This document shows, piece by piece, positions 1 through 64,000 of a stretch of DNA of 64,000 nucleotides. The notes under the pieces were generated by a model, which was given only the letters and a program-made list of their open reading frames with translations, did not search any database and was not told the origin of the DNA. This DNA is from a virus (taxonomy: Duplodnaviria > Caudoviricetes). Each line of letters opens with the position of its first letter. Position 1 is the stretch's first letter. Location: positions 937 through 64,936 of the IMG/VR virus record IMGVR_UViG_3300033064_000306; one strand, given 5' to 3'. The translations under genes were made by a program, and so were the position numbers.

Positions 1-1158
1 ACAGCAGGTATAACCTATCCAGATAGCACTACGCAGGCTTCTGCGGCTAGTGGGGGAGGTGGTTTAACTTGGCAAGCCGTCTTAACATCAAATACAACGG
101 TTGGTTCTGGTAACGCTTACGCTATTAGTACCGTTTCTCAGCCTGTTGTTATAACTTTGCCTTCAAGTCCCGGCGCTGGAAATACAGTTCAGCTTACTGA
201 CTATGCTCGTACATGGGGTATTAATGCTGTAACACTAAACCGTAATGGCTCTAACATTACTAACGCCGCATCTAATATAACTTTAAATACTAATGGCGCT
301 TCCGTAGCTCTTGTATACATTGACGCTTCACAAGGGTGGATTGCATTTAACGGATTCTCTACGCCCCCTGTTGGATTTTATTCTGTTAATTATCTTATTG
401 TTGCTGGTGGAGGCGGCGGTGCTTCAGGCGGTGGCGGAGCTGGTGGTTTATTAGCTACTACAACTTCTCTAACTCCGGGAACTGCATACACAATTACTGT
501 TGGTGCTGGTGGTGCTAATTCCGCCACAGATGGTTCTGCTACAGGAACTAATGGCTCAAATTCATCGATAGTAGGCATAAATACTGCTATTGGAGGCGGT
601 GGAGGCGGTGCAACAAATTCCAGTTTTAAAAATGGTGCATCAGGTGGCTCTGGTGGTGGAGGTGCGGCGCAAGATTCTACATCTAATGGTGGTTCTGGTA
701 CTGGTGGTCAAGGAAATTCTGGAGGTTCAAACGGTGGATTTACTGCTTCTCCGTATCCTTCTGGCGGTGGAGGTGGAGCAAGTGCATCGGGAGGTGCTGC
801 AAGTTCCGGAACCGTATCAGGAAATGGTGGCGCAGGAACATCATCTAGTATTTCTGGTTCTGCTGTAACTTATGCCGGAGGTGGTGGTGGTGGAGCTTAT
901 TTTTCTACTGGAAATACAGGAGGTTCTGGTGGTGCTGGTGGCGGTGGTGCTGGCGTTTTTGGAGGTGGAACTCCGGGAACTGGTAATACAGGTGGTGGTG
1001 GAGGTGGTGGTGGAAATACTAATCGTGGTGGCAACGGCGGTTCTGGAATAATTATTATCTCTTACGCTGGCTCACAAAGAGGTTCTGGCGGAACAGTTAC
1101 TTCTAGCGGTGGCAACACAATACATACATTTACTAGCAGTTCTACCTATACGGCATAA
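1..1158 (+). CDS. Glycine-rich tail fibre/adhesin-like protein (5'-truncated by window edge)
   Basis: Frame is open from base 1 (TAGITYPDSTTQASAAS...). Contains YLIVAGGGGG, polyglycine blocks and C-terminal HTFTSS, shared with three paralogs in the window. Confidence 0.7.
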   Translation, partial: TAGITYPDSTTQASAASGGGGLTWQAVLTSNTTVGSGNAYAISTVSQPVVITLPSSPGAGNTVQLTDYARTWGINAVTLNRNGSNITNAASNITLNTNGASVALVYIDASQGWIAFNGFSTPPVGFYSVNYLIVAGGGGGASGGGGAGGLLATTTSLTPGTAYTITVGAGGANSATDGSATGTNGSNSSIVGINTAIGGGGGGATNSSFKNGASGGSGGGGAAQDSTSNGGSGTGGQGNSGGSNGGFTASPYPSGGGGGASASGGAASSGTVSGNGGAGTSSSISGSAVTYAGGGGGGAYFSTGNTGGSGGAGGGGAGVFGGGTPGTGNTGGGGGGGGNTNRGGNGGSGIIIISYAGSQRGSGGTVTSSGGNTIHTFTSSSTYTA

Positions 1159-1161
1159 ACC

Positions 1162-1446
1162 ATGCCAAGCACAATCAATGCACAAGCAGGAAATGCCACA
1201 GCCTATACAGCCCTAATTAAAACGGGTGCGGCTGATGCTAATCTTGCGCTTGAAACAAACGGCATTGATGCAGTAACAATTAATCAGCTTCAAAACGCAA
1301 ACTTTGTTTCTACTGGGTCAATAACAATCCCCGCAGGGACAATTGCCCAAAGACCCAGCCCAGCAGTAAACGGTATGTTTAGATATAACACCAGCAACAG
1401 TACTTTTGAGGCTTACATTAACGGAGCTTGGAATTTTATACCATGA
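1162..1446 (+). CDS. Short tail-fibre-associated protein (GTxAQRP...GMxRYN module only)
   Basis: Similar to the N-terminal part of the next gene; ATGA overlap with it. Confidence 0.6.
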   Translation: MPSTINAQAGNATAYTALIKTGAADANLALETNGIDAVTINQLQNANFVSTGSITIPAGTIAQRPSPAVNGMFRYNTSNSTFEAYINGAWNFIP

Positions 1447-2504
1447 CAACCAAATTAAACGCATCTACGGCTGGCTTAGTCGAAACAGTAGATACTTCTG
1501 GAATCCTTGAGTTTCAGACTGCAAACACAACTGCCGTCATTATTGGCACAGATCAAAACGCTAACTTTACTAGCACAGGAGCAATCACACTTCCTGTAGG
1601 AACAACCGCACAAAGACCAACAGGTGTAAATGGGATGCTAAGGTATAGCACTGATACTGGTCTTGAAGGCTATGTTGATGGTAATTGGGCTATTATTTTC
1701 GGTTTGTCTTACACAGTTAGTTATCTTATGGTGGCTGGTGGCGGTGGTGGAGGATTTAACAAATCAGGTGGTGGAGGCGCAGGCGGGTTATTAGCAAATA
1801 CAACAACAATTACTTCCGGTACATCTTATACAGTTACAGTAGGCGGTGGTGGTGCTGTTGGAACTAGTGGTGTTGCTGGGACTAATGGTTCTAATTCTTC
1901 TTTTACTGGTTTAACTACTGTTGTAGGCGGTGGTGGTGGTGGTACTTATATAGGAAGTTCTGGTGGTGCATCAAATGGAGTTGCTGGCGGTTCTGGGGGT
2001 GGGGGTTCTGGCGGAGATGTAAGCCCTGCTGGTACTGCTGGAGCTGCAACCTCAGGTCAAGGAAATGCTGGTGGTGCTGGTTCTTTTAATTCTTCTGCTG
2101 GTTCTGGCGGTGGCGGGGGTGGAGCAGGTGCTACGGGAACTGCTGGTTCTTCGCCAAACGGAGGCAATGGTGGTACAGGTACAGCTTCATCAATAAGTGG
2201 TAGTAGCGTCACCTATGCAGGCGGTGGTGGTGGGGCATCTTTCCAAACTTCTGGTACTGGCGGTACTGGTGGGTCTGGTGGAGGCGGAAACGGAGCAACA
2301 TCTGGTGGTGCATCAACAGCAGGAACAGCTAATACTGGTGGAGGTGGAGGTGGCGCTCATACTACTGGAGTTGGTACTGGTGGTTCTGGAATAATTATTA
2401 TTTCGTATGTGTCTGCAACCCAACGAGGTACGGGTGGAACTGTTACATCATCAGGTGGTAGCTATATCCACACATTCACATCTAGCGGTACTTACACAGG
2501 CTAA
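1443..2504 (+). CDS. Glycine-rich tail fibre/adhesin with N-terminal GTTAQRP module
   Basis: ATG at 1443 overlaps the upstream stop; YLMVAGGGGGG...HTFTSSG domain. Confidence 0.7.
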   Translation: MTTKLNASTAGLVETVDTSGILEFQTANTTAVIIGTDQNANFTSTGAITLPVGTTAQRPTGVNGMLRYSTDTGLEGYVDGNWAIIFGLSYTVSYLMVAGGGGGGFNKSGGGGAGGLLANTTTITSGTSYTVTVGGGGAVGTSGVAGTNGSNSSFTGLTTVVGGGGGGTYIGSSGGASNGVAGGSGGGGSGGDVSPAGTAGAATSGQGNAGGAGSFNSSAGSGGGGGGAGATGTAGSSPNGGNGGTGTASSISGSSVTYAGGGGGASFQTSGTGGTGGSGGGGNGATSGGASTAGTANTGGGGGGAHTTGVGTGGSGIIIISYVSATQRGTGGTVTSSGGSYIHTFTSSGTYTG

Positions 2505-2506
2505 CT

Positions 2507-3412
2507 ATGTTTTTTGGATTTAGCCCCTACGCTGACACGCCCTATGCGGACCAAGGTGGAATCTCGTCTGTTAGTGTCTCGGTATCGGTTACTGGCGTAC
2601 AGGCGGTTGGGTATCTAGGCACTGCTGGTGTTACTGGCGAGGCTAACGTATTTGTAACAGGCACAGAGGCTATTGGTATTGTTGGGCAAGTAGATACTCA
2701 AGCTGGTGCAAATGTACTGTTAACTGGCGTTCAAGCGATAGGTCAAACAGGTACTGTACAGGTATTTAGCGACCAAAACATCTTAGTAACAGGCGTTCAA
2801 GGTGTAGGTCAAACTGGCGAAGTGCTTGTATTTGAAGGGCATGGAGTCCTTGTAACAGGCGTAGAAGCCTTTGGATATGTAGGATCAGTAACTACAACAG
2901 CTAGCGCAGTAATAAATCTTACGGGTGTTCAGGGCGTAGGACAAATAGGCACGGCTACTGTAAATGCTGCGGCAAATGTCCCCGTAACAGGCGTTGTTGG
3001 TATTGGACAAGTTGGCACTGTAGATGTAGCTGCTAATGCTGATGTATTTGTAACAGGCGTTCAAGGCAATATGCAGCTTGGTACCGCATCAGTAACAGGC
3101 GGCGCTGTAGTTCACCTAATTGGCGTTGAAGCCCCAGTACAGTTAGGTACAGTAACAGTCCTCTTGTCAATTCAAGTGCCATTAACAGGCGTACAAGCAA
3201 TAGGCTATGTAGGCAATGCAAGCGTTATAGGAAATGCCGTTATCTACTTAACAGGCGTCCAAGCACGGGGTATAATTGGGCAAGTATTAGTTTGGGGTCA
3301 AATACCCGATAATTCAAACACAACTTGGACAGATATTAACGATTCTAGCAATTCTAGCTGGACACAAGTTGTTGATAATGCAGTAACCGAATGGGATTTA
3401 ATAGCAGCTTAA
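2507..3412 (+). CDS. Virion/tail protein with repeated V(L)TGV(Q/E)AxGxVG units
   Basis: About 11 imperfect 22-24 aa beta-rich repeats; located in the tail module. Confidence 0.55.
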   Translation: MFFGFSPYADTPYADQGGISSVSVSVSVTGVQAVGYLGTAGVTGEANVFVTGTEAIGIVGQVDTQAGANVLLTGVQAIGQTGTVQVFSDQNILVTGVQGVGQTGEVLVFEGHGVLVTGVEAFGYVGSVTTTASAVINLTGVQGVGQIGTATVNAAANVPVTGVVGIGQVGTVDVAANADVFVTGVQGNMQLGTASVTGGAVVHLIGVEAPVQLGTVTVLLSIQVPLTGVQAIGYVGNASVIGNAVIYLTGVQARGIIGQVLVWGQIPDNSNTTWTDINDSSNSSWTQVVDNAVTEWDLIAA

Positions 3413-3421
3413 AGGAAAATC

Positions 3422-4282
3422 ATGCCATCAACTTTTTCGACATCGCTCAAATTAGAGCTTATTGGTAACGGTGAACAAGCCGGTGTATGGGGTACTACGA
3501 CCAATAATAACCTAGGTACCTTGCTAGAACAGGCAATTACTGGGGTTGAGCCAATTACTTTAACTGGTGATTATACCCTTACAAATTTTAACGGTTTATC
3601 AGATCAAGCTCGTAATGCGGTTTTAGTTCTTAGCGGATCTTTAGCTTCGCCGTGTAACGTTATAACGCCTTCTGTAAACAAAACCTATATTGTCCGCAAT
3701 TTTTCGGGCGCTACTGTAACGATTAAAACGTCTGGTGGAAACGGTATTGCATTAACTAATGCTGCTTCGGCTGTGGTTTTTTGTGATGGTACTGATTTTT
3801 ATTCTGCAACAACTTTAAACCTCGTTGATGGTAATTTAACGGTTACTGGTAATACAAGCTCCAACACATTAGCAGTAACGTCGTTTTTTACGGCGCCAGA
3901 AATTAATGAAAGAGCCACGGTTACTGGAACTGGCATTGGTAGCACTTTAAATTTTGATACTTTAACTCAAACCGTTTATTACTCTACTGGCAGCGCAACT
4001 GCTAACTGTACAGTTAATATTCGTGGAAACTCTGGTACTACACTTAATAGTTTAATATCTAATGGGCAATCTACTTGTGTATCAGTATTTGTGACAAACG
4101 GCGCAACACCTTTTTATATAAGTGCATTAACTATTGATGGGGTTTCTAATACGCCAAAGTACCAAGGTGGAATTACTATTACTGCGGGTAATGCTAATTC
4201 TGTGGATATATATACCTTTAATGTTATTAAGACAGCAAATGCTACTTACGCCGTGTTTGCTTCACAAACTCAGTTTGCATAA
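3422..4282 (+). CDS. Tail fibre-related structural protein
   Basis: AAGGA RBS; Thr/Asn/Gly-rich beta protein between fibre genes. Confidence 0.55.
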   Translation: MPSTFSTSLKLELIGNGEQAGVWGTTTNNNLGTLLEQAITGVEPITLTGDYTLTNFNGLSDQARNAVLVLSGSLASPCNVITPSVNKTYIVRNFSGATVTIKTSGGNGIALTNAASAVVFCDGTDFYSATTLNLVDGNLTVTGNTSSNTLAVTSFFTAPEINERATVTGTGIGSTLNFDTLTQTVYYSTGSATANCTVNIRGNSGTTLNSLISNGQSTCVSVFVTNGATPFYISALTIDGVSNTPKYQGGITITAGNANSVDIYTFNVIKTANATYAVFASQTQFA

Positions 4283-5118
4283 TGCCAATACTAAATACTC
4301 GAGGAACCGCCTCTGCTAAAGCATTTGGGTTTACTTCTAGCCCTTCGTTAGTGGTTTCTTATTTAATAGTAGCAGGCGGTGGCGGAGGTGGCGATAACCG
4401 AGGAGGGGGCGCTGGTGCTGGCGGTTTATTAGCTAGTTCTGCAACACTTTTATCAAAAACGGCTCATTCCATTGTGGTAGGTGCTGGTGGTGCTGGCTCT
4501 ACATCAGCCAATTCAACCAATGGTTTTAACTCTACTGGATTAGGATTAACTTCTATTGGTGGTGGTAAAGGTGGACAAGCTACTGGTGGTTCTGGCGGTG
4601 CGCCAAACGGTACAAACGGAAGTGTCATCGCTGGTAGCGCTGGCACGGTAGGACAAGGAAATGCGTCTGGTGCTAATGCACCTGATACAGGCAATACTGG
4701 CGCAGGAGGCGGGGGTGGAGGCGCAGGAGCGGTAGGCGGCAATGGTAGCGGTTCAGACGGTGGTACTGGCGGTATTGGATCAACTTCATCTATTACAGGC
4801 ACATCATCCTATTATGCAGGCGGTGGCGGGGGTGGTAATGGCGATGGTACAGCGAGCTCTGCTTCAGGCGGTCTGGGAGGCGGTGGCAATGCCTCAAACG
4901 GTAATAATGGTGGTGCTGGCACAATTAATTTAGGTGGTGGTGGCGCTGGTGGTTCTTACGCTATCAGAAACGGTGGTAACGGTGGGTCAGGAATTGTCAT
5001 TATTAGCTATACAGGGACTCAAAAAGCTACTGGTGGCACAGTTACATCCTTTACTTCTAGCGGTGTTACCAATTTTGTACATACTTTTACAACTAGTGGT
5101 ACTTTCACAACGATCTAA
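4282..5118 (+). CDS. Glycine-rich adhesin-like protein
   Basis: YLIVAGGGGGG...HTFTTSG domain paralogous to 1-1158. Confidence 0.7.
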   Translation: MPILNTRGTASAKAFGFTSSPSLVVSYLIVAGGGGGGDNRGGGAGAGGLLASSATLLSKTAHSIVVGAGGAGSTSANSTNGFNSTGLGLTSIGGGKGGQATGGSGGAPNGTNGSVIAGSAGTVGQGNASGANAPDTGNTGAGGGGGGAGAVGGNGSGSDGGTGGIGSTSSITGTSSYYAGGGGGGNGDGTASSASGGLGGGGNASNGNNGGAGTINLGGGGAGGSYAIRNGGNGGSGIVIISYTGTQKATGGTVTSFTSSGVTNFVHTFTTSGTFTTI

Positions 5119-5185
5119 TTATATTTTTTCTGCTGGCGGCTATACCTATCATAAATTTACTTCTTCAGGAACATTAACAGCATGA
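5117..5185 (+). pseudogene. Orphan 3' end of a glycine-rich adhesin gene
   Basis: Encodes NYIFSAGGYTYHKFTSSGTLTA*, matching the paralog C-termini, in another frame and without a start; its stop overlaps ATG 5182. Confidence 0.55.
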
Positions 5186-5394
5186 TTATTGAACAACAAG
5201 CAAAAGAGCTAGCACCAGATGTTATGGACGTAGCAACTAAAGTTGAAATCTATTGCCCACAATGTAGTCGGGATGTGGATGAAACTGAGTTAGCTGCCAA
5301 AAAATGTAATGATTGCGGCGCCGATTTAACTGAACCTAAACAGCACGTTGCTGTAGCGGTAACTTCTGTGCCTGTTATTGGAATTACTTGGTAA
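5182..5394 (+). CDS. Small Zn-ribbon protein
   Basis: CPQC...CNDC. Confidence 0.55.
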   Translation: MIIEQQAKELAPDVMDVATKVEIYCPQCSRDVDETELAAKKCNDCGADLTEPKQHVAVAVTSVPVIGITW

Positions 5395-5582
5395 TGAAGA
5401 TGTACAAGTCAAAGACGATGTGGTTTTCTCTTGCCATGTTGGTGTTTGGCGCTGTAGAAATGTACTTCCCGTATTTAAGAGATAACATTGATCCTAGGTA
5501 CTATGGCCCTATTTTTATGACTATTGGTGTTATCTGTGCTGTTTTGCGGTTTTACACTACTCACCCATTGGACGAAAAATGA
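5394..5582 (+). CDS. Putative holin
   Basis: About 62 aa with two hydrophobic segments, upstream of the endolysin. Confidence 0.5.
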   Translation: MKMYKSKTMWFSLAMLVFGAVEMYFPYLRDNIDPRYYGPIFMTIGVICAVLRFYTTHPLDEK

Positions 5583-6136
5583 ATAAACTTTTATATTGGT
5601 TAGTGCTAGTACCTGTTAATTTAGTTGGCACAATTTTAACGTTTCCATTAGCTTTTATTATTGGAATCATGTACAGCACTCAAATTGGCTGGTGCAATAA
5701 CGCCACAGTTTGGGAGTCAGGTCCACGCCTATGGTCATTCCTATTATGGTTTCAAACCCCAGATAACAGCTTAGACGGAGATGAAACATTCCGTGCTGCT
5801 CATAACCCTTGTTGGTGGTCTAAGGTTCAATGGCTGTGGCGCAACCCGTTCTATGGCTTTGCAGTCAAGTTTATTAACGGCTCATCGGGTATGACTTACC
5901 AAGGCGACATTAATTGTAACGAGCAGAATGAAGGCACTATCCGTGTGCAGGGTCAAGGATTATGGCAGTACAACAGCTATCACCGTGTTTTTAGCAAGAT
6001 GATGATTTTAAACTTTGGACACAATATCCGTGCGCTAGTTGATCCAGCATTCATTACGCCAGACCAATGGCATGACAACACAGCGTTAATTAAAAACTTC
6101 CCAGCAACTTTTGCCTTTACTGTTCGATTTGTGTAA
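5579..6136 (+). CDS. Membrane-anchored hypothetical protein in the lysis region
   Basis: N-terminal hydrophobic segment; Trp-rich (TPDNSLDGD, WLWRNP). Confidence 0.5.
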   Translation: MNKLLYWLVLVPVNLVGTILTFPLAFIIGIMYSTQIGWCNNATVWESGPRLWSFLLWFQTPDNSLDGDETFRAAHNPCWWSKVQWLWRNPFYGFAVKFINGSSGMTYQGDINCNEQNEGTIRVQGQGLWQYNSYHRVFSKMMILNFGHNIRALVDPAFITPDQWHDNTALIKNFPATFAFTVRFV

Positions 6137-6555
6137 TGTTTGGACTAACAATACCTATTCAGTTTTATATCTATGCAGCCCTATCTTTGGCGGCTGTTGG
6201 TGGTCTTGGCTACGGCAAGTATCAATCCGTTAAGTATGATGCCTATGTATCTAAAGCTGAAGCACAAGCTAAAGAACAGGAAATGATTAATTTATACAAG
6301 GCTAAGGAAGCCTTTCAAGTAAACGAAAAGGTAAAAAATGACTATCAGAACAAGCTGTCTCTTATTAGGTCTACTTATGGTGGGGTGCGCCTCCCCAGTA
6401 GCGGTCAAACAAGCCCAGTTTCCAACACCGCCAGCCCTACTGATGGCACCCCCGCCGACCTTAAATTTATTGAAAAATGTGCAATAACTACTCAGCAACT
6501 GGTTTCCTTACAGGCATGGCTTAACGAGCAGATAGGTATCTTTAATGCTAAGTAA
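6136..6555 (+). CDS. Putative Rz-like inner spanin
   Basis: N-terminal transmembrane segment, coiled coil, C-terminal Cys; next to the endolysin. Confidence 0.5.
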   Translation: MFGLTIPIQFYIYAALSLAAVGGLGYGKYQSVKYDAYVSKAEAQAKEQEMINLYKAKEAFQVNEKVKNDYQNKLSLIRSTYGGVRLPSSGQTSPVSNTASPTDGTPADLKFIEKCAITTQQLVSLQAWLNEQIGIFNAK

Positions 6556-7057
6556 TTTCAATAGGTCTTTGCTCTTATTGTTAAAGCACGAAGGTGGTTA
6601 CGTAAACCACCCATCTGATCCCGGAGGCATGACAAACCTTGGCGTAACTGCTAAAGTATGGGAAAGCTGGGTAGGTCATCCTGTAGATGAAAAACAGATG
6701 AAGGCACTAACTCCAGATGATGTATCACCTTTATATAAAAGGAAATACTGGGATGCTTGCAGAGCTGATGAGCTTGTATCTGGTCTTGACTACGCTGTTT
6801 TTGACTGCGCTGTTAATTCCGGGGTCGGGCGTGCCGTTAAATTGTTGCAAAGTTGTGTTGGGGCTGTTGCTGACGGTAGTATTGGCGCAGCTACTATGGC
6901 TGCCGTAAGTCAAGCGGTGCCGACTAGTCTTATAGAAGACTTTAGTAATGCTCGGTTAAATTTCTTGCGGGCGTTAAATACTTGGCCTACTTTTGGTAGA
7001 GGCTGGGAACGTCGTGTAAATGAAGTAAAAAAAGAAGCACTAAGGATTTTAGGGTAA
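6545..7057 (+). CDS. Endolysin, glycoside hydrolase family 108 with C-terminal peptidoglycan-binding domain
   Basis: HEGGYVNHPSDPGGMTNLGVT motif and FGRGWERR C-terminus. Confidence 0.9.
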   Translation: MLSNFNRSLLLLLKHEGGYVNHPSDPGGMTNLGVTAKVWESWVGHPVDEKQMKALTPDDVSPLYKRKYWDACRADELVSGLDYAVFDCAVNSGVGRAVKLLQSCVGAVADGSIGAATMAAVSQAVPTSLIEDFSNARLNFLRALNTWPTFGRGWERRVNEVKKEALRILG

Positions 7058-7060
7058 ACC

Positions 7061-9217
7061 ATGCCATTACAAAAATTACAACTTAGACCCGGCTTAAATC
7101 GAGAAGGCACCGACTACTCTAACGAGGGCGGATACTTTGACGGCGATAAAATTCGTTTTCGTTCTGGCTTTCCAGAAAAGCTGGGTGGTTGGATCCGTTT
7201 AAGTACATATAAGTTTATTGGGGTTGCTCGTTCTATTTGGAACTGGGCTACGTTAACAGGTATTAACTATTTAGGCATTGGTACTAACCTTAAATATTAC
7301 ATCGAGTCTAGCGGTCAATACTATGATATTACCCCAATCATAGCCACAAACACTTTTAACAACGTATTTGCTACGGGGTATACAACTTTAGCTTCAAACA
7401 TTACGGCTACTGTAAACACAATCTCATTAACTAATGCTACTTATTTTCCAGAAAACAGTGGACTTATTAACATTGATAGCGAAAACATTTTTTACAGTAC
7501 TAGAACAGCTAATACGGTTTCTGGTTGTGTTCGAGGTTATAATAGCACCACGGCAGCAACACATACTTCCGGAGCAAACGTATCTAGTGCATTTGTGTTT
7601 TTTAATGATTCCTCTGCAACTATACCGGCTATTGACAAGCAGTTTGTAATTATGGCTAATAGTACTGCGGTAGATGGTTTTTCTGCAAACTTAATTAACC
7701 AAGAGCATCAAGTCTTTAAATACACCTCTACTGGTGGATGTTTCTTTTTACCTGCTGTTACAGATGGCAATCTTGCTAATGCAACTTTTTCTAATGCGTC
7801 TGTAACTACGGCTGGCGGTAACGCTATATCTGTGCAATATGAAGTTCAACCCGGCTTAGATGTATATACACTAGGCAATGGTTGGGGCGCTGGTCCTTGG
7901 GGTTTTTATGGTTGGGGTAATGCAGCGCCAACTAGTGTTGGACAACAACTCCGTCTTTGGACTAACGATAACTATGGTCAAGATTTAGTATTTGCTCCTC
8001 GTGGTGGTCAGATTTATTATTGGGAAGCTAACACAGGGACTTCTTATCGTGGAATTCCTTTGTCTTCCGCTGCTAATAGCGCTTCATATAGTGGAGAGTT
8101 TGTCCCTCAAGCTACTAACGTAGTTGTTGCTTCTGCTATTCAACGATTTGTTATTGCGTTTGGCTCCAATAGTTACGCTGTTGGTGATCCAAATACAGAC
8201 TTTGATCCAATGCTGGTACGCTGGTCAGACCAAGAAAACCCATACGAATGGGTGCCTGCAGTTACTAATCAATCCGGTGAATTTCGGTTATCTAATGGTT
8301 CGTACATCATGGATGCGCAAGCAACCCGCCAAGAGATTTTAGTTTGGACTGATTCGGCTATTTATTCTATGCAGTACTTAGGGCCTCCTTACGTTTGGGG
8401 TTTTCAGATTTTGATGGACAACATCTCCATTATGTCACCCAACGCAAACATCACCATTAACAACGTTACCTACTGGATGGGTACGGATAAGTTTTATATG
8501 TATTCTGGTCGTGTAGAAACTTTGCCTTGTGCACTGCGTCAATATGTATTTAATGACATTAATAAAGACCAAGCATATCAAATAACCGTTGGTGGTAATG
8601 AAGGGTATAACGAAATCTGGTGGTTCTATTGCTCTACCGATAGCGTTGTAATTGATAAGTATGTTATCTACAACTACCTTGACCGAGTATGGTATTACGG
8701 CACTTTAGACAGAACGGCTTGGTTAGATTCTGGTATTCGTACAAACCCTATGAGTACATATATCAATGGGGCTGATGGTGTTGGTAACCCAACGGGAACT
8801 GTTCTTTTCCATGAAGTTGGTAATGATGATGCCTCTGGAGATACTACGGTACCCATTACAGCGTATGTGCAATCATCTGATTTTGACATTGGTGACGGGC
8901 ATAACTTTGCATTGGTATGGCGAATACTTCCTGACGTAAACTTCAATGGTTCAAGCATAAATCAACCTGCTGTAACAATGACCTTAAAACCAAGAGTTAA
9001 CAGCGGCTCTGCTTATGAGACTGCCGATTTACCCACAGTAACAAGTTCAAATAACTTTGCTACTTACCCACAATACACAGTGCAAGAGTTTACTGGGCAG
9101 GTCTATACCCGCCTGCGTGGTCGTCAAATGGCATTTAAAATTAGTTCTGATGGTTTAGGTGTGGCTTGGCAGCTTGGTACTCCACGTATTGATATTAAGA
9201 ACGATGGTAGAAGATGA
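7061..9217 (+). CDS. Tail hub / packaged-DNA stabilisation protein (P22 gp10-like)
   Basis: 718-aa beta-rich protein preceding the ejection genes; VRWSDQE-type motif. Confidence 0.6.
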   Translation: MPLQKLQLRPGLNREGTDYSNEGGYFDGDKIRFRSGFPEKLGGWIRLSTYKFIGVARSIWNWATLTGINYLGIGTNLKYYIESSGQYYDITPIIATNTFNNVFATGYTTLASNITATVNTISLTNATYFPENSGLINIDSENIFYSTRTANTVSGCVRGYNSTTAATHTSGANVSSAFVFFNDSSATIPAIDKQFVIMANSTAVDGFSANLINQEHQVFKYTSTGGCFFLPAVTDGNLANATFSNASVTTAGGNAISVQYEVQPGLDVYTLGNGWGAGPWGFYGWGNAAPTSVGQQLRLWTNDNYGQDLVFAPRGGQIYYWEANTGTSYRGIPLSSAANSASYSGEFVPQATNVVVASAIQRFVIAFGSNSYAVGDPNTDFDPMLVRWSDQENPYEWVPAVTNQSGEFRLSNGSYIMDAQATRQEILVWTDSAIYSMQYLGPPYVWGFQILMDNISIMSPNANITINNVTYWMGTDKFYMYSGRVETLPCALRQYVFNDINKDQAYQITVGGNEGYNEIWWFYCSTDSVVIDKYVIYNYLDRVWYYGTLDRTAWLDSGIRTNPMSTYINGADGVGNPTGTVLFHEVGNDDASGDTTVPITAYVQSSDFDIGDGHNFALVWRILPDVNFNGSSINQPAVTMTLKPRVNSGSAYETADLPTVTSSNNFATYPQYTVQEFTGQVYTRLRGRQMAFKISSDGLGVAWQLGTPRIDIKNDGRR

Positions 9218-9519
9218 GTACTGGAACAACAAAAGCCCCTAATTTACCTATTGCTCCGGTAGATTACAATCAGCAGTACCAAGATCAGCTTAATAACGTT
9301 CTACGTCTGTATTTTAATCAATTAGATAATCCGGGACCTTGTTCCGCTTCTACTCAAAGAAATGGTACTAAAGTTATTGCAGCCCTTAATTTTAGCCAAG
9401 CAAATGCCACAGGGGTGCAGGTGGTTAGTATTCCCACTCAAACCGATTTAGTGTATCTGCGAGTAGGAGATATATATATGGATACTGCTAACGCATACGT
9501 TTTGAAAGTTAAGATTTAA
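9214..9519 (+). CDS. Hypothetical virion protein
   Basis: ATGA-coupled ORF in the late operon. Confidence 0.5.
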   Translation: MSTGTTKAPNLPIAPVDYNQQYQDQLNNVLRLYFNQLDNPGPCSASTQRNGTKVIAALNFSQANATGVQVVSIPTQTDLVYLRVGDIYMDTANAYVLKVKI

Positions 9520-9555
9520 ATGATAAACTTCAACATAATTAACAGTGGGGCCTAA

Positions 9556-11211
9556 ATGGGACTACATAATACTGCGCACTATTTAAAGACCAAAGGACGT
9601 GGCACAGACACAGAACTTGTCCATATGTCTCGTAATGAAATCAAGGGCTTACAACAACTAGCTATGGCTAATGGTGGTAGTCTAAGTATTAACCCTGATA
9701 CAGGCTTAGTTGAGGCTGGATTTCTAGAGCAAGTTCTTCCTGTTGTTGCCGCCGCTGCGGCTACTTACTTTACGGCTGGTGCTGCCGCTCCTGTGTTAGC
9801 TACATCCCTAGGTATTGGCGCAACTGCTTCTGGTATTCTGGCTGGTGCTGGTGCGGGCGCCCTTATTTCTGGTGGTACGGCTGCACTTCAAGGTAAAGAT
9901 GCGGGTAAAGCTGCTCTTTATGGCGGTATTGGTGGCGGTATTGCTGGTGGTATGGGTGCTTACGCTCCTACGGACGCTGCTGGAGCTGCCGCTGCAACTC
10001 AACAATCGGCTACAACTGCTGGTACGACATTAGGTACCGACGCTGGCACACAGACATTAGCTAATTCACCTCCTCCAGTCCCAACTCAAGCTGGTATACA
10101 ACAACAACTACTTAGTGCTCCTTCTCAAACAGGTGGTTTGACATCTTATCAACAGGCTTTGGGTTCATCTACGCAAACTACTCCCGCTAATGCAATGGAT
10201 TATTTTCAAAACGTAGGGACTCCAGCTAATACCCCAATGGGTATAACTGCTGGGCCAGGGGCACCTATGACACCAACCCCACAGCCGACTATATATAGTG
10301 GGTTAGGTGATATGCAAAAATTAATGGTTAACACATTACCTGCAGCTTATTTAGCGGAAGATAAACCATTTAATCCAGCTCCTGGTCAACAATATGACCC
10401 TAATAATCCTCAACGTTGGAAAATTTCTAGTGGTTTTCAAGGCTCTACTCCAGTACAACCTAATCCATATTACCAAGCAAATTATTCGGGCTACGCAGCT
10501 GGCGGTCCTATTGAGCAAATGAGTCAGCAAAACGCTATGGGTAATAATTATTATCCACAAGGACAACAAATACAAACTCAATTTGCTACGCCAACCCAAA
10601 TGCCTACTAGCGCAGAAGTAATAGGTTCTGGATACGAACCACAAATAAATACCTACACTGGCATGCCAACGGCTAGATTTGCAAATAGAGGTAAAGTAGA
10701 TTTATCTGATCTAGAAAAAATGTATGCTGCTAAAAGCGCATTGCCATTAGGCGATCCAATGATTGTTAGAGATGATGATCCTAATACTAGAAGTTTAAGC
10801 CCGTTTGAAGCTTCTCAGTACCGTATGAAAAAACTAGGTAAACGTACCGGAGTTGACGTAACCTCAAGCACTAAAAGTGGTATTAAAGACTTAGGCGGTG
10901 ATTTTTCTGATGTGGGCGCCTCTGGCGGTACAGCTTCTTTAGGTGGGTACTCAGATGGCGGTCGTATGCTTAAAGGTCCTGGTGATGGTATGTCTGATTC
11001 TATTCCTGCTTCAATTAGTGGAAAGCAACCTGCTCGTTTGGCTGATGGTGAATTTGTTGTCCCTGCTGATGTTGTCAGTCACCTAGGTAATGGCTCTACT
11101 GATGCTGGTGCAAAAAAACTATATAACATGATGGACAAAATTCGTAAAGCTAGGACCGGTAAAAAGAAACAAGCACCTGCTGTTAAAGTTGACAAGTTTA
11201 TGCCTACATGA
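9556..11211 (+). CDS. Internal virion / DNA ejection protein
   Basis: Ala/Gly-rich hydrophobic segments; C-terminal GPGDGMSDSIPA...LADGEFVVPADVV; position after the tail hub. Confidence 0.55.
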   Translation: MGLHNTAHYLKTKGRGTDTELVHMSRNEIKGLQQLAMANGGSLSINPDTGLVEAGFLEQVLPVVAAAAATYFTAGAAAPVLATSLGIGATASGILAGAGAGALISGGTAALQGKDAGKAALYGGIGGGIAGGMGAYAPTDAAGAAAATQQSATTAGTTLGTDAGTQTLANSPPPVPTQAGIQQQLLSAPSQTGGLTSYQQALGSSTQTTPANAMDYFQNVGTPANTPMGITAGPGAPMTPTPQPTIYSGLGDMQKLMVNTLPAAYLAEDKPFNPAPGQQYDPNNPQRWKISSGFQGSTPVQPNPYYQANYSGYAAGGPIEQMSQQNAMGNNYYPQGQQIQTQFATPTQMPTSAEVIGSGYEPQINTYTGMPTARFANRGKVDLSDLEKMYAAKSALPLGDPMIVRDDDPNTRSLSPFEASQYRMKKLGKRTGVDVTSSTKSGIKDLGGDFSDVGASGGTASLGGYSDGGRMLKGPGDGMSDSIPASISGKQPARLADGEFVVPADVVSHLGNGSTDAGAKKLYNMMDKIRKARTGKKKQAPAVKVDKFMPT

Positions 11212-11624
11212 CATTACAAGTTCAACCTGTACTTACGCAGTTTGTTAATCAGACCTGGGGTCAAGTTGAGCCGTTTATTAAAAGTGCAGAAAAAAAGTTT
11301 GGTAACGCTGAGTATACAACCGACCAAATTAAGGTATACCTAGTAACAGGGCAGTGGACATTATTAGTTATAGTAGATGAAAACAATGAAATACAAGGTG
11401 CAGTTACCGTAGTATTTATTAACTACCCTAATGATAGAGTTGCTTTTATTACGTCAATAGGTGGAAAATTAGTAACAAACCCTGACACTTTTGAACAGAT
11501 ATGTACAGTGTTTAAAGCTAATGGGGCAACAAAAATTCAAGGTATTGCTAAAGAAGCAGTAGCCCGATTGTGGAAACGTTTTGGCTTTGAAGAAAAAGCC
11601 ATTTTAGTGGAAGTTAAATTATGA
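11208..11624 (+). CDS. Possible GNAT-like virion assembly protein
   Basis: 138 aa ending ARLWKRFGF; lies between ejection genes as in other podoviruses. Confidence 0.4.
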   Translation: MTLQVQPVLTQFVNQTWGQVEPFIKSAEKKFGNAEYTTDQIKVYLVTGQWTLLVIVDENNEIQGAVTVVFINYPNDRVAFITSIGGKLVTNPDTFEQICTVFKANGATKIQGIAKEAVARLWKRFGFEEKAILVEVKL

Positions 11625-13933
11625 GCTTTTTAAAATCTAAACATAGTGGTTGGTTTGCCGACGGTACACGCACCCCATATTTTGGCGGTGGTGGTGGAGG
11701 TCCTTCACAAACTACTACTCAAACTTCTAATATTCCAGCTTATGCTGAACCATACGTTCAAAATATGCTTGGTGCTACACAAGCACAGTTATTTAATACA
11801 ACGCCCAATGCAGATACTGGTACTCCGGAAATTACTGGGTTTAAATCTTACCAACCTTATAGTACTGATGTAAACAATTATTTTGCAGGTCCTTCTCCTT
11901 TAATGCAACAGGCATATAGTGCCGCTGCAAACTTACGCACTCCAGAACAAATTGCTGCAGGTTCTAGATTAGCTGAACAAGGTGGTCAAGGGTTTTTAAG
12001 CACTACCCAACCTGCTGGTATGTATGGGCAAATGGGTGCTGGACTTGGATTACAGGCTTCTGGTGCTGGACAAGCATACGAACAAGCTGCTACTACTCCG
12101 GGCGATGTGGCTCGTTATATGTCGCCGTATATGCAAAACGTGGTTGATTATCAAAAATCTCAAGCATTACGTGACTATCAAATGGGTCAACCTATGATGG
12201 CTGCTAAAGCTGTTGGTCAAGGTGCATTTGGTGGTAACCGTCTTGCGTTACAACAATCTGAAGCCCAACGTGGTTTGATGTCTCAACTACAAGGTATTGA
12301 AGCTACTGGATCACAAAGAGCATTTGATGCTGCTCAACAAGCTCAACAATATAGAGCTAATCTTGGATTGCAAGGGTTGCAAAGTGGTATGCAAGGTGCG
12401 GGTGTTGGCTTACAGGGTGTTGGCGCACAACAAGCTGGGTACGGCGGTGCAACTAGCGCTGGTAGTGCTTTAGGTAATTTAGGTGGCCAACAATTAGGGG
12501 CACAAACAGGTATTATTAGCCTTCAAAATCAACTTGGATTACAACAACAACAGCAAGAGCAGCAAAAAATTAATCAAGGTATTTCTGATTACGCTACACA
12601 ACAACAGTATCCAATGTTGCAACTTGGCTTTATGTCCAACATGTTGCGTGGTTTACCAATGCAAGCCCAAACTACTCAAATGTATCAAGCCGCTCCTAGC
12701 ACTTTACAGCAAAGCATTGGTGGTTTAGGCGCTATAAGTAATTTATATGGCTCTGGCGCTATGAGTAGAAAAGAAGGTGGTGTTATTGGCTACAGGTATG
12801 GCGGAGCTATTTCTGGACCTAAACTTGAAAGCATGGCTGAAAAGCTAACCCCAGACCAACTTGAAGATAGACTAAAAGACCCTGAGCTAGATTCAGGTGA
12901 GCGTCAAGTTTTTGATGATGCTTTAAAAAATAAGGCAAAAGAAAAAGCACGATACGCCGGTATTGCTGCTGCTGGTGGAGGAATGTTTGATTCTCAAGGG
13001 TACGCAGGTGGTGGTATTCTTGCATTTGCCAATGAGGGTGAAGTTAAAGAGCCAGAAAAACCAGTTAAACAAAAACCACAAACTATGGCTGAGTTTACTG
13101 CCTTGCAACAGTCATTGGGACCACAAGGTGTTCTTGGTACTGACTATGAAACTGCAAGCAAAGCACGTAGCGGGGATGAAAAACGTTTAAAACGTGCAGA
13201 AGATTTACTTGCCGCTAAAGCATGGGCTGAGTTTGGTTCTACTTACTCTCCTGGTGGTATGGGTCAATCAGCACTTAAAGCTACTGCTAGTTATGCTGAA
13301 GGTTATGGCAAGTTACAAGACGCTGAAGAAGCCCTTAAAGCCGAGTCGGTTAAAAACTTATATAACCTTGAAGTGGCTCGCCGTGCCGAGAAAACAGGTA
13401 ACGTTAAATTGGCTTCTGAATCTTATAATAAGTTCCAAGAAGGTGAGAACCGTATTCGAGCTGCACAGATTGGCGCTGCCGGTGCAAATGCCGCAGTTAA
13501 CTTAAAGCAACAAGAAAAAGCAGCTATTAAAGCCGATCTTGCTAAACAGCTGGGTAGAGAGCCTACAACAATTGAAGTTCTTGGTGCTTACGCTAAAGCT
13601 ACTTCAGTTGCAGATGATTCTATGGATGCACGTCTTCGTATTGCCGCTAACTCTGCGTACCAGAAATGGGAAGCTACAGCTATGTTTGATCCTAAATTTG
13701 CTGAACTTAATAAGAAAGCACGTAAAGGCGATAAAGATGCTATTGCTGAACTTGACCGTCTTAAAGCTACTAAGAAACAAGAAATCTATGGCGAACTTGC
13801 AGGTACAGTTCCAGCTCAAGCTCAAGCACCTACTCCACCGGTTATGGCACCAGATAAAGATGGTAATATTCCAATACCCGGAAAAGGCATGTTTAAACAA
13901 CTTCCTAATGGCAACTACGTAAAAGTAGGTTAA
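11621..13933 (+). CDS. Internal virion / DNA ejection protein
   Basis: Gln/Gly/Ala-rich helical protein of 770 aa in the ejection module. Confidence 0.55.
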   Translation: MSFLKSKHSGWFADGTRTPYFGGGGGGPSQTTTQTSNIPAYAEPYVQNMLGATQAQLFNTTPNADTGTPEITGFKSYQPYSTDVNNYFAGPSPLMQQAYSAAANLRTPEQIAAGSRLAEQGGQGFLSTTQPAGMYGQMGAGLGLQASGAGQAYEQAATTPGDVARYMSPYMQNVVDYQKSQALRDYQMGQPMMAAKAVGQGAFGGNRLALQQSEAQRGLMSQLQGIEATGSQRAFDAAQQAQQYRANLGLQGLQSGMQGAGVGLQGVGAQQAGYGGATSAGSALGNLGGQQLGAQTGIISLQNQLGLQQQQQEQQKINQGISDYATQQQYPMLQLGFMSNMLRGLPMQAQTTQMYQAAPSTLQQSIGGLGAISNLYGSGAMSRKEGGVIGYRYGGAISGPKLESMAEKLTPDQLEDRLKDPELDSGERQVFDDALKNKAKEKARYAGIAAAGGGMFDSQGYAGGGILAFANEGEVKEPEKPVKQKPQTMAEFTALQQSLGPQGVLGTDYETASKARSGDEKRLKRAEDLLAAKAWAEFGSTYSPGGMGQSALKATASYAEGYGKLQDAEEALKAESVKNLYNLEVARRAEKTGNVKLASESYNKFQEGENRIRAAQIGAAGANAAVNLKQQEKAAIKADLAKQLGREPTTIEVLGAYAKATSVADDSMDARLRIAANSAYQKWEATAMFDPKFAELNKKARKGDKDAIAELDRLKATKKQEIYGELAGTVPAQAQAPTPPVMAPDKDGNIPIPGKGMFKQLPNGNYVKVG

Positions 13934-13936
13934 TAC

Positions 13937-16900
13937 ATGGCTCGTGAATATACGGCAGAAGAGTTAGGCTTAGCACCTAAACAACGAGAGTACACGGCCG
14001 AAGAGCTTGGATTGTCATCAGGTCAACGAGAGTTTACTGCCGCTGAGCTTGGCTTAGAACAAGAGCCGTCCAAAGATACTGGCATTATGAGCATGATGGG
14101 TCGTGGACTCATACGTGGCGCTAAGCAAACAGGTTCAGCTTTATTTGACGTATTACCAGCCATGGCAGCTAGTGCAGTTGGTGCTGATGAGTATGCTAAG
14201 AAGCAGATGGAAGAAGCTGCTGCTACCCAAAAAGAAATTGAGCAAAAATACGGTGCTAGGTATAAATCCCTAGAGGACGTTAAAGGTCCTGGTGACTACA
14301 TACCGTTTGCTTTAGAAACAATGGCGGAGCAAGGTACTAATATAGCTACGGCTTTAATACCAGGTGTTGGTGGTGGAGCATTGGCTGCTAGAGGTGCTGT
14401 AGGGCTAGCCGCTAAAGAAGCTGCTAAACGAGTTGCTATTGGTCAGGGTGCAGGTACATACCTTGGTTCTTATGCTCTTAATGCCCCTGAGATATTTCAA
14501 AATATTTACGAGGAAACTGGCGGTAAAATGGAGCCCGCCGCAGCTCTTTTAGCTGGCTCAGTGTCGGCTGCATTAGATTCCGTATTGCCCACTGTTCTTC
14601 TTAATAAATTAACTCCTGGAGTAAAAGCGGGAGTTGTAGAACGTTTACTGGAAAAATCCGGTATGCCATCTGATATAGCTAGAAAAGTTATTGGTGGCGC
14701 AGTTACAGGTGCAGTAGTAGAAGGCCCTACTGAAGCCGCTCAAGAAGCTATTAGTATTGCCGCTGAAAAGATTATGCAAGATAACCCTACCATATGGGGT
14801 AGCAAAGAGTTTAATCGTTTGATTGAGTCTGGTGTACGTGGAGCTGTCGGAGGAGGCGGCTTTGGTGTTATTGGTGGTGCAGGACAAGCATATGTCCAAG
14901 GCAGAGATCAGCGCAAACTTAACGATGAAATTAAAACTGTATTTAAAGAAGATTTTGAAGCTGTTAACAAACGAGCTGCTACTGAAGAAGAAACAAATAA
15001 GTTCTTAGGCGCTATTGATAAAGCCCGTGAAGCTGAACAAACTGAGGAGATAAAGACTAATGAACCCGCTAGAATTGACACCGGAGTTAGTGGAGCAAGC
15101 GTTTCGTTACCTGGAGAGCAGGGAGGCGGACAAGATCGAATTGCCGCTGGAACTGAAGACATTACCCAGGGAAGCATGGATGGACTTGGTGAACCTGCTG
15201 CAGCAATTACAGCTGGAAAAACGGATGAGCCAAGTGCATTAGATCAAAAAACATATTCCGAACTGCTTGAGATCAAAAAGAACTATGATATTGAGCAACA
15301 ATCTATGTTGTACAAAAACGGTAACTTACCTAGAACAGGTACTAAACGCCGTGAAGAATATGATGCACTGCAAACTCGTATTGCTGACTTAGACGCACGT
15401 CTAAAAACTGCCCCTGGAAGTACAACACAATATAGCGAAGCCGACTTAGCTGAGATAAAGCGTAGGGAAAATGTTGCCCAAGAAGAAACTCGCTTGCGTG
15501 AAGTAGAAAGCTCGTTAAAGTATTTTGAACCAGAAGGTGTATCAAAAGGTTACTTTGGTCCTGGTCCTATGTCTCGCAGCAAAATCATAATGATGCCAAT
15601 TGATGATTTTCTTGGGTTGGTTAAAAATGAACCAGAAACTAAAAGCAAACAAGAAAACGTAGATAAATTAGTTGCTGAGGGAACTCCTTTTAGCAGCATT
15701 CCGTACTTGATGCTTGAGGATAATGTAGAACCTGGTGTATCTAAAGTAGTAGGGCATGAAGGTAGACATCGTGCAAGGGCATTAAAAAAAGCTGGTGTCA
15801 AGGAATTACCTATAGAAATACGCAGCGATAGCATTAGATGGTCAGAACAAGATGACCCTGACAATAAAGACTACGAAAAGAGCTGGCCTACACAGTTAAT
15901 TAGCGAAAATTCAAAGTACCCAACACATGATTACCCAATCTCTAGGGACATAGCAACTAAAAAAGGTTTAGCTTGGTCTAAAGAATCGCCAGGTACAAAA
16001 CCTGCTACTGCAGAGGTGTCTAAAAAAGAGGCAAAGAAAACAACTAAACCTAGAGCACCACGCAAACCTAAGACTAAAGTTGAGATTGATGAGTTTATTG
16101 ACGACATTGAATACAACCCAGAGCGCTTATCTAAAGAAGATCTAGATAACTTATTTGCTGACCCAAAAGCAGCTAAAGACGAAAACACTAGCCCTAAAGC
16201 TGACCAAGTACCTTTAACTGACCCGCTATGGAAAACTGCGCACCCAACAGTATTACGTGCTATTAGTGCAAATGATATTACTGGCGCCCTTAAAGCCTTA
16301 AAAACTACTGCAGGTAACTTCATATCTTCTTTTGCCGATAGGTTATTGGGCTTAGGCCTAACTACTCAAATGGGTTGGGACGATGTCCATGTTGACTTGG
16401 CAATGAAAAGCCTATCTAAAGTCGACGGACAAAAGAATCGCATGCTTAATTGGATTAAGCAGGTATTTCCAGAAGTATATAACAATAAATTTGATGCAAC
16501 AAACATGAAGTATCCAGTTTATGATACGTTGCAATCATTTAAGGAACTACGTGACGGCAAATTAGGCATCCCAGCTGAAATGTTTAAAGCTGATTTAGAA
16601 GATGTAATTTATACTTACGAACGTACTATTGTTTCTCTTAATGCTCCTGGTACTTATTTTACTAAATACAACGCAATTGGACTTAGTCTAGAAAAAGGTG
16701 GTACATCTACCTATGTTGTTACCCATGAATTAACACACGCTGCAACGCACTGGGCTATTAATAACCCAGAAAAGCTAAACAAAGAACAACAAATAGCCCT
16801 AGGTAAACTACAAGGGCTGTACGAATTTGCCAAGCTGCGCACAAAGAATCCTGGTCAATACGGATATAACAACCTACATGAGTTTGTAGCAGAAGCATTT

Positions 16901-19900
16901 AGCCGACCAGAATTCCAAAAAGAATTGCGTAGCATGAAGGCTGGGATAGAGACTAACATGTCTGCCTGGTCTAAGTTTATCCAGTTAGTCGCTCGTTTGT
17001 TTGGTATTGACAACGTGTTGTTCCACACACTATCGAACGCCGACATTCTATTCTCTGCACGTAGTGGTGGCAAAGTTACTAACGGCCCGGACTTGTTATG
17101 GTCACCATCTAGGTATGACGTTAAAGACGGTAAGTTTGTGCTTAACCCAGGTGAACGCTTTAAGGTAGTAGATAACCTAGTTAAAAATCGTACTAATTGG
17201 AAAAACGTTGATAAGAATAACGTTAAGAAGTTCTTTGGTAGCGTAGGTAACCAATACCGTCGGTACCTATTGGGTGCGTTAACTATTGACCAGATGGCTG
17301 ATATATACGGCACTAACATGCCACAGCTTAAAGAGTACGCAAAAGAAGTAGATGCCATGATTGCTACTCGTAACGCCATTCTTACTGAGGGTGATCCCAT
17401 TATTACCTCATGGGCTAACTTGCTTGATACTAACCCTAAAAAGGCTGAGCAGCTTGGCATAGTAATGATTGAGGCTACGCTTAAAAAGAATGACCCTGAT
17501 TCTAAAGGTCTTGGACATGATGCTAAAGCATACGCTACCGACGACAGCCTCAAAAAAGCATGGAACGAATTAACGTCAGGTAAAGATGGCGATACAGCGG
17601 TAAAAATCTACCGTGAGGTACGTGACTTCTATGAAAAACGCATGAAAGAATACATACGTGTACAGCTTGAGCGCATTGAAGAGTATGGTCACATTAAAGG
17701 GTTAACCCAAAAAGAAATTGATAGCCGTCTACTTAAGTTCAAAAAAGATATAGAAGAAAAGACTATCCGTCCATACTTTCCAATCAAACGTTTTGGTGAT
17801 TACTTCCTAATGGTTGGCAAAGGTAAAAGCAAAATCTTTATGCAGTTTGAAGATGCCTATGCACGTGATGATGAAATGGAACGCCAAAAAACTAAGTTAT
17901 TGAAGACTGGTTTAAGCAATGCCGATGCCCAAGGGTTACTGTGGCCTGGTCAAGGGTTTAACGAGGTACTAAATCAAAAGCTAAGTGATGTAACTCAGCT
18001 AAATAAGATCAATGAAATGATCGATGAAACTACTGAAGGCATCCTAAAGAGCACTGATCCTAATGTTCAAAATGACCAAGTAGCTGCATTACAGGCTGAG
18101 CTTAAAGATCAGTTTGGTCAGTACTATTTAGAAATGCTTCCATCTGAAAGTATTAAGAAGATGTTTTTGCACCGTGAAAATGTAGCAGGTCCTAGCCAAG
18201 ATATGCTTCGTGCTTTTGCTACGTCTAGAGAGCGTATTGCTTATCAACGTGCTCGTTTTCAACATATGCCACAGCTATTTAATACGGTTGAAGCGGCTAA
18301 GCTACGTTCTAAAACTATGCCAACTACAGAAGAAAAAGCTGTTTATGGTGATGTAGCTAACGAACTTGCTAAAAACTTTAAAGGCGCAGTGCTTGAACCA
18401 CCTAAGCAAAGTCGTTTAACTACATACTTAACCCACTTTGGTTTTTTAAACTTCTTAACAGCCCCCGCATCAGCAGTGGTTAACATGATGGCTATACCGG
18501 CAATCTATACACCTGTAGCTGGTGCACGTTATGGATATGGAAATGTAGGTAAGGCTTTGGCTAAATACACCCGCATGCTGGGTGGTACAGGCTATGAAAA
18601 CAAGTCTAACGGTCGGTATGAGTTCCTGTCATTGGCACGCTCTAAACTAAATGAAATGCCGTTGCTGGATAAAACAGGTAAACCAGTATTTAAAACTGAC
18701 CCAGATGGTAATAAAGTAGCTGTAACTATGGCTGATGTATACCAGCATGGGGTTAACCGTAATGTTATTGATACAACCCTTACCCATGATTCAGTAAGTA
18801 TTGGTGAGCATCCATCCCAAGACTACACAGGTAGATGGCAGAAGTTTATGTACTACGCTAGCTTGCCATTCCACGCAGCCGAGAAGTTTAACCGTGAAGT
18901 TACCTTTATGTCGTCCTTTGACTTGGCTTACGATAGCTTTATTAAAAAGGGTTACACAGGTGAAAAAGCTTATACCGCTGCATTAGATGCTGCTCGTGAC
19001 CTAACTCAAGAAACAATGTTTAACTACAACACTACTAACAAACCACGCTATTTCCGTGGGGACTTAATAAACGTATTGCTGCAATTTAAAATGTATCCAC
19101 AGCATATGTCAGTGTTACTAGGTCGCACCTTCTACAAGAGTATTAATCAAAATGAAAAGCGTGAGCTTGACTATATCCGTGAGCAATTAAAGAACGCACC
19201 TCCAGAAGAGCTTGAAAAGGCTTTGGCTGCTAAGAAAGTTGAGCTAGCTGATATGAAACAGGAAGCAACTAAGGCTTTCTGGGGCATGATGGGAATGTCC
19301 TTCCTGTCGGCTGGTGCTACTGGCTTACCAATTTGGTTTGTGTTTTCAGGAGTTATGTCTGCGTTCCAAGCCGCATTTGGTGATGACGATGAGCCTTTTG
19401 ATGTAGAGAACTGGTTCAAAAATTGGTGTAATGACACCTTCGGTGGTTTTATTGGGGACACTATCTCCCGTGGATTGGTATCACAAGCTACTGGAATGAA
19501 CTTTGCCGACCGTATGAACATGAACTTAACTGACATGTGGTTCCCTGATGTTCGTAAGAGCCAGGATGAAGTCGACTATATGCAGAACATGTTTATTAAC
19601 CTTATGGGACCTAGTGCTGGAGCACTCCTTGTTAACTACCCAGAAGCTATCAAACGATTTAATGATGGATATACCCAACGTGCATTTGAAGCTATGATGC
19701 CAGCTGCTATTAAGAACGCTATGGTTGGTATACGTTATCTAACTGAAGGCGAAGCCAAGAGCATTAAAGGTAATACTATATTAGAAGATGTTAGCCCACG
19801 TGAAGCATTATCACAAATGCTTGGCTTCTCTCCAGAGCGTGTAGCACAGAAACAAAAAGCTACTATTGAGATGAAAAACGCTAATGAGACAATTAAGAAT

Positions 19901-20155
19901 CGCCATACCGACTTGCTAAACGCCTTCTTTATTGCACTAGATAATGGAGATGATGACATGCTTGAACGGGTAACTGACAAGATGATTAACTTTAGCCAGA
20001 CTAACCCAGCACTTGCGTTTAACGGCGACACCATTATGAAGTCTGTAACCAAACGTTACAAAGATAGAGCTATGGCTAATATCACAGGTGGTATGGGCAT
20101 TGATAAGAAACTAATGCCGCAGTTAATAGACATGCTTGATTACGGCGAAGAATAA
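13937..20155 (+). CDS. Large polyvalent ejection protein with ParB-like and zincin metallopeptidase domains
   Basis: 2072 aa; GHEGRHR (about 15752); HELTH...HEFVAE (about 16724); last gene of the late arm. Confidence 0.65.
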   Translation: MAREYTAEELGLAPKQREYTAEELGLSSGQREFTAAELGLEQEPSKDTGIMSMMGRGLIRGAKQTGSALFDVLPAMAASAVGADEYAKKQMEEAAATQKEIEQKYGARYKSLEDVKGPGDYIPFALETMAEQGTNIATALIPGVGGGALAARGAVGLAAKEAAKRVAIGQGAGTYLGSYALNAPEIFQNIYEETGGKMEPAAALLAGSVSAALDSVLPTVLLNKLTPGVKAGVVERLLEKSGMPSDIARKVIGGAVTGAVVEGPTEAAQEAISIAAEKIMQDNPTIWGSKEFNRLIESGVRGAVGGGGFGVIGGAGQAYVQGRDQRKLNDEIKTVFKEDFEAVNKRAATEEETNKFLGAIDKAREAEQTEEIKTNEPARIDTGVSGASVSLPGEQGGGQDRIAAGTEDITQGSMDGLGEPAAAITAGKTDEPSALDQKTYSELLEIKKNYDIEQQSMLYKNGNLPRTGTKRREEYDALQTRIADLDARLKTAPGSTTQYSEADLAEIKRRENVAQEETRLREVESSLKYFEPEGVSKGYFGPGPMSRSKIIMMPIDDFLGLVKNEPETKSKQENVDKLVAEGTPFSSIPYLMLEDNVEPGVSKVVGHEGRHRARALKKAGVKELPIEIRSDSIRWSEQDDPDNKDYEKSWPTQLISENSKYPTHDYPISRDIATKKGLAWSKESPGTKPATAEVSKKEAKKTTKPRAPRKPKTKVEIDEFIDDIEYNPERLSKEDLDNLFADPKAAKDENTSPKADQVPLTDPLWKTAHPTVLRAISANDITGALKALKTTAGNFISSFADRLLGLGLTTQMGWDDVHVDLAMKSLSKVDGQKNRMLNWIKQVFPEVYNNKFDATNMKYPVYDTLQSFKELRDGKLGIPAEMFKADLEDVIYTYERTIVSLNAPGTYFTKYNAIGLSLEKGGTSTYVVTHELTHAATHWAINNPEKLNKEQQIALGKLQGLYEFAKLRTKNPGQYGYNNLHEFVAEAFSRPEFQKELRSMKAGIETNMSAWSKFIQLVARLFGIDNVLFHTLSNADILFSARSGGKVTNGPDLLWSPSRYDVKDGKFVLNPGERFKVVDNLVKNRTNWKNVDKNNVKKFFGSVGNQYRRYLLGALTIDQMADIYGTNMPQLKEYAKEVDAMIATRNAILTEGDPIITSWANLLDTNPKKAEQLGIVMIEATLKKNDPDSKGLGHDAKAYATDDSLKKAWNELTSGKDGDTAVKIYREVRDFYEKRMKEYIRVQLERIEEYGHIKGLTQKEIDSRLLKFKKDIEEKTIRPYFPIKRFGDYFLMVGKGKSKIFMQFEDAYARDDEMERQKTKLLKTGLSNADAQGLLWPGQGFNEVLNQKLSDVTQLNKINEMIDETTEGILKSTDPNVQNDQVAALQAELKDQFGQYYLEMLPSESIKKMFLHRENVAGPSQDMLRAFATSRERIAYQRARFQHMPQLFNTVEAAKLRSKTMPTTEEKAVYGDVANELAKNFKGAVLEPPKQSRLTTYLTHFGFLNFLTAPASAVVNMMAIPAIYTPVAGARYGYGNVGKALAKYTRMLGGTGYENKSNGRYEFLSLARSKLNEMPLLDKTGKPVFKTDPDGNKVAVTMADVYQHGVNRNVIDTTLTHDSVSIGEHPSQDYTGRWQKFMYYASLPFHAAEKFNREVTFMSSFDLAYDSFIKKGYTGEKAYTAALDAARDLTQETMFNYNTTNKPRYFRGDLINVLLQFKMYPQHMSVLLGRTFYKSINQNEKRELDYIREQLKNAPPEELEKALAAKKVELADMKQEATKAFWGMMGMSFLSAGATGLPIWFVFSGVMSAFQAAFGDDDEPFDVENWFKNWCNDTFGGFIGDTISRGLVSQATGMNFADRMNMNLTDMWFPDVRKSQDEVDYMQNMFINLMGPSAGALLVNYPEAIKRFNDGYTQRAFEAMMPAAIKNAMVGIRYLTEGEAKSIKGNTILEDVSPREALSQMLGFSPERVAQKQKATIEMKNANETIKNRHTDLLNAFFIALDNGDDDMLERVTDKMINFSQTNPALAFNGDTIMKSVTKRYKDRAMANITGGMGIDKKLMPQLIDMLDYGEE

Positions 20156-20179
20156 AAAAGACCCCGCCGAAACGGGGCC
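20154..20179 (-). terminator. Intrinsic terminator at the convergence of the two arms
   Basis: Minus strand GGCCCCGT-TTCG-GCGGGGTC-TTTTTT. Confidence 0.8.
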
Positions 20180-20231
20180 AAGAGGTCACTAACAAGGAAA
20201 GTAGCTAAACAAAGCCTACAGACCAATAATA

Positions 20232-20429
20232 CTACCTAATCCTCCATACACGCAACCCAAGTATCCCTTTATCTATAACGGTCTGCGTTTTTATCTTGTA
20301 ACCTAACCTTTTGGTGGTCCTCTTAATCTGTGGAATCATTGCATCAGGATCCAAAGACGGGATAAAGAAAGAAGAACCAACCACAAAGTTACGCCAATTA
20401 ACTCTAAAGTTTAGCCCGTGGATCAACAT
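20232..20429 (-). CDS. Small hypothetical protein
   Basis: VGSSFFIP...GLRVWR; overlaps the primase stop. Confidence 0.55.
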   Translation of the reverse strand: MLIHGLNFRVNWRNFVVGSSFFIPSLDPDAMIPQIKRTTKRLGYKIKTQTVIDKGILGLRVWRIR

Positions 20430-23235
20430 CAGGAATGTTTTTAACTAATTCAATTATTGATTCTGTAGCCCCAAAATGGTGGCTCTCTATGTTAAACACG
20501 TACACGTCTACTGGCCCTGACACAATCTTAGTACCTTTAGATAGACGTTTTTTAAGCAATCCTAAATAGGCTTTATCAGTCTCAAGAGCTTTTAATGTGT
20601 CCTTAAGGGTAATCTGCTGGTTGGAACAATAGCCACGTAGTTGCTTAGCATTAATAAACATCTTCTTAGTATCCGGCTCGATGCGAATAAACAGATCATT
20701 AAACTTAGGCTCAACCAAAGGCAGCTGCTCCATGCCTGACCTAGCGTCGGCTTCGTTGTTAATTACCAACACGGCGGCACGGTGCTCATTTAAGAACTCA
20801 TTAATTACACTAGCAGTTGTAGTTGTAGAAGGAGCTTTAATATCGTTACGCATTATTTCAACTTCTTTAACAATCCAGTCATAGACTCGTTTAACGTTAA
20901 AATTAATAATGCCTAAGTCCTTAGCAATAAGCGCACCAGCAATGTTACATGCAATAATTGCCGACCAAAACCGCTCCCTGCTCGTCAAGCCAATAGCTTT
21001 ATCTAGCTTCTGCTGTACCTGCATAACTAAATCAAGGCATGACTCTAGGTCACTAACTAAGTATTTAGCATACTCAACTCCAGCATGACCGTAGTGTTTG
21101 TAAAGCTTGTTAAATATTTCATCGGCTTCTTCTTTAGATAGGTTGCCTGTCAAGTCAATCTTGTACTCCAGCAGACGCATAAACTCACCGTCAGGGGTAG
21201 CTTTTAATGAAGATAGCTTGTCATAAAATGAAGCGTTTGAGCTGCATAGAGCCATTGTGGCCCATTTAGTATTATTAGCACGCTCAGCATTCTCGTGTTG
21301 TTTCATGCGGTTCTTGCCACGACCTTGCGAAATACTATATGCTAAGTCAGAGAAGTGGTCACCTGATAATTTTGTAATCTCGTCAATAGTCACAGGTAGG
21401 TTGTTCATTACTCCAAGACGATGGATCATAGAGTTCATTGTATCTTTCCATTGCAGCATTAGTTCTTCGGGATGACCCCATACGCTATTGCACATCTTTA
21501 AAATAGTAGATTTACCTGTGCCTGACGTGTTGTTAATGAGGTTGATAATTGCACCCTTAAGGTTCAGATGCTTAAGTAATGGTGCGCCAAACGCAGTAAA
21601 GAAACCAAAAGCATGAGGTTCAAATCCTGGCTGGTCATAAACTTTAATTGTATCTTTCCATTCTTGAAAATTGCCAGTTGGCTTAAGCCATTCAGCTAAT
21701 GATCCAGTAGCAACAGAAGGTGGGCTATACATAACTTTATCTGCTGATATTTCTTGCTCCCCAATAATGAACTTTTTGTTATCCTCTGTCCAACCAAATT
21801 GTGTACGCATTACTTCTACCTCCGATATATGTTGTAAGTTTTTAGCCGACGAGATTATGTAACCCATGATCGACTCCATTTGTTTTTTGTTACCCATTAC
21901 CCCGTGGTAACCAAGCTTGTCACGTAGCTTGTCAATAGCCATTACATCTGTAGCTGGCATAGAGAACTCACGCATACCGTCCCTAGGTAAATGCAAACGC
22001 ATCCAAATTGATTCGCCTTTAGCAGGATCATGCAGACGTTTGACGATATACAAGTCATGCTCATAGATGTTTACCGCATCTTTGCCGCCATCTTCATCTT
22101 TTACTTCAATGTAGACGCCACCTGTTTTGCCACGGAAGTAAGGAAAAGGGTACGGTGGAATGTCGAAAGTTTCTTCAACCCCCTCGTCCGTACTTTCGAT
22201 GACCACATTAGTCTCCGCCACAGCAATCTCAGTCCCAAGCTGTATCGGCGACGATATCTTCCCTTTGTTTGGGCATTCACTACATCCCGAAGGATTAAGT
22301 TTTTGAAAGGTTTCGCACGTGTACGGGCCCTTCGTTTGGTTGGCTTTTCTCTCCGTTGTTGTTGGGTCGTATTCCGGGTGATGTGACGATATTTTATGAA
22401 TCGCTTCATCTTTGTCTACGCAAGCCGCTGCAACTGATAGCCCTGCTCTCCATAGTGGTTCCTCAATAGTGTCTTGTTCTGTAGCTATTTTTGCTAGTTG
22501 TGCACACCCCGTACCATTCATGGTTTTAATCATGATGGTTTTAAAACGGCTTTGCTTGTTACCCATTAATGCACGGGTCATCTCATTTAACTGACGAGGC
22601 ATCCAATCAGGTGCAATTAATACACCTATCTTTTGCTTAATGAACTCGTAATCAATTTCAGGTTGAATAGCTAGGATTGTTACATCAAGCGGTGGCTCAT
22701 CTTTAAAGTTAAGGGTTTCGGGTACACGCAGAATAGATGCATTGTCAGCAGTACGTGATGGGTCAGCATCAAACTCATGCTCTTCGCATAATGCTTTAAG
22801 ACGTTCAGCTACGGGCTTCCATTCAGCACGATTAATTTGATTAGCCAAGCGCCAATAAGCATGTATACCACGTCCGCTATTAACAATAGTAGGCAAAGGC
22901 AAGCAAACGTTTTTACAAAATGTTCTGAGAGCAGCCAACCCATCAACTTGTGTAGCATAAGGTTTTCCTAATCCACAATCAACGTCAATCCAAAACGACT
23001 TAATTAAATCGCCATTCTTTTGTATCCGACCCTTTGCTGGGTCTATGTATTTAGCACAAGCAAAGTACACATTGTGCTTAGCCTGTAATAGCTCATCTAT
23101 TTTTGTAGCTACGTCCGCCAGCGTTTGGTGAAACGTTTGCTTTGGGCGAGAGTCATCCTGCGGTAAGCCGACAATGCAGTAATAGCCTTCCCCTTCGGGC
23201 GGAAGCACCGATTCTAGTAAGTCTGTAGTAGCCAC
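20404..23235 (-). CDS. Primase-helicase (primase N-terminus, DUF927-type P-loop ATPase)
   Basis: WIDVD and SGRGIHAYW primase-like motifs; Cys cluster; Walker A SGTGKST; Walker B TIDE. Confidence 0.8.
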   Translation of the reverse strand: MATTDLLESVLPPEGEGYYCIVGLPQDDSRPKQTFHQTLADVATKIDELLQAKHNVYFACAKYIDPAKGRIQKNGDLIKSFWIDVDCGLGKPYATQVDGLAALRTFCKNVCLPLPTIVNSGRGIHAYWRLANQINRAEWKPVAERLKALCEEHEFDADPSRTADNASILRVPETLNFKDEPPLDVTILAIQPEIDYEFIKQKIGVLIAPDWMPRQLNEMTRALMGNKQSRFKTIMIKTMNGTGCAQLAKIATEQDTIEEPLWRAGLSVAAACVDKDEAIHKISSHHPEYDPTTTERKANQTKGPYTCETFQKLNPSGCSECPNKGKISSPIQLGTEIAVAETNVVIESTDEGVEETFDIPPYPFPYFRGKTGGVYIEVKDEDGGKDAVNIYEHDLYIVKRLHDPAKGESIWMRLHLPRDGMREFSMPATDVMAIDKLRDKLGYHGVMGNKKQMESIMGYIISSAKNLQHISEVEVMRTQFGWTEDNKKFIIGEQEISADKVMYSPPSVATGSLAEWLKPTGNFQEWKDTIKVYDQPGFEPHAFGFFTAFGAPLLKHLNLKGAIINLINNTSGTGKSTILKMCNSVWGHPEELMLQWKDTMNSMIHRLGVMNNLPVTIDEITKLSGDHFSDLAYSISQGRGKNRMKQHENAERANNTKWATMALCSSNASFYDKLSSLKATPDGEFMRLLEYKIDLTGNLSKEEADEIFNKLYKHYGHAGVEYAKYLVSDLESCLDLVMQVQQKLDKAIGLTSRERFWSAIIACNIAGALIAKDLGIINFNVKRVYDWIVKEVEIMRNDIKAPSTTTTASVINEFLNEHRAAVLVINNEADARSGMEQLPLVEPKFNDLFIRIEPDTKKMFINAKQLRGYCSNQQITLKDTLKALETDKAYLGLLKKRLSKGTKIVSGPVDVYVFNIESHHFGATESIIELVKNIPDVDPRAKL

Positions 23236-23236
23236 G

Positions 23237-23464
23237 TTAGCCTTTAAGTAGCTTTGTTATTTGTTCGGCTTTATCTTTATGTGGTGTTGAGGCGGCAGTA
23301 AACCACGAATATACCGTCATCCGTGACACAGAAAAATGCTCTGATATCTTAGACACAGGTATATCCTTGGCAATACAATATTTACCAAGCCGCACCCCAA
23401 TATGCTTAGGATCAGCGGCTCGGATAGCTTCAACAAGACGAAAGCTATAACCCCTTAAACTCAT
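23237..23464 (-). CDS. Cro-like HTH protein
   Basis: VSKISEHFSVSRMTVYSWF helix-turn-helix. Confidence 0.7.
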   Translation of the reverse strand: MSLRGYSFRLVEAIRAADPKHIGVRLGKYCIAKDIPVSKISEHFSVSRMTVYSWFTAASTPHKDKAEQITKLLKG

Positions 23465-24351
23465 GCTTCGTCGTCAGTAGACCAGTCGCCCATGACAGAT
23501 TTCAAGTCACGTTTTTGCGTTGGTTCAGCTTTCTTATCGACACGTTTAGTTGGTTCAGCTACTTCTACACTACCTACTTCAGCTTTAGCGGGTGCTGGCG
23601 CTGGTGCAGCTAACTTCTTAACTCCATCAGATTGAGCTACAGTCATGGTAATAGCGTTCTTAGCTGCGGCAGTATCACCTTGCTTAACTGCTAATTCCCA
23701 CTCAGGCTTTTCAAGGAAACGAACTGGACGGAAGAACAACTTACCAACAGTTGAATCCCCATCAAAGCGCATCTCAGTAACCAATGTATTTAAGTTGTAG
23801 CCTTGTGTGCCAACGTACTTAGCGTACTGGTTAAATGGCATGTGCTCTAAATCACCAGGGTGCTTCATATCGTAAAACACTGACTTAGATTGCAATGTCA
23901 TTTGATAGACGTCACCTTCTAAATCACTAGCTAATGCAACAGCAATACGGCGGTTCTTACGGCAGGCTTTTGTTTCGCCTTGGCCTGATCCAGCGATGTC
24001 CTGTGGGCAACCAATACATGAATGGCTTTGTGGCTTTTCAATAGTGGCATCAGGCTTCTCACCATCATTAGACCAGCAATCAGGTGGGGCTACATCACCT
24101 TTAGGGTCCCATGCTTTTGCATAGAATGTACGTGAAATATGTTTAGATGCGTTAACGATAACAACTTCTAACTTATCTGTGTTGGTCTTGGAAATCTCGG
24201 CTCCATTAACTTTCAATACAAACTTGTTATTACCAAGTGCAATGCGCTTAGTACTGTTGTTACCACCCGATAGGGCTTTTGTTACATCATCAAGCTGAAC
24301 CTCTTTGAGGTAATCAGGTAGTTGGTTGTTGAACATTGCGACGTTACTCAT
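23461..24351 (-). CDS. Putative single-stranded DNA-binding/annealing protein
   Basis: Replication-module position, Cys motif, flexible acidic C-terminus (WSTDDEA). Confidence 0.45.
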   Translation of the reverse strand: MSNVAMFNNQLPDYLKEVQLDDVTKALSGGNNSTKRIALGNNKFVLKVNGAEISKTNTDKLEVVIVNASKHISRTFYAKAWDPKGDVAPPDCWSNDGEKPDATIEKPQSHSCIGCPQDIAGSGQGETKACRKNRRIAVALASDLEGDVYQMTLQSKSVFYDMKHPGDLEHMPFNQYAKYVGTQGYNLNTLVTEMRFDGDSTVGKLFFRPVRFLEKPEWELAVKQGDTAAAKNAITMTVAQSDGVKKLAAPAPAPAKAEVGSVEVAEPTKRVDKKAEPTQKRDLKSVMGDWSTDDEA

Positions 24352-24770
24352 TTGCTTCTCCTTACGGTAATTGCGTATGCGCTATCCACATTTAGGCCGG
24401 CTGGATGCAAGTCCGGATTCTCCTCCAAAAACTGCTTCATATTGGATTGTTGAATTCTTTTCTCTAGTAACTGAGGGGCATTATGGTCGAACATAAACTC
24501 ATAGAAGCGTTCCCAATCATTAGTTGTATATCGATTCCTGACGGTGCGAATAGCTGTGCCGTGAGCAGTTTTAATACTGTCGGCTCCAGTTTGTTTGCAC
24601 AATTCAAGTATTTGTTGTGAGATCACATCAAGCTGTTCGTTTAGATCGGCTTCTTTAGCCTCTAGCTCTTTGCGTACTACATCACGTGCGTCACGTATTT
24701 TAATATAGACTGAAACTAGCTTATCTATATTGACGACGGGTTGTTCTACCACTGCGGTATCGTTTGTCAT
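24348..24770 (-). CDS. Hypothetical coiled-coil replication-module protein
   Basis: AAGGA RBS and upstream promoter candidate. Confidence 0.55.
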   Translation of the reverse strand: MTNDTAVVEQPVVNIDKLVSVYIKIRDARDVVRKELEAKEADLNEQLDVISQQILELCKQTGADSIKTAHGTAIRTVRNRYTTNDWERFYEFMFDHNAPQLLEKRIQQSNMKQFLEENPDLHPAGLNVDSAYAITVRRSK

Positions 24771-24812
24771 ACATTTCCTTTTAAGTGAACTCAGGTCTAT
24801 GCCTGTTAATTA

Positions 24813-24840
24813 ATACTACCACACTTCTTTACTCTGTCAA
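24813..24840 (-). promoter_or_regulatory. Sigma70-like promoter
   Basis: TTGACA-N16-TAGTAT upstream of 24770. Confidence 0.5.
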
Positions 24841-26396
24841 GTGCTTTCTTTAACTTCTTGCTTGTACAGGTCAATTATTTTTGTGTGTATAGCAAGTTTA
24901 TTTTGCAGCAATTGGTACAGCCTTGTCTCTACGGGACTACCCTTAATATGCACTACAGTCATAGTGTTTTTTTGCCCTTGCCTATCAATACGTGCATTAG
25001 CTTGCAAGTAAGTCTCTATAGATGTTACTGGAGCGTACCAAATGATTACGTTAGCTGCGGTTAGTGTGATACCGTGTGCGGCTGCTTGAGGCTGGATGAT
25101 AAGCACAGTTGGGTTGGTATCTTCCTGGAACTTTTTAAATATTTCCGTACGTTTATTTACTGGCACTGCACCATTAATTACTTCACATGTAATACCTTTG
25201 CTTTTTAAATAGGTATTTAATAATTCTATCGTGTGAGTAAATGGTACAAAGACGAGAACTTTGTGGCTAGCTTCTTCAATAACCTCTTCAACAACTCGTA
25301 ACCGATTAGAAACATCGAATTCAACAACAGCACCAGTATCAGAATACACAGCACCACCACTAATTTGCAGAAGTTTATTAAGATTAACAGCAGCATTGAC
25401 AGTTGAGACTTCTTCTCCAGCAGCGACCATGAGCATCTCTTTCTTGAGTAGCTTGTAGTATTTTTCCTGTTGCGCAGTAAGGGGGGCGTCCCTTGAAACA
25501 TAAGTAATCTCCGGTAGATCAAGGCAATCTTCTTTTCTATATCGTATTGCTGGTTGCAGTGCGGCAAATACTGTTTGGTTAGCATCAGGTCTTGGCATCC
25601 ATTTAAACTTGGTGATGTTCACCATAGTCTGATCTCTAAAGCTACCAAAGAATCTAGGTACGTTTTGGGGTACGGTTAGCTTAGCTAAACCAAAAGCATC
25701 TGTAGGACTTTGTGCGGCTGGTGTGCCTGTCATCATCCATAACCATGTACGAGGGGTAAGGATTTTATTCATGGTTTTCCAGCGCTTTGTGGTAACCGTT
25801 TTATATGCGTTAGCTTCATCAATAATGATGAGGTCAAAGTTATTACGTAGGATATCTTCGGCTACTATCTCTACCCCGTCATAGTTAATAATGACAAACT
25901 CGGCATCACTATCAATAACTGCTTTACGTTTAGTGCGGTCCCCGTAAGCTATGCCAACCTTGCGGTGCATAGTAAATTTAAACAAGTCGGCTTGCCATGC
26001 AGATTGCATGATAGATAGGGGGCAGATAATCAAGGCACGTAGTATCTTCTTTTGATTCATTAGGTAATCAGCCGCCCAAATTGCTGAGGCAGTTTTACCT
26101 GTACCCTGTTCGTTAAAACAAAATGAACGCTTATTTAATGTAAGAAAGTTAGCCGTGTCCTTTTGATGTTCCATCGGCTTAAACAACCCAGGCCAACTGT
26201 AATCACGCTGGATAGGAGATGGTACGTTTTTAACTTTTAATTGGTTAAGTGCTTGGGCTTCTTCCAACCCCCAATAAACGGCAACTTTATGTACGTCACC
26301 GTTGGTCTCAATAATCTTACTTTTTTTAATGCACTCAGTTACAAGCTGTGGTCTGCGAGTATTTATTAAAAGTACTTGGTTATCTAGTATTTCCAT
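24837..26396 (-). CDS. SNF2-family helicase
   Basis: QGTGKT, IIDEAN, MTGTP, QANARIDRQGQ. Confidence 0.9.
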   Translation of the reverse strand: MEILDNQVLLINTRRPQLVTECIKKSKIIETNGDVHKVAVYWGLEEAQALNQLKVKNVPSPIQRDYSWPGLFKPMEHQKDTANFLTLNKRSFCFNEQGTGKTASAIWAADYLMNQKKILRALIICPLSIMQSAWQADLFKFTMHRKVGIAYGDRTKRKAVIDSDAEFVIINYDGVEIVAEDILRNNFDLIIIDEANAYKTVTTKRWKTMNKILTPRTWLWMMTGTPAAQSPTDAFGLAKLTVPQNVPRFFGSFRDQTMVNITKFKWMPRPDANQTVFAALQPAIRYRKEDCLDLPEITYVSRDAPLTAQQEKYYKLLKKEMLMVAAGEEVSTVNAAVNLNKLLQISGGAVYSDTGAVVEFDVSNRLRVVEEVIEEASHKVLVFVPFTHTIELLNTYLKSKGITCEVINGAVPVNKRTEIFKKFQEDTNPTVLIIQPQAAAHGITLTAANVIIWYAPVTSIETYLQANARIDRQGQKNTMTVVHIKGSPVETRLYQLLQNKLAIHTKIIDLYKQEVKEST

Positions 26397-26724
26397 TTTT
26401 AGTTTTTGGCTTTGGCTTCGGTTTGGCTTTATTTATTTTTACGGTATGGTCTGAGTTGCGGCTGAAAGATCTATTTTGATGTTTTGTTTCAATTTTTAAG
26501 TTCTTAGCTGAGTTAGTACCACCTTTGGATAAAGGCTTAACATGTTCAATATCTTTACCCTCACGAATCTCTGCAGTACGGTCTGAATCTTTTGGGTCAT
26601 CATAGTGTTTTTTATCAATTGTGTAGCGTGCTCTTGCTCTAGCATTGCGTGTGGGTTGTTCACCCCTAGCTTTTTGCTGTTCATATTCTTTCTTGTACGG
26701 TCTTGGTTTGTTCACATAAGGCAT
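26380..26724 (-). CDS. HNH endonuclease
   Basis: DIEHVKPLSKGGTNSAKNL...N. Confidence 0.75.
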   Translation of the reverse strand: MPYVNKPRPYKKEYEQQKARGEQPTRNARARARYTIDKKHYDDPKDSDRTAEIREGKDIEHVKPLSKGGTNSAKNLKIETKHQNRSFSRNSDHTVKINKAKPKPKPKTKNGNTR

Positions 26725-26881
26725 ATTTATCCTCTTCTTTCCTGTAAAAATAGACGGTTCCGTCCCCTAATACCACGTATTTTGGCATGTTTTCGGGGTC
26801 AGTTCCAGTCAATTCTTTGAGGAGTTTATCCATCTCATCCTCAATATCTACCCAACCAACAAAAGGAATAGGTTCTATCAT
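26681..26881 (-). CDS. Hypothetical protein
   Basis: ATGA-coupled ORF. Confidence 0.45.
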   Translation of the reverse strand: MIEPIPFVGWVDIEDEMDKLLKELTGTDPENMPKYVVLGDGTVYFYRKEEDKYALCEQTKTVQERI

Positions 26882-27648
26882 GCTGATCTAGGTAGTTGTC
26901 CGCTAAATGTGTATGTACCTGTGTGACCAAAAGCTGCCCAAGGTGCGGCATAAACTTTAAACCCTGCTTCACGAGCGATCTTACAAAAGTGGTAATCCTC
27001 AGATAGCAAACGGTTAGATTCTTCATCGATGCTTGTAGCAAAGAACTCTTTAATAATCTTTACCTTACGCACTACATCTACTGCATGGTACATATCGTTG
27101 GTATAGCTAGGTACTTTATCAGCCAGCTTATCAAATACACTACGCTTAATTAGCATAAACCCTGTACCACCATTAGCAATCTCCATCGGCTCCATAATTG
27201 GACCACTCGCTGTATGCGTATTGCTTGGTAGGTTTACTACAAAGGCGCCTGTATAATTACTTAGTTCTGCTGGCGGTATGCCACGTTTAACTGCCGCCTC
27301 TACTTCTACCCAGTTAATTTCTTTCTTAGGATATAGACCACAGATAATATCTTTGTTTGCTTTAACCATCATTGGAATATCATTAGGGTTAAAGCTAATG
27401 TCGGCATCAATAAACATTAGGTGAGTTGCATCAGACTCAAGGAAGTCGTAAGCCATGCTGTTACGGGCACGGGTAATCAATGACTCATTCATCATAAACG
27501 AGTAGTACATCTGTATATTGTTGGCTCCGCAAGCACCCACTAACTGCATTACACCTGACGCATACAAACCTGTGCACATACCGCCGTACATTGGTGTAGC
27601 TACAAATAATTTAGTTTGGGTTGGGGTGATTTGAATTACATCGTTCAT
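26878..27648 (-). CDS. GT-A fold glycosyltransferase-like protein
   Basis: VATPMYGG, FIDADI (DxD), GTGFMLI, LSEDYHFC. Confidence 0.75.
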   Translation of the reverse strand: MNDVIQITPTQTKLFVATPMYGGMCTGLYASGVMQLVGACGANNIQMYYSFMMNESLITRARNSMAYDFLESDATHLMFIDADISFNPNDIPMMVKANKDIICGLYPKKEINWVEVEAAVKRGIPPAELSNYTGAFVVNLPSNTHTASGPIMEPMEIANGGTGFMLIKRSVFDKLADKVPSYTNDMYHAVDVVRKVKIIKEFFATSIDEESNRLLSEDYHFCKIAREAGFKVYAAPWAAFGHTGTYTFSGQLPRSA

Positions 27649-28337
27649 TTATTTCTCCATGGTAAGTTTACATATGCTTTTTTCATTACTTCATTTCCTT
27701 CTTCAAACATTTTTAACAAACGGTCTGGTGCTGTGTAGTTAACTGTGGCTTCTCCTGTACAACCGAAGCTAGGCAGGGCTTTAGCAATTTCTTTGTAGAA
27801 CATTCTGTCAGCGCCCCATTGCCCGTAGAAAGCATGAGCAATATTGACCAAATACTCACGCTTAAAGCAATAACAGTTAGTGTCAACAAAGTTAAGAGTA
27901 TTATCATAAAACGTCGGGTATCTACCGAGTGCCTCGCAATCATCATCGCAAACATATTGTCCTCGTTCATCGTATATTTTCCTTAAAGAATGAGCCCACA
28001 TTAAATCTTTGCTTTTTATTTTATTGATCATGGTTTCTACATGGTTTGACTCGAACCAATTGTCCTCATCTAGAAATAAGATGTAATCGGCATTTACCAT
28101 TAGCGGTATAGCGGCATATACTCGGTGTCCATACCAGCCGTTACCTCCTACATTTTCAGGCAGAGTTATTTTTCTTCTTTGCCTGTCGCCATACTCTGTT
28201 TCAAAGATGTGTATGTTGGTTAGCTTGCCATCCTCAACAATCAGATGCTCGGTTGGAATCGTTTGGTCTTGCACACTTTCCATAGCACGATTAACCGTAT
28301 CTTTCCCAGTAGTCGGAGTGATTACCATTACTCGCAT
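27645..28337 (-). CDS. Family 2 glycosyltransferase
   Basis: VITPT...SVQDQT...IVEDG; FLDEDNW (DxD). Confidence 0.8.
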   Translation of the reverse strand: MRVMVITPTTGKDTVNRAMESVQDQTIPTEHLIVEDGKLTNIHIFETEYGDRQRRKITLPENVGGNGWYGHRVYAAIPLMVNADYILFLDEDNWFESNHVETMINKIKSKDLMWAHSLRKIYDERGQYVCDDDCEALGRYPTFYDNTLNFVDTNCYCFKREYLVNIAHAFYGQWGADRMFYKEIAKALPSFGCTGEATVNYTAPDRLLKMFEEGNEVMKKAYVNLPWRNK

Positions 28338-28428
28338 GTTTTACCCTTTCCAACGTAGCCATACATAATACTCAACGGAAACCAGCGTTTAACTACAAAA
28401 ATGTAGCGAACCCCAAATATCTTTACTC

Positions 28429-28590
28429 TCATACGTTACTAATCTCCCTTTCTTTAATCATGGCATCGGCTATCTCGTACGCACGGGCTACTGCTACTTC
28501 ATCCCAGCTTTTAAACGACGTATCAAACTTCCAATCGCCAGCGCAAATACCAGCCATAGCTCTTGCCGCAAATTCATCTCTTAAGTTCAT
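28429..28590 (-). CDS. Small hypothetical protein (LRDEFAARAM...AYEIADAM), not in the ORF track
   Basis: 53-aa ORF read by hand; ATGA-coupled; paralog of 32071-32268. Confidence 0.6.
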   Translation of the reverse strand: MNLRDEFAARAMAGICAGDWKFDTSFKSWDEVAVARAYEIADAMIKEREISNV

Positions 28591-29456
28591 ATAGTTACCT
28601 CCCGCACGTTTTCACAGGATTTACAAATACTGCATTTAGAATACTCAGGGGTTTCGTTAATGGCGATCAAATCCAGTAAGGGTTTACCCTGCATTACTTC
28701 GTCATAGGTTTGAGTGAGAAAATTTCCAATGACATGTTTAAGGTCATAGTCCATACAACATAAAACCACAGAGCCATCAGGAAGAAGAACATTCCGATCA
28801 TAGAAGGGTGTTGACCTACAAGTTAGAGAGAACTTATTATGCGGGGTCAGGCTGATTGCCTGCCCTTTAATCTGCTCCACATTAAGGCTATCTGCCCTAG
28901 TGTGACCCACCCATCCGGCTAACTGCCCCACAATAGGCTGTAAATCAGGATGCACAATGCCTGACTTATCCATAGTCATTGCACCTACTCTGCAAGGAAC
29001 ATTTAACGTAGACATTACTTGTAGGGCTTTCATCCATTCTTCGCTATTCTTCCAGCCTTTCATATTGCCGTTGGCATCAGGTAGATGGAGCATAACTACT
29101 TCGACTTGGTTAGGGTGATCTTCAAGTACTTTCTTTACCTTCTCAGGATCAGTCATACCATACAGGGTCGTGTATATAGCAACGCTATATCCCATATACA
29201 AAACTTCTTCTAGCATTGCCGTACAGTCAGGGTTAGCCCAAGGTTCTGACATACCTGAGAAATCGATGCGTGTATCTCTTGGTAGTTTGACCAGCATTTT
29301 TGTTAAGTCAGTTTGACTCATATACTTGGTGCCTTCGCCATAGCTATCTCGTAAGTTATCTTGTGGACAAAACGAGCACATCAAGGGGCAACCTATCATG
29401 GTAGTCAATTCCATAACAGGTCCATCGTGGTGGGTTATTCCATACTTCTCTCTCAT
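28587..29456 (-). CDS. Radical SAM protein with SPASM/twitch-like C-terminus
   Basis: CPLMCSFC (CxxxCxxC); C-terminal C...CC...CSICKSC. Confidence 0.85.
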   Translation of the reverse strand: MREKYGITHHDGPVMELTTMIGCPLMCSFCPQDNLRDSYGEGTKYMSQTDLTKMLVKLPRDTRIDFSGMSEPWANPDCTAMLEEVLYMGYSVAIYTTLYGMTDPEKVKKVLEDHPNQVEVVMLHLPDANGNMKGWKNSEEWMKALQVMSTLNVPCRVGAMTMDKSGIVHPDLQPIVGQLAGWVGHTRADSLNVEQIKGQAISLTPHNKFSLTCRSTPFYDRNVLLPDGSVVLCCMDYDLKHVIGNFLTQTYDEVMQGKPLLDLIAINETPEYSKCSICKSCENVREVTI

Positions 29457-29674
29457 TTTTCTTGTGCCTTTTTATTAAATTCTTTTACTTCTTTCCACCA
29501 TTCGGCTGAATATTTTGCTGGCTTTATTTCTTGTATTTTCATAGCCTTGTTAAACTTGTCTTTCCAATATTCAATTTCTTCTTGTTGCTTGCGTAGCATG
29601 GCTTGTGCTTGAGTTCCCCAATCGTGTGGCTCACCATATGTATTAAATACATCAGCTAGTTCATTTGCGTTCAT
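29453..29674 (-). CDS. Small hypothetical protein (MNANE...KAQEK)
   Basis: Likely start 29674; shares start and end motifs with 29762-30139. Confidence 0.5.
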   Translation of the reverse strand: MNANELADVFNTYGEPHDWGTQAQAMLRKQQEEIEYWKDKFNKAMKIQEIKPAKYSAEWWKEVKEFNKKAQEK

Positions 29675-29761
29675 TCTTGTGCCTTTCTTAGTATTAAAGA
29701 ATAAGTAATCCAAGTAGCCAGCCACAAGCAAAGCCAGCAATAAATAAATAATATTCAGGTT

Positions 29762-30139
29762 TCATTTCTCTTGTGCCTTTTCTTCAATAGCCCATAATAT
29801 TTCGTTGCAAGCATCTATCCAACCATCTGCATAAGTATCTTCATAAGATTTACATGGTGGAACATCATCGCTTTGAAAGTCTTTGATAATCTTGATGGCT
29901 TCTGTTAGTGTCTTTGTTTTTAATTTTTCAATCTCTTCACGCATCGTACCAATTACATAATCTGCGTTATCTAATAAAGCATCTACCTCTGATTTTGATG
30001 GTTTATATGGATGGGTGTAGAGTGGCATGGTAATTCCCATGTTATCCACTTTATTTTCTGAAACGCAATCGGCTAAATACAATGCCTCATCTTTGAATCT
30101 ATCCAAGTTAATCCACGCTACTGGTTCATTTGCGTTCAT
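29762..30139 (-). CDS. Small hypothetical protein (MNANE...KAQEK)
   Basis: ATGA overlap with the methyltransferase stop. Confidence 0.55.
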   Translation of the reverse strand: MNANEPVAWINLDRFKDEALYLADCVSENKVDNMGITMPLYTHPYKPSKSEVDALLDNADYVIGTMREEIEKLKTKTLTEAIKIIKDFQSDDVPPCKSYEDTYADGWIDACNEILWAIEEKAQEK

Positions 30140-30858
30140 TTGTACCATCCTTCGGGCATATGACGATCAGGTTTATCTAATACGTTTGGTTGATCTAATG
30201 GGTGTGGTAACTCATCAGCAAACCCTTCAGCATCAGCCCTATCTTTGCGCAACAACGTCAGTTCAAATACGCTGGGGAAAAAGACTTCATCGTACTGGAT
30301 GAATGGGCAGTTGTTGTTAGGATGGATATGAACTACATGAAAATCTTCCAACAACTTTGCAAAGAAAGTCTGCACCAAACCAAAAGCTATTGGATGAAAC
30401 CAATGTTGGGTATTGTGAACTTCAATAGCTATGATGCGAAATCTGTTTAAAGTATTGCGATCAGCAGCCAATATTGTTTCATATTCAGCGCCTTCAATAT
30501 CCATCTGCAGAATATAGCTGTCCATAAAGGCATGATGATCCGACATCCAGCTAATCAAAGTCATAGTTTGGTCAGTGTACAAACCACTTAAATGCTTTTT
30601 AGTAAATGAGGATACCTCTAATCCTTTTGGCACACCATCCACAGAGCCATCAGCCAAGTGTGAACGGATGCCACGGTTAAGTAAGTCTTGTTCAAAGCTG
30701 GCTGTAACATCAACACCTGGGGAGAAGCAGGCTGTAATGCCTTCTAAATCGTCAGGAAGCAGGTAACCACCATCGTTAGCGCCACCAACACGGATCAAGT
30801 TATACTTGGTCTTAACAGGGCGTAGCGATTTAATTATGGATTTTAATTTATCTTTCAT
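30136..30858 (-). CDS. FkbM-like SAM-dependent methyltransferase
   Basis: RVGGANDGGY, LQMDIEGAEY, IEVH, HIHPNN. Confidence 0.8.
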   Translation of the reverse strand: MKDKLKSIIKSLRPVKTKYNLIRVGGANDGGYLLPDDLEGITACFSPGVDVTASFEQDLLNRGIRSHLADGSVDGVPKGLEVSSFTKKHLSGLYTDQTMTLISWMSDHHAFMDSYILQMDIEGAEYETILAADRNTLNRFRIIAIEVHNTQHWFHPIAFGLVQTFFAKLLEDFHVVHIHPNNNCPFIQYDEVFFPSVFELTLLRKDRADAEGFADELPHPLDQPNVLDKPDRHMPEGWYK

Positions 30859-31709
30859 TTCACTATGCTCCTTACAAATTGAATTGCCCCATCGAGGCTA
30901 GGTTCTTTAGTTATCAAAGGTTGTGTGTATATATTTTCATACCATATTTCTTTGGTGTCGTAGTCTTTAATTGATTGCACAAGTTGTTTCATGTCTAAAT
31001 TTTCTTGATAATTAAAAAAAGCCTTTATATTAAATTCCCGTAGCACCGACATATCACCACTATATATAGGCACAGTTAATCCAGCATAGGCATCAATCAG
31101 CTTCTCAGTAATGTAGCCATCGTACACAGAGTTCTCAGGACAAAGGGAAAACTTGTAGTCCTTGAGCAGATCAAACTTTGAACCCCTCAATGCTTTACCA
31201 AACATGTTGCCATAGCCATCGACTTGTTTGTACTTTGATATGCTGTAAAATAGATTAATGCGTAGCCCTTCTGGGTTACCAGCGATAAGCGCACAAAACT
31301 TATCTTTGCCTGTTGTATCTAGCTTACGTGAGCGCATCAGGTTTTTAATATCAATCAATGGTTCGTAGCCATGATTATTACTACCAACACAACGTGGCTT
31401 CTCTTCAAACCCATCCCAAGCTAGCCTCGAATACCATAGTGGTAAGCGCACATTACGACCGCCGTAAGTATCATAGTCAAAAGACAAAGAGTGGTTGTAC
31501 CCAATATAGTTTGGACGAATGTTCTCACCGATGTAGGATAGCGTTTTAGTTGGGTCAGTTTGCACGTTTCCAAATACTGAAGTAACCACGAGATCAGCCT
31601 CGTGTGGGTTAGTAGTATAAGTAAGATCAGCAAAGCAACTGCGAAAGAAAAAATCAAAGAAATCCCCATCAAATGCTCCCTCCCAAAAGTTAGTTATACA
31701 CAACTTCAA
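30855..31709 (-). CDS. GT10 alpha-1,3-fucosyltransferase-like protein
   Basis: YKFSLCPENS..DGYITEKLIDAY..LTVPIY, the alpha-1,3-FucT signature. Confidence 0.85.
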   Translation of the reverse strand: MKLCITNFWEGAFDGDFFDFFFRSCFADLTYTTNPHEADLVVTSVFGNVQTDPTKTLSYIGENIRPNYIGYNHSLSFDYDTYGGRNVRLPLWYSRLAWDGFEEKPRCVGSNNHGYEPLIDIKNLMRSRKLDTTGKDKFCALIAGNPEGLRINLFYSISKYKQVDGYGNMFGKALRGSKFDLLKDYKFSLCPENSVYDGYITEKLIDAYAGLTVPIYSGDMSVLREFNIKAFFNYQENLDMKQLVQSIKDYDTKEIWYENIYTQPLITKEPSLDGAIQFVRSIVK

Positions 31710-31873
31710 AATAAAGCCTCCTCAAATGTACTTAGATCAATCATCATCTTCTTTAAGCGTAATCGTTTGAACGTCCACCCAACTCTCCCATTTACGATTT
31801 GGCGTGCTTCTTCTTGCCTTGAAACCACTCGCATCAGGTCTTGGTTTTCGTCGTAGATTCGGTACTGATTCAT
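31706..31873 (-). CDS. Small hypothetical protein
   Basis: Likely start MNQYRIYDE; stop overlaps the next start. Confidence 0.45.
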   Translation of the reverse strand: MNQYRIYDENQDLMRVVSRQEEARQIVNGRVGWTFKRLRLKKMMIDLSTFEEALF

Positions 31874-31942
31874 AGTTAGGTAGCTTAGTAAATGTTGGAA
31901 TGTCAAGAGGTAACTTACGTAGCACCTCATCAACTATCTCAA

Positions 31943-32074
31943 TCAAGAGCAGTTTGTCACGCTTCCGCATATCGTACAGTTAATTATCTTGCCATTAATT
32001 ATTAAGGTTTCAATACGACATGCGTAAGCATAGGTAACGCTTAGCAACAGACCGGCAACTATTAGTTTTTTCAT
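31943..32074 (-). CDS. Small secreted Cys-rich peptide, not in the ORF track
   Basis: MKKLIVAGLLLSVTYAYA-CRIETLIINGKIINCTICGSVTNCS; ATGA-coupled. Confidence 0.55.
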   Translation of the reverse strand: MKKLIVAGLLLSVTYAYACRIETLIINGKIINCTICGSVTNCS

Positions 32075-32268
32075 TTCACTCTCCTTTTTTTAGCGGCAAC
32101 AATGCCAACTTCTTGTTTTGGTTCTTTGCTACGTGCTTCTACCATTGCATCTGCTATGGTGTACGCTCTTTGTGCTAATTCACTTTCGGAGTGGTTATCT
32201 TTATATGCTATAACTAACCCCAACATACTAAACATTGCAAAGCAATCCCTTAAATCATTCTCGTTCAT
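32071..32268 (-). CDS. Small hypothetical protein (LRDCFA...AYTIADAM)
   Basis: Coupled ORF; paralog of 28429-28590. Confidence 0.6.
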   Translation of the reverse strand: MNENDLRDCFAMFSMLGLVIAYKDNHSESELAQRAYTIADAMVEARSKEPKQEVGIVAAKKRRVK

Positions 32269-32936
32269 CTGTAGTTTCCTTTTCCGTTATGTTCGCAGTC
32301 CTTAACAGCACAGAACTTGCGACAAGTAAAATTTGGTTTAGCGTTCCACACACCGTTTTCATGGGCAGCTTCTAGCTTATCTGTTTCTGTAATCCAAGCC
32401 AGCCACTTCTCATGGGCTTCATATTTTGTAAAGTTGGCTTTAATGAAGTCATCGCAAACCAAAAAGGCTAGCCCTGTGCGTGCTCTCTCAACCATAGGAA
32501 AGTGTTTGAACACCGCCAAAGCCATGAGTTCTAACTGCTTGGTGTCAGCATACTGAGCAGATTTGCCTGTTTTGTAGTCAATAATGTGGGCAACCTGATC
32601 GTTAATAATTAGCAAGTCGGCTATGCCTCGATACCAAACGTCTTTGTCAAAAAACCCACATGGCTCTAAATCCTCGGTTAGACCCATCTTGTATTCACAA
32701 TGCTTTTGGCCAGGGATACCTTTAAGAACATCCAATACTGGAATAATGAATGCAAACTTCTCCGGTACAGGTGTATTGCTTCCAATGTAATCTTCGGCGG
32801 CTTTGTGTACCATTTCACCATAAGTAATAGCGTCGGTTTTAGGCTCAACAATATCCTTGACTACTCGTAGGTGGTAGTACTTGCGTGGGCATTGTTGGAA
32901 TAAGCCAAGCCCTGAGTATGACCAAGTGATGCTCAT
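32265..32936 (-). CDS. Cas4-like PD-(D/E)XK exonuclease
   Basis: WSYS...CPRKY, GIADLL, IIDYKTGKS, C-terminal CRKFCAVKDC. Confidence 0.85.
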   Translation of the reverse strand: MSITWSYSGLGLFQQCPRKYYHLRVVKDIVEPKTDAITYGEMVHKAAEDYIGSNTPVPEKFAFIIPVLDVLKGIPGQKHCEYKMGLTEDLEPCGFFDKDVWYRGIADLLIINDQVAHIIDYKTGKSAQYADTKQLELMALAVFKHFPMVERARTGLAFLVCDDFIKANFTKYEAHEKWLAWITETDKLEAAHENGVWNAKPNFTCRKFCAVKDCEHNGKGNYR

Positions 32937-33109
32937 TCTTCTATCCTTATCCATGTTTTAACTGCACCTGACATCAAACGCATTTCAGTTTGTGCATTTA
33001 AACAATGCTCATACGCTATTTGAAAGTTATTCCTAACCAATGCGTCATGTGCCAACTTAATTTCCTTAAGTGCTTCTAAATACAATGTCGAATATTCAAT
33101 CTTATCCAT
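32933..33109 (-). CDS. Small hypothetical protein
   Basis: Coupled between polymerase and nuclease genes. Confidence 0.5.
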   Translation of the reverse strand: MDKIEYSTLYLEALKEIKLAHDALVRNNFQIAYEHCLNAQTEMRLMSGAVKTWIRIEE

Positions 33110-34941
33110 TACAAATTCCATTCCTCAATAGCTTTTTTCTTACTGCAATCACCGTAGGATGTACCTACTCCAAGTTCGCAAGTCAATGGAAGTTCTTGAG
33201 CCCACTTAGGTCTCCATTTCATGCACTCGTCAATATACACCATAGCATTATCTTGTTCTTCTTCACGCACTATTGCCATGACTGCGTCGTGTACTGTTAA
33301 TGCAACTCTGTAACGCTTGGCTATACGGAGCATCTGTTCACCAATAATGCACCGTGCTAGGGCTTGGCATAGGTTCTCTACTACCTTACCCCCATAAATC
33401 TTTATTCTTCCACGGCGACTAGCGTAGCTAAACTGTCCTTCTGAGTCTTGTTGGAGGTCTGAATAGTTAAGGTAGAGACCGCTTGGCAATAAGAAACCAT
33501 TCTCCGTAAGGGTAAGTGCCTGCGGTTGACACCCCACTTGCGCAGTTTGTTTATTTCTGAGGGCTTCGAGGGAACTATTAGCTTCTTTCCAAAGTCGGGG
33601 AATGAAAGGGTATCTAGATCTGTAGACATCAATAATCCTAGTCGCTTCCGCATCAGGGATTTCCACCCCAAAAGTTCGTAGTTGTACCCCAAACTTGGTA
33701 GAACCCATGCCATACCCCGCACCGAGGATTGTCGTCTTACCCACAAACCTTTCTCCCGCATCGATCTGCATTTCCTCCTTGCCGTATATAGCAGAAGCCA
33801 TGATTTTGTACACATCTTCTTTCCTCTCAAACGCATCAACTAAGTCGTTTTGTCCACTAAGCCAAGCAACTGTTCTTGCTTCAATTTGTGAACTATCTGC
33901 ATCAATGAGAACGAATCCAGTTGGGGCGACGATGGATTCTTTAAGTAAAGATTTTCTAGGCAGGTTTTGAAGGTTGAGTTTGTCGTCACCACCCCAGCGT
34001 CCAGTATGGGCGGCGTAGTAGCGAAGAGGGACAGGCATCGTTCCTCGTTTAGAGATGTTAATAAATCGCTCGGTTCGGGTTTCTTCAAGGGTGCTCTTAG
34101 TTCCCAATCTAGCGGCGACAACCGCTTGGACACGCTCATCGGGATGGTCTGCCAAAGCTTTGAACCCTTCATCCGACTTTGCAAAGGCATAAGTTTGTTT
34201 ACCATTAGCAGGGCTCTCTTTCATAGGGGGTTCAACACCAAGACTAATTAGTAGTTCAGCTAACTTGGGGTTACTCATCAATGTATCTTTATCTGATATG
34301 CAAGCATCAAGTAACTTTTCTTTACGTGCCTTGACTTGCATCAGATGTTGTTCTAATAGGGGTGTGTCTAGCCGTAGTGTTGGCTCTGAGAACATACGAA
34401 TGGTCAGGTCAATTAACTTTAGTTCTGATCGGCTAAAGCGTTGTGCAAGCAACTGAAATAGGTCATAGGTTAGCTTGACATCGTTCTTGCAATATTCACC
34501 GTACTGTGCCAACTGTGCCTTAGAAAAGTCAGCTCTGCGTAGTCCCTTCGCATCTATTACTTCAGAACCCTTTGTTCCTAACGAATACCGGGAAGCCAGC
34601 TTAGCTAAACTATTACCAGCTTCTAGCCCATCAGTAGCCCTAGCCATACCTAATGTATCTAGCCAAGCCATAGGCTTAATATCAAATACCCAACTAAGAA
34701 TAGCTGAGTCGAACAGGGCATTGTGTGCCAAAGCAAAGCTGGTCTCCCAATCAAATTGCTCTAGCCATGCCTTTGTTTCCTCGAAATTACCTGAGAACCA
34801 TTGGGCTGGTTCGTCGTTATTGGATACAGAAACTCCTATGACCTCGAAGCGATCATCACGAACATACTCTTCAGTTGTTAGCTTGGACAAGCTAAATTGC
34901 TGATCATAATAAGTTTCAAAGTCAATCGTAAAAGTATTCAT
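33109..34941 (-). CDS. polA: DNA polymerase family A with 3'-5' exonuclease
   Basis: DFETY, AHNALFD, motif A DSSQIEAR, motif B RFVGKTTILGAGYG, motif C VHDA. Confidence 0.93.
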   Translation of the reverse strand: MNTFTIDFETYYDQQFSLSKLTTEEYVRDDRFEVIGVSVSNNDEPAQWFSGNFEETKAWLEQFDWETSFALAHNALFDSAILSWVFDIKPMAWLDTLGMARATDGLEAGNSLAKLASRYSLGTKGSEVIDAKGLRRADFSKAQLAQYGEYCKNDVKLTYDLFQLLAQRFSRSELKLIDLTIRMFSEPTLRLDTPLLEQHLMQVKARKEKLLDACISDKDTLMSNPKLAELLISLGVEPPMKESPANGKQTYAFAKSDEGFKALADHPDERVQAVVAARLGTKSTLEETRTERFINISKRGTMPVPLRYYAAHTGRWGGDDKLNLQNLPRKSLLKESIVAPTGFVLIDADSSQIEARTVAWLSGQNDLVDAFERKEDVYKIMASAIYGKEEMQIDAGERFVGKTTILGAGYGMGSTKFGVQLRTFGVEIPDAEATRIIDVYRSRYPFIPRLWKEANSSLEALRNKQTAQVGCQPQALTLTENGFLLPSGLYLNYSDLQQDSEGQFSYASRRGRIKIYGGKVVENLCQALARCIIGEQMLRIAKRYRVALTVHDAVMAIVREEEQDNAMVYIDECMKWRPKWAQELPLTCELGVGTSYGDCSKKKAIEEWNL

Positions 34942-35255
34942 CTATAGGGTTTATACCTATTTTGAATCATAAGTAACTGTTGAGCCTTCAGCCCCTTTAT
35001 TGTTGTTGAACCAAACGGATTGTCCAAGTCATCTTCTTTTTCGTCGGCGGTCATGGTTTGCATAACGGCTAAAGTAAACTCTTCCTTGCGAATTTCTTTT
35101 ATACGGTCAAAAATCATACCTTTTTCGGCTTCGGACATTGCATCACGAAAGTATTCTTTGTAGATAAACTTCCACTTATTATTGTCACCATAAAATTCTT
35201 CGGGGTGCGTAGCCATCCGAGCTAGCACAATTTCAACTCCTGAGTTCATTGGCAT
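34938..35255 (-). CDS. Hypothetical protein
   Basis: Coupled ORF upstream of the polymerase. Confidence 0.55.
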   Translation of the reverse strand: MPMNSGVEIVLARMATHPEEFYGDNNKWKFIYKEYFRDAMSEAEKGMIFDRIKEIRKEEFTLAVMQTMTADEKEDDLDNPFGSTTIKGLKAQQLLMIQNRYKPYR

Positions 35256-35282
35256 CCTTTTTTTTAGGAAACTGGTCCGATA

Positions 35283-35573
35283 TCAGCAACGGTCGTCCTC
35301 TAAATATTCTTTGAGTTTGTTTATATTTTCTTCGTTGATAACAAAAGTCTCGCCTCCTGCATCACGGATGCGTTTTAGTTCTCGTTCTTGGAGTGCGGTG
35401 GTCTTGCCTTTGATGGTCTTGCACTCAATCGCAATGAACAGGGAGTTGAGGCAACATATAATGTCAGGCACACCTGACTTACCAAAGCCATGCGTAGCTG
35501 GAAAAAAGTAGTACACATTGTGTAACTTCAATAGCTTAACAACTGCGGCTTTAACCTTAGCTTCGGGCTTCAT
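35283..35573 (-). CDS. VRR-NUC / Holliday-junction-resolvase-like nuclease
   Basis: PEAKV...GVPDII...IECK...TALQ. Confidence 0.8.
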   Translation of the reverse strand: MKPEAKVKAAVVKLLKLHNVYYFFPATHGFGKSGVPDIICCLNSLFIAIECKTIKGKTTALQERELKRIRDAGGETFVINEENINKLKEYLEDDRC

Positions 35574-35607
35574 TTACTTTCCTTATGTTACTGCTTATTA
35601 TTGACAC

Positions 35608-35635
35608 AGTATAGTCCTTAGCCAGACGAAAGCAA
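35608..35635 (-). promoter_or_regulatory. Sigma70-like promoter for the replication operon
   Basis: TTGCTT-N16-TATACT, downstream of the early terminator. Confidence 0.5.
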
Positions 35636-35710
35636 GTGATTCTGGAAAATTATTTTATAGGGATAAACACCTAGAAAAGACAAAGTGTCACTATGCCACT
35701 TTGTCCCAAT

Positions 35711-35732
35711 AAAAAAGCCACCCGAAGGTGGC
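35711..35732 (-). terminator. Intrinsic terminator ending the early operon
   Basis: GCCACC-TTCG-GGTGGC-TTTTTT. Confidence 0.88.
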
Positions 35733-35744
35733 TTAGTAGGCTAA

Positions 35745-35814
35745 AGTATATTCCGCATCCTACTTGCGTTAGAGGGGAGATTGTGGCTTTCGCCTCACCT
35801 ACCTAACATATACT
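35745..35814 (-). ncRNA. Candidate structured RNA
   Basis: Nested helices and a GGC-GAAA-GCC tetraloop in a non-coding gap. Confidence 0.35.
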
Positions 35815-35848
35815 AGGCTTTAGTAAGTGCAATCAGGAAAACATAATT

Positions 35849-36760
35849 CTACTGCGTAGTGGTATCTCTTTCTACTATGAATAACATATCACCTCTAAAC
35901 TTGCAACCTAGATTAGAGTAAGGCTCATCTTGGTTTATTACCTTGAACATTGCCACCTTTTCACGAATAGCTTGAGGCACTTCCTCCAACTCTTTATACT
36001 TCTTAAGCGTCTGAGTAGCGTAACTATATATAGCTAGACTACCATTACTAAATATAGATACCGCATAGCCTTTGCCTGACTTCTTATGCTCTACTAAGTC
36101 ATTGGCTTCGTCCCATTCGTTGCATAGCTTCTCATGCTTCTCCAACTTACTAGCTACTGACTGAGGAATAGCGGGCAATGTAACTGTATCTATGCCTGCT
36201 TTTCTAGCCTTGTATGCACTAAGCACGTACCCCATGACTTCGTCTTCTGTGTTTACATCATATTTAATATACGAGTAGGCTTGCCTTTCCAAGTCCCTAA
36301 GTTGGTTATCGACCTGACCCTTGATTAAGCCAATGAGTTCTTCGTTCTGCCTGTTAACAAACACCTTCTTAACTGTGCGTAGTGCCACCTTGATGTTCTT
36401 GGTGTAAGTGCTTTCAGGATTACCTCGTTCTTTGCTAATGCGAAAACTCTCTACACCATATACCCATTCTTTATTACCACGAGAGTATCTCTCAGTAACA
36501 GACAAGCCACCCAAGCGTTCGCCGTCTTGATAGACATTAACATAATAAATCTCGGCTTTGTTGTTTCGCTCCATCTTAGTCCCACCCTTGCCATCATCAA
36601 CCTCTTCATAGTTATGGTTGATGCTGACGGAATTCTCTTCTGCCTTGAACTCGCATAGTGGTTTTAGTAATGACACTTGTTCTACAAAACTTTCAAGGTC
36701 GTTTCTAAATGGTGCGTTGCGATACTCTGCCTTGACACCGCTTTTGTCTATGTTAACCAT
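35849..36760 (-). CDS. Early hypothetical protein
   Basis: 303 aa; AGGAGG RBS. Confidence 0.7.
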   Translation of the reverse strand: MVNIDKSGVKAEYRNAPFRNDLESFVEQVSLLKPLCEFKAEENSVSINHNYEEVDDGKGGTKMERNNKAEIYYVNVYQDGERLGGLSVTERYSRGNKEWVYGVESFRISKERGNPESTYTKNIKVALRTVKKVFVNRQNEELIGLIKGQVDNQLRDLERQAYSYIKYDVNTEDEVMGYVLSAYKARKAGIDTVTLPAIPQSVASKLEKHEKLCNEWDEANDLVEHKKSGKGYAVSIFSNGSLAIYSYATQTLKKYKELEEVPQAIREKVAMFKVINQDEPYSNLGCKFRGDMLFIVERDTTTQ

Positions 36761-36769
36761 ACTTCCTCC

Positions 36770-37639
36770 TTAGAAATCAAACTTACTTAAGATAGCGTCG
36801 ACCTTCATCTTGACCGCTTCTCTAGCATTACTGTTATCACGCAGACTGTCGAGGTCGTGGTGGGCGATAGCTGACTGCAAGTCTTTGCGTGCTTGCTCTA
36901 GCTTGGGGTCTTGTGTGATGTTCAAGTGCTTCAGCATATCCACTAACTCCACGCTATTCTCTACTAAGGAGTCACGGAATATTTTTCGTGAGCCGTCGGC
37001 ATTGTCAGTCAACCTTTCGCTTGTGCGGGTTAAGCACTCATGCAATCTACTCCATGCTTCACGCATAGCGTTGTTCAACCTATCTTCGTAGGCGGTGTTG
37101 CAGTTAGCCATAATCTCCGCTTTGGATTCCTCGTTGATGTCGATACGGAAGTCGCCTGCGGTGGGGACAGGAAAGAAACTATATGTGAACTTGAACTTCT
37201 TCTTTAAGCTGTCCTCATTCGGGTATTCGTTTCTGTCGAATAGGTCACCAAGTTGAAAGGCAGCCGCACTTACTAGAGTTGGATACGACTCGATGAACTT
37301 ATCTACTAATGCGTCGTAGTTCTCCTCTAACTTGTTGAGTTGCTCCTTGTAGTTCATGAAGTTAGACATGGGCAACAAGCGTGAGCCGTTGTCAGTCCAC
37401 GGCAGGGTTTGAGAAAGATGCCATGCTCTAGCATTAGCCGCATACTTGACGAGGTTCTCTAACACCCCTGTGCCTGCCATCAGGTTCTTGTTAGCATTGA
37501 CCACCTTGGTCTTTGTCCCCTTGGCTAAGTCAACCTCTGTTGATACACGCTTATCCAATTTCCTAGCAGTCCATGTGCTGATGGATAGCTCGACGAGCAT
37601 CGCTGATGATGCAATTGAAATACTGTTATTCAGTTCCAT
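36770..37639 (-). CDS. Early protein, possibly DUF3150-like
   Basis: Start MELNN after a GAGGA RBS; WTARKLDK...TLPW...F.PVP pattern; next to AAA/VWA genes. Confidence 0.55.
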   Translation of the reverse strand: MELNNSISIASSAMLVELSISTWTARKLDKRVSTEVDLAKGTKTKVVNANKNLMAGTGVLENLVKYAANARAWHLSQTLPWTDNGSRLLPMSNFMNYKEQLNKLEENYDALVDKFIESYPTLVSAAAFQLGDLFDRNEYPNEDSLKKKFKFTYSFFPVPTAGDFRIDINEESKAEIMANCNTAYEDRLNNAMREAWSRLHECLTRTSERLTDNADGSRKIFRDSLVENSVELVDMLKHLNITQDPKLEQARKDLQSAIAHHDLDSLRDNSNAREAVKMKVDAILSKFDF

Positions 37640-37904
37640 TTGATTCCTCTTCGGTTGGTTGGGACATAGTGTCACCTTGACACTTTGTCCGTTGGTTGTA
37701 AAACTTTACAAGGTGTTGGATTGCTTGAGAATAGGTTAAGTTAAAGCCCATCTCTACACCCATCTTGTTTTTAATAGTGACTAACATCTCAACTGTTTCG
37801 GGGTTGAGACTAATGTTAATCTTGCCATCTTTCACTCTGCCTTTCGGCACTTTAGTTTTGATAGGGTCGTTCATACCGCCGTATCCTTCTTCGATTATTT
37901 GCAT
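37626..37904 (-). CDS. Possible ribbon-helix-helix DNA-binding protein
   Basis: AAGGAG RBS; KINISLNPETVEML...TYSQAIQHLV. Confidence 0.45.
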   Translation of the reverse strand: MQIIEEGYGGMNDPIKTKVPKGRVKDGKINISLNPETVEMLVTIKNKMGVEMGFNLTYSQAIQHLVKFYNQRTKCQGDTMSQPTEEESNGTE

Positions 37905-37914
37905 TTGATTCTCC

Positions 37915-39153
37915 TTATTCGACATGAACAATTTTGCCAACGGGTGCGTCAGCACTACTAAAGCGACTATTACCTTTGATGCACCACAACACAGGAGCAG
38001 ATAGAGTCCAATTACTTGGGTCTTGTTGCCCGATGTATCCGTCGGTCAGCATGATTAAACACTCAGGCTTGATGTTGTGCTTCTCCATAAACTTAGGCAC
38101 GCAAGCTGGCTCAGTCCCCCCACCACCCGCAGGCTTTGTGCTTTCGGTTAACCCTGAAAGTTCGTTCTCCATATATGTTTCTCTAGAAGCAACATGGGTA
38201 TCCCAATACAGTAGGTCAATGACTTCGGGTGATACCTCTTCGCAGATAGACTTAACCTCTGATAAGAATTGATTTAGTTCTGCCGAACCAATCGAACCCG
38301 ATGTGTCAATAGCGATTGCGATACCACCTACCTTTTCAGAATAGGATGAGGGCATAATTATATCGGCAGCAAGATAACGCTTATGCAGTCGTCGCCATGT
38401 AGATTGGTCTTTACCTTGCGTCATCGACTTAACGAAATCACGCAACGCTTCCTTCCAATCAATCTTGGGAACAAGCATATCTCCAATCTCACGACTGACA
38501 TTACCACCTAGCTTACCTACAAGAATAGAACCCTGACGCAACGCTGACTCGACTTCTTTAGCGATAGCTTCTTTCTCTTCGGTAGACATTTCTTTAGCAC
38601 CATCCCAATCATGCTCGTCAAAACCTTTGCCTTCACCTTTGATTGGATTATCACCATCACCACCACTACCACCTCCACCGCCACCACCACCTTCTTCCTT
38701 CTCTTTCTCTAGCAGTAGAAAGATTTGGTGTGAGTCCATACCTCGATACTTCTCGTCGATTAGACCTAGCACATTACCTAGTTCGTCGGTAGGCATTTCA
38801 GTATCGTTTTCATGAGGGTCATAGTCACGGATTTGCAGGTTAATCACATAATCGCAAGCCATATTAGCCAACTGTGCGTTCTTCTTATGCAACTTCTCCC
38901 ACACTACCAAGTGACGATAAGCCTTGTGCATATTCTCGTGCAAGATAAGGAAAGCCAACTGCTTGTCGTTCAAGCTGTCTACAAACTTACGACCATACCG
39001 AACATCAAGTCCGTTGGTGCAAGCAGTAGCTACATTGTCCTCGACTGTGACTTTGCCAATCATGAACAAGCCTGAGAACAAGCAATAGTTCTTGTGCTTC
39101 ATTAACTGCACATGACAACGCTCAATGCGTTGCTCTGCTGATAATCTACTCAT
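37915..39153 (-). CDS. Metallopeptidase-like + VWA domain protein (DUF2201 type)
   Basis: HENMH (HExxH); MIDAS DTSGS; GGGT; LTDGY. Confidence 0.85.
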   Translation of the reverse strand: MSRLSAEQRIERCHVQLMKHKNYCLFSGLFMIGKVTVEDNVATACTNGLDVRYGRKFVDSLNDKQLAFLILHENMHKAYRHLVVWEKLHKKNAQLANMACDYVINLQIRDYDPHENDTEMPTDELGNVLGLIDEKYRGMDSHQIFLLLEKEKEEGGGGGGGGSGGDGDNPIKGEGKGFDEHDWDGAKEMSTEEKEAIAKEVESALRQGSILVGKLGGNVSREIGDMLVPKIDWKEALRDFVKSMTQGKDQSTWRRLHKRYLAADIIMPSSYSEKVGGIAIAIDTSGSIGSAELNQFLSEVKSICEEVSPEVIDLLYWDTHVASRETYMENELSGLTESTKPAGGGGTEPACVPKFMEKHNIKPECLIMLTDGYIGQQDPSNWTLSAPVLWCIKGNSRFSSADAPVGKIVHVE

Positions 39154-39163
39154 ATAAATCTCC

Positions 39164-39394
39164 TTAGTTCCATCTTAGTTTTGGACAATCAGGGGCAGTG
39201 TTTCTACCCCTACGCACACATAGTGTGTCTGCAATTAAGTCTTTTAAGCCATGACGCATACAATCTAGTCGTCTGTCCATCTTGGCATAAAGGCTTTCAC
39301 GCAAATCACCATTGGTTCTACTAATACGCTTGACCTTGTGCAAACCCCTACGCTTCCACATACGCTCAAGTGCTACGCTTACTCGCTTAGTCAT
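39164..39394 (-). CDS. Small basic hypothetical protein
   Basis: Likely start MTKRVS with a GGGGGA RBS. Confidence 0.45.
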   Translation of the reverse strand: MTKRVSVALERMWKRRGLHKVKRISRTNGDLRESLYAKMDRRLDCMRHGLKDLIADTLCVRRGRNTAPDCPKLRWN

Positions 39395-39405
39395 ATATCC
39401 CCCTA

Positions 39406-40500
39406 TCAAAATAAATATTGGTGTTTGGTCATCCAATCAACAAAGGATTGGTGTGTAAGGAATAGCTTTTTCTTGTCGTCATCCTTCAAGCCTGTAAGAC
39501 AAAATACCGATTGCAACTCTGTCGGTGTCCGCTTGAGGTATTCAAAGAACTTGCCGATGGTTTGGCGGTCGATACGCTGAACTGCACTAAACGCAAGCAA
39601 GCACAATGCAGTCGGACTTGATGGGACAATGGCGGTGTTTGGGTCTTTGATAATTGACTCCCATGTCGGCAAACTATCCGCTACTTCTACGAATGACATC
39701 AAGTCACGAGCCGCTGGTGCTCCAATCGTGCCTTCTAGCGCACAAAGGGTTGCGTTGTCAGTTACCTTGTTGCGCCCATTAAGAATATTACTTGCTCTAG
39801 CAAGGGAACGAGGGGAAACAAAAGACTTCTGCGCTTCCTTTGGGTTGAAGATATATTTATTACCCTCTTGACTTGGCTCAAGATAAGATGCCAACGCTTG
39901 AGGTGTTTGCTTAATCCACGCAAGGACTTCGGGTGCGATGTTATTACGCAATGCCCAATGACCCCATGAGTTGTCGTCAACTGAACCATCAGGATTAAAG
40001 CCTGCGTGTGGTTTCTTAATATTAATTACGGATAAACGATTACGGGAATGGCTCATCATGTTATCGCCTACCCCGTCGGTGGTGTAGTTACCCGCCGTTA
40101 TCACTATCGTATCCTTGTGCAAGGGGATACCCATAATCATGCGTGGCTCGTTAAGCATTGGATGCAACATATTCTTAACTGATTGATGACCCTTAGTAAA
40201 CTCATCGCAAAAGATAACGAGTGGCTCTTTCAGATGAAAACCCCATTGTTCGTTGGGGTAAATCTTGGTGGTTTTGGTTTCGTGGTTGGGGATTGGGATA
40301 CCTAGTTCACCCAACTCTACATTTGGTACATCGATATAGATGCCTTTATAGCCAGTTCTTTCTACAATGTTCTTGAACATTGAGGTTTTGCCTACCCCTG
40401 GCTCACCCATAAGGTGAAAGGTTACACCAGCACCATGTGTTACTACGGAATCCTCTGCTTCTTTGAGGGTTACGCTACGATTTAATAAAACTTGAGACAT
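39406..40500 (-). CDS. MoxR-like AAA+ ATPase
   Basis: GEPGVGKT, FCDEF, TAGN, SPRS. Confidence 0.85.
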   Translation of the reverse strand: MSQVLLNRSVTLKEAEDSVVTHGAGVTFHLMGEPGVGKTSMFKNIVERTGYKGIYIDVPNVELGELGIPIPNHETKTTKIYPNEQWGFHLKEPLVIFCDEFTKGHQSVKNMLHPMLNEPRMIMGIPLHKDTIVITAGNYTTDGVGDNMMSHSRNRLSVINIKKPHAGFNPDGSVDDNSWGHWALRNNIAPEVLAWIKQTPQALASYLEPSQEGNKYIFNPKEAQKSFVSPRSLARASNILNGRNKVTDNATLCALEGTIGAPAARDLMSFVEVADSLPTWESIIKDPNTAIVPSSPTALCLLAFSAVQRIDRQTIGKFFEYLKRTPTELQSVFCLTGLKDDDKKKLFLTHQSFVDWMTKHQYLF

Positions 40501-40553
40501 ATTATATTTCCTTATTAGTTAGTTATTATTTGGGACAAAGTGTCACTATGACA

Positions 40554-41507
40554 CTATGTCCTTTGTTGCGAAAAATACTTCTTGTTATCGTCATGGAACA
40601 TAGACCCAACTTCCTGTTCTTCAACAGTAAATACTTGGTCACGATATTCATGCTTTAACACTTCACTAAAGAACCTCTTAAACCTAGCGGGTGTGCATTC
40701 AATCTTCTGCGACCGATAGGTAAACTCTCCACCACTACACGCTACATAGGTTGCGAGTTCATACAGAAGGGTCAAGTCCCCAGATTCGCTGAACTTATCC
40801 AATGCTAGAAAAAGCTTTGTTCGGTTCTCGATATCAGGGTTCTTCCTCTCCCAATTAACAAATGGTATGAGTGATGTATCTTTAAAGGTCAGACCATGAC
40901 TAGCTTCAGCCACCTCTATCCTCTCAATATACGGACTCATGCCTAGCATCGTCGCACCATAGTCAATAAATAACTTATACTTCTTGCGTAGTGCATTAAG
41001 TTCTTTGCGGTTGGCTTTATATCTTTTCTCTTTGACTACATTCTCGGCTACATACACTTCACCTTCTTTAACTAGCACGAGTCCGTTGTCCATCAAAAAG
41101 TTCTTGCCCGCCTTGTTGACAAAATACCATTTACCTTTGACCGAATCGATAGTCCCAAGCTGTGCTAACGAATAGGTAAAAAACTGTAACATCGATGGGT
41201 TATGCCAATGGGAGTTCCTTACTTTTATCTTGCCATCAGGAAAGAACTCGATATCGTTGTCACGGTAGAAAGAATACGAATAGGTATCGATGAATGTGCC
41301 GAGTGGGTTGTCCACGCCGCCCTCTACGCTTAACCTATTCTTGTAAATACGAAACCATGTATAGCGACGATTCTTGCCCAATGGTCTGCACTCAGGTGTC
41401 CGACCACGAATAGGGATTACCTTATCGTAGTAAGCCTTGACTTCCTCGTAGGTTGCCAAGGCAGGGATGCCTGCCGAGTTATATGGAGTGTACCCCCATC
41501 CCATCAT
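40554..41507 (-). CDS. Early hypothetical protein
   Basis: 317 aa; GGAGG RBS; stop codon lies inside a palindrome. Confidence 0.7.
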   Translation of the reverse strand: MMGWGYTPYNSAGIPALATYEEVKAYYDKVIPIRGRTPECRPLGKNRRYTWFRIYKNRLSVEGGVDNPLGTFIDTYSYSFYRDNDIEFFPDGKIKVRNSHWHNPSMLQFFTYSLAQLGTIDSVKGKWYFVNKAGKNFLMDNGLVLVKEGEVYVAENVVKEKRYKANRKELNALRKKYKLFIDYGATMLGMSPYIERIEVAEASHGLTFKDTSLIPFVNWERKNPDIENRTKLFLALDKFSESGDLTLLYELATYVACSGGEFTYRSQKIECTPARFKRFFSEVLKHEYRDQVFTVEEQEVGSMFHDDNKKYFSQQRT

Positions 41508-42226
41508 TTACCTCCAAACAATTTGGATTCGAGATAAGCTACTGTGGCACGCAAGTCCATGACTTCTTTCATTACTTCAGTCACTTCGCTAGTCACATTC
41601 CGTGTTCCGTAGGCTTTAGCTAGTGCGTCTTGCAATTCGCTAATCTGTTGTGCTTGCTTGCGAGCTTCGGTCTGCCACTCGACTACACGCTTCTCTAGAA
41701 ACTCAGCCGTATACAACGATGGTGGATTGTCAAACATATCAAACTGACGAGGGTCTTTGGCTACGGCTTTGCCCAATGACTTCGGATTGATAAACTTAGC
41801 TTTCTTACCACGATTAATCGGTGCAGGATTTTGCAAGATGCCACGCTTTTTAGCTTCTTCGCATGGGTAGAAACGAGTAATGCCTGACTGCGGATTAGTC
41901 TGTCTACCAATCAATCCACGAGAAACCCATCTACCTAGCTGAAGATTAACTAGCTTAACATTAGGTTCTTTGCAGTAGTTAGCTACGGCTTCTGCGGTGC
42001 GGTTGCCATTACTCAACGCACTCAAGATGCGGTCTTTCAATGGCTTGATGTGGTCAGGGTAGTTAAAGTTCACACCCTTCTGCTTACTTGATGCTTCAAC
42101 AGGCTGAACTTCCCTAGCTACCAGCTGACGAGGTGGGTAACGGAGTGACTCTATGTCCACTTGCGTTGGTTGATGATTTAACTGCTCTTTGAACAATCTT
42201 AATGCTTCTATGGCTTCGTTTTTCAT
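41504..42226 (-). CDS. Possible winged-helix protein with C-terminal coiled coil
   Basis: RILSALSNGNRTAEAVANY...VNLQLGRWVSRGLIGR. Confidence 0.5.
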   Translation of the reverse strand: MKNEAIEALRLFKEQLNHQPTQVDIESLRYPPRQLVAREVQPVEASSKQKGVNFNYPDHIKPLKDRILSALSNGNRTAEAVANYCKEPNVKLVNLQLGRWVSRGLIGRQTNPQSGITRFYPCEEAKKRGILQNPAPINRGKKAKFINPKSLGKAVAKDPRQFDMFDNPPSLYTAEFLEKRVVEWQTEARKQAQQISELQDALAKAYGTRNVTSEVTEVMKEVMDLRATVAYLESKLFGGK

Positions 42227-42285
42227 AATTGAAAATTTCCTATTTAAGTTGAATAACGGACTTAGTGTCACCATGACACTTTGTC

Positions 42286-43779
42286 CTACTTTGTAACCCA
42301 TAACACTAGTAATACAGGCACTATTGTTATGCCAATCACAACAGTCATGCCTTCCAACATTCCACGCATGAATTTAATCCCATACATGAAATCACTCTCG
42401 CACTTCCACAGTCCAGTTGCGTAGTCAGCATCTTTAAATGCTTCACTAGCACTCCGTGAGGTGCGACCAACATAGTGACGAACATCGCCAATGCCATCAA
42501 AGTTGTTATTACTGCGTAAGTCAAGGGCAATCACCGCAACCCCTGCTTTAATACTATTTAGCTTCTTCATTACTAATCTCCCGAAGTTGTGCTTCATGGT
42601 TCAACAACATTTCTTTGGTTTGCCACACCAACAGACGAGCATGGTCTTTGGTAATACCCTTTTGCAAGGCAAAGTCTAGGTTGCCTATCATGTTGTGAGT
42701 GTGAACTAACAAATCCGATATCGTCGGCTTTGGTTTAATCATATGTCCCCCTGTAATGCGGTTAGCTTGGCTTTCATGACGGCAAGCGTTGCTTCTGCTT
42801 CTATACAACGGAATATCTGCTCACCCTCTGCCGTCCCCTTGGTATGCTCAAGAACAGATTGAAGGTCAGCGATGTTCTTCAATAACTCGCTGATGCGTTG
42901 CCCTTTATACATTTCCCTACTCATACAAACTCCCTTATCCAATCGATATAAACTTCGTCAAAATAAAACCACCTAGCTTGTCGATTCCTATCAGGCACAT
43001 CAATAGGGTAATTAACTAGCAGAGCATGGCTGTCCCACCGAACCACCTTGTAGAACTCAGGCTTGTCAGGCTTGCGGTATAACTTAACTACCTTCATTTC
43101 CTTCTCCAAAAATCCTAGCATTAAAGCCCTCAAGAAAGCCATCAATAAAAGCATGACGAGCTTCGTTAATATAGGGTGCGTCTTTAGTGCCTACTTGCCC
43201 TGTGTGCGGGTCATACTCTTGCATCCAAATCCAACTGCGACTGACTGCAATTTCCATGATGGTTGCGGTCTTGTTTATGTTTTCGTAATCCTCTAATTTA
43301 CCCATCATGTTGTCCTCTTTGGGTTAGTAAAACGCAAATCGTCAGGGTTGTGAATATATTGGTAAGCACCTTTGGAATAAGGAATCTGAACCATGCTTGC
43401 TTTACGCTTGGACTTAGCTACGGCTATCTTGTCGCCACACTTCATACAAGTCAACGGCTTGGACTCGTTGATTAGAAACTGAGCACGCTTGCCGTTCACA
43501 TACACTTGGCAATCCTTGGCGGTGTTGGCTACGCAAAAGTAGCGGTGCGACTCGTGGCTCATATTACGGACTTGTGTATTCATATCGTATTCTCGTATAT
43601 AGGTTGATTGGGACATAGTGTCAGAGTGACACTTCGTCTTTGGTTTGGATACTAGCGAGGTTGATTGCTTCCATCGTTTCCTTGGCGAGTGCAAGGTTTT
43701 CTGCGGTTGGATACTTGAGGCAAAGCATGAATAGCTTTTGGAGTGTGCCTGCTACTTGTGCTTGTTCTTTACTTGTCAT
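42286..43779 (-). CDS. Run of seven small coupled early ORFs (42286-42570, 42554-42742, 42739-42924, 42921-43097, 43084-43308, 43305-43583 Cys-rich, 43621-43779)
   Basis: Overlapping stops/starts and RBS-like GGAG/GGGG/GAGG sequences; functions unknown. Confidence 0.55.
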
Positions 43780-43858
43780 ATAAATCTCCCTTGATTGGGA
43801 CAAAGTGGCATGATGACACTTTGTCGGTTGCATGTTGTAGGCGAATTCCCACTCTATT

Positions 43859-43887
43859 AGTATAACACATTTAGTGGTAAATGTCAA
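43859..43887 (-). promoter_or_regulatory. Near-consensus sigma70 early promoter
   Basis: TTGACA-N17-TATACT. Confidence 0.88.
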
Positions 43888-44041
43888 GGACTTGTCCTGT
43901 AGTTATAGTGTTGCTTGGCTTTATTGCGTGGCTTACGCATCGTGGAATTCCCCTAGTGCGTCGCCCCATCGAGCCAGTTCCCGACCTCAAAATAAAAAGA
44001 AAAAGGACAAAGTGTCAAGCTGACACAATGTCCTAGGCAAT

Positions 44042-44063
44042 AAAAAAGCCCACCTAAGTGGGC
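44042..44063 (-). terminator. Intrinsic terminator
   Basis: GCCCAC-TTAG-GTGGGC-TTTTTT. Confidence 0.85.
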
Positions 44064-44083
44064 TTAAAGGGTTAAGGGGTTAA

Positions 44084-44665
44084 TTACATACCTAGCAATT
44101 CTTGGTGAATACGAGTGAGTAAACTAAAATCCTCGCACTTACCCAAGCACTCACGAATCTCCTTGCGGATTGCGTTGAGTTGCTCCTTAATATCATTACC
44201 CGCCTCTTTTTGACGCAACTCCAACTCCTTGCCCAACTTCTTGGCTTCGTCAATACGCTTCAAAGTGGGTTGAGCCAAGAGGTGAGCCATCTCCGCTTGC
44301 AATTCCTCATCGGCTTTGTCTTCGAACACTTCACGCACTTTTGCCCTTTGCTCGGCTTTTTTCTTGGCTTGCGGGTCATCACTAACAGGGATAGTGATAG
44401 CAGATTCTTTACAAACACGAGACCACTTCGTTTTGATAGCATCTGCGGATTTGCCAGCTTGCTCAAGGGTTTCAACAAAGATAATGCGACCCATCGAGTA
44501 ACGAGCCCAAGACGGCTTAGCGCCCAATACACGAGCAATGGTTGAAATGGCTTCTACAACTGTTTCTTCGCCATCATTCATCGCTAAGGAAGCGGACACC
44601 AACTGGGCATCTTCTTGCTCGTTAAACTGCTCGAGCATTTCTGCGGTTTTGACTACTGATTTCAT
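44084..44665 (-). CDS. Early helical protein, paralog of 45238-45870
   Basis: Own promoter, GGAG RBS and terminator. Confidence 0.75.
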   Translation of the reverse strand: MKSVVKTAEMLEQFNEQEDAQLVSASLAMNDGEETVVEAISTIARVLGAKPSWARYSMGRIIFVETLEQAGKSADAIKTKWSRVCKESAITIPVSDDPQAKKKAEQRAKVREVFEDKADEELQAEMAHLLAQPTLKRIDEAKKLGKELELRQKEAGNDIKEQLNAIRKEIRECLGKCEDFSLLTRIHQELLGM

Positions 44666-44758
44666 AACAATCTCCATAGAGTGAGGTTTAGGGTTTGGGA
44701 CATTGTGTCACTCTGCCACTTTGTCCTTTGCTACATATGGGCGAATTCCCACTCTATT

Positions 44759-44787
44759 AGTATACCACCCTTGATGGGATTTGTCAA
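44759..44787 (-). promoter_or_regulatory. Near-consensus sigma70 early promoter
   Basis: TTGACA-N17-TATACT; shares a 25-bp identical block with the 43859 promoter. Confidence 0.88.
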
Positions 44788-44801
44788 GGGTTTGTCCCAT
44801 C

Positions 44802-45095
44802 TGTTCTAGATTATGGGGGTAATGTTCTGTAATGTTCTATATGGTCGGAACACTCTCTAGCCCTTGTTCTATATGGTTAAGAGGGCTATATAAGTATAAT
44901 GTTCTATTGTTCTATATATGTCCAAAACACTTTTTGAGTTTAAAACTTGCACCGAGTGGGGGGCTCTTTGCTCCTTGACTTTTTAAAAAATCAGAATGGA
45001 GATGTTGGAACATTTAGAACATTTAGAACAATATAGCTAAGTGCTTGATTACATTTGGTTTCTTCTGTTCTATTCGGTAGAACATTACAAGAACA
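44802..45095. repeat. Cluster of 13 TGTTCY/RGAACA hexamers (iteron-like) with an IHF consensus site at 45038-45050
   Basis: Direct reading; AATCAAGCACTTA on the - strand matches WATCAANNNNTTR. Confidence 0.7.
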
Positions 45096-45180
45096 AAGCA
45101 AGACATAGTGGCATGATGACACTTTGTCCATCGGGCTAGTGCGTCGCTTACAACCAGTTCCCTATTATTTTTAACTGGAC

Positions 45181-45209
45181 AAAAAAATCCCCTGGGGTTA
45201 GCCAGGGGA
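45181..45209 (-). terminator. Intrinsic terminator with a CCWGG in each stem arm
   Basis: TCCCCTGG-N6-CCAGGGGA-TTTTTTT. Confidence 0.85.
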
Positions 45210-45237
45210 ATGAAGTAATACTATGCCGACAGATTAA

Positions 45238-45870
45238 TTACAGTCCGGCTACCTGGTAATCATAATCATTAAATATTGCTAGAGCAGCATTTAATGTATC
45301 CTCTTCCAGGCAATTCTTAGCTGCCTTAGCCACTTCGGACTGTAATGCTTTAATGATTTCCATTCTATCTTTCAGCACCAGGGCACGTTTATCCTCAATA
45401 ACAGCAGCTACCTTAGCAGCCTTAGCCAGGTTAGATTTAGTAGCGTTAGCTGTAAGCATAGATACTTCAGCCTGGAGCTCTTCAAAACTGCGCTCCATTT
45501 GTACAGCCTTTTGGGTAGCAGCCTTAGCTCTCTGATCGGCTTTAGCCTGGCTGTCTTTAGCTTTACTAGCTGGTTTAGACAGGCCGTACATCTCTTCAAG
45601 CCTAGCTGTAAATCTTTTCCACATAGATTTAATAGTATCACTATCCAGGCTTACACCTTTTTTAGTAGCGTATGCTGTTTTAACTACCTGGCTACCTTCC
45701 GCCCAGGTATCATAGTCTGTTACATCAATACCATCAGCATCCTGGACGGTTACGTTCCTGGCAAACTGTTCGATAGCATCATCAGCATCTACTTCGGCTA
45801 CTGCAAACATCGTCCCGATATCCTGGAAGGATATGTTTAATTCTTCTGACAATTGGAAGTTATTTTCCAT
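45238..45870 (-). CDS. First early gene; helical protein encoded by CCWGG-saturated DNA
   Basis: 210 aa; AGGGGA RBS; monocistronic. Confidence 0.75.
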   Translation of the reverse strand: MENNFQLSEELNISFQDIGTMFAVAEVDADDAIEQFARNVTVQDADGIDVTDYDTWAEGSQVVKTAYATKKGVSLDSDTIKSMWKRFTARLEEMYGLSKPASKAKDSQAKADQRAKAATQKAVQMERSFEELQAEVSMLTANATKSNLAKAAKVAAVIEDKRALVLKDRMEIIKALQSEVAKAAKNCLEEDTLNAALAIFNDYDYQVAGL

Positions 45871-45928
45871 TTTAGTTCCCCTGTATTAGGTTAGTTATCC
45901 AGGCTGCACCTTGCTACCTGGTCATTAC

Positions 45929-45957
45929 ATTATACACCCGGACTGATAGTTATCCAG
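45929..45957 (-). promoter_or_regulatory. Candidate promoter with perfect -10 and weak -35 overlapping CCWGG
   Basis: CTGGAT-N17-TATAAT. Confidence 0.45.
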
Positions 45958-46497
45958 GATATATCTTACTGGACATGGGAGCTATATAGAATAAGGCGCA
46001 GCCGACGGGTATCAAATTCACCAGGTAGCTAACCCACCATACCCCACCCCCCAAGATACAGATTAGGAGTCCCAGCAATGCAATATACACAGTGTTTTAC
46101 ACGGTACATCACATCAAAAATATTTTTAATAAATTCATAACTTAAGTGATGAAAACAACCCATTCTCTAGCATTATTTGTTATGTACTTATATTCACCAC
46201 TTATGACTCATCGCACATATAATTTTAAAAAAAGTTTATTTGCTAGGTAATCCCGGCCATCTAACTACATCCTATTCTCTAGTAGGGGGTATGATTATTC
46301 TCCTGGTAAGACGTTGTTAATTAACTACAGTAAGGGTACCCCCCTCTTTTATTTTGGGACTCCCCCCCCGGGGGGTATAAAAAAATTTATAATATTTTTA
46401 CTTAGTCACGTGAGTCGTGCTGGGGTGGGCACGAAGATTTACCACCCCACTAAAAAATAATATATACTCCAGCCATACAAACCTCCACTAAGGCTGT

Positions 46498-47127
46498 ATG
46501 CAAATACCGGTCGAACCAAATCTCGACGCACCTATCCCAGCGGGGGCCTATCCTCAAAGAGGGGATACTTATGAGCAGCGACTTAAGGTTGCTGGGAATA
46601 CTGCGCTCCTACTAAATGAACTCGGTGTAGAAGACGATATTCCTACAGATGAAGAAATTGCCCAAGCAAAAGAAATGTTTGAGGCAATTAGACCTGCGGA
46701 CGACAAAACATCTAAGCCTACTAAAGAAGAAACAAAAGCTCTTAAAAAAACTGGGCTAGCGTTAACCCTAGGTGGGTACATTAGTGAGTACGAGAAGCAA
46801 GTAGTCGCTGATAAAGTCCAAGTTAGAACAATTGTGGTTAATAGGTTGATGGAAATTAGCCAGACGGATGACGACAAAGTGGCTTTAAAGGCCCTCGAGT
46901 TGCTTGGAAAAGCGTCGGACCTGTTTACTGAACGTTCTGAAATCACTATTACCCACAAAACTAGCGATGAACTTAAGGCTGCTATTAAGGAACGCATCAA
47001 ATTACTTATGGGTCAGCCTATGAAAGACATCCCAAGTGCTACGGAGAAGCGGCTAAACCAGCTAAACCACAACCAAATGGAAATAATAGACGTTACAGCC
47101 CTTGAAAAAATTGAAGATGACGACTAA
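46498..47127 (+). CDS. Putative terminase small subunit
   Basis: Immediately upstream of terL; ALKALELLGK...LFTE. Confidence 0.6.
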   Translation: MQIPVEPNLDAPIPAGAYPQRGDTYEQRLKVAGNTALLLNELGVEDDIPTDEEIAQAKEMFEAIRPADDKTSKPTKEETKALKKTGLALTLGGYISEYEKQVVADKVQVRTIVVNRLMEISQTDDDKVALKALELLGKASDLFTERSEITITHKTSDELKAAIKERIKLLMGQPMKDIPSATEKRLNQLNHNQMEIIDVTALEKIEDDD

Positions 47128-48661
47128 GTTAGACGAGCTATCCCCAGAAGAGCTGCAATATCTGCTTGATAACTTAGATAAACTGCCTCCAGCGCAGCTA
47201 AGAGCGCTTGATGTTGAGACTGAAGAGGCAATGGAGGTCAAGGACCGTGAGGATTGTCAAGAAAATTTTATGGATTTTGTACATAAAGTGTGGCCCAACT
47301 TTATTGATGGCGAACATCATCAAGAAATGGCCGCCGCATTTGAAAGGGTAGCCTGTGGAAAATGTAAAAGACTTATTATTAATATGCCTCCTCGCCATAC
47401 TAAGTCAGAATTTGCTTCTTATTTACTCCCAGCGTGGTTTTTGGGTAAGTTTCCTAAGAAGAAAATTATTGAGACCGCTCATACAGCGGAGCTTGCGGTT
47501 GGCTTTGGACGTAAAGTCCGTAACCTTGTGGATTCCGACGTATATCAGTCTATCTTCCCAGGAGTTGGACTACAGACTGACTCTAAAGCTGCTGGGCGGT
47601 GGGCAACAAACCAGGGGGGAGACTATTTTGCTATCGGTGTGGGAGGTGCGGTCACGGGTAAAGGTGCGGATATCCTCATTATTGATGATCCTCACTCGGA
47701 ACAAGAAGCAACCATAGCAGAAAACAACCCCGAGGTGTACGACAAAACGTACGAGTGGTACACATCTGGTCCTCGTCAGCGTCTACAGCCAGGCGGGGCA
47801 ATCATCATAGTTATGACTAGGTGGTCTAAGAAAGATTTGACTGGTCAAGTAGTTAAAGCTGCAGCCCAAAGGTCGGGTGAACAGTGGGAAGTCATTGAAT
47901 TTCCAGCAATTTTGCCTGACGGAGCCCCACTTTGGCCTGAGTTCTGGAAACTTGAGGAATTAGAAGCGCTTCATCAGGAATTGCCTAACGGTAAGTGGAT
48001 GGCGCAGTACATGCAACAACCAACATCTGATGTCAGTGCGATCATTAAGCGTGAATGGTGGAAAATGTGGGAAAACAATGACCCACCCATGTGTGAGTTC
48101 ACTATTCAGAGCTGGGATACGGCGTTTTTAAAGACACAACGGTCCGACTACTGTGCTTGTACAACGTGGGGAGTGTTCTATCAAGATAATGAGCGGGGGG
48201 TTATGGTGCCAAACATCATATTGCTCAACTCGTTCAAGCAACGCATGGAGTTTCCAGAGTTAAAAGCAAAAGCGTTTGAGCACTATAAAGACTGGGAACC
48301 AGATGCGCTGATTGTAGAGGCTAAAGCTTCAGGTGCTCCACTAGTGTTTGAGCTTAGGGCGATGGGCATCCCTGTACAAGAGTATGTGCCATCAAAAGGT
48401 AGCGATAAAATTGCCCGTTTGAACGCAGTTGCTGATATATTTGCATCTGGAAGAGTTTGGGTTCCTAATACACACTGGGCTGACGAGTTAGTTGAGGAAG
48501 TTGCATCGTTCCCATCAGGCGAACACGATGACTTAGTGGACTCAATGACTCAAGCTATGTTGCGGTTTAGGCGGGGTGGCTTTATTAATCTGGATAGCGA
48601 CGAACCAGATGAGCCGAAGTATTTTAAGTCGTATAGAAACGCAGGGTACTATAACGTATGA
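47117..48661 (+). CDS. terL: Terminase large subunit
   Basis: MPPRHTKS, LIIDDP, VMTRW, SWDTA, HDDLVD. Confidence 0.93.
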   Translation: MTTKLDELSPEELQYLLDNLDKLPPAQLRALDVETEEAMEVKDREDCQENFMDFVHKVWPNFIDGEHHQEMAAAFERVACGKCKRLIINMPPRHTKSEFASYLLPAWFLGKFPKKKIIETAHTAELAVGFGRKVRNLVDSDVYQSIFPGVGLQTDSKAAGRWATNQGGDYFAIGVGGAVTGKGADILIIDDPHSEQEATIAENNPEVYDKTYEWYTSGPRQRLQPGGAIIIVMTRWSKKDLTGQVVKAAAQRSGEQWEVIEFPAILPDGAPLWPEFWKLEELEALHQELPNGKWMAQYMQQPTSDVSAIIKREWWKMWENNDPPMCEFTIQSWDTAFLKTQRSDYCACTTWGVFYQDNERGVMVPNIILLNSFKQRMEFPELKAKAFEHYKDWEPDALIVEAKASGAPLVFELRAMGIPVQEYVPSKGSDKIARLNAVADIFASGRVWVPNTHWADELVEEVASFPSGEHDDLVDSMTQAMLRFRRGGFINLDSDEPDEPKYFKSYRNAGYYNV

Positions 48662-48921
48662 CAACACAAAAGTTCATGGGTCGAAACCAAATGCTAAAAA
48701 GGCTTGCTGCGCAAGTTGGCAGTGAGGACATGGCCGTTGAGATACTCAAGAACCGAGGACACCTAAAAGCAGATGGTAAAACGTTTACAGCAAAAGGATC
48801 AGCACGTAATGCTATGACTGCTGAAGAACGTGCTATAGATAGAGCAACAAAAATTTCGGGTAAAAGCGCAGCTGCGTATAAGTACAACCCAAAAACAAAT
48901 AGGGCAACACTTAGGAAATAA
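48658..48921 (+). CDS. Small basic hypothetical protein
   Basis: ATGA-coupled between terL and portal. Confidence 0.5.
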   Translation: MTTQKFMGRNQMLKRLAAQVGSEDMAVEILKNRGHLKADGKTFTAKGSARNAMTAEERAIDRATKISGKSAAAYKYNPKTNRATLRK

Positions 48922-48923
48922 TT

Positions 48924-51425
48924 ATGGCTATAGAAAAAGGTTTGTACGCAGCTCCACTCGGAATGGAAGAGGCGGCACTTGATGAATCACCACTCGAGAT
49001 TACTATTGAGGATCCAGAGGCGGTAGAGATTGGTATTGATGGCAAACCAATTTTGCGGATTGAAGAAACAGAAGATGATGAAGAAGGGTTTGACGACAAC
49101 CTAGCCGAGTACATTTCTAAAGGCGAGTTGACCGAGTTAGCGGGCGACTTAATGGGTGAGTACGACGAAGATGTCAGCTCACGCAAGGATTGGATACAGA
49201 CATACGTCGATGGCTTGCAGCTGTTGGGTATGAAGATTGAAGAGCGCATGGAGCCTTGGCCTGGCGCATGCGGTGTGTACCACCCCATACTAAGTGAGAC
49301 ACTAGTTAAGTTCCAAGCTGAGACCATCATGGAGATATTCCCTGCTGCTGGTCCAGTTAAGACACAGATTATTGGTAAAGAAACACCAGAGAAAAAACAA
49401 GCGGCGGCTCGTGTTCAAGATGATATGAACTATCAGTTGACTGATGTGATGCAAGAGTACAGACCAGAAACAGAACGGATGCTCTGGGGCTTGGGACTTT
49501 CAGGTAATGCGTTTAAGAAGGTGTACTACGACCCAAGTTTAGAGCGTCAAGTAAGTATGTTTGTACCCTCTGAAGATTTGGTTGTGCCTTATGGTGCTTC
49601 AGACTTACAGTCATCTCCACGTGTAACACACGTCATGCGCAAAACTCCTAACGAAGTACGTAAATTACAAGTTGCTGGTTTTTGGGTAGATGAGGAGTTA
49701 GGTGACCCATCAGATGCACTTGATGAAATAGAAAAGAAAATTGCTGAGAAGTTAGGCTTTAGAGCTAGCACTGATGATCGTTATAAAATTCTTGAGATGC
49801 AGGTGGACTTAGACTTACCTGGATATGAGGATGCAGATGAGGATGGCGAGCCGACAGGCGTTGCACTTCCGTACATTGTGACTATCGAGAAAGGAACTCA
49901 AACAGTTCTGGCTATTCGCCGCAACTGGAGACCTGAAGATGAAAAGAAAAAGAAACGCAACCACTTTGTACATTACGGTTATATTCCTGGTTTTGGTTTT
50001 TATTGCTTTGGCCTCATACATCTTATTGGGGCTTTTGCTAAGAGTGGTACATCCATACTTAGACAGCTCGTTGATGCAGGATCACTCTCGAATCTGCCAG
50101 GTGGCTTTAAGACCCGTGGACTGCGCACCAAAGGTGATGACACCCCAATAGCTCCAGGTGAGTTCCGTGATGTTGACGTACCTAGTGGTACGATGCGGGA
50201 CAATATTATGCCGTTGCCATACAAAGAACCTTCAATGGTTTTGGCTGGCTTATTAGATAAGATTATTGAAGAGGGACGCCGTTTTGCTTCAGCTGCTGAT
50301 CTACAGATCAGTGACATGAGTGCACAGGCACCAGTAGGAACAACATTAGCAATTCTGGAGCGTACGCTCAAAGTGATGTCCGCTGTACAAGCCCGCATCC
50401 ACTATTCGTTGAAAGAGGAGCTTCGGTTACTCCGAGACATTATCCGTGACTACACTCCAGAATCCTATGACTATGAACCAGTTGAAGGTACACCACGAGC
50501 TAAAAAAAGCGACTACGATAACATTGATGTCATCCCGGTTTCAGATCCGAATGCGGCGACGATGGCGCAAAAGATTGTCCAGTACCAAGCGGTTCTTCAA
50601 TTGGCCCAAGGCGCCCCACAACTATATAACCTCCCTCTCTTACATAGACAGATGCTCGATGTACTGGGGATTAAGAATGCGCAGAAATTGGTCAAGCTAC
50701 CGGAGGACCAGAAGCCGAGGGACCCCATTACAGAAAACCAAGACATTCTGATGATGAAACCAGTAAAGGCTTTCTTGTATCAAGATCACCAAGCACATAT
50801 CACCGTACATATGGCTGCTATGCACGATCCAAAAATCATGCAGATAATTGGGCAAAACCCACAAGCACAAATAATGCAAGGCGCAATGGTGGCCCACATT
50901 AGTGAACACGTAGCTTACGAGTATCGCAAGCAAATGGAAATGACTATGGGTCTAGAGCTTCCGTTCCATCCAGATGAGCAAGACGAGGATGAGCGTGAGA
51001 TTCCAGAAGCAATGGAAGTTCAGATATCTCAGTTAGCCGCTAAAGCTTCTCAACAGTTGTTACAACGGGACACTCAAGAAATGCAAGCTCAGCAAGCTCA
51101 GCAAGCGCAACAAGATCCAATTATTCAAATGCAACAACAAGAACTTCAAATTAAACAGCAAGAAGTTGCAATTAAAGAGAAAAAACTTATTGCGGATTCA
51201 GCAGCTAAAGCCGATCAACTTCAGATTGAGCGTGATCGAATTGAGTCACAAGAGAAGATTGCAGGTATGAATGCAGTAATTAAGACCTCTGTAGACGACA
51301 AGAATCGCCGTTCAAAAGAGGAAGAAGCTGGAGCCAGAATGGGTATTGACTTAGCCAAAACTAAGGAACAATTCAGAATGCAACAGGAACAAGCTCGTAA
51401 ATCAACCCCAAAAGGTGAAGAATGA
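48924..51425 (+). CDS. Portal protein (P22-like, long C-terminal coiled coil)
   Basis: 833 aa after terL; GNAFKKVYYD; Gln-rich C-terminal barrel. Confidence 0.8.
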   Translation: MAIEKGLYAAPLGMEEAALDESPLEITIEDPEAVEIGIDGKPILRIEETEDDEEGFDDNLAEYISKGELTELAGDLMGEYDEDVSSRKDWIQTYVDGLQLLGMKIEERMEPWPGACGVYHPILSETLVKFQAETIMEIFPAAGPVKTQIIGKETPEKKQAAARVQDDMNYQLTDVMQEYRPETERMLWGLGLSGNAFKKVYYDPSLERQVSMFVPSEDLVVPYGASDLQSSPRVTHVMRKTPNEVRKLQVAGFWVDEELGDPSDALDEIEKKIAEKLGFRASTDDRYKILEMQVDLDLPGYEDADEDGEPTGVALPYIVTIEKGTQTVLAIRRNWRPEDEKKKKRNHFVHYGYIPGFGFYCFGLIHLIGAFAKSGTSILRQLVDAGSLSNLPGGFKTRGLRTKGDDTPIAPGEFRDVDVPSGTMRDNIMPLPYKEPSMVLAGLLDKIIEEGRRFASAADLQISDMSAQAPVGTTLAILERTLKVMSAVQARIHYSLKEELRLLRDIIRDYTPESYDYEPVEGTPRAKKSDYDNIDVIPVSDPNAATMAQKIVQYQAVLQLAQGAPQLYNLPLLHRQMLDVLGIKNAQKLVKLPEDQKPRDPITENQDILMMKPVKAFLYQDHQAHITVHMAAMHDPKIMQIIGQNPQAQIMQGAMVAHISEHVAYEYRKQMEMTMGLELPFHPDEQDEDEREIPEAMEVQISQLAAKASQQLLQRDTQEMQAQQAQQAQQDPIIQMQQQELQIKQQEVAIKEKKLIADSAAKADQLQIERDRIESQEKIAGMNAVIKTSVDDKNRRSKEEEAGARMGIDLAKTKEQFRMQQEQARKSTPKGEE

Positions 51426-51616
51426 TAGGTAGGTACCTTGAAGTGCTAGACCAAAAACTAGCAGCTCATGTAAAAAGTCTAGAAGAAAGTTTGGGTACAG
51501 GCGCAGCCAAAGACTACGCTGAGTACCAAAATATGTGCGGGAAGATTAGAGGTCTTCTCACTGCACAGATAGAGCTAAGTGACCTCAAAAAGAACCTGGA
51601 GAACTCGGATGAGTGA
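51422..51616 (+). CDS. Small head-module protein
   Basis: Coupled ORF after the portal. Confidence 0.55.
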   Translation: MIGRYLEVLDQKLAAHVKSLEESLGTGAAKDYAEYQNMCGKIRGLLTAQIELSDLKKNLENSDE

Positions 51617-52025
51617 AATACTAATTGGATCAAACCCAAATAGTCCACAAATAGTAGGTAGTTATCAATACACAGCATTAGACGAAGATAAAGCTAAACA
51701 ACTCCCACAACCATCAGGCTATCGCATCCTCTGCGCTATTCCAGAAGTTGATGAAGAGTATGAAAGTGGAATCCTCAAAGCAGACGCAACCATTAACTAT
51801 GAAGAAAAGCTGGCAACAGTGCTATTTGTAGTAGATGTGGGCCCAGACTGCTATAAAGATCCGGCTCGCTTTCCTACGGGAGCATGGTGTAAAGAAGGTG
51901 ACTTCGTTATTGTCAGACCAAATGCTGGCACACGACTGTTAATTCATGGTCGTGAATTCCGAATGATCAACGATGACTCAGTGGAGGCCGTAGTTCAGGA
52001 CCCACGTGGCATCAAACGTGCTTAA
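51609..52025 (+). CDS. groES: GroES/Cpn10-like co-chaperonin
   Basis: PSGYRIL...SGIL...VDVGP...KEGDFV...GREFRMINDDSVEAVV. Confidence 0.8.
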   Translation: MSEILIGSNPNSPQIVGSYQYTALDEDKAKQLPQPSGYRILCAIPEVDEEYESGILKADATINYEEKLATVLFVVDVGPDCYKDPARFPTGAWCKEGDFVIVRPNAGTRLLIHGREFRMINDDSVEAVVQDPRGIKRA

Positions 52026-52035
52026 GGAGCTATAA

Positions 52036-53010
52036 ATGGATAAAAACGAATTTAAATTCCCTGATGAACAAGATGAAGTAAAAGATCAGGGTAAACCCTT
52101 AGAAAATGAAGTAGAAATTGTTATTGAGGATGATACCCCCGAAGCGGACCGGAATGTCAAACCGATGCCCGAGGATAAGGTAAAAGAACTCGAAGCTGCT
52201 ACTGATGAGGATGAAGAAAACCTTCCTCATAAGTCCCAAAAAGAACGTTTACAGCAATACAAGAAGGTTTGGAACGATGAACGCAGGCGTGCTGATGAGG
52301 CTGATAAAGAACGCCAAGCTGCCCTTGATCTAGCCCGTAAAGTAATCGATGAGAATAAAACCCTCAAAGAAAAATACAGTGCTGGTGAAAAAACTTATAT
52401 TGAAACTGCGCAAGCTCAGGCTGATACGGAAGTTGCTATGGCTAAGCGTTCTTATAAAGAAGCGCTTGAGACCGGTGACGCAGACCGTATAGTTGAAGCC
52501 CAAGCTGCAATGAATGAAGCACAGTTTAAAGTACAACAAACAAAAAATTTCCGTCCAAGTACTTTACAAAACAATGAAAATGAAGTACAACTACAACAAG
52601 TTGAGCAACAAAAACCACGAGTTGAGGCCAAAACCCAAGAGTGGTTAGATGTAAATCCTTGGTATGGAGCCAAAAAAGCCATGTCAAATTTTGCAGTTGG
52701 TGTTCATGAAGAGTTAATTGATGAGTACGGCGCCACAATCGTTGGTACTGATCAGTATTTCAAGCGCATTGATCAAACCATGCGCAAAAAGTTTCCAGAA
52801 TATTTTGATATTCAGGAAGATAGTAATGAGGCTGAACCTAAAGAGAATCAAACCTCTCAGAAGACTAAGCTTAGCACGGTAGTAGCTCCGGCAACACGCT
52901 CAACGTCCTCCAAACAGGTACGTTTAAAAGCAACGCAGATGGCCTTGATCAAAAAACTAGGCATCACACCAGAGCAGTATTCCCGTGAATTTTTAAAGAT
53001 GGAGGTTTAA
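52036..53010 (+). CDS. Putative capsid scaffolding protein
   Basis: Acidic N-terminus, coiled coil, C-terminal LGITPEQY helix; upstream of capsid genes. Confidence 0.6.
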   Translation: MDKNEFKFPDEQDEVKDQGKPLENEVEIVIEDDTPEADRNVKPMPEDKVKELEAATDEDEENLPHKSQKERLQQYKKVWNDERRRADEADKERQAALDLARKVIDENKTLKEKYSAGEKTYIETAQAQADTEVAMAKRSYKEALETGDADRIVEAQAAMNEAQFKVQQTKNFRPSTLQNNENEVQLQQVEQQKPRVEAKTQEWLDVNPWYGAKKAMSNFAVGVHEELIDEYGATIVGTDQYFKRIDQTMRKKFPEYFDIQEDSNEAEPKENQTSQKTKLSTVVAPATRSTSSKQVRLKATQMALIKKLGITPEQYSREFLKMEV

Positions 53011-53011
53011 A

Positions 53012-53461
53012 ATGGCTGCAAATAGATTAACCCGTGAATTAGACACTCGTATGACTTTTGAGCGCCCTACCAAATGGTCGCAACCTGAGTTATTACCTGA
53101 ACCAGATAAACAACCTGGTTATGCCTATCGCTGGGTACGTGTAGCCACTCTTAATTCGGCTGACCCCCGCAATCTCTCTGCCAAACTCAGAGAAGGTTGG
53201 GAAGCAGTTTGTATTGAGGAACAACCAAAGTTTCAAATGTTAGTCGATCCTCAAAGTCGTTATAAAGACAACATTGAGATCGGCGGATTGCTTCTCTGCA
53301 AAACCCCTATTGAGTTTGTTGAACAACGCAATAAACACTATTCGGATCAAACCCGTGCTCAAACAGAGGCTGTAGATAACAATTTAATGAGCCAAAGCGA
53401 CCCAAGGATGCCTCTTTTTAAAGAGAACAAGTCCTCGACAAGTTTTGGTAAAGGTAATTAA
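53012..53461 (+). CDS. Head-module hypothetical protein
   Basis: YRWVR...EGWE...GGLLLCK. Confidence 0.55.
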   Translation: MAANRLTRELDTRMTFERPTKWSQPELLPEPDKQPGYAYRWVRVATLNSADPRNLSAKLREGWEAVCIEEQPKFQMLVDPQSRYKDNIEIGGLLLCKTPIEFVEQRNKHYSDQTRAQTEAVDNNLMSQSDPRMPLFKENKSSTSFGKGN

Positions 53462-53483
53462 TTTTAAATTTTAGGAGAATTAA

Positions 53484-54110
53484 ATGGCTTATCCAACCGT
53501 TTCTGCTCCCTATGGTCTAGAAGCGATTAACCGTGTTGACTTTATGCCCTATGCTGGGGCTACACGTCAACTACCGATTGCTAGTACTTATAATACTGCA
53601 ATCTTTAACGGCGACATCGTTATGGTCAAGGGTGGTAACATCATCAAGTCAACTGTAACTGTTGACTCTACAACTGACAACACAGCGAACCTCACTTATG
53701 GTGTATTTGTTGGTGTTCAGTACGTTAATACACAACAACAAACTGTTCAAGCTCAGTATTACCCCGGTAATGCTTCAGCAACTTCAGCAGTAGCTTATGT
53801 AATTGACGATTCACAAGCAGCATTTAAAGTAGCTGTTACTTTCTCTGGTAATACTACTGTAACTACTGCTAACGCTTCTGTTGTTGGTACAAACTTGCAA
53901 ATTCGCCAAGGCACTGGTTCCACTACTACAGGTAATTCCGGTTTATCCGTTGTTGTTCCTGTATCAGGTACCGGTAACGCAGCAACATTGCCTGTTCGTG
54001 TAGTAGCAGTTATTCCAGAAACAGCATCGGGTAACAACGCTTATGTTGAAGTCGTTGTTAAATTGAACAACCCACAAATTCTGTTGGCTGCTGCCCAGAA
54101 TTATCTATAA
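53484..54110 (+). CDS. Putative capsid decoration/cement protein
   Basis: AGGAG RBS; beta-rich; directly before the major capsid gene. Confidence 0.55.
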   Translation: MAYPTVSAPYGLEAINRVDFMPYAGATRQLPIASTYNTAIFNGDIVMVKGGNIIKSTVTVDSTTDNTANLTYGVFVGVQYVNTQQQTVQAQYYPGNASATSAVAYVIDDSQAAFKVAVTFSGNTTVTTANASVVGTNLQIRQGTGSTTTGNSGLSVVVPVSGTGNAATLPVRVVAVIPETASGNNAYVEVVVKLNNPQILLAAAQNYL

Positions 54111-54122
54111 GGAGCTACTTAA

Positions 54123-55031
54123 ATGGCTATTTCTCGTGCACAGCTCCTAAAAGAGCTTTTACCCGGTTTGAACGCATTGTTTGGTCTTGAGTATGCTCGC
54201 TATGGCGAACAACACAAAGAGATCTACGAAACAGAAACTTCTGAGCGTTCTTTTGAAGAAGAAACAAAGTTGTCAGGTTTTTCTGCTGCTCCTGTTAAAA
54301 ACGAAGGCTCTGCCATCGCTTACGACAATGCGCAAGAAGCATGGACAGCTCGCTACAACCACGAAACCATTGCTTTGGGCTTCAGTTTGACTGAAGAAGC
54401 TATTGAAGATAACTTGTATGACTCGTTATCCGCTCGTTATACCAAAGGTTTGGCTCGTGCTATGGCTTATACCAAACAGGTTAAAGCTGCTGCTGTATTA
54501 AACAATGGTTTCACAGCTGGTTACAACGGCGGTGATGGTGTTCCTTTGTTCTCTGCGTCACACCCATTGGTATCTGGTGGTACAAACAGCAACGTTCCAT
54601 CTACTCCTGCTGACTTGAATGAGACTTCTTTAGAAGCCGCTGTAATTCAAATCGCTGCTTGGACTGATGAACGTGGTTTGTTAATTGCTGCTAAACCTAA
54701 GAAGTTGGTTGTTCCTCCTGCATTACAGTTCGTGTCAACTCGTTTGCTTGAAACTGAATTGCGTATTGGTACAAACGACAATGATATCAACGCTATCAAG
54801 AACAACGGTTCTATTCCAGAAGGTTACACAGTTAACAACTTCTTGACTGATACCAATGCTTGGTTCCTGACTACTGATGTCCCAAATGGTATGAAGTATT
54901 TTATTCGTACTCCTTTGAGCAACAGCATGGACGGCGATTTTGATACTGGTAATGTTCGTTACAAGTCTCGTGAGCGTTATTCTTTTGGTTTTTCTGATCC
55001 ACTCGGAATGTTTGGTTCAGCAGGCGCTTAA
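54123..55031 (+). CDS. Major capsid protein
   Basis: MAISRAQLLKELLPGL; PKKLVVPPAL; RYKSRERYSFG; strong RBS and a downstream terminator. Confidence 0.8.
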   Translation: MAISRAQLLKELLPGLNALFGLEYARYGEQHKEIYETETSERSFEEETKLSGFSAAPVKNEGSAIAYDNAQEAWTARYNHETIALGFSLTEEAIEDNLYDSLSARYTKGLARAMAYTKQVKAAAVLNNGFTAGYNGGDGVPLFSASHPLVSGGTNSNVPSTPADLNETSLEAAVIQIAAWTDERGLLIAAKPKKLVVPPALQFVSTRLLETELRIGTNDNDINAIKNNGSIPEGYTVNNFLTDTNAWFLTTDVPNGMKYFIRTPLSNSMDGDFDTGNVRYKSRERYSFGFSDPLGMFGSAGA

Positions 55032-55050
55032 TAAGCACCTACGCAGTACT

Positions 55051-55081
55051 AAAACCTCGCCCAAAAAGCGGGGTTTTTTTT
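55051..55081 (+). terminator. Terminator after the major capsid gene
   Basis: AAAACCTCGC-N7-GCGGGGTTTT followed by a T run. Confidence 0.8.
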
Positions 55082-55127
55082 ATAAAAATCTTTGCACAAA
55101 TAAGAAAATGTAGTAATATTCAATAAA

Positions 55128-55195
55128 CCGGGAAAACCGGCCATCTAGACTGTCCCGGCAGACGCATACACGACTATTTGGCTTATCTTTGTATG
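55128..55195 (+). ncRNA. Candidate pseudoknotted leader RNA
   Basis: Three interlocking complementary pairs ending at the SD of 55210. Confidence 0.4.
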
Positions 55196-55209
55196 AAGGA
55201 CAATTCGTT

Positions 55210-55719
55210 ATGACTTTAGCTACTACTTCGTCTCTATGGCGTTCAACAGGTGGCGATTCAACTCGCACCGCTTATGCTGGTTCGATGGAAATGATCGCCC
55301 AGTTTTTTATTGCTAACACATCATCCACAACTGCAAACGTAACAGTTTCATCTACTAACAACGCTGCCGTTATTTTGCCAGCTAACACGGTTGTTCTACG
55401 TGTCACTATTAGTACTGGTTCAACTGGTGCAAACTCAACAGCTAACATAGGGTTTACCCCAATTACTGGTGGCGCCCCCGGACAAGCAATTGCTTTAGGC
55501 ACTAACGTTCCTGCTGCTTTTACAAACGCTGCTAACGTAGTTGCTCGCACAACTATTAACGTAGGTGGTACAGGCGGCGGTGCTTCTTTAGGCAACGTAG
55601 CTAATGCAACTAATTTAATTATTGTTACTTCTGCTATTGGCGGCGCTGGTGCTATTGGTGGACCTGTAACGGGTTTAATTAGCTATTACGTAGCCGACAA
55701 TGGTCAGCAAAACGTTTAA
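55210..55719 (+). CDS. Virion structural protein
   Basis: AAGGA RBS; Thr/Gly/Ala beta-rich. Confidence 0.55.
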   Translation: MTLATTSSLWRSTGGDSTRTAYAGSMEMIAQFFIANTSSTTANVTVSSTNNAAVILPANTVVLRVTISTGSTGANSTANIGFTPITGGAPGQAIALGTNVPAAFTNAANVVARTTINVGGTGGGASLGNVANATNLIIVTSAIGGAGAIGGPVTGLISYYVADNGQQNV

Positions 55720-55765
55720 TTAATCTAGGGGGTTCGCCCCCATTTAAATCTTTAGGAGATTAATT

Positions 55766-56038
55766 ATGGGTATGCAAACTGATGTAAAGTCTACTGCGTG
55801 TGCAAATGCTGCAACGACTATAGTATTTAACGGTCCTGCACGTGTTAAAGGCATAACAATCAGCTATGCTTCTGGCGGCGTTGTTTTTGTAGCTAATAAC
55901 ACAAGCAACGTATTTGTATTTACAGCCCCTGCTGCTATTGGCTCAATTAACGTTGCTATTCCCGGCGAAGGAATTCGTTGTGAAGGTAATGTTACTGCTA
56001 ACTGTGTTGGCGCAACTGCTGTAGTATTTTATGGCTAA
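55766..56038 (+). CDS. Small virion protein
   Basis: AGGAG RBS; beta-rich. Confidence 0.55.
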   Translation: MGMQTDVKSTACANAATTIVFNGPARVKGITISYASGGVVFVANNTSNVFVFTAPAAIGSINVAIPGEGIRCEGNVTANCVGATAVVFYG

Positions 56039-58685
56039 GAAAAAAGGACCCTCTCTTGCGATTGGTCGTGGTGAAAAGTTGCCTGTATCTAAGGGCGCTG
56101 GGCTTACCGCCAAAGGCCGTGCTAAGTATAATGCGGCTACTGGCTCGAATCTAAAGGCTCCACAGCCCGAAGGTGGCCCACGGAAAAAGTCATTCTGCGC
56201 ACGTATGTCTGGTATGCCCGGTCCAATGAAAGATGAGAAGGGTAAACCTACTCGTAAAGCGGCTTCACTAGCCCGATGGAAATGCTGATGAAAGACCCAT
56301 TTATGAACATGAACGAAGCAAGCAAACATATTATTGATTTTGCTTCTATTGCAACTGTATTAGGAACCTTGGCTGATATGTTACCTGCTGTTGCCGCAAT
56401 ATTTACGATAGTCTGGACGGTTATTCGCATCTACGAAACTAAGACAGTACAAGGTTGGCTAGGAAAAAAAGATGCCATCAACAAGTAAAAAGCAACATAA
56501 CTTTATGGCAGCAATTGCAAATAATCCAAAATTTGCTAAAAAGGTAGGAGTATCACAGTCAGTAGGTAAAGATTTTAACAACGCCGATAAAGGCAAAACT
56601 TTTAAAGAAGGTGGAACCATGAAAAAGATGAACCCAGGAATGATGGCTATGCTGGCTAAGAAAAAAGCTCCTATGGCTACTAAAGAAATGCCTATGAAAA
56701 AAGGCGGTAAAGTTAAAAAAATGATGGGTGGCGGTATGTATGCTAAAGGCGGCACAGCTAAGAAGACTACAAAGAAAATGACTATGGGTGGAAAGGCTTG
56801 TTAATATGGCACTCAAACCTGTTGACTCTGAAGAAAATCCCGGCTTAGGCAAGTTACCCACAGAAGTGCGTAACAAGATGGGCTATGCTAAAAAAGGTGG
56901 ACTTATGAAACACGAAGATATTAAAAAAGACATGCCAATGATGAAAAAAGTGGCTAAGCAAGAAGTTAAAGCACACGAAAAATCAATGCATAAAATGGCT
57001 AAGGGTGGCGTAACCCGTGCCGATGGCTGCGTTACCAAGGGTCATACAAAAGGCACAATGATTAAGATGACCTCTGGTGGGATGTGCTAATCATGGCTAA
57101 AAAAATAAAACGCTTTGTTAATGGTGGAGGGTCTGGATATACTGGTGATGACCCAATTGTTAAATATCGCATGGGTATGATTGATGCCAAGGGCAATGAC
57201 CTTACTAAAAAGGCTAGTGAACCAACAGTTGAACCAAAAGTTGAAACTGAGACTACACAAGGCCAAAACAAAATGATTGACGATGCAACTCGTGAACGTG
57301 CAATGTCATCTATTACATCTAAAAGCAAATCCGCTACTTCAGAAACACCTAAAGCTAGTAAAGCTACAGTTAAAGCTGTAGAAAAAACAGCAGCTAAAAC
57401 TGAAGAAAAAGAAGAAACACCAACTAAGAAAAGCTCTGTACAAGACGCTAAGGATGTAATAGTCCCTAAAAGCATGTCAATGCCCAAATCGTTTAAAGAC
57501 GCTGGTGGTAACACTAAAGCTACTAAATCTACAGCTAAAATGCCATCTATGGCTATTAACTTACCAGACCCCCTTGCTGGTTTTAATTCAAAAGGAAAGC
57601 GTTATTCTGGTCGTGATATTGAATATCAAGATGCTGGATATAAAAAGGGCGGTAAAGTAAAGTCTGCTTCAGCCCGTGCTGATGGTTGCGCTATTCGTGG
57701 AAAAACGAGGGCATAATGAAAGCACTAAAAAAGGCTGGTTTTTATGATGCAGGAAAAACTAAAGCTGAACGATTAAAAATTATTGATGCTGTCACCACTA
57801 AACCACAGCGGGTAGAGATGGTTGATAAATTATTTTTAAGTAAAAAAATGAAGACGGGTGGTGTAACCCGTGCAGATGGCTGTGCTGTTAAAGGTAAAAC
57901 TAAAGGGCGCATGATATGAGAGCTTCTCGTGGTATGGGCGACATCGCCTCTTCTAAGATGCCTAAAGGTGTTAAAAAAGAACGCAGGGACGACACCGATT
58001 TCACTCAATTTAAGAAAGGTGGATTAGCTCAACAAGCAGCTACGGCTATTGCTATGAAAGCAGCAGGCGTAAAGCCCAAAAAAATGGCTGGCGGCGGTCT
58101 TTATGCCAACATCGCCGCTAAGAAAAAACGTATTGCTTCTGGTTCAGGCGAAAAAATGAAAAGCGTAGGAGACAAAGGCGCACCCAAGAAAGGCGATTTT
58201 GCTAATGCAGCCAAAACAGCTAAGTACGCCGAAGGCGGTACAACTAAGTCTAAGGTAAATGAAGCAGGTAACTACACCAAACCTGATTTACGTAAACGTA
58301 TTTTTAACAGCGTTAAAGCCGCTGCAATCGTAGGTACTGGTGCAGGTCAATGGTCAGCTAGAAAAGCACAAGTAATGGCTAAACGCTATAAAGCCGCTGG
58401 CGGTGGATATCGTGATTAAATGGTTCTGGAGATTAATTAATGGCACTAGCAAAATCACAACAGAGCCTGAAGTCTTGGGGCGACCAGAAGTGGACAACAA
58501 AGTCAGGAAAGAAGTCGTCAGAAACAGGCGAGCGGTACCTGCCAAAAAAAGCAATACAAGCGTTAAGCCCGCAGGAGTACGCAGCAACAACAAAAGCAAA
58601 ACGAGCGGGAAAAGCACAGGGCAAACAGTTTGTGTCTCAGCCAGCAAAAGTAAAAGCAAAAGTAAAACCGTTTAGGAAAATATGA
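56031..58685 (+). CDS. Cluster of small Lys/Met-rich basic proteins (56031-56288, 56472-56804, 56806-57090, 57093-57716, 57716-57919, 57916-58419, 58440-58685) plus a membrane protein (56288-56488)
   Basis: Tightly coupled ORFs sharing [FYM]xxGG and RADGC motifs. Confidence 0.6.
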
Positions 58686-59605
58686 CCACTAAAGGCCAGT
58701 CGATATTTAATCTTGACCTTAACGACATCGTTGAGGAGGCGTTTGAACGTGCGGGATTAGAGCTGCGCACAGGATATGACTTACGTACTGCTCGTCGTTC
58801 AATGAACTTAATGACTATTGAGTGGGCTAATCGTGGTATTAACTTGTGGACTATTGAGCAAGGTCAGATTGTGATGGAGACTGGGCAGCCTGTGTACCCA
58901 CTTCCAGTAGATACGATTGACTTGTTAGATACGGTAGTGCGAACCAATAATGGCGTACAAAGCAACCAGATTGACATCAATATTACCCGTATCTCTGAAT
59001 CTACCTATATCACTATACCTAACAAATTGGCACAAGGCCGACCAATTCAGGTTTGGATTAATCGCCAATCTGGACAAGAAAACCTTAGCACAGCGGTATT
59101 AGCAGCAAGCGTTACCTCTACAGATACAACCATTACACTTAGCTCTACATACAACTTAGCTACAGCAGGGTTTATTAAGATTGGTACCGAAACTATTGGA
59201 TATGCTAACGTGAATGACAATCAGCTTATTAATTGTTATCGTGGGCAAGCAGACACAACAGCGGCAGCACACTTTACTAGCGACACAATTACGGTTCAGA
59301 ATCTACCTGCAATTAATGTATGGCCTAGTCCTAATTCTCCTGGTGACCAATATACATTTGTTTATTACCGTTTGCGCCGTATTCAAGATGCTGGTAATGG
59401 TATTAATACCCAAGATATTCCTTTCCGCTTCCTACCTTGTATGGTAGCTGGACTAGCTTACTTTATTGCAATGAAAAAACCTGAAGTTGATGGGCAAAGA
59501 GTACTGGCGTTAAAAGCCGCATATGATGAGCAATTTGCTTTAGCTGCTGATGAAGACCGGGAAAAAGCCTCTGTTAGATTTGTCCCACGTCAGCTATTCT
59601 ATTGA
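58682..59605 (+). CDS. Putative head-tail adaptor
   Basis: EEAFERAG...EWANRGINLWT; position before tail genes. Confidence 0.5.
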   Translation: MTTKGQSIFNLDLNDIVEEAFERAGLELRTGYDLRTARRSMNLMTIEWANRGINLWTIEQGQIVMETGQPVYPLPVDTIDLLDTVVRTNNGVQSNQIDINITRISESTYITIPNKLAQGRPIQVWINRQSGQENLSTAVLAASVTSTDTTITLSSTYNLATAGFIKIGTETIGYANVNDNQLINCYRGQADTTAAAHFTSDTITVQNLPAINVWPSPNSPGDQYTFVYYRLRRIQDAGNGINTQDIPFRFLPCMVAGLAYFIAMKKPEVDGQRVLALKAAYDEQFALAADEDREKASVRFVPRQLFY

Positions 59606-59613
59606 GGTTATGA

Positions 59614-60042
59614 ATGCCGTCAAAATATGCGTCAGGGAAGTATTCAATTGCCGAGTGCGACCGTTGTGGTCAGCGATATAAACTTAAGGAATTAAAGAAA
59701 GAGGTAATTAAGACCAAGTTGTATCAGATTAAGGTTTGTCCAGCGTGTTGGGATCCAGATCAACCGCAGTTGCAGTTAGGTATGTATCCGGTCAATGACC
59801 CGCAAGCAGTTCGGGAACCAAGACCAGATGTTAGTTATCAACAGTCTGGTAATAACGGATTACAGACTAATATTAATGGTGGTACTGGGGTATATGGTTT
59901 TGGTAATCCAGATATGGGTAGTAGGGTGTTTCAATGGGGTTGGAATCCTGTAGGTGGTGCAAGGTTATTTGATACGGCTTTAACAGAAAATGACTTGATA
60001 GGTAGTACACAAATTGGTACAGTAACGGTAAATATAACTTAG
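59614..60042 (+). CDS. Zn-finger late protein
   Basis: CDRC...CPAC. Confidence 0.55.
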   Translation: MPSKYASGKYSIAECDRCGQRYKLKELKKEVIKTKLYQIKVCPACWDPDQPQLQLGMYPVNDPQAVREPRPDVSYQQSGNNGLQTNINGGTGVYGFGNPDMGSRVFQWGWNPVGGARLFDTALTENDLIGSTQIGTVTVNIT

Positions 60043-60051
60043 GAGTAAATC

Positions 60052-60530
60052 ATGGGATTTAAAAAAGACGCAGATGGCATTACTAAAACAGGTAAAACTA
60101 ATCCAAAGGTTTACCCTAACGATGGCCCAAAAGTAATTCAAAACGGTCCAAAAGCTAATAAAAGTTCTTTAAACAAGAACATGAAAGCTATGGGTCGTAA
60201 CATGGCTCGTTGTGCTAATCAAAGAGGTAGTTAATCATGGCTAAATTTTCTAAAAAAGTAATGGGTAAAGAAGTAGGCTCTGCTGAAGTTTATGCACAGC
60301 CACATACCATGAAAGGCACTGCAATGAGTGCAAAAGACGCAATGAAAGCCGTTAGTCGTAAGCCTGATCCAAACACATTAAAAGCTACTGATATGAAACC
60401 GGGTGGTCAACCAGCCCCACGTGTAAGCGCTGGTGATCCAGATCGTGATGATGTTAAAACTACTGGTATGAAGCAACGTGGATCTGGCGCAGCTACTAAA
60501 GGCTTTACTTCTAGAGGGCCGATGGGCTAA
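60052..60530 (+). CDS. Two small basic proteins (60052-60234, 60237-60530)
   Basis: AGGAG/GAGG RBSs; Lys-rich. Confidence 0.5.
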
Positions 60531-61234
60531 TGAATTACTCAGAACTTTTTACGCAAATACAGACGTACACTGAGAATCAGTTCCCAGACACGTTTGTGCA
60601 GGTAACTACTGGGGGCAGCCAGACTAACGTCAACGCTGTTACCCAGATTAACACCTTTATTATGCAAGCTGAAAAGCGCATTTATAACTCGGTGCAGATA
60701 CCTTCTTTGCGTAAAAACGTTACAGGTAACTGTTCTAGTACCAGCAAATACTTAGCTTGCCCAAATGATTATTTATCTTCATACTCACTAGCGGTTATTA
60801 ATACGGACGGTACATATGAGTATTTACTTAATAAAGACGTAAACTTTATACGTCAAGCCTATCCAAACCCTACTGATACTGGTTTACCTCGTTATTATGC
60901 TTTGTTTGGATCTCGGTTAAATGACCCAACTGAACTTACTTTTATACTTGGGCCGTCGCCCGACGCTAATTACGGGGCAGAGCTACATTACTTCTATTAC
61001 CCAGAATCTATTATAACTAATGGTACTTCTTGGCTTGGTGACAACTACAGCCCTGTATTACTTTATGGTTCTTTGGTAGAGGCGTACACCTACATGAAAG
61101 GTGAAACGGATATGTTAGCAGCCTATAATGCCAAGTATAATGAAGCATTATCACAATTGAATCGTTTGGGAACCGGCCTTGAGCGTGGCGATGCGTACAG
61201 AGACGGACAAGCAAAAATCAGGGTTAACCCTTAA
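60530..61234 (+). CDS. Putative adaptor/tail tubular protein
   Basis: FIMQAEKRI...P.P...LLYGSLVEAY pattern. Confidence 0.5.
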   Translation: MNYSELFTQIQTYTENQFPDTFVQVTTGGSQTNVNAVTQINTFIMQAEKRIYNSVQIPSLRKNVTGNCSSTSKYLACPNDYLSSYSLAVINTDGTYEYLLNKDVNFIRQAYPNPTDTGLPRYYALFGSRLNDPTELTFILGPSPDANYGAELHYFYYPESIITNGTSWLGDNYSPVLLYGSLVEAYTYMKGETDMLAAYNAKYNEALSQLNRLGTGLERGDAYRDGQAKIRVNP

Positions 61235-61252
61235 ATTTAATAGGAGTCAGAA

Positions 61253-62763
61253 ATGGCAATTACTCAAGGCATGGCAGATTCGTTTAAGGTTCAAATCCTT
61301 AGCGGTCAACAAAATCTAGTATCAGGCGCAAGCCCCGTATATAAACTTGCTTTGTATACAAGCTCTGCAACATTAAGCAACGCTACAACCGCTTACACAA
61401 CGGTAAATGAGCAGACTAGTTCATCTTCAAACTACACTGCTGGTGGTAATACACTAACAGTTAGCACAAGCCCAACTTCTACTGGTAACGTAGCGTTTTT
61501 ATCGTTTGCTAACAGCTCTTGGACTAATGCAAATATTACTGCTAATGGCGCTTTGATCTACAACTCAACTGCAAATACGGCTGTTGCGGTCTTGGCTTTT
61601 GGTGGTGATAAGACAGCGACTAACGGTACATTTAGTGTAATCTTTCCTACTGCAGACGCAAGCAACGCTATTATACGAATAGCCTGATCGGAGCTTTAAA
61701 TGGCTCTTGTTTTAAAAGATCGGGTAAAGTCAAATACCGTTACGACTGGTACGGGGACACTTGTCCTTGGTAATGCCGCTTTAGGCTATCAAGGCTTTGA
61801 TGTTATTGGCAATGCTAATTCGACTTACTACACTATTACTGATGCAACATCGGGTGCGTGGGAAGTAGGTATTGGCACGTACTATTCTGGTAACACATCG
61901 TTAACTAGAGATACAGTCCTTTCTTCTAATAATTCAAGCGCATTGGTTAGTTTTCCCGCTGGTACTAAAGACGTATTCGTTACGCAGCCAGCCGAAGTAA
62001 CTGCTATTGGTGGTGGAAATCAAGCCATTCATATTAACCAAACTACAGTAACTGGAAATTACACAATTACTACTGGCACAAACGGTTTCTCTGTAGGCCC
62101 AATAACAACGGCTAACGGGGTATCTGTAACGGTTGGCGCTAACGCTACTTGGGTGGTTATATGAGTACTATATCTGCTGGAAATACAATAACCACTTCAG
62201 TAGTAATTACTGGGGATACTACTGGTAATTTAATATTTACAACTAGTGGGGCAAACACAACTGCTTTAACTATTGACGCAAGTCAAAACGCTACATTTGC
62301 TGGTGGTATAGCCGGTAGTGGCGCTGCTGTTACTTTTCAACAATCTTACGGAGGCTTTTAAATGCCAGCCAATACACTACCAATTTTCCCCAATGTACCG
62401 ATTATCGGTATTGGAAGTTTAGTTTCTAACACGGCAGTTACCGCCCGTACCGTTATTACTGGTACAACAGGTTTAACTCAGGTTACAGCTAATTCGACAA
62501 ACGGCACACGCATTGATGCAATTACTGTTAAAGGTCAAGGCACAACTGTAGCTACAATTCAAGATATTTGGATTAATGACGGCACAAGCTCATACTTGTT
62601 TGATGAGATTTCTTTAGCAGCAACAACAGCAAATACAACAGCTTTTTCAATAGCAAATACAGTTTCTTATACAACGCTGACTTTGCCGCCTACATATCGT
62701 TTGTTTACTTCACAGCAAGTATCGGCTAACGTAACTGTTATTGCCTTTGGCGGAACCTACTAA
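61253..62763 (+). CDS. Four tail/virion structural genes (61253-61687, 61700-62164, 62161-62361, 62362-62763)
   Basis: RBSs; Thr/Asn/Gly-rich beta composition; tail module. Confidence 0.55.
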
Positions 62764-62765
62764 AA

Positions 62766-62975
62766 ATGTCATTTGCTAAGTCGTTTCAGCAAGACGCTAA
62801 TATAACGACACAGACCAATCTTATTGACATGAGTATAAATACCGGAGCCTTAGTAGTTCCGGTGGGTACGACTGCGCAACGTCCTAAAGCACCAACTAGT
62901 GGGATGATGCGGTACAACACAACGATTCCACAACTAGAGATTTATATTGGAGCACTTTGGAACGCATTGCCATGA
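62766..62975 (+). CDS. Short GTTAQRP-module protein
   Basis: Similar to the N-terminus of the next gene; ATGA overlap. Confidence 0.6.
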   Translation: MSFAKSFQQDANITTQTNLIDMSINTGALVVPVGTTAQRPKAPTSGMMRYNTTIPQLEIYIGALWNALP

Positions 62976-63946
62976 CTTTTAATAAATCTTTTAAGCAAGA
63001 CGCTGTTATTGCAGCTAAAAGTGGCATTGTGGATACTAGCTCCAGTAATGGAAGTATTGCTATTCCTGTTGGAACTACAGCGCAAAGACCTGTAACACCT
63101 ATAAACGGCATGATCCGTTACAACACAACTACCAATTCAATGGAAGGTTATATTACAGGCGCTTGGACAGTTATTAAATCTGGCGCATATTCAGCCTCGT
63201 ATTTAGTTGTTGCTGGCGGTGGGGGAGGCAGCGGCGCAATTGGCGGTGGTGGTGGTGGTGGTGGTTTCTTAACCGATACAGTTTCTGTTACTCCCGGTAC
63301 ATCTTATACAGTTACAGTAGGCGGTGGTGGTGCTGGAGCAGCGGCGGGATCTGATGGACAAAGTGGAGCCCAAGGTGGAAATAGTGTTTTTTCTACATTT
63401 ATTTCAATTGGTGGGGGACTTGGCTCACAGGGAAATGGTGGCTCAGGTGGTGGAGCTGGAAGAGGTCCGGGAGCAGTTGGTGGTTCTGGTACCGTAGGAC
63501 AAGGAAATAATGGCGGCGCTGGTGCTGGTAACGATAATGCTGGCGGTGGTGGTGGTGGCGCAGGAGCAGTTGGTGGTAATGGATCAGGAAGTTCTGGCGG
63601 TGGTGGTGGCGCTGGATCTGCATCTTCAATATCAGGAACAAGTACCACATATTCTGGCGGTGGTGGTGGCGGCGCCCGTACGGGCAGTGGTGGTGGAGGT
63701 GGCGCTGGTGGAGGCGGTAATGGAACCGGTAGTAGTACTGGAGGTGGTGCAGGTACAGCCAATACCGGTGGTGGAGGTGGCGCAGCGGGTTTTTCTGGCA
63801 CGTTCCCTACTGGTGGTGCTGGTGGTTCTGGCATTGTTATAATTGCATATACATCTGCAACTCAAAAAGGAACTGGTGGTACGGTTACTTCATCAGGCGG
63901 AAATTATATTCATACTTTCACTTCTAGCGGTACTTACACGGCTTAA
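62972..63946 (+). CDS. Glycine-rich tail fibre/adhesin with GTTAQRP module
   Basis: YLVVAGGGGG...HTFTSSGTYTA. Confidence 0.7.
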   Translation: MTFNKSFKQDAVIAAKSGIVDTSSSNGSIAIPVGTTAQRPVTPINGMIRYNTTTNSMEGYITGAWTVIKSGAYSASYLVVAGGGGGSGAIGGGGGGGGFLTDTVSVTPGTSYTVTVGGGGAGAAAGSDGQSGAQGGNSVFSTFISIGGGLGSQGNGGSGGGAGRGPGAVGGSGTVGQGNNGGAGAGNDNAGGGGGGAGAVGGNGSGSSGGGGGAGSASSISGTSTTYSGGGGGGARTGSGGGGGAGGGGNGTGSSTGGGAGTANTGGGGGAAGFSGTFPTGGAGGSGIVIIAYTSATQKGTGGTVTSSGGNYIHTFTSSGTYTA

Positions 63947-63960
63947 CAAAGGAGATTCTA

Positions 63961-64000
63961 ATGATTACCCAAAACCTCCTACAAGAACTGTTTGATTACA
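63961..64000 (+). CDS. Start of a gene cut by the window edge, possibly an HNH homing endonuclease
   Basis: AAGGAG RBS; MITQNLLQELFDY resembles phage HNH N-termini, but only 13 codons are visible. Confidence 0.3.
   Translation, partial: MITQNLLQELFDY

Follow-up and report, generated by a model that had tools for sequence, protein, structure and literature searches.

Selection has cleared the targets of many Type II restriction enzymes from a single block of early genes in an uncultivated tailed phage, and from nowhere else in its genome. Comparison with relatives shows that this clearing is still under way and that the set of sites removed differs from lineage to lineage. In the window, by which we mean the whole 64,000-nucleotide stretch of DNA analysed here, the block has the packaging genes on one side and the DNA polymerase gene on the other; it is best explained as the early region, transcribed by host RNA polymerase, of a lytic phage of some 65 kb. 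The principle of avoiding sites in an early region has already been published for T5 and Murciavirus; the clade described here adds a new and uncommonly rich example.

A first-pass annotation had noted the absence of GATC, CCGG and GGCC from this span, and recounting bears this out. GATC is missing from 34902 to 45534 (a gap of 10,632 bp, with 108 sites in the whole window), CCGG from 34588 to 45245 (70 in the window) and GGCC from 32708 to 45582 (48 in the window). The single CCWGG it reported is indeed the only one, at 40397, where the ATPase gene encodes P34-G35 of its Walker A motif (GEPGVGKT). Its estimate of some 40 expected sites per 4-mer was too high, as Markov expectations inside the span all lie lower, between 11.9 and 30.9 (GATC 30.9, CCGG 11.9, GGCC 18.9, ACGT 28.4, GTAC 24.3, GCGC 20.4, CGCG 15.0). 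Overlooked at that stage were further depleted motifs, namely ACGT with one site, GTAC and GCGC with four each, and CGCG with none.

The depletion is local and stronger than first described. In 1000 codon-preserving shuffles, in which 83% of bases were shuffled, these seven palindromes together gave a mean of 147.1 sites (sd 10.1, minimum 117) against the 9 observed, and the observed count of each one singly was reached in 0/1000. CCWGG (1 vs 8.0 expected, 1/1000 shuffles) and GCWGC (2 vs 7.7, 2/1000) are scarce as well. Control palindromes in the same span sit at their shuffle expectation: AGCT 40 vs 40.2, TCGA 30 vs 32.4, CATG 48 vs 43.8, TGCA 42 vs 39.8 and TTAA 63 vs 60.8. Outside the span, observed counts compare with Markov expectations as 184 vs 200 for ACGT, 251 vs 255 for GTAC, 128 vs 117 for GCGC, 108 vs 150 for GATC and 70 vs 98 for CCGG; GGCC (48 vs 121) and CGCG (0 vs 71, hence absent from the entire 64 kb) are avoided beyond it too. 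When six motifs were counted in sliding 10 kb segments, the minimum was 9 (start 35001), the lowest non-overlapping value 112 and the median 138. Sites resume from 45191 on, as the annotation had said, and neither missed sites at near-background rate nor equal depletion across the genome was found. Apart from GGCC and CGCG, avoidance of these sites is limited to the early block, with the motifs at normal density elsewhere.

The same pattern recurs throughout the clade. We collected 34 relatives with ATPases 73-87% identical, 23 of them with distinct early regions and at least 7 kb available, and all 23 are depleted in the same block. Across these regions there are 21 different patterns of total avoidance. 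CCGG is wholly avoided in 19/22 regions, GGCC and CGCG in 21/23 each, ACGT in 15/23 and GCGC in 12/23; GTAC (11/23), GATC (6/23), AGCT (3/23) and TCGA (1/23) follow, and no region avoids CATG, CTAG, TGCA, TTAA, GANTC, CTNAG, GTNAC, ACNGT or GTSAC. The structural-side flanks of the relatives' loci are near Markov expectation. Within the ATPase gene, eight of the nine GATC/GTAC/GCGC sites of the closest relative (L007) are gone from the window, where the same amino acids are written in other codons, and eight of nine sites of L009 have likewise been replaced synonymously. Because motif sets are lineage-specific, sites are lost synonymously in a conserved gene and flanks stay near expectation, the depletion reflects ongoing selection on one region rather than a foreign insert, a selection that acts at the DNA level and differs between lineages. 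The first-pass proposal that the segment is exposed to restriction first predicts just such block-only selection and holds to that extent, while the order of exposure itself stays an interpretation. That different site sets were cleared from the same block suggests that it faces host restriction enzymes before the remaining genome is protected.

Packaging and structural genes of the window lie on the plus strand and early and replication genes on the minus strand, with polymerase, exonuclease, helicase and primase following the block on the same strand (Table 1). At the terS-proximal end two sigma-70 promoters with extended -10 elements, both 11/12 matches, read inward and the genes are mostly orphans, in keeping with the designation as an early region. 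The terS-side desert edges of the clade lie about 1.7 kb or less past the terS start (57/58 values are at most 2.3 kb and one is 3.4 kb). The far edges vary, running into or past the polymerase gene (interquartile range +306 to +2114 bp); eight further cases have no site before the locus end, and CGCG and GGWCC deserts of the relative G003 extend to about 35 kb. In the window, site density remains lowered over the first 2 kb of the polymerase gene. Three further near-complete genomes show the desert as one block of about 11 kb adjoining terS. Polar entry with a time lag would produce just this asymmetry, an edge that is tight on the terS side and variable on the far side.

Table 1. Features of the early block and its borders, in window coordinates and ordered from the terS side
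Feature	Position	Strand	Remarks
Restriction-site desert (early gene block)	34906..45190	-	9 sites of seven 4-bp palindromes vs about 147 expected
Orphan gene between terS and desert	45238..45870	-	outside desert, rich in avoided sites
Intrinsic terminator of upstream orphan gene	45188..45209	-	desert starts directly after
Conserved 26-nt non-coding element GGAACTGG..GCGACGCACTAG	45136..45161	-	entry edge of desert
13-bp-arm palindrome GGACAAAGTGTCA..TGACACTTTGTCC, copy 1 of 9	45102..45134	.	
Palindrome copies 2-5 of 9	44699-44731, 44006-44038, 43799-43831, 43612-43644		
Palindrome copies 6-9 of 9	42259-42291, 40534-40566, 37663-37695, 35679-35711		
Iteron cluster (ATTGTTC/ATGTTC and complements)	44810..45090	.	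both orientations
Early promoter P1 (TTGACA, 17-nt spacer, TATACT, TG before -10)	44759..44787	-	11/12 matches
First early gene; protein acidic and helical, without family match	44084..44677	-	own promoter and terminator
Intrinsic terminator behind first early gene	44046..44065	-	
Early promoter P2, heading long early operon	43859..43887	-	within 103-nt duplicate of P1 region
Conserved early gene g317	40554..41507	-	in 33/34 relatives
MoxR-type AAA+ ATPase (AAA_5, phrog_1297)	39406..40500	-	Walker A codons carry the desert's only CCWGG
Putative metallopeptidase domain plus VWA-like domain (DUF2201_N plus DUF2201)	37915..39153	-	
DUF3150-like protein	36770..37675	-	weak (E 6e-4, below Pfam cut-off)
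Conserved early gene g303	35849..36760	-	structure model pLDDT 90.5
Intrinsic terminator closing long early operon	35715..35734	-	
Small nuclease, VRR-NUC / Holliday-junction-resolvase type	35283..35573	-	still within desert
Family A DNA polymerase	33109..34941	-	start codon is soft far edge of desert

Staged or transcription-paced entry combined with early protection is the best reading of these data, and we consider it reasonably probable. The DNA end adjoining the packaging genes would go in first, and its strong inward-facing promoters P1 and P2 would then be transcribed by host RNA polymerase. The remaining genome would enter later, or would meet restriction enzymes only once early proteins had put restriction out of action or were shielding the DNA. 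On this view no part of the incoming DNA other than the early block must survive before phage-made protection exists, and late entry or prior protection of the rest would account for the hundreds of sites tolerated elsewhere. Some observations complicate this picture. The first minus-strand gene by terS holds GATC, CCGG, GGCC, ACGT, GTAC, GCGC and many CCWGG sites, which speaks against the simplest version of entry order; the entering end may lie beyond this gene, near 45190, the gene may be recent, or else the model is incomplete. Since the structural genes run in the opposite direction, transcription alone cannot draw in the whole genome. Furthermore, the five records with reported ends (the window's contig and four relatives) are all classed as linear without end repeats, and the window and the three near-complete genomes differ in the map positions of their contig ends. 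Both findings leave room for a circularly permuted, headful-packaged genome, which, if true, would undercut the entry-order explanation.

Which proteins might protect the genome was approached through profile searches. Scans of 19 ORFs against PHROGs (18 in the span plus the upstream orphan), 11 of them also against Pfam, matched ATPase, VWA/metallopeptidase and VRR-NUC families and nothing else. Among the 19 there was no match to any known anti-restriction family, a point against the entry-order reading. No Ocr-like family was matched among the ORFs scanned against PHROGs, and the T5 pre-early proteins A1, A2 and dmp (named as in bioRxiv 10.1101/866236) had no PHROG match among the 19 and no Pfam match among the 11. 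DNA methyltransferases of the C5, N6/N4 and Dam types (PF00145, PF01555, PF02086) gave no match in 5/5 records, with controls matching; the only methyltransferase domain seen was of the non-DNA FkbM type. As no DNA methyltransferase family was found, self-methylation does not explain the tolerance of more than 500 sites elsewhere.

Candidate protectors would be the clade-wide early genes, that is g317, the MoxR ATPase, the VWA/metallopeptidase protein, the DUF3150-like protein and g303; a 2072-aa DarB-like virion protein could be a further one. The structure model of g317 is confident (pLDDT 87.6) and has no clear match among solved folds, and Foldseek gave no PDB match at E<=0.001 for the g303 model, which is likewise confident. 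It is a tentative and rather doubtful idea that the clade-wide early genes neutralise many Type II enzymes independently of sequence, or gate entry of the remaining genome; neither mechanism would be related to Ocr, ArdA, Dar or T5 A1/A2. If true, the early-block motif set of each lineage would be a readable record of its host's restriction repertoire.

Other explanations of the desert have to be weighed against staged entry. T5 (about 10 kb) and SPO1 carry long direct terminal repeats, and the block could be, or sit within, such a repeat collapsed by assembly, the desert being first-step-transfer DNA. Such a repeat would make the entry-order reading more specific without contradicting it, but we hold it to be unlikely. 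A block of 10.3 kb in 65 kb with orphan early genes, strong host promoters, repeats and palindromes does recall the T5 left repeat (bioRxiv 10.1101/866236). Contigs of relatives also end near both borders, four (L010, L014, L024, L026) 3.6-4.6 kb upstream of the ATPase and five (L012, L025, L029, L031, L035) 5.2-5.6 kb downstream; however, ends are frequent inside the block too (six lie at +2.1 to +3.8 kb, for instance) and, as strain microdiversity would lead one to expect, they are not at homologous bases. On the far side the edge is soft and varies with the motif. The last gene of the desert also overlaps the start codon of the polymerase, where a repeat boundary is unlikely to fall. Likewise, the missing PHROG match to T5 pre-early families argues against a repeat, and so, if the host uses this consensus, does the finding of only one E. 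coli-type DnaA box (TTATCCACA, at most one mismatch) in the block.

A phage-made hypermodification, for instance of the sugar type, might instead guard the remaining genome, with the early block un- or less modified and relying on its lack of sites. The replication module carries, at 26878-31709, three glycosyltransferase-like genes together with a radical SAM/SPASM enzyme and a methyltransferase of the FkbM type, which could supply it, and tolerance toward many enzymes at once is easier to obtain by modification than by specific inhibitors. The same enzymes could equally glycosylate virion or host-surface molecules, the genome-wide avoidance of CGCG and GGCC would be needless under a general protective modification, and we know of no mechanism by which modification made during replication would spare one 10 kb block; we regard this explanation as quite improbable. 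Very improbable, in our view, is that the block is a mosaic module newly acquired from a phage that avoids sites genome-wide, its desert reflecting inherited history and not local selection. Early accessory genes are indeed highly variable among relatives (32-45% identity for g303 and 29-60% for g317 vs 78-91% for TerL), and some lineages avoid a motif throughout, such as G003 with no GATC in 60.7 kb. Yet all 23 distinct lineages are depleted in the same block with normal flanks, sites were lost synonymously within vertically conserved genes, and in codon usage and GC content the block is similar to the adjoining replication genes. With 21/23 patterns differing, repeated independent change would be needed anyway.

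Several known systems resemble the proposed staged entry in part. T7-type phages combine transcription-paced genome entry with Ocr. In the window no Ocr-like family was found, and late genes lie on the opposite strand, unlike the one-strand layout of T7 (Autographiviridae). A T7-like RNA polymerase was not detected either: PF00940 had no match in 4/4 records, but 14 control genomes gave none either, and PHROGs gave no RNA polymerase match among 39 ORFs scanned. In Murciavirus (Autographiviridae), a Type I motif counts only in the early-injected region (PMC12455610). Similarly, motifs here are missing from the leading early region and present elsewhere, and strong inward host promoters at the leading edge and a hypervariable early region are shared with Murciavirus and the T7 type (PMC12455610); unlike the one bipartite Type I motif there, those of our clade are Type II-like 4-mers. 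The same text cites conjugative plasmids, in whose leading region, the first to enter, restriction targets are depleted and anti-defence genes enriched (PMC12455610), but these enter single-stranded by conjugation, whereas the window belongs to a tailed phage.

T5 (Tequintavirus) shares with the window a leading block of about 10 kb that is rich in repeats and palindromes and carries orphan early genes that host RNA polymerase transcribes. EcoRI is described there as cutting only first-step-transfer DNA (bioRxiv 10.1101/866236), and sites outside the leading region as tolerated through an early function still unidentified (bioRxiv 10.1101/866236; PMC12455610). In contrast to that single EcoRI case, this clade has cleared as many as ten motifs of 4-5 bp. 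The genome is also about half the size of that of T5, its polymerase, terminase and structural genes are unrelated, and the T5 pre-early families are without match in the ORF sets given above.

The distant cultured relative Rhizobium phage RHph_TM3_14A has the same arrangement of TerL, divergent point, orphan early genes, MoxR-type ATPase, metallopeptidase/VWA protein and family A polymerase, the latter 37% identical to that of the window (34% for Pseudomonas phage KPP25). Unlike in the window, none of the 4-bp palindromes is regionally depleted in this phage, a point against the entry-order reading. Since its gene order is the same, the desert is a property of the uncultivated clade and not of gene order.

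Repeats further characterize the block. All nine palindrome copies lie inside the desert at gene junctions. T5 has nested repeats at its injection stop, whereas the palindromes and iterons of the window sit at the entry-proximal end, and no DnaA-box cluster like that of the T5 injection-stop region occurs in the block, as judged by the E. coli-type consensus, which may not be the host's. The true start of the first early gene is probably the ATG at 44665. The 26-nt element is present at the same relative position in 15/31 sequences examined, with a looser second copy in the window at about 43953-43981. Of the 31 sequences, 27 have an iteron cluster, with at least 4 copies per 250 bp, at a matching position; it might serve for packaging, as an origin of replication or as an array for protein binding.

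The desert between 34906 and 45190, which carries the early genes on the minus strand, is genuine and very strong. The first-pass annotation had described this span as free of GATC, CCGG and GGCC with a single CCWGG, and our counts agree: there is no GATC between 34902 and 45534, no CCGG between 34588 and 45245 and no GGCC between 32708 and 45582, and the one CCWGG lies at 40397, within the Walker A codons of the ATPase. Beyond these motifs, ACGT (1 site), GTAC (4), GCGC (4) and CGCG (0) are also depleted. Each of these seven 4-bp palindromes would be expected 12-31 times in the block under a Markov model, or 13-30 times in a shuffle that keeps the proteins and the block's codon usage. In the codon-preserving shuffle the seven motifs together reach 147.1 ± 10.1 sites, compared with 9 observed, and for each motif the observed count was reached in 0 of 1000 shuffles. 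By the same measure AGCT, TCGA, CATG, TGCA and TTAA are at expectation, and the most under-represented strand-merged 4-mers are the depleted palindromes and CCAG/CTGG (17 vs 51). When six motifs are counted in 10 kb windows, the lowest window holds 9 sites, the next non-overlapping one 112, and the median is 138.

In the rest of the window ACGT, GTAC and GCGC occur about as often as expected, GATC and CCGG fall mildly below expectation, and GGCC is scarce (48 vs 121). Like GGCC, CGCG is avoided genome-wide: under the Markov model 71 sites are expected outside the block and 15 inside, yet none of these about 86 occurs in the whole 64 kb window.

Using the ATPase as a probe, we collected 34 loci on viral contigs (73-87% identity), all sharing the gene order TerL, terS, divergent point, early genes, the conserved early gene g317, ATPase, VWA protein, the conserved early gene g303 and polymerase. 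Extending the site counts to these relatives, as the first-pass annotation had suggested, reproduced the pattern, with combined site density falling in the same block in most of them and recovering on the structural side. The combined depletion of six motifs is weak or absent in L025-L028, L007 and L009, which still lack CCGG, GGCC and mostly CGCG. These three motifs are avoided almost universally in the early blocks; avoidance of ACGT, GCGC, GTAC, GATC, AGCT, TCGA, CASTG and GGWCC varies by lineage. The 23 distinct early regions for which 7 kb or more of sequence was available fall into 21 patterns of total avoidance, and CATG, CTAG, TGCA, TTAA, GANTC, CTNAG, GTNAC, ACNGT and GTSAC were never avoided. 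Flanks on the structural side are near expectation, save for motifs that a lineage avoids genome-wide; examples are GATC (L019 and L023) and CGCG (many lineages). A whole-genome view of three further near-complete records revealed a single desert of about 11 kb adjoining terS. Ten motifs are cleared from the early block in G001 and mainly CCGG and GGCC in G002; G003 has no GATC in all 60.7 kb, and its CGCG and GGWCC deserts extend into the replication genes. At the level of codons, eight of nine GATC, GTAC and GCGC sites in the ATPase gene of L007 (87% amino acid identity to the window) fall where the window encodes identical residues with site-free codons, and the same holds for eight of nine sites in L009.

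Taken together, the depletion in relatives, the differing motif sets, the flanks and the synonymous loss of sites show selection on DNA words that is confined to the block and changes quickly, the selection itself being well supported. A recently imported module is argued against by the evidence from the relatives; GC content and codon usage of the block are similar to those of the adjoining replication genes. The best reading of the desert is restriction avoidance acting on the leading region in a new phage clade, and for its cause we infer an entry-order mechanism. Families of C5, N4/N6 and Dam-type methyltransferases were absent from all five records searched, and tolerance of sites elsewhere therefore needs protection acting after entry, delayed entry or another kind of DNA modification. 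A polar process beginning at the terS side fits the asymmetric edges of the desert: those facing terS lie within about 1.7 kb of its start, with one value of 3.4 kb, and the far edges reach variable distances into or past the polymerase gene. Motifs avoided genome-wide (CGCG and GGCC in the window, GATC in G003) look like sites whose enzymes the early protection misses. In the window a site-rich orphan gene, located between terS and the desert, sits on the far side of a conserved 26-nt element and iterons; we conjecture that a physical end near 45.1-45.2 kb would explain this placement. Genome ends read from contig ends proved not diagnostic, as they concentrate near the borders, occur inside the block as well and do not fall on homologous bases. 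In L007-L040 assemblies break unusually often within the early block and at its borders, consistent with strong strain-level variability.

Similar behavior is known from other phages. In T5, EcoRI sites are cut only in first-step-transfer DNA and a pre-early function shields the remainder; the preprint describes the protective function as still unidentified (bioRxiv 10.1101/866236). For Murciavirus, PMC12455610 shows that a Type I motif has an effect only when it lies in the early-injected region; it argues for restriction as a sub-genomic filter, one that would not hold for headful packagers. The phenomenon is common to T5, Murciavirus and this clade, but none of the known parts was found here. 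The clade has no match to the T5 pre-early families, no Ocr was found, no match to the T7-like phage RNA polymerase family was detected in a search run without a positive control, and the late genes are on the opposite strand. In the cultured Rhizobium phage RHph_TM3_14A, which is distantly related and shares the gene order, there is no desert. The marine phage 023Pt_psg01 (TerL 54% identical) was discarded for comparison, its gene order being different. Megablast of the block and the structural region against a phage collection found no DNA relatives, the available part of PMC13340246 does not address the genome termini of the KPP25 group, and our literature search returned no paper described as treating restriction site avoidance in a phage early region.

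Restriction-site avoidance is normally measured across whole phage genomes, and such surveys often judge it weak. In this clade selection can fall almost wholly on one tenth of the genome, act on up to ten motifs together and shift from one relative to another even at about 80% identity of the core proteins. The clade, unrelated to T5 and T7, lends support from natural populations to the recently proposed view of restriction as a filter on the leading region (PMC12455610). Entry polarity and host restriction repertoires become inferable from sequence alone for uncultivated phages, and the conserved early genes of unknown fold form a short list for a broad anti-restriction or DNA-entry function.

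Positions of features around the early block
Feature	Position	Strand	Remark
Portal	48924-51425	+	opens into structural genes
TerL	47102-48661	+	
terS (probable)	46498	+	
Divergent gap	about 45.9-46.5 kb		between plus- and minus-strand genes
Orphan gene	45238-45870	-	first minus-strand gene after divergent gap
Intrinsic terminator of orphan gene	45188-45209	-	block starts directly after
Conserved 26-nt element	45136-45161	-	first feature inside block; palindrome next
Short iteron array, 280 bp	within 44810-45161 region		after 26-nt element and palindrome
Promoter P1		-	TTGACA, 17-nt spacer, TATACT, TG before -10; palindrome in its leader
Early block genes	44677 down to 34938	-	after orphan gene
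First early gene	44084-44677	-	own terminator; near-duplicate promoter region P2 follows
Long operon behind P2	closes at terminator 35715-35734	-	
g317	40554-41507	-	conserved early gene
g303	35849-36760	-	conserved early gene
Two small genes	between terminator 35715-35734 and polymerase		one VRR-NUC-type nuclease; abut polymerase start codon
Family A DNA polymerase	33109-34941	-	after early block

Both the 26-nt element (15 of 31 sequences) and the iteron cluster (27 of 31) mark the terS side across the clade. The element is nearly invariant among relatives, where neighboring proteins are only 35-65% identical, and the iterons behind it form a conserved cluster of ATTGTTC type. Together (44810-45161) they may serve in packaging, as a replication origin or in DNA entry. 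A palindrome with 13-bp arms (GGACAAAGTGTCA..TGACACTTTGTCC) occurs in nine copies at gene junctions between 35679 and 45134, exclusively inside the block; its positions are kept in L007, L019, L031, L032 and L040 (8-11 copies each). In L025-L027 both arms are altered together, GTTACA replacing GTGTCA. The probable role of the palindrome is that of an operator bound by a dimeric regulator, or of an RNA hairpin. Near-consensus promoters (11 of 12 matches) number one in G002, two in G003, of which one lies at the entry edge and points inward, and none in G001; promoter conservation is therefore only partial.

Apart from the VRR-NUC-type nuclease, the only family matches among the block products are a MoxR-type AAA+ ATPase, a DUF2201 metallopeptidase/VWA protein and a weak DUF3150-like protein; a literature search found no paper on the function of DUF3150 or DUF2201. 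No early gene matched an anti-restriction or defense family in Pfam, PHROGs or PADLOC. For the first early protein, an ESM Atlas look-up gave scores all below 0.9 and no family. AlphaFold gives confident models of g303 and g317, and Foldseek against the PDB yielded no match at E<=0.001 for either. A wide structure comparison of g317 (VIA-align) gave a retroviral matrix domain as best match (Z 4.8, rmsd 4.5 over 94 residues), a likeness we rejected since this Z falls within noise. The proteins of the orphan gene and the first early gene are both acidic and helical, and as tblastn queries both match overlapping stretches of L025 and L027; the two genes may be paralogues.

The viral contig (64,936 bp, the window being its bases 937-64936) is classed as linear, with an estimated completeness of about 97%. 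Its plus-strand structural genes run past the window end, resume at base 1 and reach 13937-20155, where a 2072-aa protein combines an LPD39 domain with a DarB-like (antirestriction PHROG) helicase-type region and is therefore a candidate co-injected polyvalent protein. Past the polymerase, the minus strand encodes an exonuclease, a sugar-modifying enzyme cluster, helicase and primase, ending at 20404. The cluster in this replication module (26878-31709) comprises GT2, GT10-like (fucosyltransferase-type) and Anp1-like glycosyltransferases, a radical SAM/SPASM enzyme and an FkbM-type methyltransferase, and may act either in hypermodifying DNA or in glycosylating molecules of the virion or host surface. 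The in-frame stops reported for TerL in two relatives, and one met in an alignment, are explained by match ends that had been over-extended, and stop-codon recoding was dismissed.

Further words deviate locally. The window's early block is also poor in ACCGT/ACGGT (3 vs 18) and CASTG (1 vs 11). The non-palindromic CCAG/CTGG is low in the early block clade-wide and in both orientations (0.9-5.2/kb vs 5.3-12.4/kb in structural flanks), and no one known target accounts for it. CCWGG forms an island at 45191-46302, adjoining the desert, where the orphan gene and its upstream region hold 22 of the 58 window sites in 1.1 kb; none of 24 relatives checked has a similar island. TCGA is relatively enriched in the early block, with 30 of 86 window sites in 16% of the sequence, and likewise in G001 and G002.

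What the first reader, a model, noticed from the sequence alone, without database searches (positions are those of the whole stretch)
35678..45129. Nine 29-bp palindromes punctuate and bracket the early region
Seen: 13-bp arms with a variable 3-nt centre at 35678, 37662, 40533, 42258, 43611, 43798, 44005, 44698 and 45101; none noticed elsewhere. They sit at gene junctions (three overlap stop codons), about 30 bp downstream of both strong promoters' -10 boxes, and just past three terminators. Arm mismatches are non-compensatory, favouring a dimeric DNA-binding site over an RNA stem. Their span matches the restriction-site desert. Inference: a phage protein binds along the early segment to shut it off, protect it or ratchet it in; recombination sites for gene cassettes are an alternative.
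Basis: partly seen in the sequence, partly recalled or inferred. Interest (0 to 1): 0.82.

Follow-up and report, generated by a model that had tools for sequence, protein, structure and literature searches.

The report
Palindromic punctuation of phage early operon
Nine near-identical 27-29-bp imperfect palindromes mark the promoters, gene junctions and terminators of a phage's first-expressed operon, and related phages keep the same layout with different palindrome sequences, which points to a fast-diversifying phage-specific control signal whose reader is still unknown.

Summary
Exactly nine copies of GACAWAGTGKCA-N3-TGMCACWTTGTC-like palindromes lie at the stated places; none occurs elsewhere in the 64,936-bp virus record, and none in 100 shuffles. 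All sit in a leftward, minus-strand early operon. Two lie 33 nt after the -10 of sigma-70-type promoters, three follow terminators and four sit at cistron junctions.

The main new result is comparative. Thirty related viral loci carry palindromes at the same syntenic places, in at least 14 sequence classes. Sequence is uniform within a genome and differs between genomes, and total length is always 27-29 bp. Class does not follow the backbone phylogeny. The class A pattern gave only two single hits in 185,579 species genomes.

The arms vary independently at degenerate positions, yet perfect palindromes are depleted: 9 seen against 22.8 expected.

Best reading (0.45): multi-copy operators or roadblocks on duplex DNA for a phage-encoded protein, like stoperators but palindromic and limited to the early region. 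An RNA-hairpin signal (0.28) and a single-strand DNA or cassette role (0.13) remain open. No binding protein was identified.

The parts
45102..45128 (-). Site 1. About 60 nt after the terminator stem of the first early gene, 7 nt after a conserved GGGAACTGG...GCGACGCACTAG element, and upstream of an iteron-like region.
44699..44725 (-). Site 2. Starts 33 nt after the -10 of promoter P1, and lies 33 nt upstream of the ATG of the second E1 paralogue.
44006..44032 (-). Site 3. Lies 13 nt after a terminator stem and is followed by a T-rich run. Its inner stem plus tail is itself scored as terminator-like.
43799..43825 (-). Site 4. Starts 33 nt after the -10 of promoter P2, and lies 19 nt upstream of a 52-aa ORF.
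43612..43638 (-). Site 5. A cistron junction; it contains the TGA stop of the 52-aa ORF and lies 28 nt upstream of the zinc-ribbon-like ORF.
42259..42285 (-). Site 6. A cistron junction; it abuts the TAG stop of ORF 42286-42597 and lies 32 nt upstream of the HTH/zipper gene.
40534..40560 (-). Site 7. A cistron junction; the TAG stop of the 317-aa ORF lies inside the 5' arm, and the AAA ATPase ATG is 33 nt downstream.
37663..37689 (-). Site 8. Lies inside the C-terminal tail of the RHH-like ORF and 23 nt upstream of the DUF3150-like gene.
35679..35705 (-). Site 9. Lies 9 nt after the terminator stem that ends the early operon. Its 3' end abuts or overlaps the -35 position of a TAGG-N7-CCCTATAAAA promoter-like element of the replication operon.
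44759..44787 (-). Promoter P1: TTGACA, 17-nt spacer, TATACT, with TG.
43859..43887 (-). Promoter P2: TTGACA, 17-nt spacer, TATACT, with TG. It is part of a 103-nt repeat (76% identical) shared with the P1 and site 2 region.
   Evidence: (family D3)
45188..45209 (-). Intrinsic terminator after E1 paralogue 1.
44046..44065 (-). Intrinsic terminator after E1 paralogue 2.
35715..35734 (-). Intrinsic terminator at the end of the early operon. Its sequence is conserved across motif classes.
45238..45870 (-). E1 paralogue 1 (210 aa). Orphan all-helical family, present in every relative that covers this part.
44084..44677 (-). E1 paralogue 2 (197 aa; the likely start is the second ATG at 44665). Flanked by sites 2 and 3; a candidate reader of the sites.
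37626..37904 (-). RHH-like 92-aa ORF. A candidate DNA binder, but absent from motif classes D, E, J and K.
41504..42226 (-). 240-aa ORF that reads as a winged-helix/HTH region, a K-rich linker and a C-terminal zipper (my reading of the sequences). A candidate DNA binder, but absent from classes D, E, J and K.

Best explanation
The palindromes are cis-acting recognition sites on duplex DNA for a phage-encoded, sequence-specific protein that binds as a symmetric dimer or a dimer of dimers. This makes them a multi-operator set that punctuates the roughly 10-kb early operon.

Each site pairs one consensus half-site with one weakened half-site. Where the sites lie suggests what a bound protein would do:
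- At about +26 to +52 after the two host-type promoters it would block elongating RNA polymerase.
- At 3-9 nt past the T-runs of terminators it would stall polymerase on the U-tract and reinforce termination.
- At cistron junctions it would impose polarity.
- At the end of the operon it overlaps the -35 position of the next promoter, like a classical operator.

The net effect would be timed shut-off and insulation of the early transcription units. The specificity of site and reader has diversified into at least 14 classes among related phages.

Shown: the sites, their positions, their conservation, class diversification, symmetric covariation, independent arm variation and constant length.

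For: 1. Specific sequence, not only pairing, is under selection. Across 58 class A sites from 6 records whose coding DNA is only about 70-80% identical, 14 core positions are invariant.

2. The arms vary independently at degenerate positions. At position 10/18 there are 37 T-A, 12 G.A, 7 U.C and only 2 G-C. In class K and J sites the half-site variants also combine without compensation, by my reading of the site lists.

3. Information content is symmetric between the arms.

4. Outer-to-outer length is 27-29 bp in all 14 classes (198 distinct sites), although the central gap between the class-specific inner repeats was set at 3 to 7 nt in the class patterns, so the lengths partly follow from those patterns.

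5. All sites of one genome share one class, while syntenic sites in related genomes belong to other classes. On 17 orthologous ATPase-upstream sites, 8 of 12 pairs change on both sides, and the covariation score is 0.41 against 0.12 in shuffles (0 of 500). Class is not congruent with ATPase identity: L020 at 86% and L021 at 84% belong to other classes, while L043 and L044 at 73-74% are class A.

6. Sites occur where RNA is unlikely to matter. In 22 of 30 loci, 25 sites start 3-9 nt (one at 16 nt) after the T-run of a terminator. Site 1 lies in a non-coding gap before the promoters. Class I genomes keep a site inside the VWA coding sequence.

7. Of 55 sense-strand promoter-like matches in the early regions, 30 are followed by a site 32-67 nt after the -10. 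These 30 span 12 of the 14 classes.

8. It is not a host regulon. The class A pattern gave 2 single matches in 185,579 species genomes.

9. The sites are confined to the early region in the window's record and in 6 further records.

10. The region encodes candidate DNA binders. One is an RHH-like protein: its helix-helix core has pLDDT above 90, and the best weak fold hits are RHH-type proteins such as NikR, CopG, ParD and MazE, at E 0.8-4. The other is an HTH-plus-zipper family.
Against: No reader was identified.
- The RHH-like family tracks class A against non-A (at least 58% against at most 55% identity). However, its putative DNA-reading strand is the same in classes G, H, I, L and M, and the family is absent from the loci of classes D, E, J and K.
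- The HTH/zipper family is absent from the same classes, and its DNA-binding-domain type does not follow class.
- The universal E1 family has no recognisable DNA-binding fold.

Perfect palindromes are depleted: 9 of 198 against 22.8 +/- 3.6 when arms are re-paired within a class (0 of 2000 permutations). Exactly one arm is variant in 50 of 58 class A sites (Fisher p = 3e-7; orthologous sites are not independent). A plain symmetric operator does not predict this. I have to explain it by tuning of affinity or by avoidance of strong transcribed hairpins.

There is an orientation bias relative to transcription: 173 A.A against 66 T.T mismatches.

Every site is probably transcribed, and would fold at -9.4 to -17.1 kcal/mol.

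Of 232 sites, 156 have a Shine-Dalgarno-like word and an ATG within 75 nt downstream (median 23 nt), against 21% of random positions. This fits an mRNA-level role equally well.

Operators downstream of promoters at variable distance (32-67 nt) are unusual for repressors.
Confidence: 0.45

Rival explanations
1. The functional form is the RNA hairpin in the early transcripts: a 12-13-bp stem with a conserved internal mismatch. A phage RNA-binding protein or a host ribonuclease would read it as a signal for processing, stability, antitermination or translational control of each cistron.
For: All sites lie in the sense orientation of one operon, in 5' leaders and intercistronic gaps.
- 156 of 232 sites have an SD-like word and an ATG a median of 23 nt downstream.
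- Predicted hairpins fold at -9.4 to -17.1 kcal/mol, with z-scores from -1.9 to -5.4.
- Arm position 5 is unpaired in 14 of 17 orthologous sites (22 of 28 in the wider set), while positions 8-11 are paired in 27-28 of 28 with 3-4 pair types.
- Perfect stems are depleted. Four of the five perfect class A sites are followed by T-rich runs, at the end of the E1 gene, where the window has a separate terminator.
- A.A outnumbers U.U mismatches 173 to 66 in sense orientation, and wobble pairs slightly exceed A.C (59 against 41).
- The layout of sites after the early promoters and between early cistrons resembles the RNase III sites of the T7 early region (recalled).
Against: - Pairing is not maintained where the sequence varies within a class: 19 of 21 variant sites at position 10/18 are mismatched.
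- The loop is not conserved.
- The stem sequence is invariant across genomes about 25-30% diverged, which structure alone does not need.
- Total length is constant while the loop ranges from 3 to 7 nt.
- 25 sites lie just after efficient-looking terminators and would be absent from most transcripts.
- Site 1 precedes no gene.
- Stems of 12-13 bp are short for RNase III (recalled).
- There was no Rfam match at E up to 1.
- The A.A bias could simply reflect the A-rich sense strand (AT skew).
Confidence: 0.28
2. The sites act as single-strand DNA hairpins or cruciforms, or as short homology blocks. In that case they would be structure- and strand-specific targets or mobile regulatory cassettes. 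They would mark the boundaries at which early genes are gained, lost and swapped, in the manner of PeSL, REP or attC elements.
For: - The sites are imperfect palindromes whose mismatch gives different hairpins on the two strands.
- They show concerted uniformity within genomes and turnover between genomes.
- Two sites are part of a 103-nt promoter-plus-site repeat (family D3).
- Some indels between close relatives start at a site. L018/L052 carries an extra small ORF bracketed by two sites.
- 21 of 129 gap edges lie within 45 nt of a site, against 8% expected by length.
- PeSLs are composite promoter/terminator motifs described as points of genetic exchange in T4-like phages (abstract of PMC4122927).
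Against: - 108 of 129 gap edges are not at sites, and the twofold enrichment is expected for any feature that sits at gene boundaries.
- No integrase, Y1/HUH transposase or virion RNA polymerase appeared among the 49 ORFs scanned in one or more family libraries. This scan was not exhaustive.
- The syntenic positions of the sites are conserved across all classes, which argues for a standing function rather than mobility.
Confidence: 0.13
3. The motif is the binding site of a host protein (a regulator, nucleoid protein, or uptake- or Chi-like signal), and the classes reflect different hosts.
For: Class differs between otherwise close phages, as host-specific signals would. The promoters are host-type.
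Against: - The scan of one genome for each of 185,579 species with the degenerate class A pattern gave 2 single matches and no genome with several.
- The sites are confined to about 10 kb of the phage.
- Only the full palindrome was scanned, not half-sites. Hosts may also be missing from the collection.
Confidence: 0.04

Closest known systems
Stoperators of Cluster A mycobacteriophages (the L5 and Bxb1 repressor sites)
   Same: Both are many copies of one genome-specific motif. Most copies are not in promoters; they lie in short intergenic gaps and are biased in orientation with transcription. The motif consensus differs between related phages together with repressor specificity, and the proposed action is a block to elongation. 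Source: passages read in PMC6550527 and the abstract listing of PMC9283540.
   Different: Stoperators are 13-bp asymmetric sites read by a monomeric repressor of temperate phages, with 20-30 copies spread over the whole genome. Here the sites are 27-29-bp quasi-palindromes, 9-11 per genome, and confined to the early operon. The phage shows no integrase or immunity repressor among the ORFs scanned, and no cognate protein has been identified.
PeSL composite promoter/terminator motifs of T4-like phages
   Same: Both are short repeated regulatory modules (an early promoter plus a stem-loop) that flank small variable early genes. PeSLs are proposed to mediate indels by recombination (abstracts of PMC2839356 and PMC4122927). 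Here two sites are embedded in a 103-nt promoter-plus-site repeat.
   Different: Seven of the nine sites have no promoter attached. The positions are syntenically conserved across all classes. Only 21 of 129 gap edges are near a site.
RNase III processing hairpins of the T7 early region
   Same: Both are hairpins with an internal loop placed after the strong early promoters and between early cistrons of a host-polymerase-transcribed early operon.
   Different: The stems here are only 12-13 bp. The sequence is invariant within a genome and class-specific between genomes. Sites also follow terminators, and cleavage is untested.
Multi-operator regulons of plasmids and phages read by RHH or ParB-type proteins, such as NikR-type two-turn palindromes and KorB sites on RK2 (recalled)
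   Same: Both are long palindromic operators whose outer half-sites lie about two helical turns apart, repeated many times on one replicon. An RHH-like gene is encoded next to a site.
   Different: No membership can be claimed. The RHH-like protein has no significant sequence or fold match and is missing from four motif classes.

Membership tests
Stoperator-type multi-site repressor system | Many copies of one genome-specific motif outside promoters, in intergenic gaps of transcription units. | tested here: met
   There are 9 sites here and 9-11 in each complete relative. Seven of the 9 are not within 80 nt of a promoter, and 156 of 232 lie just upstream of an SD-like word and an ATG.
Stoperator-type multi-site repressor system | An asymmetric 13-bp site read by a monomeric two-domain repressor. 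| tested here: not met
   The sites are 27-29-bp quasi-palindromes with a symmetric conservation profile.
Stoperator-type multi-site repressor system | A cognate repressor that is encoded by the phage and co-varies with the motif. | tested here: inconclusive
   The RHH-like and E1 families partly track class, but neither is both universal and specific.
Stoperator-type multi-site repressor system | One orientation relative to transcription. | tested here: inconclusive
   The palindrome has no overall direction. The weakened arm is the 3' arm in 37 class A sites and the 5' arm in 13 of the 58.
T7-type RNase III processing sites | About two turns of double-stranded RNA with an internal loop, cleaved by host RNase III. 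| tested here: inconclusive
   The stems are 12-13 bp with a 1-3-nt internal mismatch and fold at -9.4 to -17.1 kcal/mol. Cleavage cannot be tested here, and no RNA run was listed.
Lambda-type nut (boxA/boxB) antitermination sites | A small hairpin with a conserved loop read by an arginine-rich N protein, one per operon, downstream of the promoter. | tested here: not met
   The loop columns carry 0.13-0.58 bits. There are nine copies, including copies after terminators. The position downstream of promoters is similar.
PeSL mobile regulatory cassettes | A composite early promoter plus stem-loop at the edges of indels between close relatives. | tested here: inconclusive
   Two of the 9 sites carry a promoter. 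21 of 129 gap edges lie within 45 nt of a site, against 8% expected by length.
N4-type hairpin promoters for a virion RNA polymerase | A virion-packaged RNA polymerase, and short hairpins with a conserved loop purine. | tested here: not met
   The 2072-aa virion protein has an LPD39 domain and no PDB or Pfam RNA-polymerase match. The loop is not conserved. Only the AAA ATPase resembles those of N4-like phages, at about 25% identity.
REP/RAYT or integron attC hairpins | An associated Y1 transposase or integron integrase. | tested here: not met
   None was found among the 49 ORFs scanned in one or more family libraries. Not every ORF of the genome was scanned.
Known RNA families (Rfam 15) | A match to a curated covariance model. 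| tested here: not met
   There were 0 matches at E up to 1 in 35000-47000 on both strands.

The most novel reading that the evidence does not exclude
The site and reader pair could be a diversifying specificity system of a lytic phage lineage, an analogue of heteroimmunity groups. A phage already in the cell would use its reader to silence, through these sites, the early operon of any later-arriving phage of the same class. Escape from such exclusion would then drive the turnover into at least 14 classes that cut across the backbone phylogeny.
Probability: 0.15. Interest if true: 0.8.

Novelty: new variant of a known kind. Interest (0 to 1): 0.62.

Why it matters
If the reading holds, this abundant lineage of uncultured phages controls its first 10 kb through one reiterated signal. 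The E1 profile found at least 200 homologous protein clusters in metagenomes. The signal's specificity has been rewritten at least 14 times while its positions and geometry stayed fixed.

That makes it a natural series for studying how a cis site and its reader co-evolve. It is also a source of orthogonal operator or hairpin parts that work with sigma-70 promoters. It could be a case of superinfection control in a lytic phage.

The work also gives a practical marker. Palindrome class and position delimit the early region in fragmentary viral contigs.

Tried and rejected
Tried without result:
- Megablast of the region against 50,697 phage records found no match.
- Rfam at E up to 1 found nothing.
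- Sequencing runs: no RNA holder was listed.
- Pfam and PHROGs found nothing for the E1 paralogues, the 317-aa and 303-aa ORFs or the small early ORFs.
- E1 model (pLDDT 90): there was no Foldseek match at E up to 0.001 in PDB or BFVD. The Atlas gave only leads below 0.9.
- The 317-aa ORF gave only a weak Atlas lead, to a cyanophage family.
- An E1 profile search gave at least 200 homologues, all named hypothetical.
- The literature searches listed nothing describing this element. I saw only the listings and abstracts. Supplements were not consulted.

Considered and rejected:
- Virion-RNA-polymerase hairpin promoters: no polymerase was found.
- Middle-promoter activator boxes: only about 23 nt separate a site from the ATG, and an SD lies in between.
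- A short upstream ORF starting at the ATG that many 3' arms contain: the frames and stops relative to the downstream gene are inconsistent (my reading).
- The -35-like hexamer inside class A arms: it is absent from the other classes.
- The zinc-ribbon ORF and the 317-aa ORF as readers: their identities do not follow class.
- Sub-repeat readings of the arms, such as 8-bp periodicity: these are not general across classes (my reading).
- Uptake-sequence or Chi-like readings: not testable beyond.

Caveats:
- My per-class site lists come from patterns with up to 4 substitutions. The same patterns gave 10 matches on reversed sequences against 232 real ones. With that laxity, related classes also cross-match.
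- For the count of 198, I dropped matches with more than 4 arm mismatches and matches identical within a class.
- L052's ATPase-upstream site has a 4-nt centre and fell outside the pattern.

Full report
**Observation.** The 27-nt core occurs nine times with up to 3 mismatches, at 35679, 37663, 40534, 42259, 43612, 43799, 44006, 44699 and 45102. It occurs 0 times in 100 dinucleotide-preserving shuffles. The window is bases 937-64936 of a 64,936-bp virus record rated 97% complete. That record holds the same nine copies and no others, and the backwards control pattern gave 0.

**Setting.**
- Genes from 45870 down to 35849 are on the minus strand, so I describe the sites in transcript orientation.
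- Structural and packaging genes (terminase 47102-48661, portal, and a 2072-aa virion protein with an LPD39 domain) are on the plus strand.
- Replication genes (family A polymerase 33109-34941, helicase, primase) continue the minus strand.
- The closest cultured phages are distant. The polymerase is 34-37% identical to those of Rhizobium and Pseudomonas phages, and the ATPase about 25% to those of N4-like phages.

**Anatomy of the region.**
- The two best sigma-70-type matches (TTGACA, 17-nt spacer, TATACT with TG; 11 of 12 positions) lie at 44787-44759 and 43887-43859. Each is followed by a site that starts 33 nt after the -10.
- Three strong intrinsic terminators (stems 45209-45188, 44065-44046 and 35734-35715) are followed by sites about 60, 13 and 9 nt after the stem.
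- The other four sites fill cistron junctions. Two of them contain the upstream stop codon, and one lies in the tail of a 92-aa ORF.
- After the last site comes TAGG-N7-CCCTATAAAA. This reads as the promoter of the replication operon, and its -35 position abuts the site (by analogy with L032).

**Relatives with the same motif.** A pattern scan of IMG/VR found the motif in 9 stretches from 7 contigs. Five records searched whole have 9-10 copies each, all clustered in one region of about 10 kb, and the control gave 0. In 58 sites from the six records:
- Positions 1-3, 7-9 and 11 and their mirror positions are invariant.
- The A/T triplet (positions 4-6) and positions 10 and 12 vary.
- The information profile is symmetric between the arms, and the 3-nt centre is nearly free.
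- Variation at position 10/18 is uncompensated: 12 G.A, 7 U.C and 2 G-C.
- Exactly one arm deviates in the triplet in 50 of 58 sites: both arms canonical in 7, both variant in 1. Fisher p = 3e-7, but orthologous sites are not independent. The deviating arm switches sides between orthologues.

**Relatives with other motifs.** Searching with the AAA ATPase gave 34 loci. At the same syntenic places they carry palindromes of other sequences, which I grouped into at least 14 classes.
- Each class shares an outer N-A-C-A-W-W element and has a class-specific inner 5-7 nt.
- All sites of one genome belong to one class.
- Total length is 27-29 bp in all 198 distinct sites, whatever the central gap.
- On 17 orthologous ATPase-upstream sites, 8 of 12 pairs change on both sides. 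The covariation score is 0.41 against 0.12 in shuffles (0 of 500). Arm position 5 is unpaired in 14 of 17 (the wider set is).
- Class does not follow backbone similarity. Loci with 82-86% ATPase identity to the window belong to classes H, G, L and I, while class A includes loci at 72-74%.
- Class-specific sites are confined to one region in six further records, including a complete 63.5-kb class B genome with 11 sites spanning 23,954-33,618.

There is no Rfam match.

**DNA or RNA?**

For duplex DNA read by a symmetric protein:
- sequence invariance across genomes about 25-30% diverged;
- independent half-site variation;
- constant outer spacing;
- 25 sites in 22 of 30 loci starting 3-9 nt (one at 16 nt) after terminator T-runs, next to a terminator whose own sequence stays the same while the site changes class;
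- a site kept inside the VWA coding sequence in class I;
- a site at the -35 position of the next promoter.

For RNA:
- the sites lie in leaders and junctions, and 156 of 232 have an SD-like word and an ATG a median of 23 nt downstream, against 21% of random positions;
- the hairpins are stable, at -9.4 to -17.1 kcal/mol;
- perfect palindromes are depleted, 9 against 22.8 +/- 3.6 expected (0 of 2000 permutations);
- four of the five perfect class A sites are followed by T-rich runs, at the end of the E1 gene;
- A.A mismatches outnumber T.T mismatches 173 to 66 in sense orientation.

I read these last points as selection against terminator-like or overly stable hairpins in sites whose primary form is DNA. 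They equally fit a hairpin with a required internal loop. The weights are in the explanation sections.

**Who reads the sites?** I compared every early protein family with motif class.
- The RHH-like 92-aa ORF tracks class A (58-75% identity) against non-A (41-55%), even in the otherwise divergent L031. Its model has a confident helix-helix core, and its best weak fold hits are RHH-type proteins. However, the putative reading strand is identical in five classes, and the family is missing from classes D, E, J and K.
- The HTH-plus-zipper family is missing from the same four classes, and its DNA-binding-domain type does not follow class.
- The E1 family is universal wherever the upstream part is covered, in one or two copies. 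It is flanked by sites and fast-evolving, but it is an orphan helical protein with no fold or family match.

**Recombination role.** Between 14 pairs of closer relatives, 21 of 129 gap edges lie within 45 nt of a site, against 8% expected by length. That is a weak enrichment, expected of anything that sits at gene boundaries.

**Comparison with known systems.** The nearest functional analogue is the stoperator system of Cluster A mycobacteriophages (passages of PMC6550527). It is not a member of that system, because the sites are palindromic, twice as long, restricted to the early operon, and lack a known repressor. PeSLs (abstract of PMC4122927), T7 RNase III sites, nut sites, N4 hairpin promoters and REP/attC elements were each considered. 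The membership table gives the tests.

**Verdict.** This is a real, conserved and diversifying cis element, a new variant of reiterated phage control sites. A duplex-DNA operator or roadblock is the most likely mechanism (0.45), and the reader protein is still to be found.

Noticed in passing
window 44800-45090: At least eight copies of an (A)TAGAACA(T)/TGTTCTA word, on both strands, in the non-coding gap between site 1 and promoter P1. The array looks like iterons and could be an origin or a second operator set (family D9).
   Followed up: no
window 45136-45162 and 43953-43982 (minus strand): Two copies of GGGAACTGG-(6 or 9 nt)-GCGACGCACTAG, one just upstream of site 1 and one just downstream of site 3. 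The element is conserved upstream of site 1 in relatives L014-L018. Its function is unknown; it may be an alternative promoter.
   Followed up: partly
window 35653-35673; relatives, just after their last site: TAGG-N7-CCCTATAAAA in the window, and TAGGG-N5/6-CCCTA followed by TAAAA in most classes. It follows the terminal site at a short, fairly fixed distance and is a likely promoter, with an embedded palindrome, for the replication operon.
   Followed up: partly
window 45900-46500: The gap between the divergent early and packaging genes contains long C and G runs and no convincing ORF. It may hold the genome end or packaging signals.
   Followed up: no
window 26878-31709 (minus strand): A cluster of radical SAM/SPASM (28587-29456), FkbM-type methyltransferase (30136-30858), GT10 fucosyltransferase-like (30855-31709) and glycosyltransferase-like (26878-27648) genes among the replication genes. 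It could modify DNA or a cell-surface structure.
   Followed up: no
window 13937-20155: A 2072-aa virion protein with an LPD39 'polyvalent protein' domain and matches to very large phage proteins. No RNA-polymerase match was found.
   Followed up: partly
window 32000-44000: The density of 4-bp and 6-bp palindromes is about 30-40% lower here than in most other 4-kb bins (28, 26 and 34 against 32-69 for 6-mers). This only roughly coincides with the span of the sites.
   Followed up: partly
L024:9898, L026:6454, L028:10019: Class I relatives keep a full site inside the coding sequence of the DUF2201/VWA gene, at the same place in three genomes.
   Followed up: partly
relatives of motif classes D, E, J and K (L025, L030, L032-L034, L036, L041, L049, L050): These classes lack both the RHH-like and the HTH/zipper genes and carry two other small acidic families instead (my families 28 and 35). 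There therefore seem to be two alternative accessory modules in the early region.
   Followed up: partly
window 35283-35573: A 96-aa Hjc/VRR-NUC-type nuclease gene is the first gene after the last site, and it is conserved in all relatives that reach this point.
   Followed up: no

What the first reader, a model, noticed from the sequence alone, without database searches (positions are those of the whole stretch)
35678..46497. Synthesis: candidate undescribed DNA-entry / restriction-sensing module at the early end
Seen, reading inward from the early/late divergence: a non-coding C/G-tract region, a CCWGG-saturated monocistronic gene, its terminator, a palindrome, an iteron/IHF block, a strong promoter, the site-free paralog, a second strong promoter, then a site-free operon studded with palindromes. 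Three independent signals change state within about 100 bp near 45130-45190. Inference: the leading unit is a decoy for, or sensor of, CCWGG-specific enzymes (EcoRII-type restriction or Dcm methylation), backed by a restriction-proof paralog and operon. This is a hypothesis; the genome end is not determined.
Basis: inference. Interest (0 to 1): 0.85.

Follow-up and report, generated by a model that had tools for sequence, protein, structure and literature searches.

The report
Restriction-site bait beside site-free early genes
In an uncultured freshwater phage, one small gene unit is packed with a restriction-enzyme recognition word that the neighbouring early genes have almost entirely lost, a paired pattern found again in relatives with other words, which points to an undescribed way of dealing with host restriction systems.

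Summary
CCWGG occurs 19 times in 45191-46310, against 1.1 expected. Twelve sites lie in the 210-aa gene 45238-45870 (gpX): 0.73 are expected from genome codon usage and 14 are the most its protein sequence allows. Promoter, 5'UTR and both terminator arms also carry sites. The adjoining 10.3 kb (34903-45190) has lost CCWGG, GATC, ACGT, GTAC, GGCC, CCGG and GCGC and holds all 9 copies of a 27-bp palindrome.

Relatives show the same layout. Of 50 related loci, five carry at least 5 CCWGG in the gene. They fall in four lineages, with sites mostly at non-homologous codons. One lineage adds GGCC and CCGG. Others carry AGCT and CCAGC instead.

In three complete or near-complete genomes, the words enriched in this unit are words purged from that genome's own early region. 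The link to restriction-modification is therefore well supported. A decoy or sensor role is untested, and the genome ends are unmapped. gpX has no known family or fold. I found no precedent in the searches made.

The parts
46362..46375 (.). C8G6 palindromic tract in the non-coding divergence region between gpX and the terminase genes
   Evidence: Read directly. The same tract recurs in relatives WIN, L025, L040 and L002, with a variant in L031. Its function is unknown.
46033..46054 (-). G-rich conserved element (GGGGGGTGGGGTATGGTGGG on the minus strand), about where the CCWGG-rich segment begins
   Evidence: Sequence. Conserved in relatives.
45188..46060 (.). CCWGG-rich segment: 18 sites in about 0.87 kb, co-extensive with the gpX transcription unit. 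One further site lies at 46302.
   Evidence: Positions. 19 sites against 1.1 expected in 45191-46310. 18 against 0.91 expected relative to the rest of the genome, p = 1e-17.
45929..45956 (-). gpX promoter TGGATA-16-TATAAT, with CCWGG at the -35 hexamer, just after the -10 hexamer and in the 5'UTR hairpin
   Evidence: Scan. Sequence. Homologous promoters without sites in L002 and L027.
45238..45870 (-). gpX, a 210-aa conserved protein of unknown function, with 12 CCWGG of 14 codon-possible
   Evidence: 52 homologues. Mean column identity 59% over 25 sequences. No Pfam or PHROG match. Model pLDDT 84.3 with no fold match.
45188..45209 (-). gpX terminator, whose two stem arms are CCCCTGG and CCAGGGG
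   Evidence: In relatives without CCWGG enrichment the arms are CCCCAGC and GCTGGGG, so both arms changed together.
45134..45162 (-). Conserved non-coding boxes GGGAACTGG...GCGACGCACTAGCC at the boundary. A second copy with a longer spacer lies at about 43944-43985.
   Evidence: Sequences. Nearly identical in relatives.
45102..45128 (.). First of nine 27-bp palindromes, probably operators. The others are at 44699, 44006, 43799, 43612, 42259, 40534, 37663 and 35679.
   Evidence: 9 matches, 0 expected, all within 35679-45128. Half-sites vary without compensation, which fits protein binding better than RNA pairing (read).
44791..45110 (.). Iteron block (TGTTCY, 13 copies in both orientations) with an IHF-consensus site at 45038-45050. 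Candidate replication origin.
   Evidence: Conserved in relatives.
44759..44787 (-). Early promoter P1, TTGACA-17-TATACT
   Evidence: 11 of 12 matches.
44084..44677 (-). Paralogue of gpX, 197 aa, with no CCWGG. It uses CTG for 0 of 18 Leu codons and CAG for 2 of 11 Gln codons.
43859..43887 (-). Early promoter P2, TTGACA-17-TATACT, in a 103-nt repeat of the P1 region
   Evidence: Repeat D3.
34903..45190 (-). Purged early region: 11 occurrences of GATC, ACGT, GGCC, CCGG, GCGC, GTAC and CCWGG together in 10.3 kb. The edge is sharp at 45190 and graded over 33-35 kb.
   Evidence: Genes: AAA ATPase 39406-40500, DUF2201 37915-39153, weak DUF3150 match 36770-37675, Hjc-like 35283-35573.
46498..48661 (+). 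Start of the late arm: a 209-aa ORF (candidate small terminase, by position only) and the large terminase 47102-48661
   Evidence: Large terminase. The 209-aa ORF has no family match.

Best explanation
The gpX transcription unit, from promoter to terminator (about 45188-46060), is a cis-acting array of host restriction-modification recognition words, kept at high density by selection on the DNA itself. In this phage the word is CCWGG.

The unit abuts a 10.3-kb early region. That region starts with two consensus sigma-70 promoters and has been stripped of the same word and of at least seven other short words. It is the DNA that would be expected to be exposed to host nucleases before any phage protein exists. 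Unit and early region therefore respond to the same host enzymes with opposite sign.

The most likely working is that the unit is a place where recognition is tolerated and wanted. It would act as a bait that the host's CCWGG-specific enzyme binds, cuts or methylates. The phage would thereby either absorb that activity (a sink) or report it, through loss or change of gpX expression relative to its site-free paralogue (a sensor).

Shown: the density, the saturation, selection at the DNA level, recurrence in relatives, and the genome-by-genome match between enriched and purged words.

Inferred: that the agents are restriction-modification enzymes (my odds about 0.7), and that the role is bait, sink or sensor (about 0.3). 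The confidence given is for the whole statement.
For: 1. Density and saturation. There are 19 sites against 1.1 expected. In the CDS there are 12 against 0.73 expected, out of a maximum of 14.
2. Codon choice is bent to make sites. CTG is 7 of 15 Leu codons and CAG 9 of 12 Gln codons in gpX. The genome figures are 7.8% and 31%. The paralogue uses 0 of 18 and 2 of 11. One site uses the minority Arg codon AGG.
3. Non-coding parts are converted as well, with function kept. The terminator arms CCCCAGC/GCTGGGG become CCCCWGG/CCWGGGG in all 5 CCWGG-rich loci examined. Promoter and 5'UTR sites arise by substitution relative to L002 and L027.
4. No strand bias and no flank preference in 101 sites from 5 loci. 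This is the signature of a symmetric double-strand DNA word.
5. Recurrence. Each of the 5 loci carries 19-22 sites in 1.1-1.4 kb. On the gpX tree the trait needs 4 changes, of which at least 2 are forced by well-supported branches. Only 3 site columns are shared with the window.
6. The same architecture occurs in the complete relative G001. It has 22 sites in 1.14 kb, followed by about 12 kb nearly free of seven words.
7. Other restriction-type words occur in the same unit. In the L006/L031 lineage, GGCC is 9-10 against about 1.5 expected and CCGG is 4 against 0.5, under codon control.
8. The matching rule:
- G000: CCWGG, unit 18 for 0.9 expected, early zone 1 for 7.6 expected.
- G001: CCWGG, unit 20 for 1.45, early zone 2 for 12.
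- G002: AGCT, unit 20 for 6.8, early zone 5 for 57. CCAGC, unit 14 for 3.8, early zone 5 for 32. CCGGA, unit 8 for 1.15, early zone 0 for 9.6.
- AGCT is only mildly low in G000's early zone, 40 for 62 expected, and is not among G000's unit-enriched words.
9. Motif-free leading regions that decide escape from restriction are documented in Autographiviridae (PMC12455610, abstract read).
Against: - No host is known and no host enzyme has been shown. The scan of bacterial genomes for the gpX family found nothing.
- The genome ends are unmapped, so 'enters first' is unproven. If the terminus lies at the 45130-45190 boundary, the unit would enter last and could not act as an early bait.
- A sink has no obvious pay-off, because the adjoining early DNA has no sites to protect. 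A cut in the unit would also leave a free DNA end next to essential genes.
- In most relatives the enriched word is CCAGC/GCTGG. It is asymmetric and is not known to me as a restriction site. GCTGG is over-represented on the coding strand of the late genes, at 39 for 11 expected and 67 for 14 expected.
- The whole family can be read as carrying SCTGG in both orientations. On that reading, CCWGG would be a special case rather than a Dcm/EcoRII word.
- Not every purged word is enriched in the unit.
- The unit is inverted in one relative, so any role cannot depend on its orientation.
Confidence: 0.4

Rival explanations
1. Methylation-gated cis signal. The array exists to be methylated by whatever methyltransferases the host has. 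The methylation state of this patch, which lies next to the terminase genes and the iteron block, would gate packaging initiation or origin firing. This would resemble the Dam-site cluster of the phage P1 pac site or the GATC clusters of oriC.
For: The unit lies 0.6-1.3 kb from the terminase genes and about 80 bp from the iteron block. The enriched words CCWGG, GGCC, CCGG and AGCT are classic cytosine-methyltransferase words (the enzyme assignments are recalled). Lineage-specific words would follow host methyltransferases. Such a role is independent of orientation, which fits the inversion in L042. It also works if the unit enters last.
Against: The array spans a whole gene, 1.1 kb with about 20 sites, far more than known pac or origin clusters (recalled: 7 sites in 162 bp in P1). 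A core packaging or origin signal would not be expected to change its word between close relatives. No phage C5 methyltransferase was found in 4 genomes. No terminus or pac cut has been mapped.
Confidence: 0.2
2. Break-tolerant recombination zone or terminal repeat. The unit would be, or would lie in, a terminal redundancy, where double-strand breaks are harmless and may help by priming recombination-dependent replication or concatemer formation. Sites for host nucleases would then accumulate there.
For: In all relatives the unit is not purged of the short words that its neighbour has lost. The boundaries are sharp and conserved. The phage encodes a PD-(D/E)XK nuclease, an Hjc-like resolvase and an SNF2 helicase. 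The two divergent arms meet here, as around the ends of N4-like genomes (recalled).
Against: There is no evidence of a repeat. Contigs of 4 runs cross the region without a branch and contig ends of relatives scatter. Tolerance of breaks explains the lack of purging but not saturation at 12 of 14.
Confidence: 0.12
3. Binding array for a protein unrelated to restriction. The family-wide word would be the asymmetric pentamer SCTGG in both orientations (GCTGG in most lineages, CCTGG here). It would be read by a phage protein such as the small terminase or a regulator, or by a host end-processing enzyme in the manner of Chi sites.
For: The base before CTGG is C in 18-20 of 23-24 sites in WIN, L025 and L031. 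It is G in 9-19 of 14-23 sites in the other lineages, and mixed in L028 and L012. CCAGC/GCTGG occurs 13-19 times per 1.2 kb, against 1-3 in the flanks, in L002, L004, L005, L007, L009, L018, L032 and L035. GCTGG is the 5' core of the E. coli Chi octamer (recalled).
Against: There is no orientation bias and no conserved 3' extension. This reading does not explain the GGCC and CCGG enrichment in L006/L031, the AGCT enrichment in G002, or the purge of exactly these words from the same genome's early zone.
Confidence: 0.12
4. Selection for mRNA structure. The word and its complement would be kept in equal numbers to make the gpX transcript highly folded.
For: The gpX transcript folds at -236.8 kcal/mol, against -200.6 +/- 5.2 for shuffles, z = -6.9. 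The paralogue gives z = -1.9. Sites sit in the 5'UTR hairpin and the terminator stems.
Against: Against synonymous shuffles, L012 has 8 sites but z = -0.75. Lineages without CCWGG range from -0.9 to -3.3. Stems do not require one repeated word. The extra folding is what any self-complementary word at high copy would give.
Confidence: 0.05
5. Neutral drive. Very-short-patch-type mismatch repair would convert T:G mismatches toward methyltransferase words in a segment that often forms heteroduplex.
For: The enriched palindromes are words of cytosine methyltransferases, which often travel with Vsr-like nucleases (recalled).
Against: Many gains need transversions or 2-3 changes. Examples are GCTGG to CCTGG, CCAGT to CCAGG and TTTAG to CCTGG, and both terminator arms. 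The asymmetric CCAGC is enriched as well. Saturation reaches 12 of 14.
Confidence: 0.05

Closest known systems
Restriction-site avoidance in the first-injected (leading) region of phage genomes: T7/T3 early region and T5 first-step-transfer DNA (recalled); Murciavirus, PMC12455610 (abstract read)
   Same: A region at one end of the early genes lacks recognition words that occur at normal density elsewhere in the same genome. Strong host-type promoters sit at its start.
   Different: Here at least eight words are purged over 10 kb. Beside the purged region sits a unit enriched in the same words, which these systems do not have. Injection order has not been shown here.
Phage P1 pac site, with seven Dam (GATC) hexamers whose methylation controls pac cleavage (recalled, no paper read)
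   Same: A dense cluster of a methylatable short word lies near the terminase genes.
   Different: In P1 the cluster is 162 bp, non-coding in function, and fixed in word. Here it is 1.1 kb, covers a gene, and changes word between relatives. No pac cut has been mapped.
EcoRII and Dcm, the CCWGG nuclease that needs two or three sites and its cognate or orphan methyltransferase (PMC2770665, abstract seen in the listing; the rest recalled)
   Same: The word is identical, and its symmetric use on both strands fits.
   Different: No host enzyme is known. Dense sites would activate an EcoRII-type enzyme rather than blunt it. Relatives use other words.
Protein decoys of restriction enzymes encoded as first early genes, such as T7 Ocr and ArdA (recalled)
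   Same: Position at the head of the early genes. The N-terminal 60 residues of gpX carry a net charge of -14, and its pI is 4.7.
   Different: Here the unusual feature is in the DNA, not the protein. gpX has no detectable similarity to any family or fold.
Chi-site enrichment in phages and linear DNA that rely on host RecBCD or AddAB (recalled)
   Same: A short host-specific word at high copy. GCTGG, the word enriched in most relatives, is the Chi core.
   Different: Chi acts in one orientation and is not avoided elsewhere. Here both orientations are equal, and the words are purged next door.

Membership tests
Leading-region restriction avoidance | Several restriction-type words depleted in one region relative to the rest of the same genome | tested here: met
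   In 34903-45190: CCGG 0 for 13 expected, GATC 0 for 21, GGCC 0 for 9, ACGT 1 for 37, GTAC 4 for 49, GCGC 4 for 26 and CCAG 17 for 91. CCWGG is 1 for 7.6. The same holds in G001.
Leading-region restriction avoidance | The region is the first DNA to enter the cell | not testable with these tools
   Only assembled contigs were available. The assembly closes on itself. Contig ends of relatives scatter.
Leading-region restriction avoidance | Host-type early promoters at the head of the region | tested here: met
   Two TTGACA-17-TATACT sites, 11 of 12 matches. These are consensus matches only.
Target array of a CCWGG-specific enzyme (EcoRII, Dcm, BstNI types) | Exact word CCWGG, used symmetrically, without a longer consensus | tested here: met
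   101 sites from 5 loci. CCAGG lies on the coding strand in 8-11 of 19-22 sites per locus. The flanks are near random.
Target array of a CCWGG-specific enzyme (EcoRII, Dcm, BstNI types) | A cognate enzyme in the host or the phage | tested here: inconclusive
   No C5 methyltransferase (PF00145) in 4 of 4 phage genomes, while the controls ring in 9 of 14. The host is unknown.
P1-type methylation-gated pac site | Cluster of methylation words at a mapped packaging cut | not testable with these tools
   A cluster is present near the terminase genes. No cut site could be mapped.
P1-type methylation-gated pac site | The signal is conserved among relatives that share the packaging enzymes | tested here: not met
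   The word differs between relatives whose large terminases are 84-86% identical: G000 and G001 carry CCWGG, G002 carries AGCT and CCAGC.
Chi-like array | Asymmetric word with orientation bias relative to a DNA end | tested here: not met
   Both orientations are about equal for CCWGG and for CCAGC/GCTGG.
Iteron-type replication origin (the block 44791-45110, not the CCWGG unit) | Array of short direct and inverted repeats with an IHF-type site | tested here: met
   TGTTCY 13 times against 0.4 expected. One IHF-consensus site inside it. No initiator protein was identified, so origin function is not shown.

The most novel reading that the evidence does not exclude
A phage family keeps a dedicated bait made of DNA at the head of its early genes. 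This is one transcription unit loaded to the coding limit with the recognition words of whatever restriction-modification systems its current host carries, set against an early region stripped of the same words. The bait would be struck, bound or marked first and so absorb or report host restriction. It would be retuned word by word as the phage changes host. This would be the first anti-restriction or restriction-sensing device that works through the phage's own DNA sequence rather than through a protein or a base modification.
Probability: 0.3. Interest if true: 0.9.

Novelty: categorically new. Interest (0 to 1): 0.82.

Why it matters
Restriction is known to leave gaps in phage genomes, where words are avoided. 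Here the same pressure appears to leave a positive imprint as well. One defined unit is filled with the avoided words, and the set of words tracks, genome by genome, what the neighbouring early region has lost.

If this reading is right, several things follow:
- It would be a new class of counter-defence or host-sensing element.
- It would allow the restriction repertoire of an unknown host to be read from an uncultured phage genome. For this phage the predicted repertoire is CCWGG, GATC, ACGT, GTAC, GGCC, CCGG, GCGC and CGCG.
- It yields a search rule, matched enrichment and depletion, that can be applied to all virus collections.

The pattern is directly testable by recoding once a host is found. 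Even if the mechanism proves different, such as gating by methylation, a coding gene driven to 12 of 14 possible sites is an unusually clear case of selection on DNA words overriding codon usage.

Tried and rejected
Terminus mapping.
- The 12 runs listed for this DNA are all kept as assembled contigs, none as raw reads.
- In the four runs laid, contigs cross 38000-47394 without a break or variant. This says nothing about virion ends.
- Contig ends of 22 left and 29 right flanks of related loci scatter and mark no fixed end.
- The 127-nt end overlap of G001 and the 63-nt overlap of G000 lie away from the gpX/terminase region. I read them as assembly closure.

gpX function.
- No Pfam or PHROG family.
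- No homologue in 50,697 phage records. No DNA match either.
- The AlphaFold model has pLDDT 84.3. Foldseek found no match at E <= 0.001 in PDB or BFVD. VIA-align gave a best Z of 7.2 on a helical hairpin only.
- The ESM Atlas gave leads below 0.9 only.
- The full HMMER search with the paralogue found 35 proteins, without names, and I did not pursue them.

Host.
- The gpX family was not found in 185,579 species genomes.

Other readings and tools.
- No close relative was found by single-protein scan.
- Rfam gave no match in 34000-47500.
- mRNA structure as the driver is rejected as inconsistent.
- Vsr-type drive is rejected on the kinds of change needed.
- A longer motif around CCWGG is rejected.
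- Dinucleotide bias as the cause of the purge is rejected: the CC/GG odds ratio is 0.97 in the early zone.
- A glycosyltransferase, radical-SAM and FkbM cassette (26878-31709) is shared by the two CCWGG-rich genomes and absent from G002. With 2 genomes against 2, this is not usable as a correlate.

Literature.
- Five searches found no description of restriction-site enrichment in a phage. Only listings and one abstract with outline were read.
- Supplements were not consulted.

Full report
WHAT THE DNA IS. The window is bases 937-64,936 of a 64,936-base virus record rated 97% complete. The last 63 bases of the record recur at bases 8-71, and the match breaks at a single differing base just upstream. 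I read this as a closed assembly, so the physical ends are unknown. The large terminase (47102-48661) is 54-58% identical to those of phage 023Pt_psg01, Pelagibacter phage HTVC027P and phage DSL-LC04. Six runs hold the stretch in full. They are viral and freshwater metagenomes from two studies and may be its source.

Two gene arms diverge from the non-coding stretch 45871-46497.
- Leftward run gpX, its paralogue, small early genes, an AAA ATPase, a DUF2201 protein, DNA polymerase A, a PD-(D/E)XK nuclease, a sugar-modification cassette, an SNF2 helicase and a DUF927 primase-helicase.
- Rightward run the terminase, portal and structural genes, and a 2072-aa polyvalent protein with a DarB-like part.

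THE OBSERVATION. CCWGG occurs 58 times in the window, against 92 +/- 10 in shuffles. Its distribution is extreme:
- 0 in 1-10254
- 26 in 10255-32714
- 1 in 32715-45190
- 19 in 45191-46310, where 1.1 are expected
- 12 in 46311-59343
- 0 in 59344-64000

Twelve sites lie in the coding sequence of gpX (45238-45870, minus strand). Ten have the form NNC-CWG-GNN and two the form NCC-WGG, one of which uses the Arg codon AGG. Resampling synonymous codons from the genome's usage gives 0.73 sites on average, and never more than 5 in 2000 trials. The most that the protein sequence allows is 14. Fifteen start positions are possible, two of them mutually exclusive, and 12 are realised.

Codon choice shows the same pressure:
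- gpX uses CTG for 7 of 15 Leu codons and CAG for 9 of 12 Gln codons.
- The genome uses CTG for 7.8% of Leu and CAG for 31% of Gln.
- The paralogue uses CTG for 0 of 18 Leu and CAG for 2 of 11 Gln.

The remaining sites lie in the -35 region, just after the -10, in a 5'UTR hairpin and in both arms of the terminator.

gpX IS A REAL GENE AND THE SIGNAL IS IN THE DNA. gpX has 52 homologues. An alignment of 25 of them has 59% mean column identity. The model is confident, with pLDDT 84.3. No family or fold is recognisable.

Sites use both strands equally, and 101 sites from five loci show no flank preference. In relatives without CCWGG enrichment the terminator arms read CCCCAGC and GCTGGGG. In all five enriched loci they read CCCCWGG and CCWGGGG, so both arms changed while the hairpin was kept. 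Promoter and 5'UTR sites arise by substitution at positions that are site-free in L002 and L027.

RELATIVES. I fetched 18 loci from viral contigs and 32 from metagenome contigs. Some are the same contig held in both collections, and some genes are partial.
- Five loci have at least 5 CCWGG in the gene: L012, L006, L025, L028 and L031.
- Two loci, L026 and L027, have one site. The other 43 loci have none in the matched part of the gene.
- Each enriched locus carries 19-22 sites in 1.1-1.4 kb. The segment runs from about 190 bases (459 in L031) before the start codon to the terminator of the unit.
- On a tree of 37 distinct gpX proteins the trait needs four changes, and at least two are forced by well-supported branches.
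- Only three site columns are shared between the window and L012 or L006.
- The homologous pentamers in the nearest site-poor relatives differ by one to three changes, including transversions.

Density, not position, is therefore what is kept.

THE NEIGHBOUR. From 45190 leftwards to 34903 there are 11 occurrences in all of GATC, ACGT, GGCC, CCGG, GCGC, GTAC and CCWGG, against roughly 15 per kb elsewhere. The edge at 45190 is sharp, and the other edge is graded across the polymerase gene.

Against the rest of the genome, the most depleted four-letter words are as follows:
- CCGG 0 for 13 expected
- GATC 0 for 21
- GGCC 0 for 9
- ACGT 1 for 37
- GTAC 4 for 49
- GCGC 4 for 26
- CCAG 17 for 91
- CAGC 34 for 115

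CGCG is absent from the whole window. Dinucleotide bias does not explain the depletion.

All nine copies of a 27-bp palindrome lie in this region, mostly at gene junctions, just after the two strong promoters or beside terminators. Their half-sites vary without compensation, which suits a protein operator.

The complete relative G001 has the same layout: 22 CCWGG in 1.14 kb, followed by about 12 kb almost free of the seven words, and no CGCG anywhere. In most relatives the purged state begins about 900 bases after the gpX start, so the gpX unit always lies outside it. L002, L003 and L010 lack a purged region, and in L018 and L019 it is only partial.

THE MATCHING RULE. The unit is not empty in the other relatives.
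- In the L006/L031 lineage, gpX is also enriched in GGCC (9-10 against about 1.5 expected) and CCGG (4 against 0.5), under codon control. The L006 unit holds 14 CCWGG, 17 GGCC and 11 CCGG in about 1.1 kb, and none beyond it.
- In L002, L004, L005, L007, L009, L018, L032 and L035 the unit holds 13-19 CCAGC/GCTGG per 1.2 kb, in both orientations, against about 1-3 in the flanks.
- L004, L007, L009 and L018 also carry 20-23 AGCT against 3.4-5 expected.

In three complete or near-complete genomes, the words enriched in the unit are words purged from that genome's own early region:
- G000: CCWGG, unit 18 for 0.9 expected, early region 1 for 7.6.
- G001: CCWGG, unit 20 for 1.45, early region 2 for 12.
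- G002: AGCT, unit 20 for 6.8, early region 5 for 57. AGCTA, unit 17 for 3.4, early region 3 for 28. CCAGC, unit 14 for 3.8, early region 5 for 32. CCGGA, unit 8 for 1.15, early region 0 for 9.6.

AGCT is only mildly low in the early region of G000, at 40 for 62 expected, and is not among G000's unit-enriched words.

A caution applies. The base before CTGG is C in the CCWGG lineages and G in the others. The family could therefore be read as carrying one asymmetric word, SCTGG, in both orientations. GCTGG is also common on the coding strand of the late genes.

HOW IT MOST LIKELY WORKS. What is shown is a cis-acting array under selection at the DNA level, co-extensive with one transcription unit. 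It recurs in relatives, and its words match the neighbour's purge. What is inferred is the agent and the role.

I put the agent as host restriction-modification enzymes at about 0.7. For the role, I commit to a bait that those enzymes bind, cut or methylate where this is tolerated. It would act as a sink, or as a sensor read out through gpX against its site-free paralogue. I put this at about 0.3. No computation here separates it from the rivals.

Points against the bait reading:
- A sink protects nothing nearby.
- A cut leaves a free end next to essential genes.
- Dense sites would activate rather than blunt an EcoRII-type enzyme.
- If the physical end lies at the 45130-45190 boundary, the unit enters last.

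That boundary holds a 29-base non-coding element that is almost invariant in relatives. A second, looser copy lies at about 43944-43985, which weakens the idea that it marks a terminus.

In one relative the whole unit is inverted between the same flanks. Its role therefore does not depend on orientation.

RIVALS.
- A methylation gate for packaging or origin firing (0.2) fits the position, the kind of words and a late-entering unit. It does not fit the size of the array or the change of word between phages whose large terminases are 84-86% identical.
- A break-tolerant repeat or recombination zone (0.12) explains the lack of purging but not the saturation.
- A protein array unrelated to restriction, or a Chi-like array (0.12), fits the SCTGG reading. 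It does not fit the equal orientations, the GGCC, CCGG and AGCT enrichments or the matching rule.
- mRNA structure (0.05). The transcript folds far better than shuffles, z = -6.9 against -1.9 for the paralogue. However, L012 has 8 sites with z = -0.75.
- Repair-driven drift (0.05) fails on the transversions.

COMPARISON WITH WHAT IS KNOWN. The purged early region is a strong example of a known kind. Leading-region avoidance is documented in Autographiviridae (PMC12455610, abstract read), and I recall it for T7 and T5. I know of no described case of the site-filled unit or of the matching rule, and five literature searches found none.

LIMITS.
- The host and the genome ends are unknown.
- There are no raw reads, no methylation data and no expression data.
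- The matching rule rests on three genomes plus partial loci.
- Promoters and terminators are consensus matches.
- Enzyme-to-word assignments and the P1, oriC, Chi, T7 and T5 facts are recalled, not read.

Noticed in passing
window 1-64000: CGCG is completely absent from the whole 64-kb window, where about 154 are expected from base composition. It is also absent from relative G001. Relatives that lack the purged early region (L002, L003, L019) have 11-15 copies in 14-19 kb.
   Followed up: partly
window 59344-64000 and 1-10254 (contiguous through the contig start): About 15.8 kb of tail and fibre-like genes has no CCWGG, where about 19 are expected. The homologous part of G001 has a normal density. 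This may be a module acquired from a lineage under genome-wide CCWGG restriction.
   Followed up: no
window 20404-34902: TCTGG/CCAGA is nearly absent from the replication-gene region, at 2 and 0 against 12 and 10 expected. It is over-represented in the late genes. This is a second, region-specific avoidance of an asymmetric word.
   Followed up: no
L042:1-2897 compared with L013 and L014: In one relative the whole gpX unit, about 1.1 kb, is inverted between the same two flanks. Copies of the GCGACGCAC-type box lie on both sides of the unit in this clade.
   Followed up: partly
window 43825: In all four runs laid, one contig leaves the window sequence just after the 27-bp palindrome at 43799-43825 and continues with unrelated sequence. 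This suggests that co-occurring relatives recombine at these palindromes.
   Followed up: no
window 13937-20155: A 2072-aa virion-type polyvalent protein has an LPD39 domain and a DarB-like antirestriction part (PHROG E 6.5e-64). It may be injected with the DNA.
   Followed up: no
window 26878-31709: A cassette of three glycosyltransferase-like genes, a radical-SAM/SPASM protein and an FkbM methyltransferase sits among the replication genes. It is shared with G001, largely absent from G002, and mostly absent from G003.
   Followed up: no
window 45134-45162 and about 43944-43985: The non-coding boxes GGGAACTGG...GCGACGCACTAG are almost invariant in relatives whose gpX proteins are only about 50% identical. 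One copy lies exactly at the boundary of the purged region.
   Followed up: partly
related loci, between gpX and its terminator (for example L004 +700 to +940): Most relatives have an extra small gene of about 80 aa between gpX and the terminator, which the window lacks. In the CCWGG-rich relatives that gene carries sites as well.
   Followed up: no
window 38650-38700: A 9-base repeat (CACCAC type) lies inside the DUF2201 gene, with loose contig ends in one run. It is probably length variation between strains.
   Followed up: no
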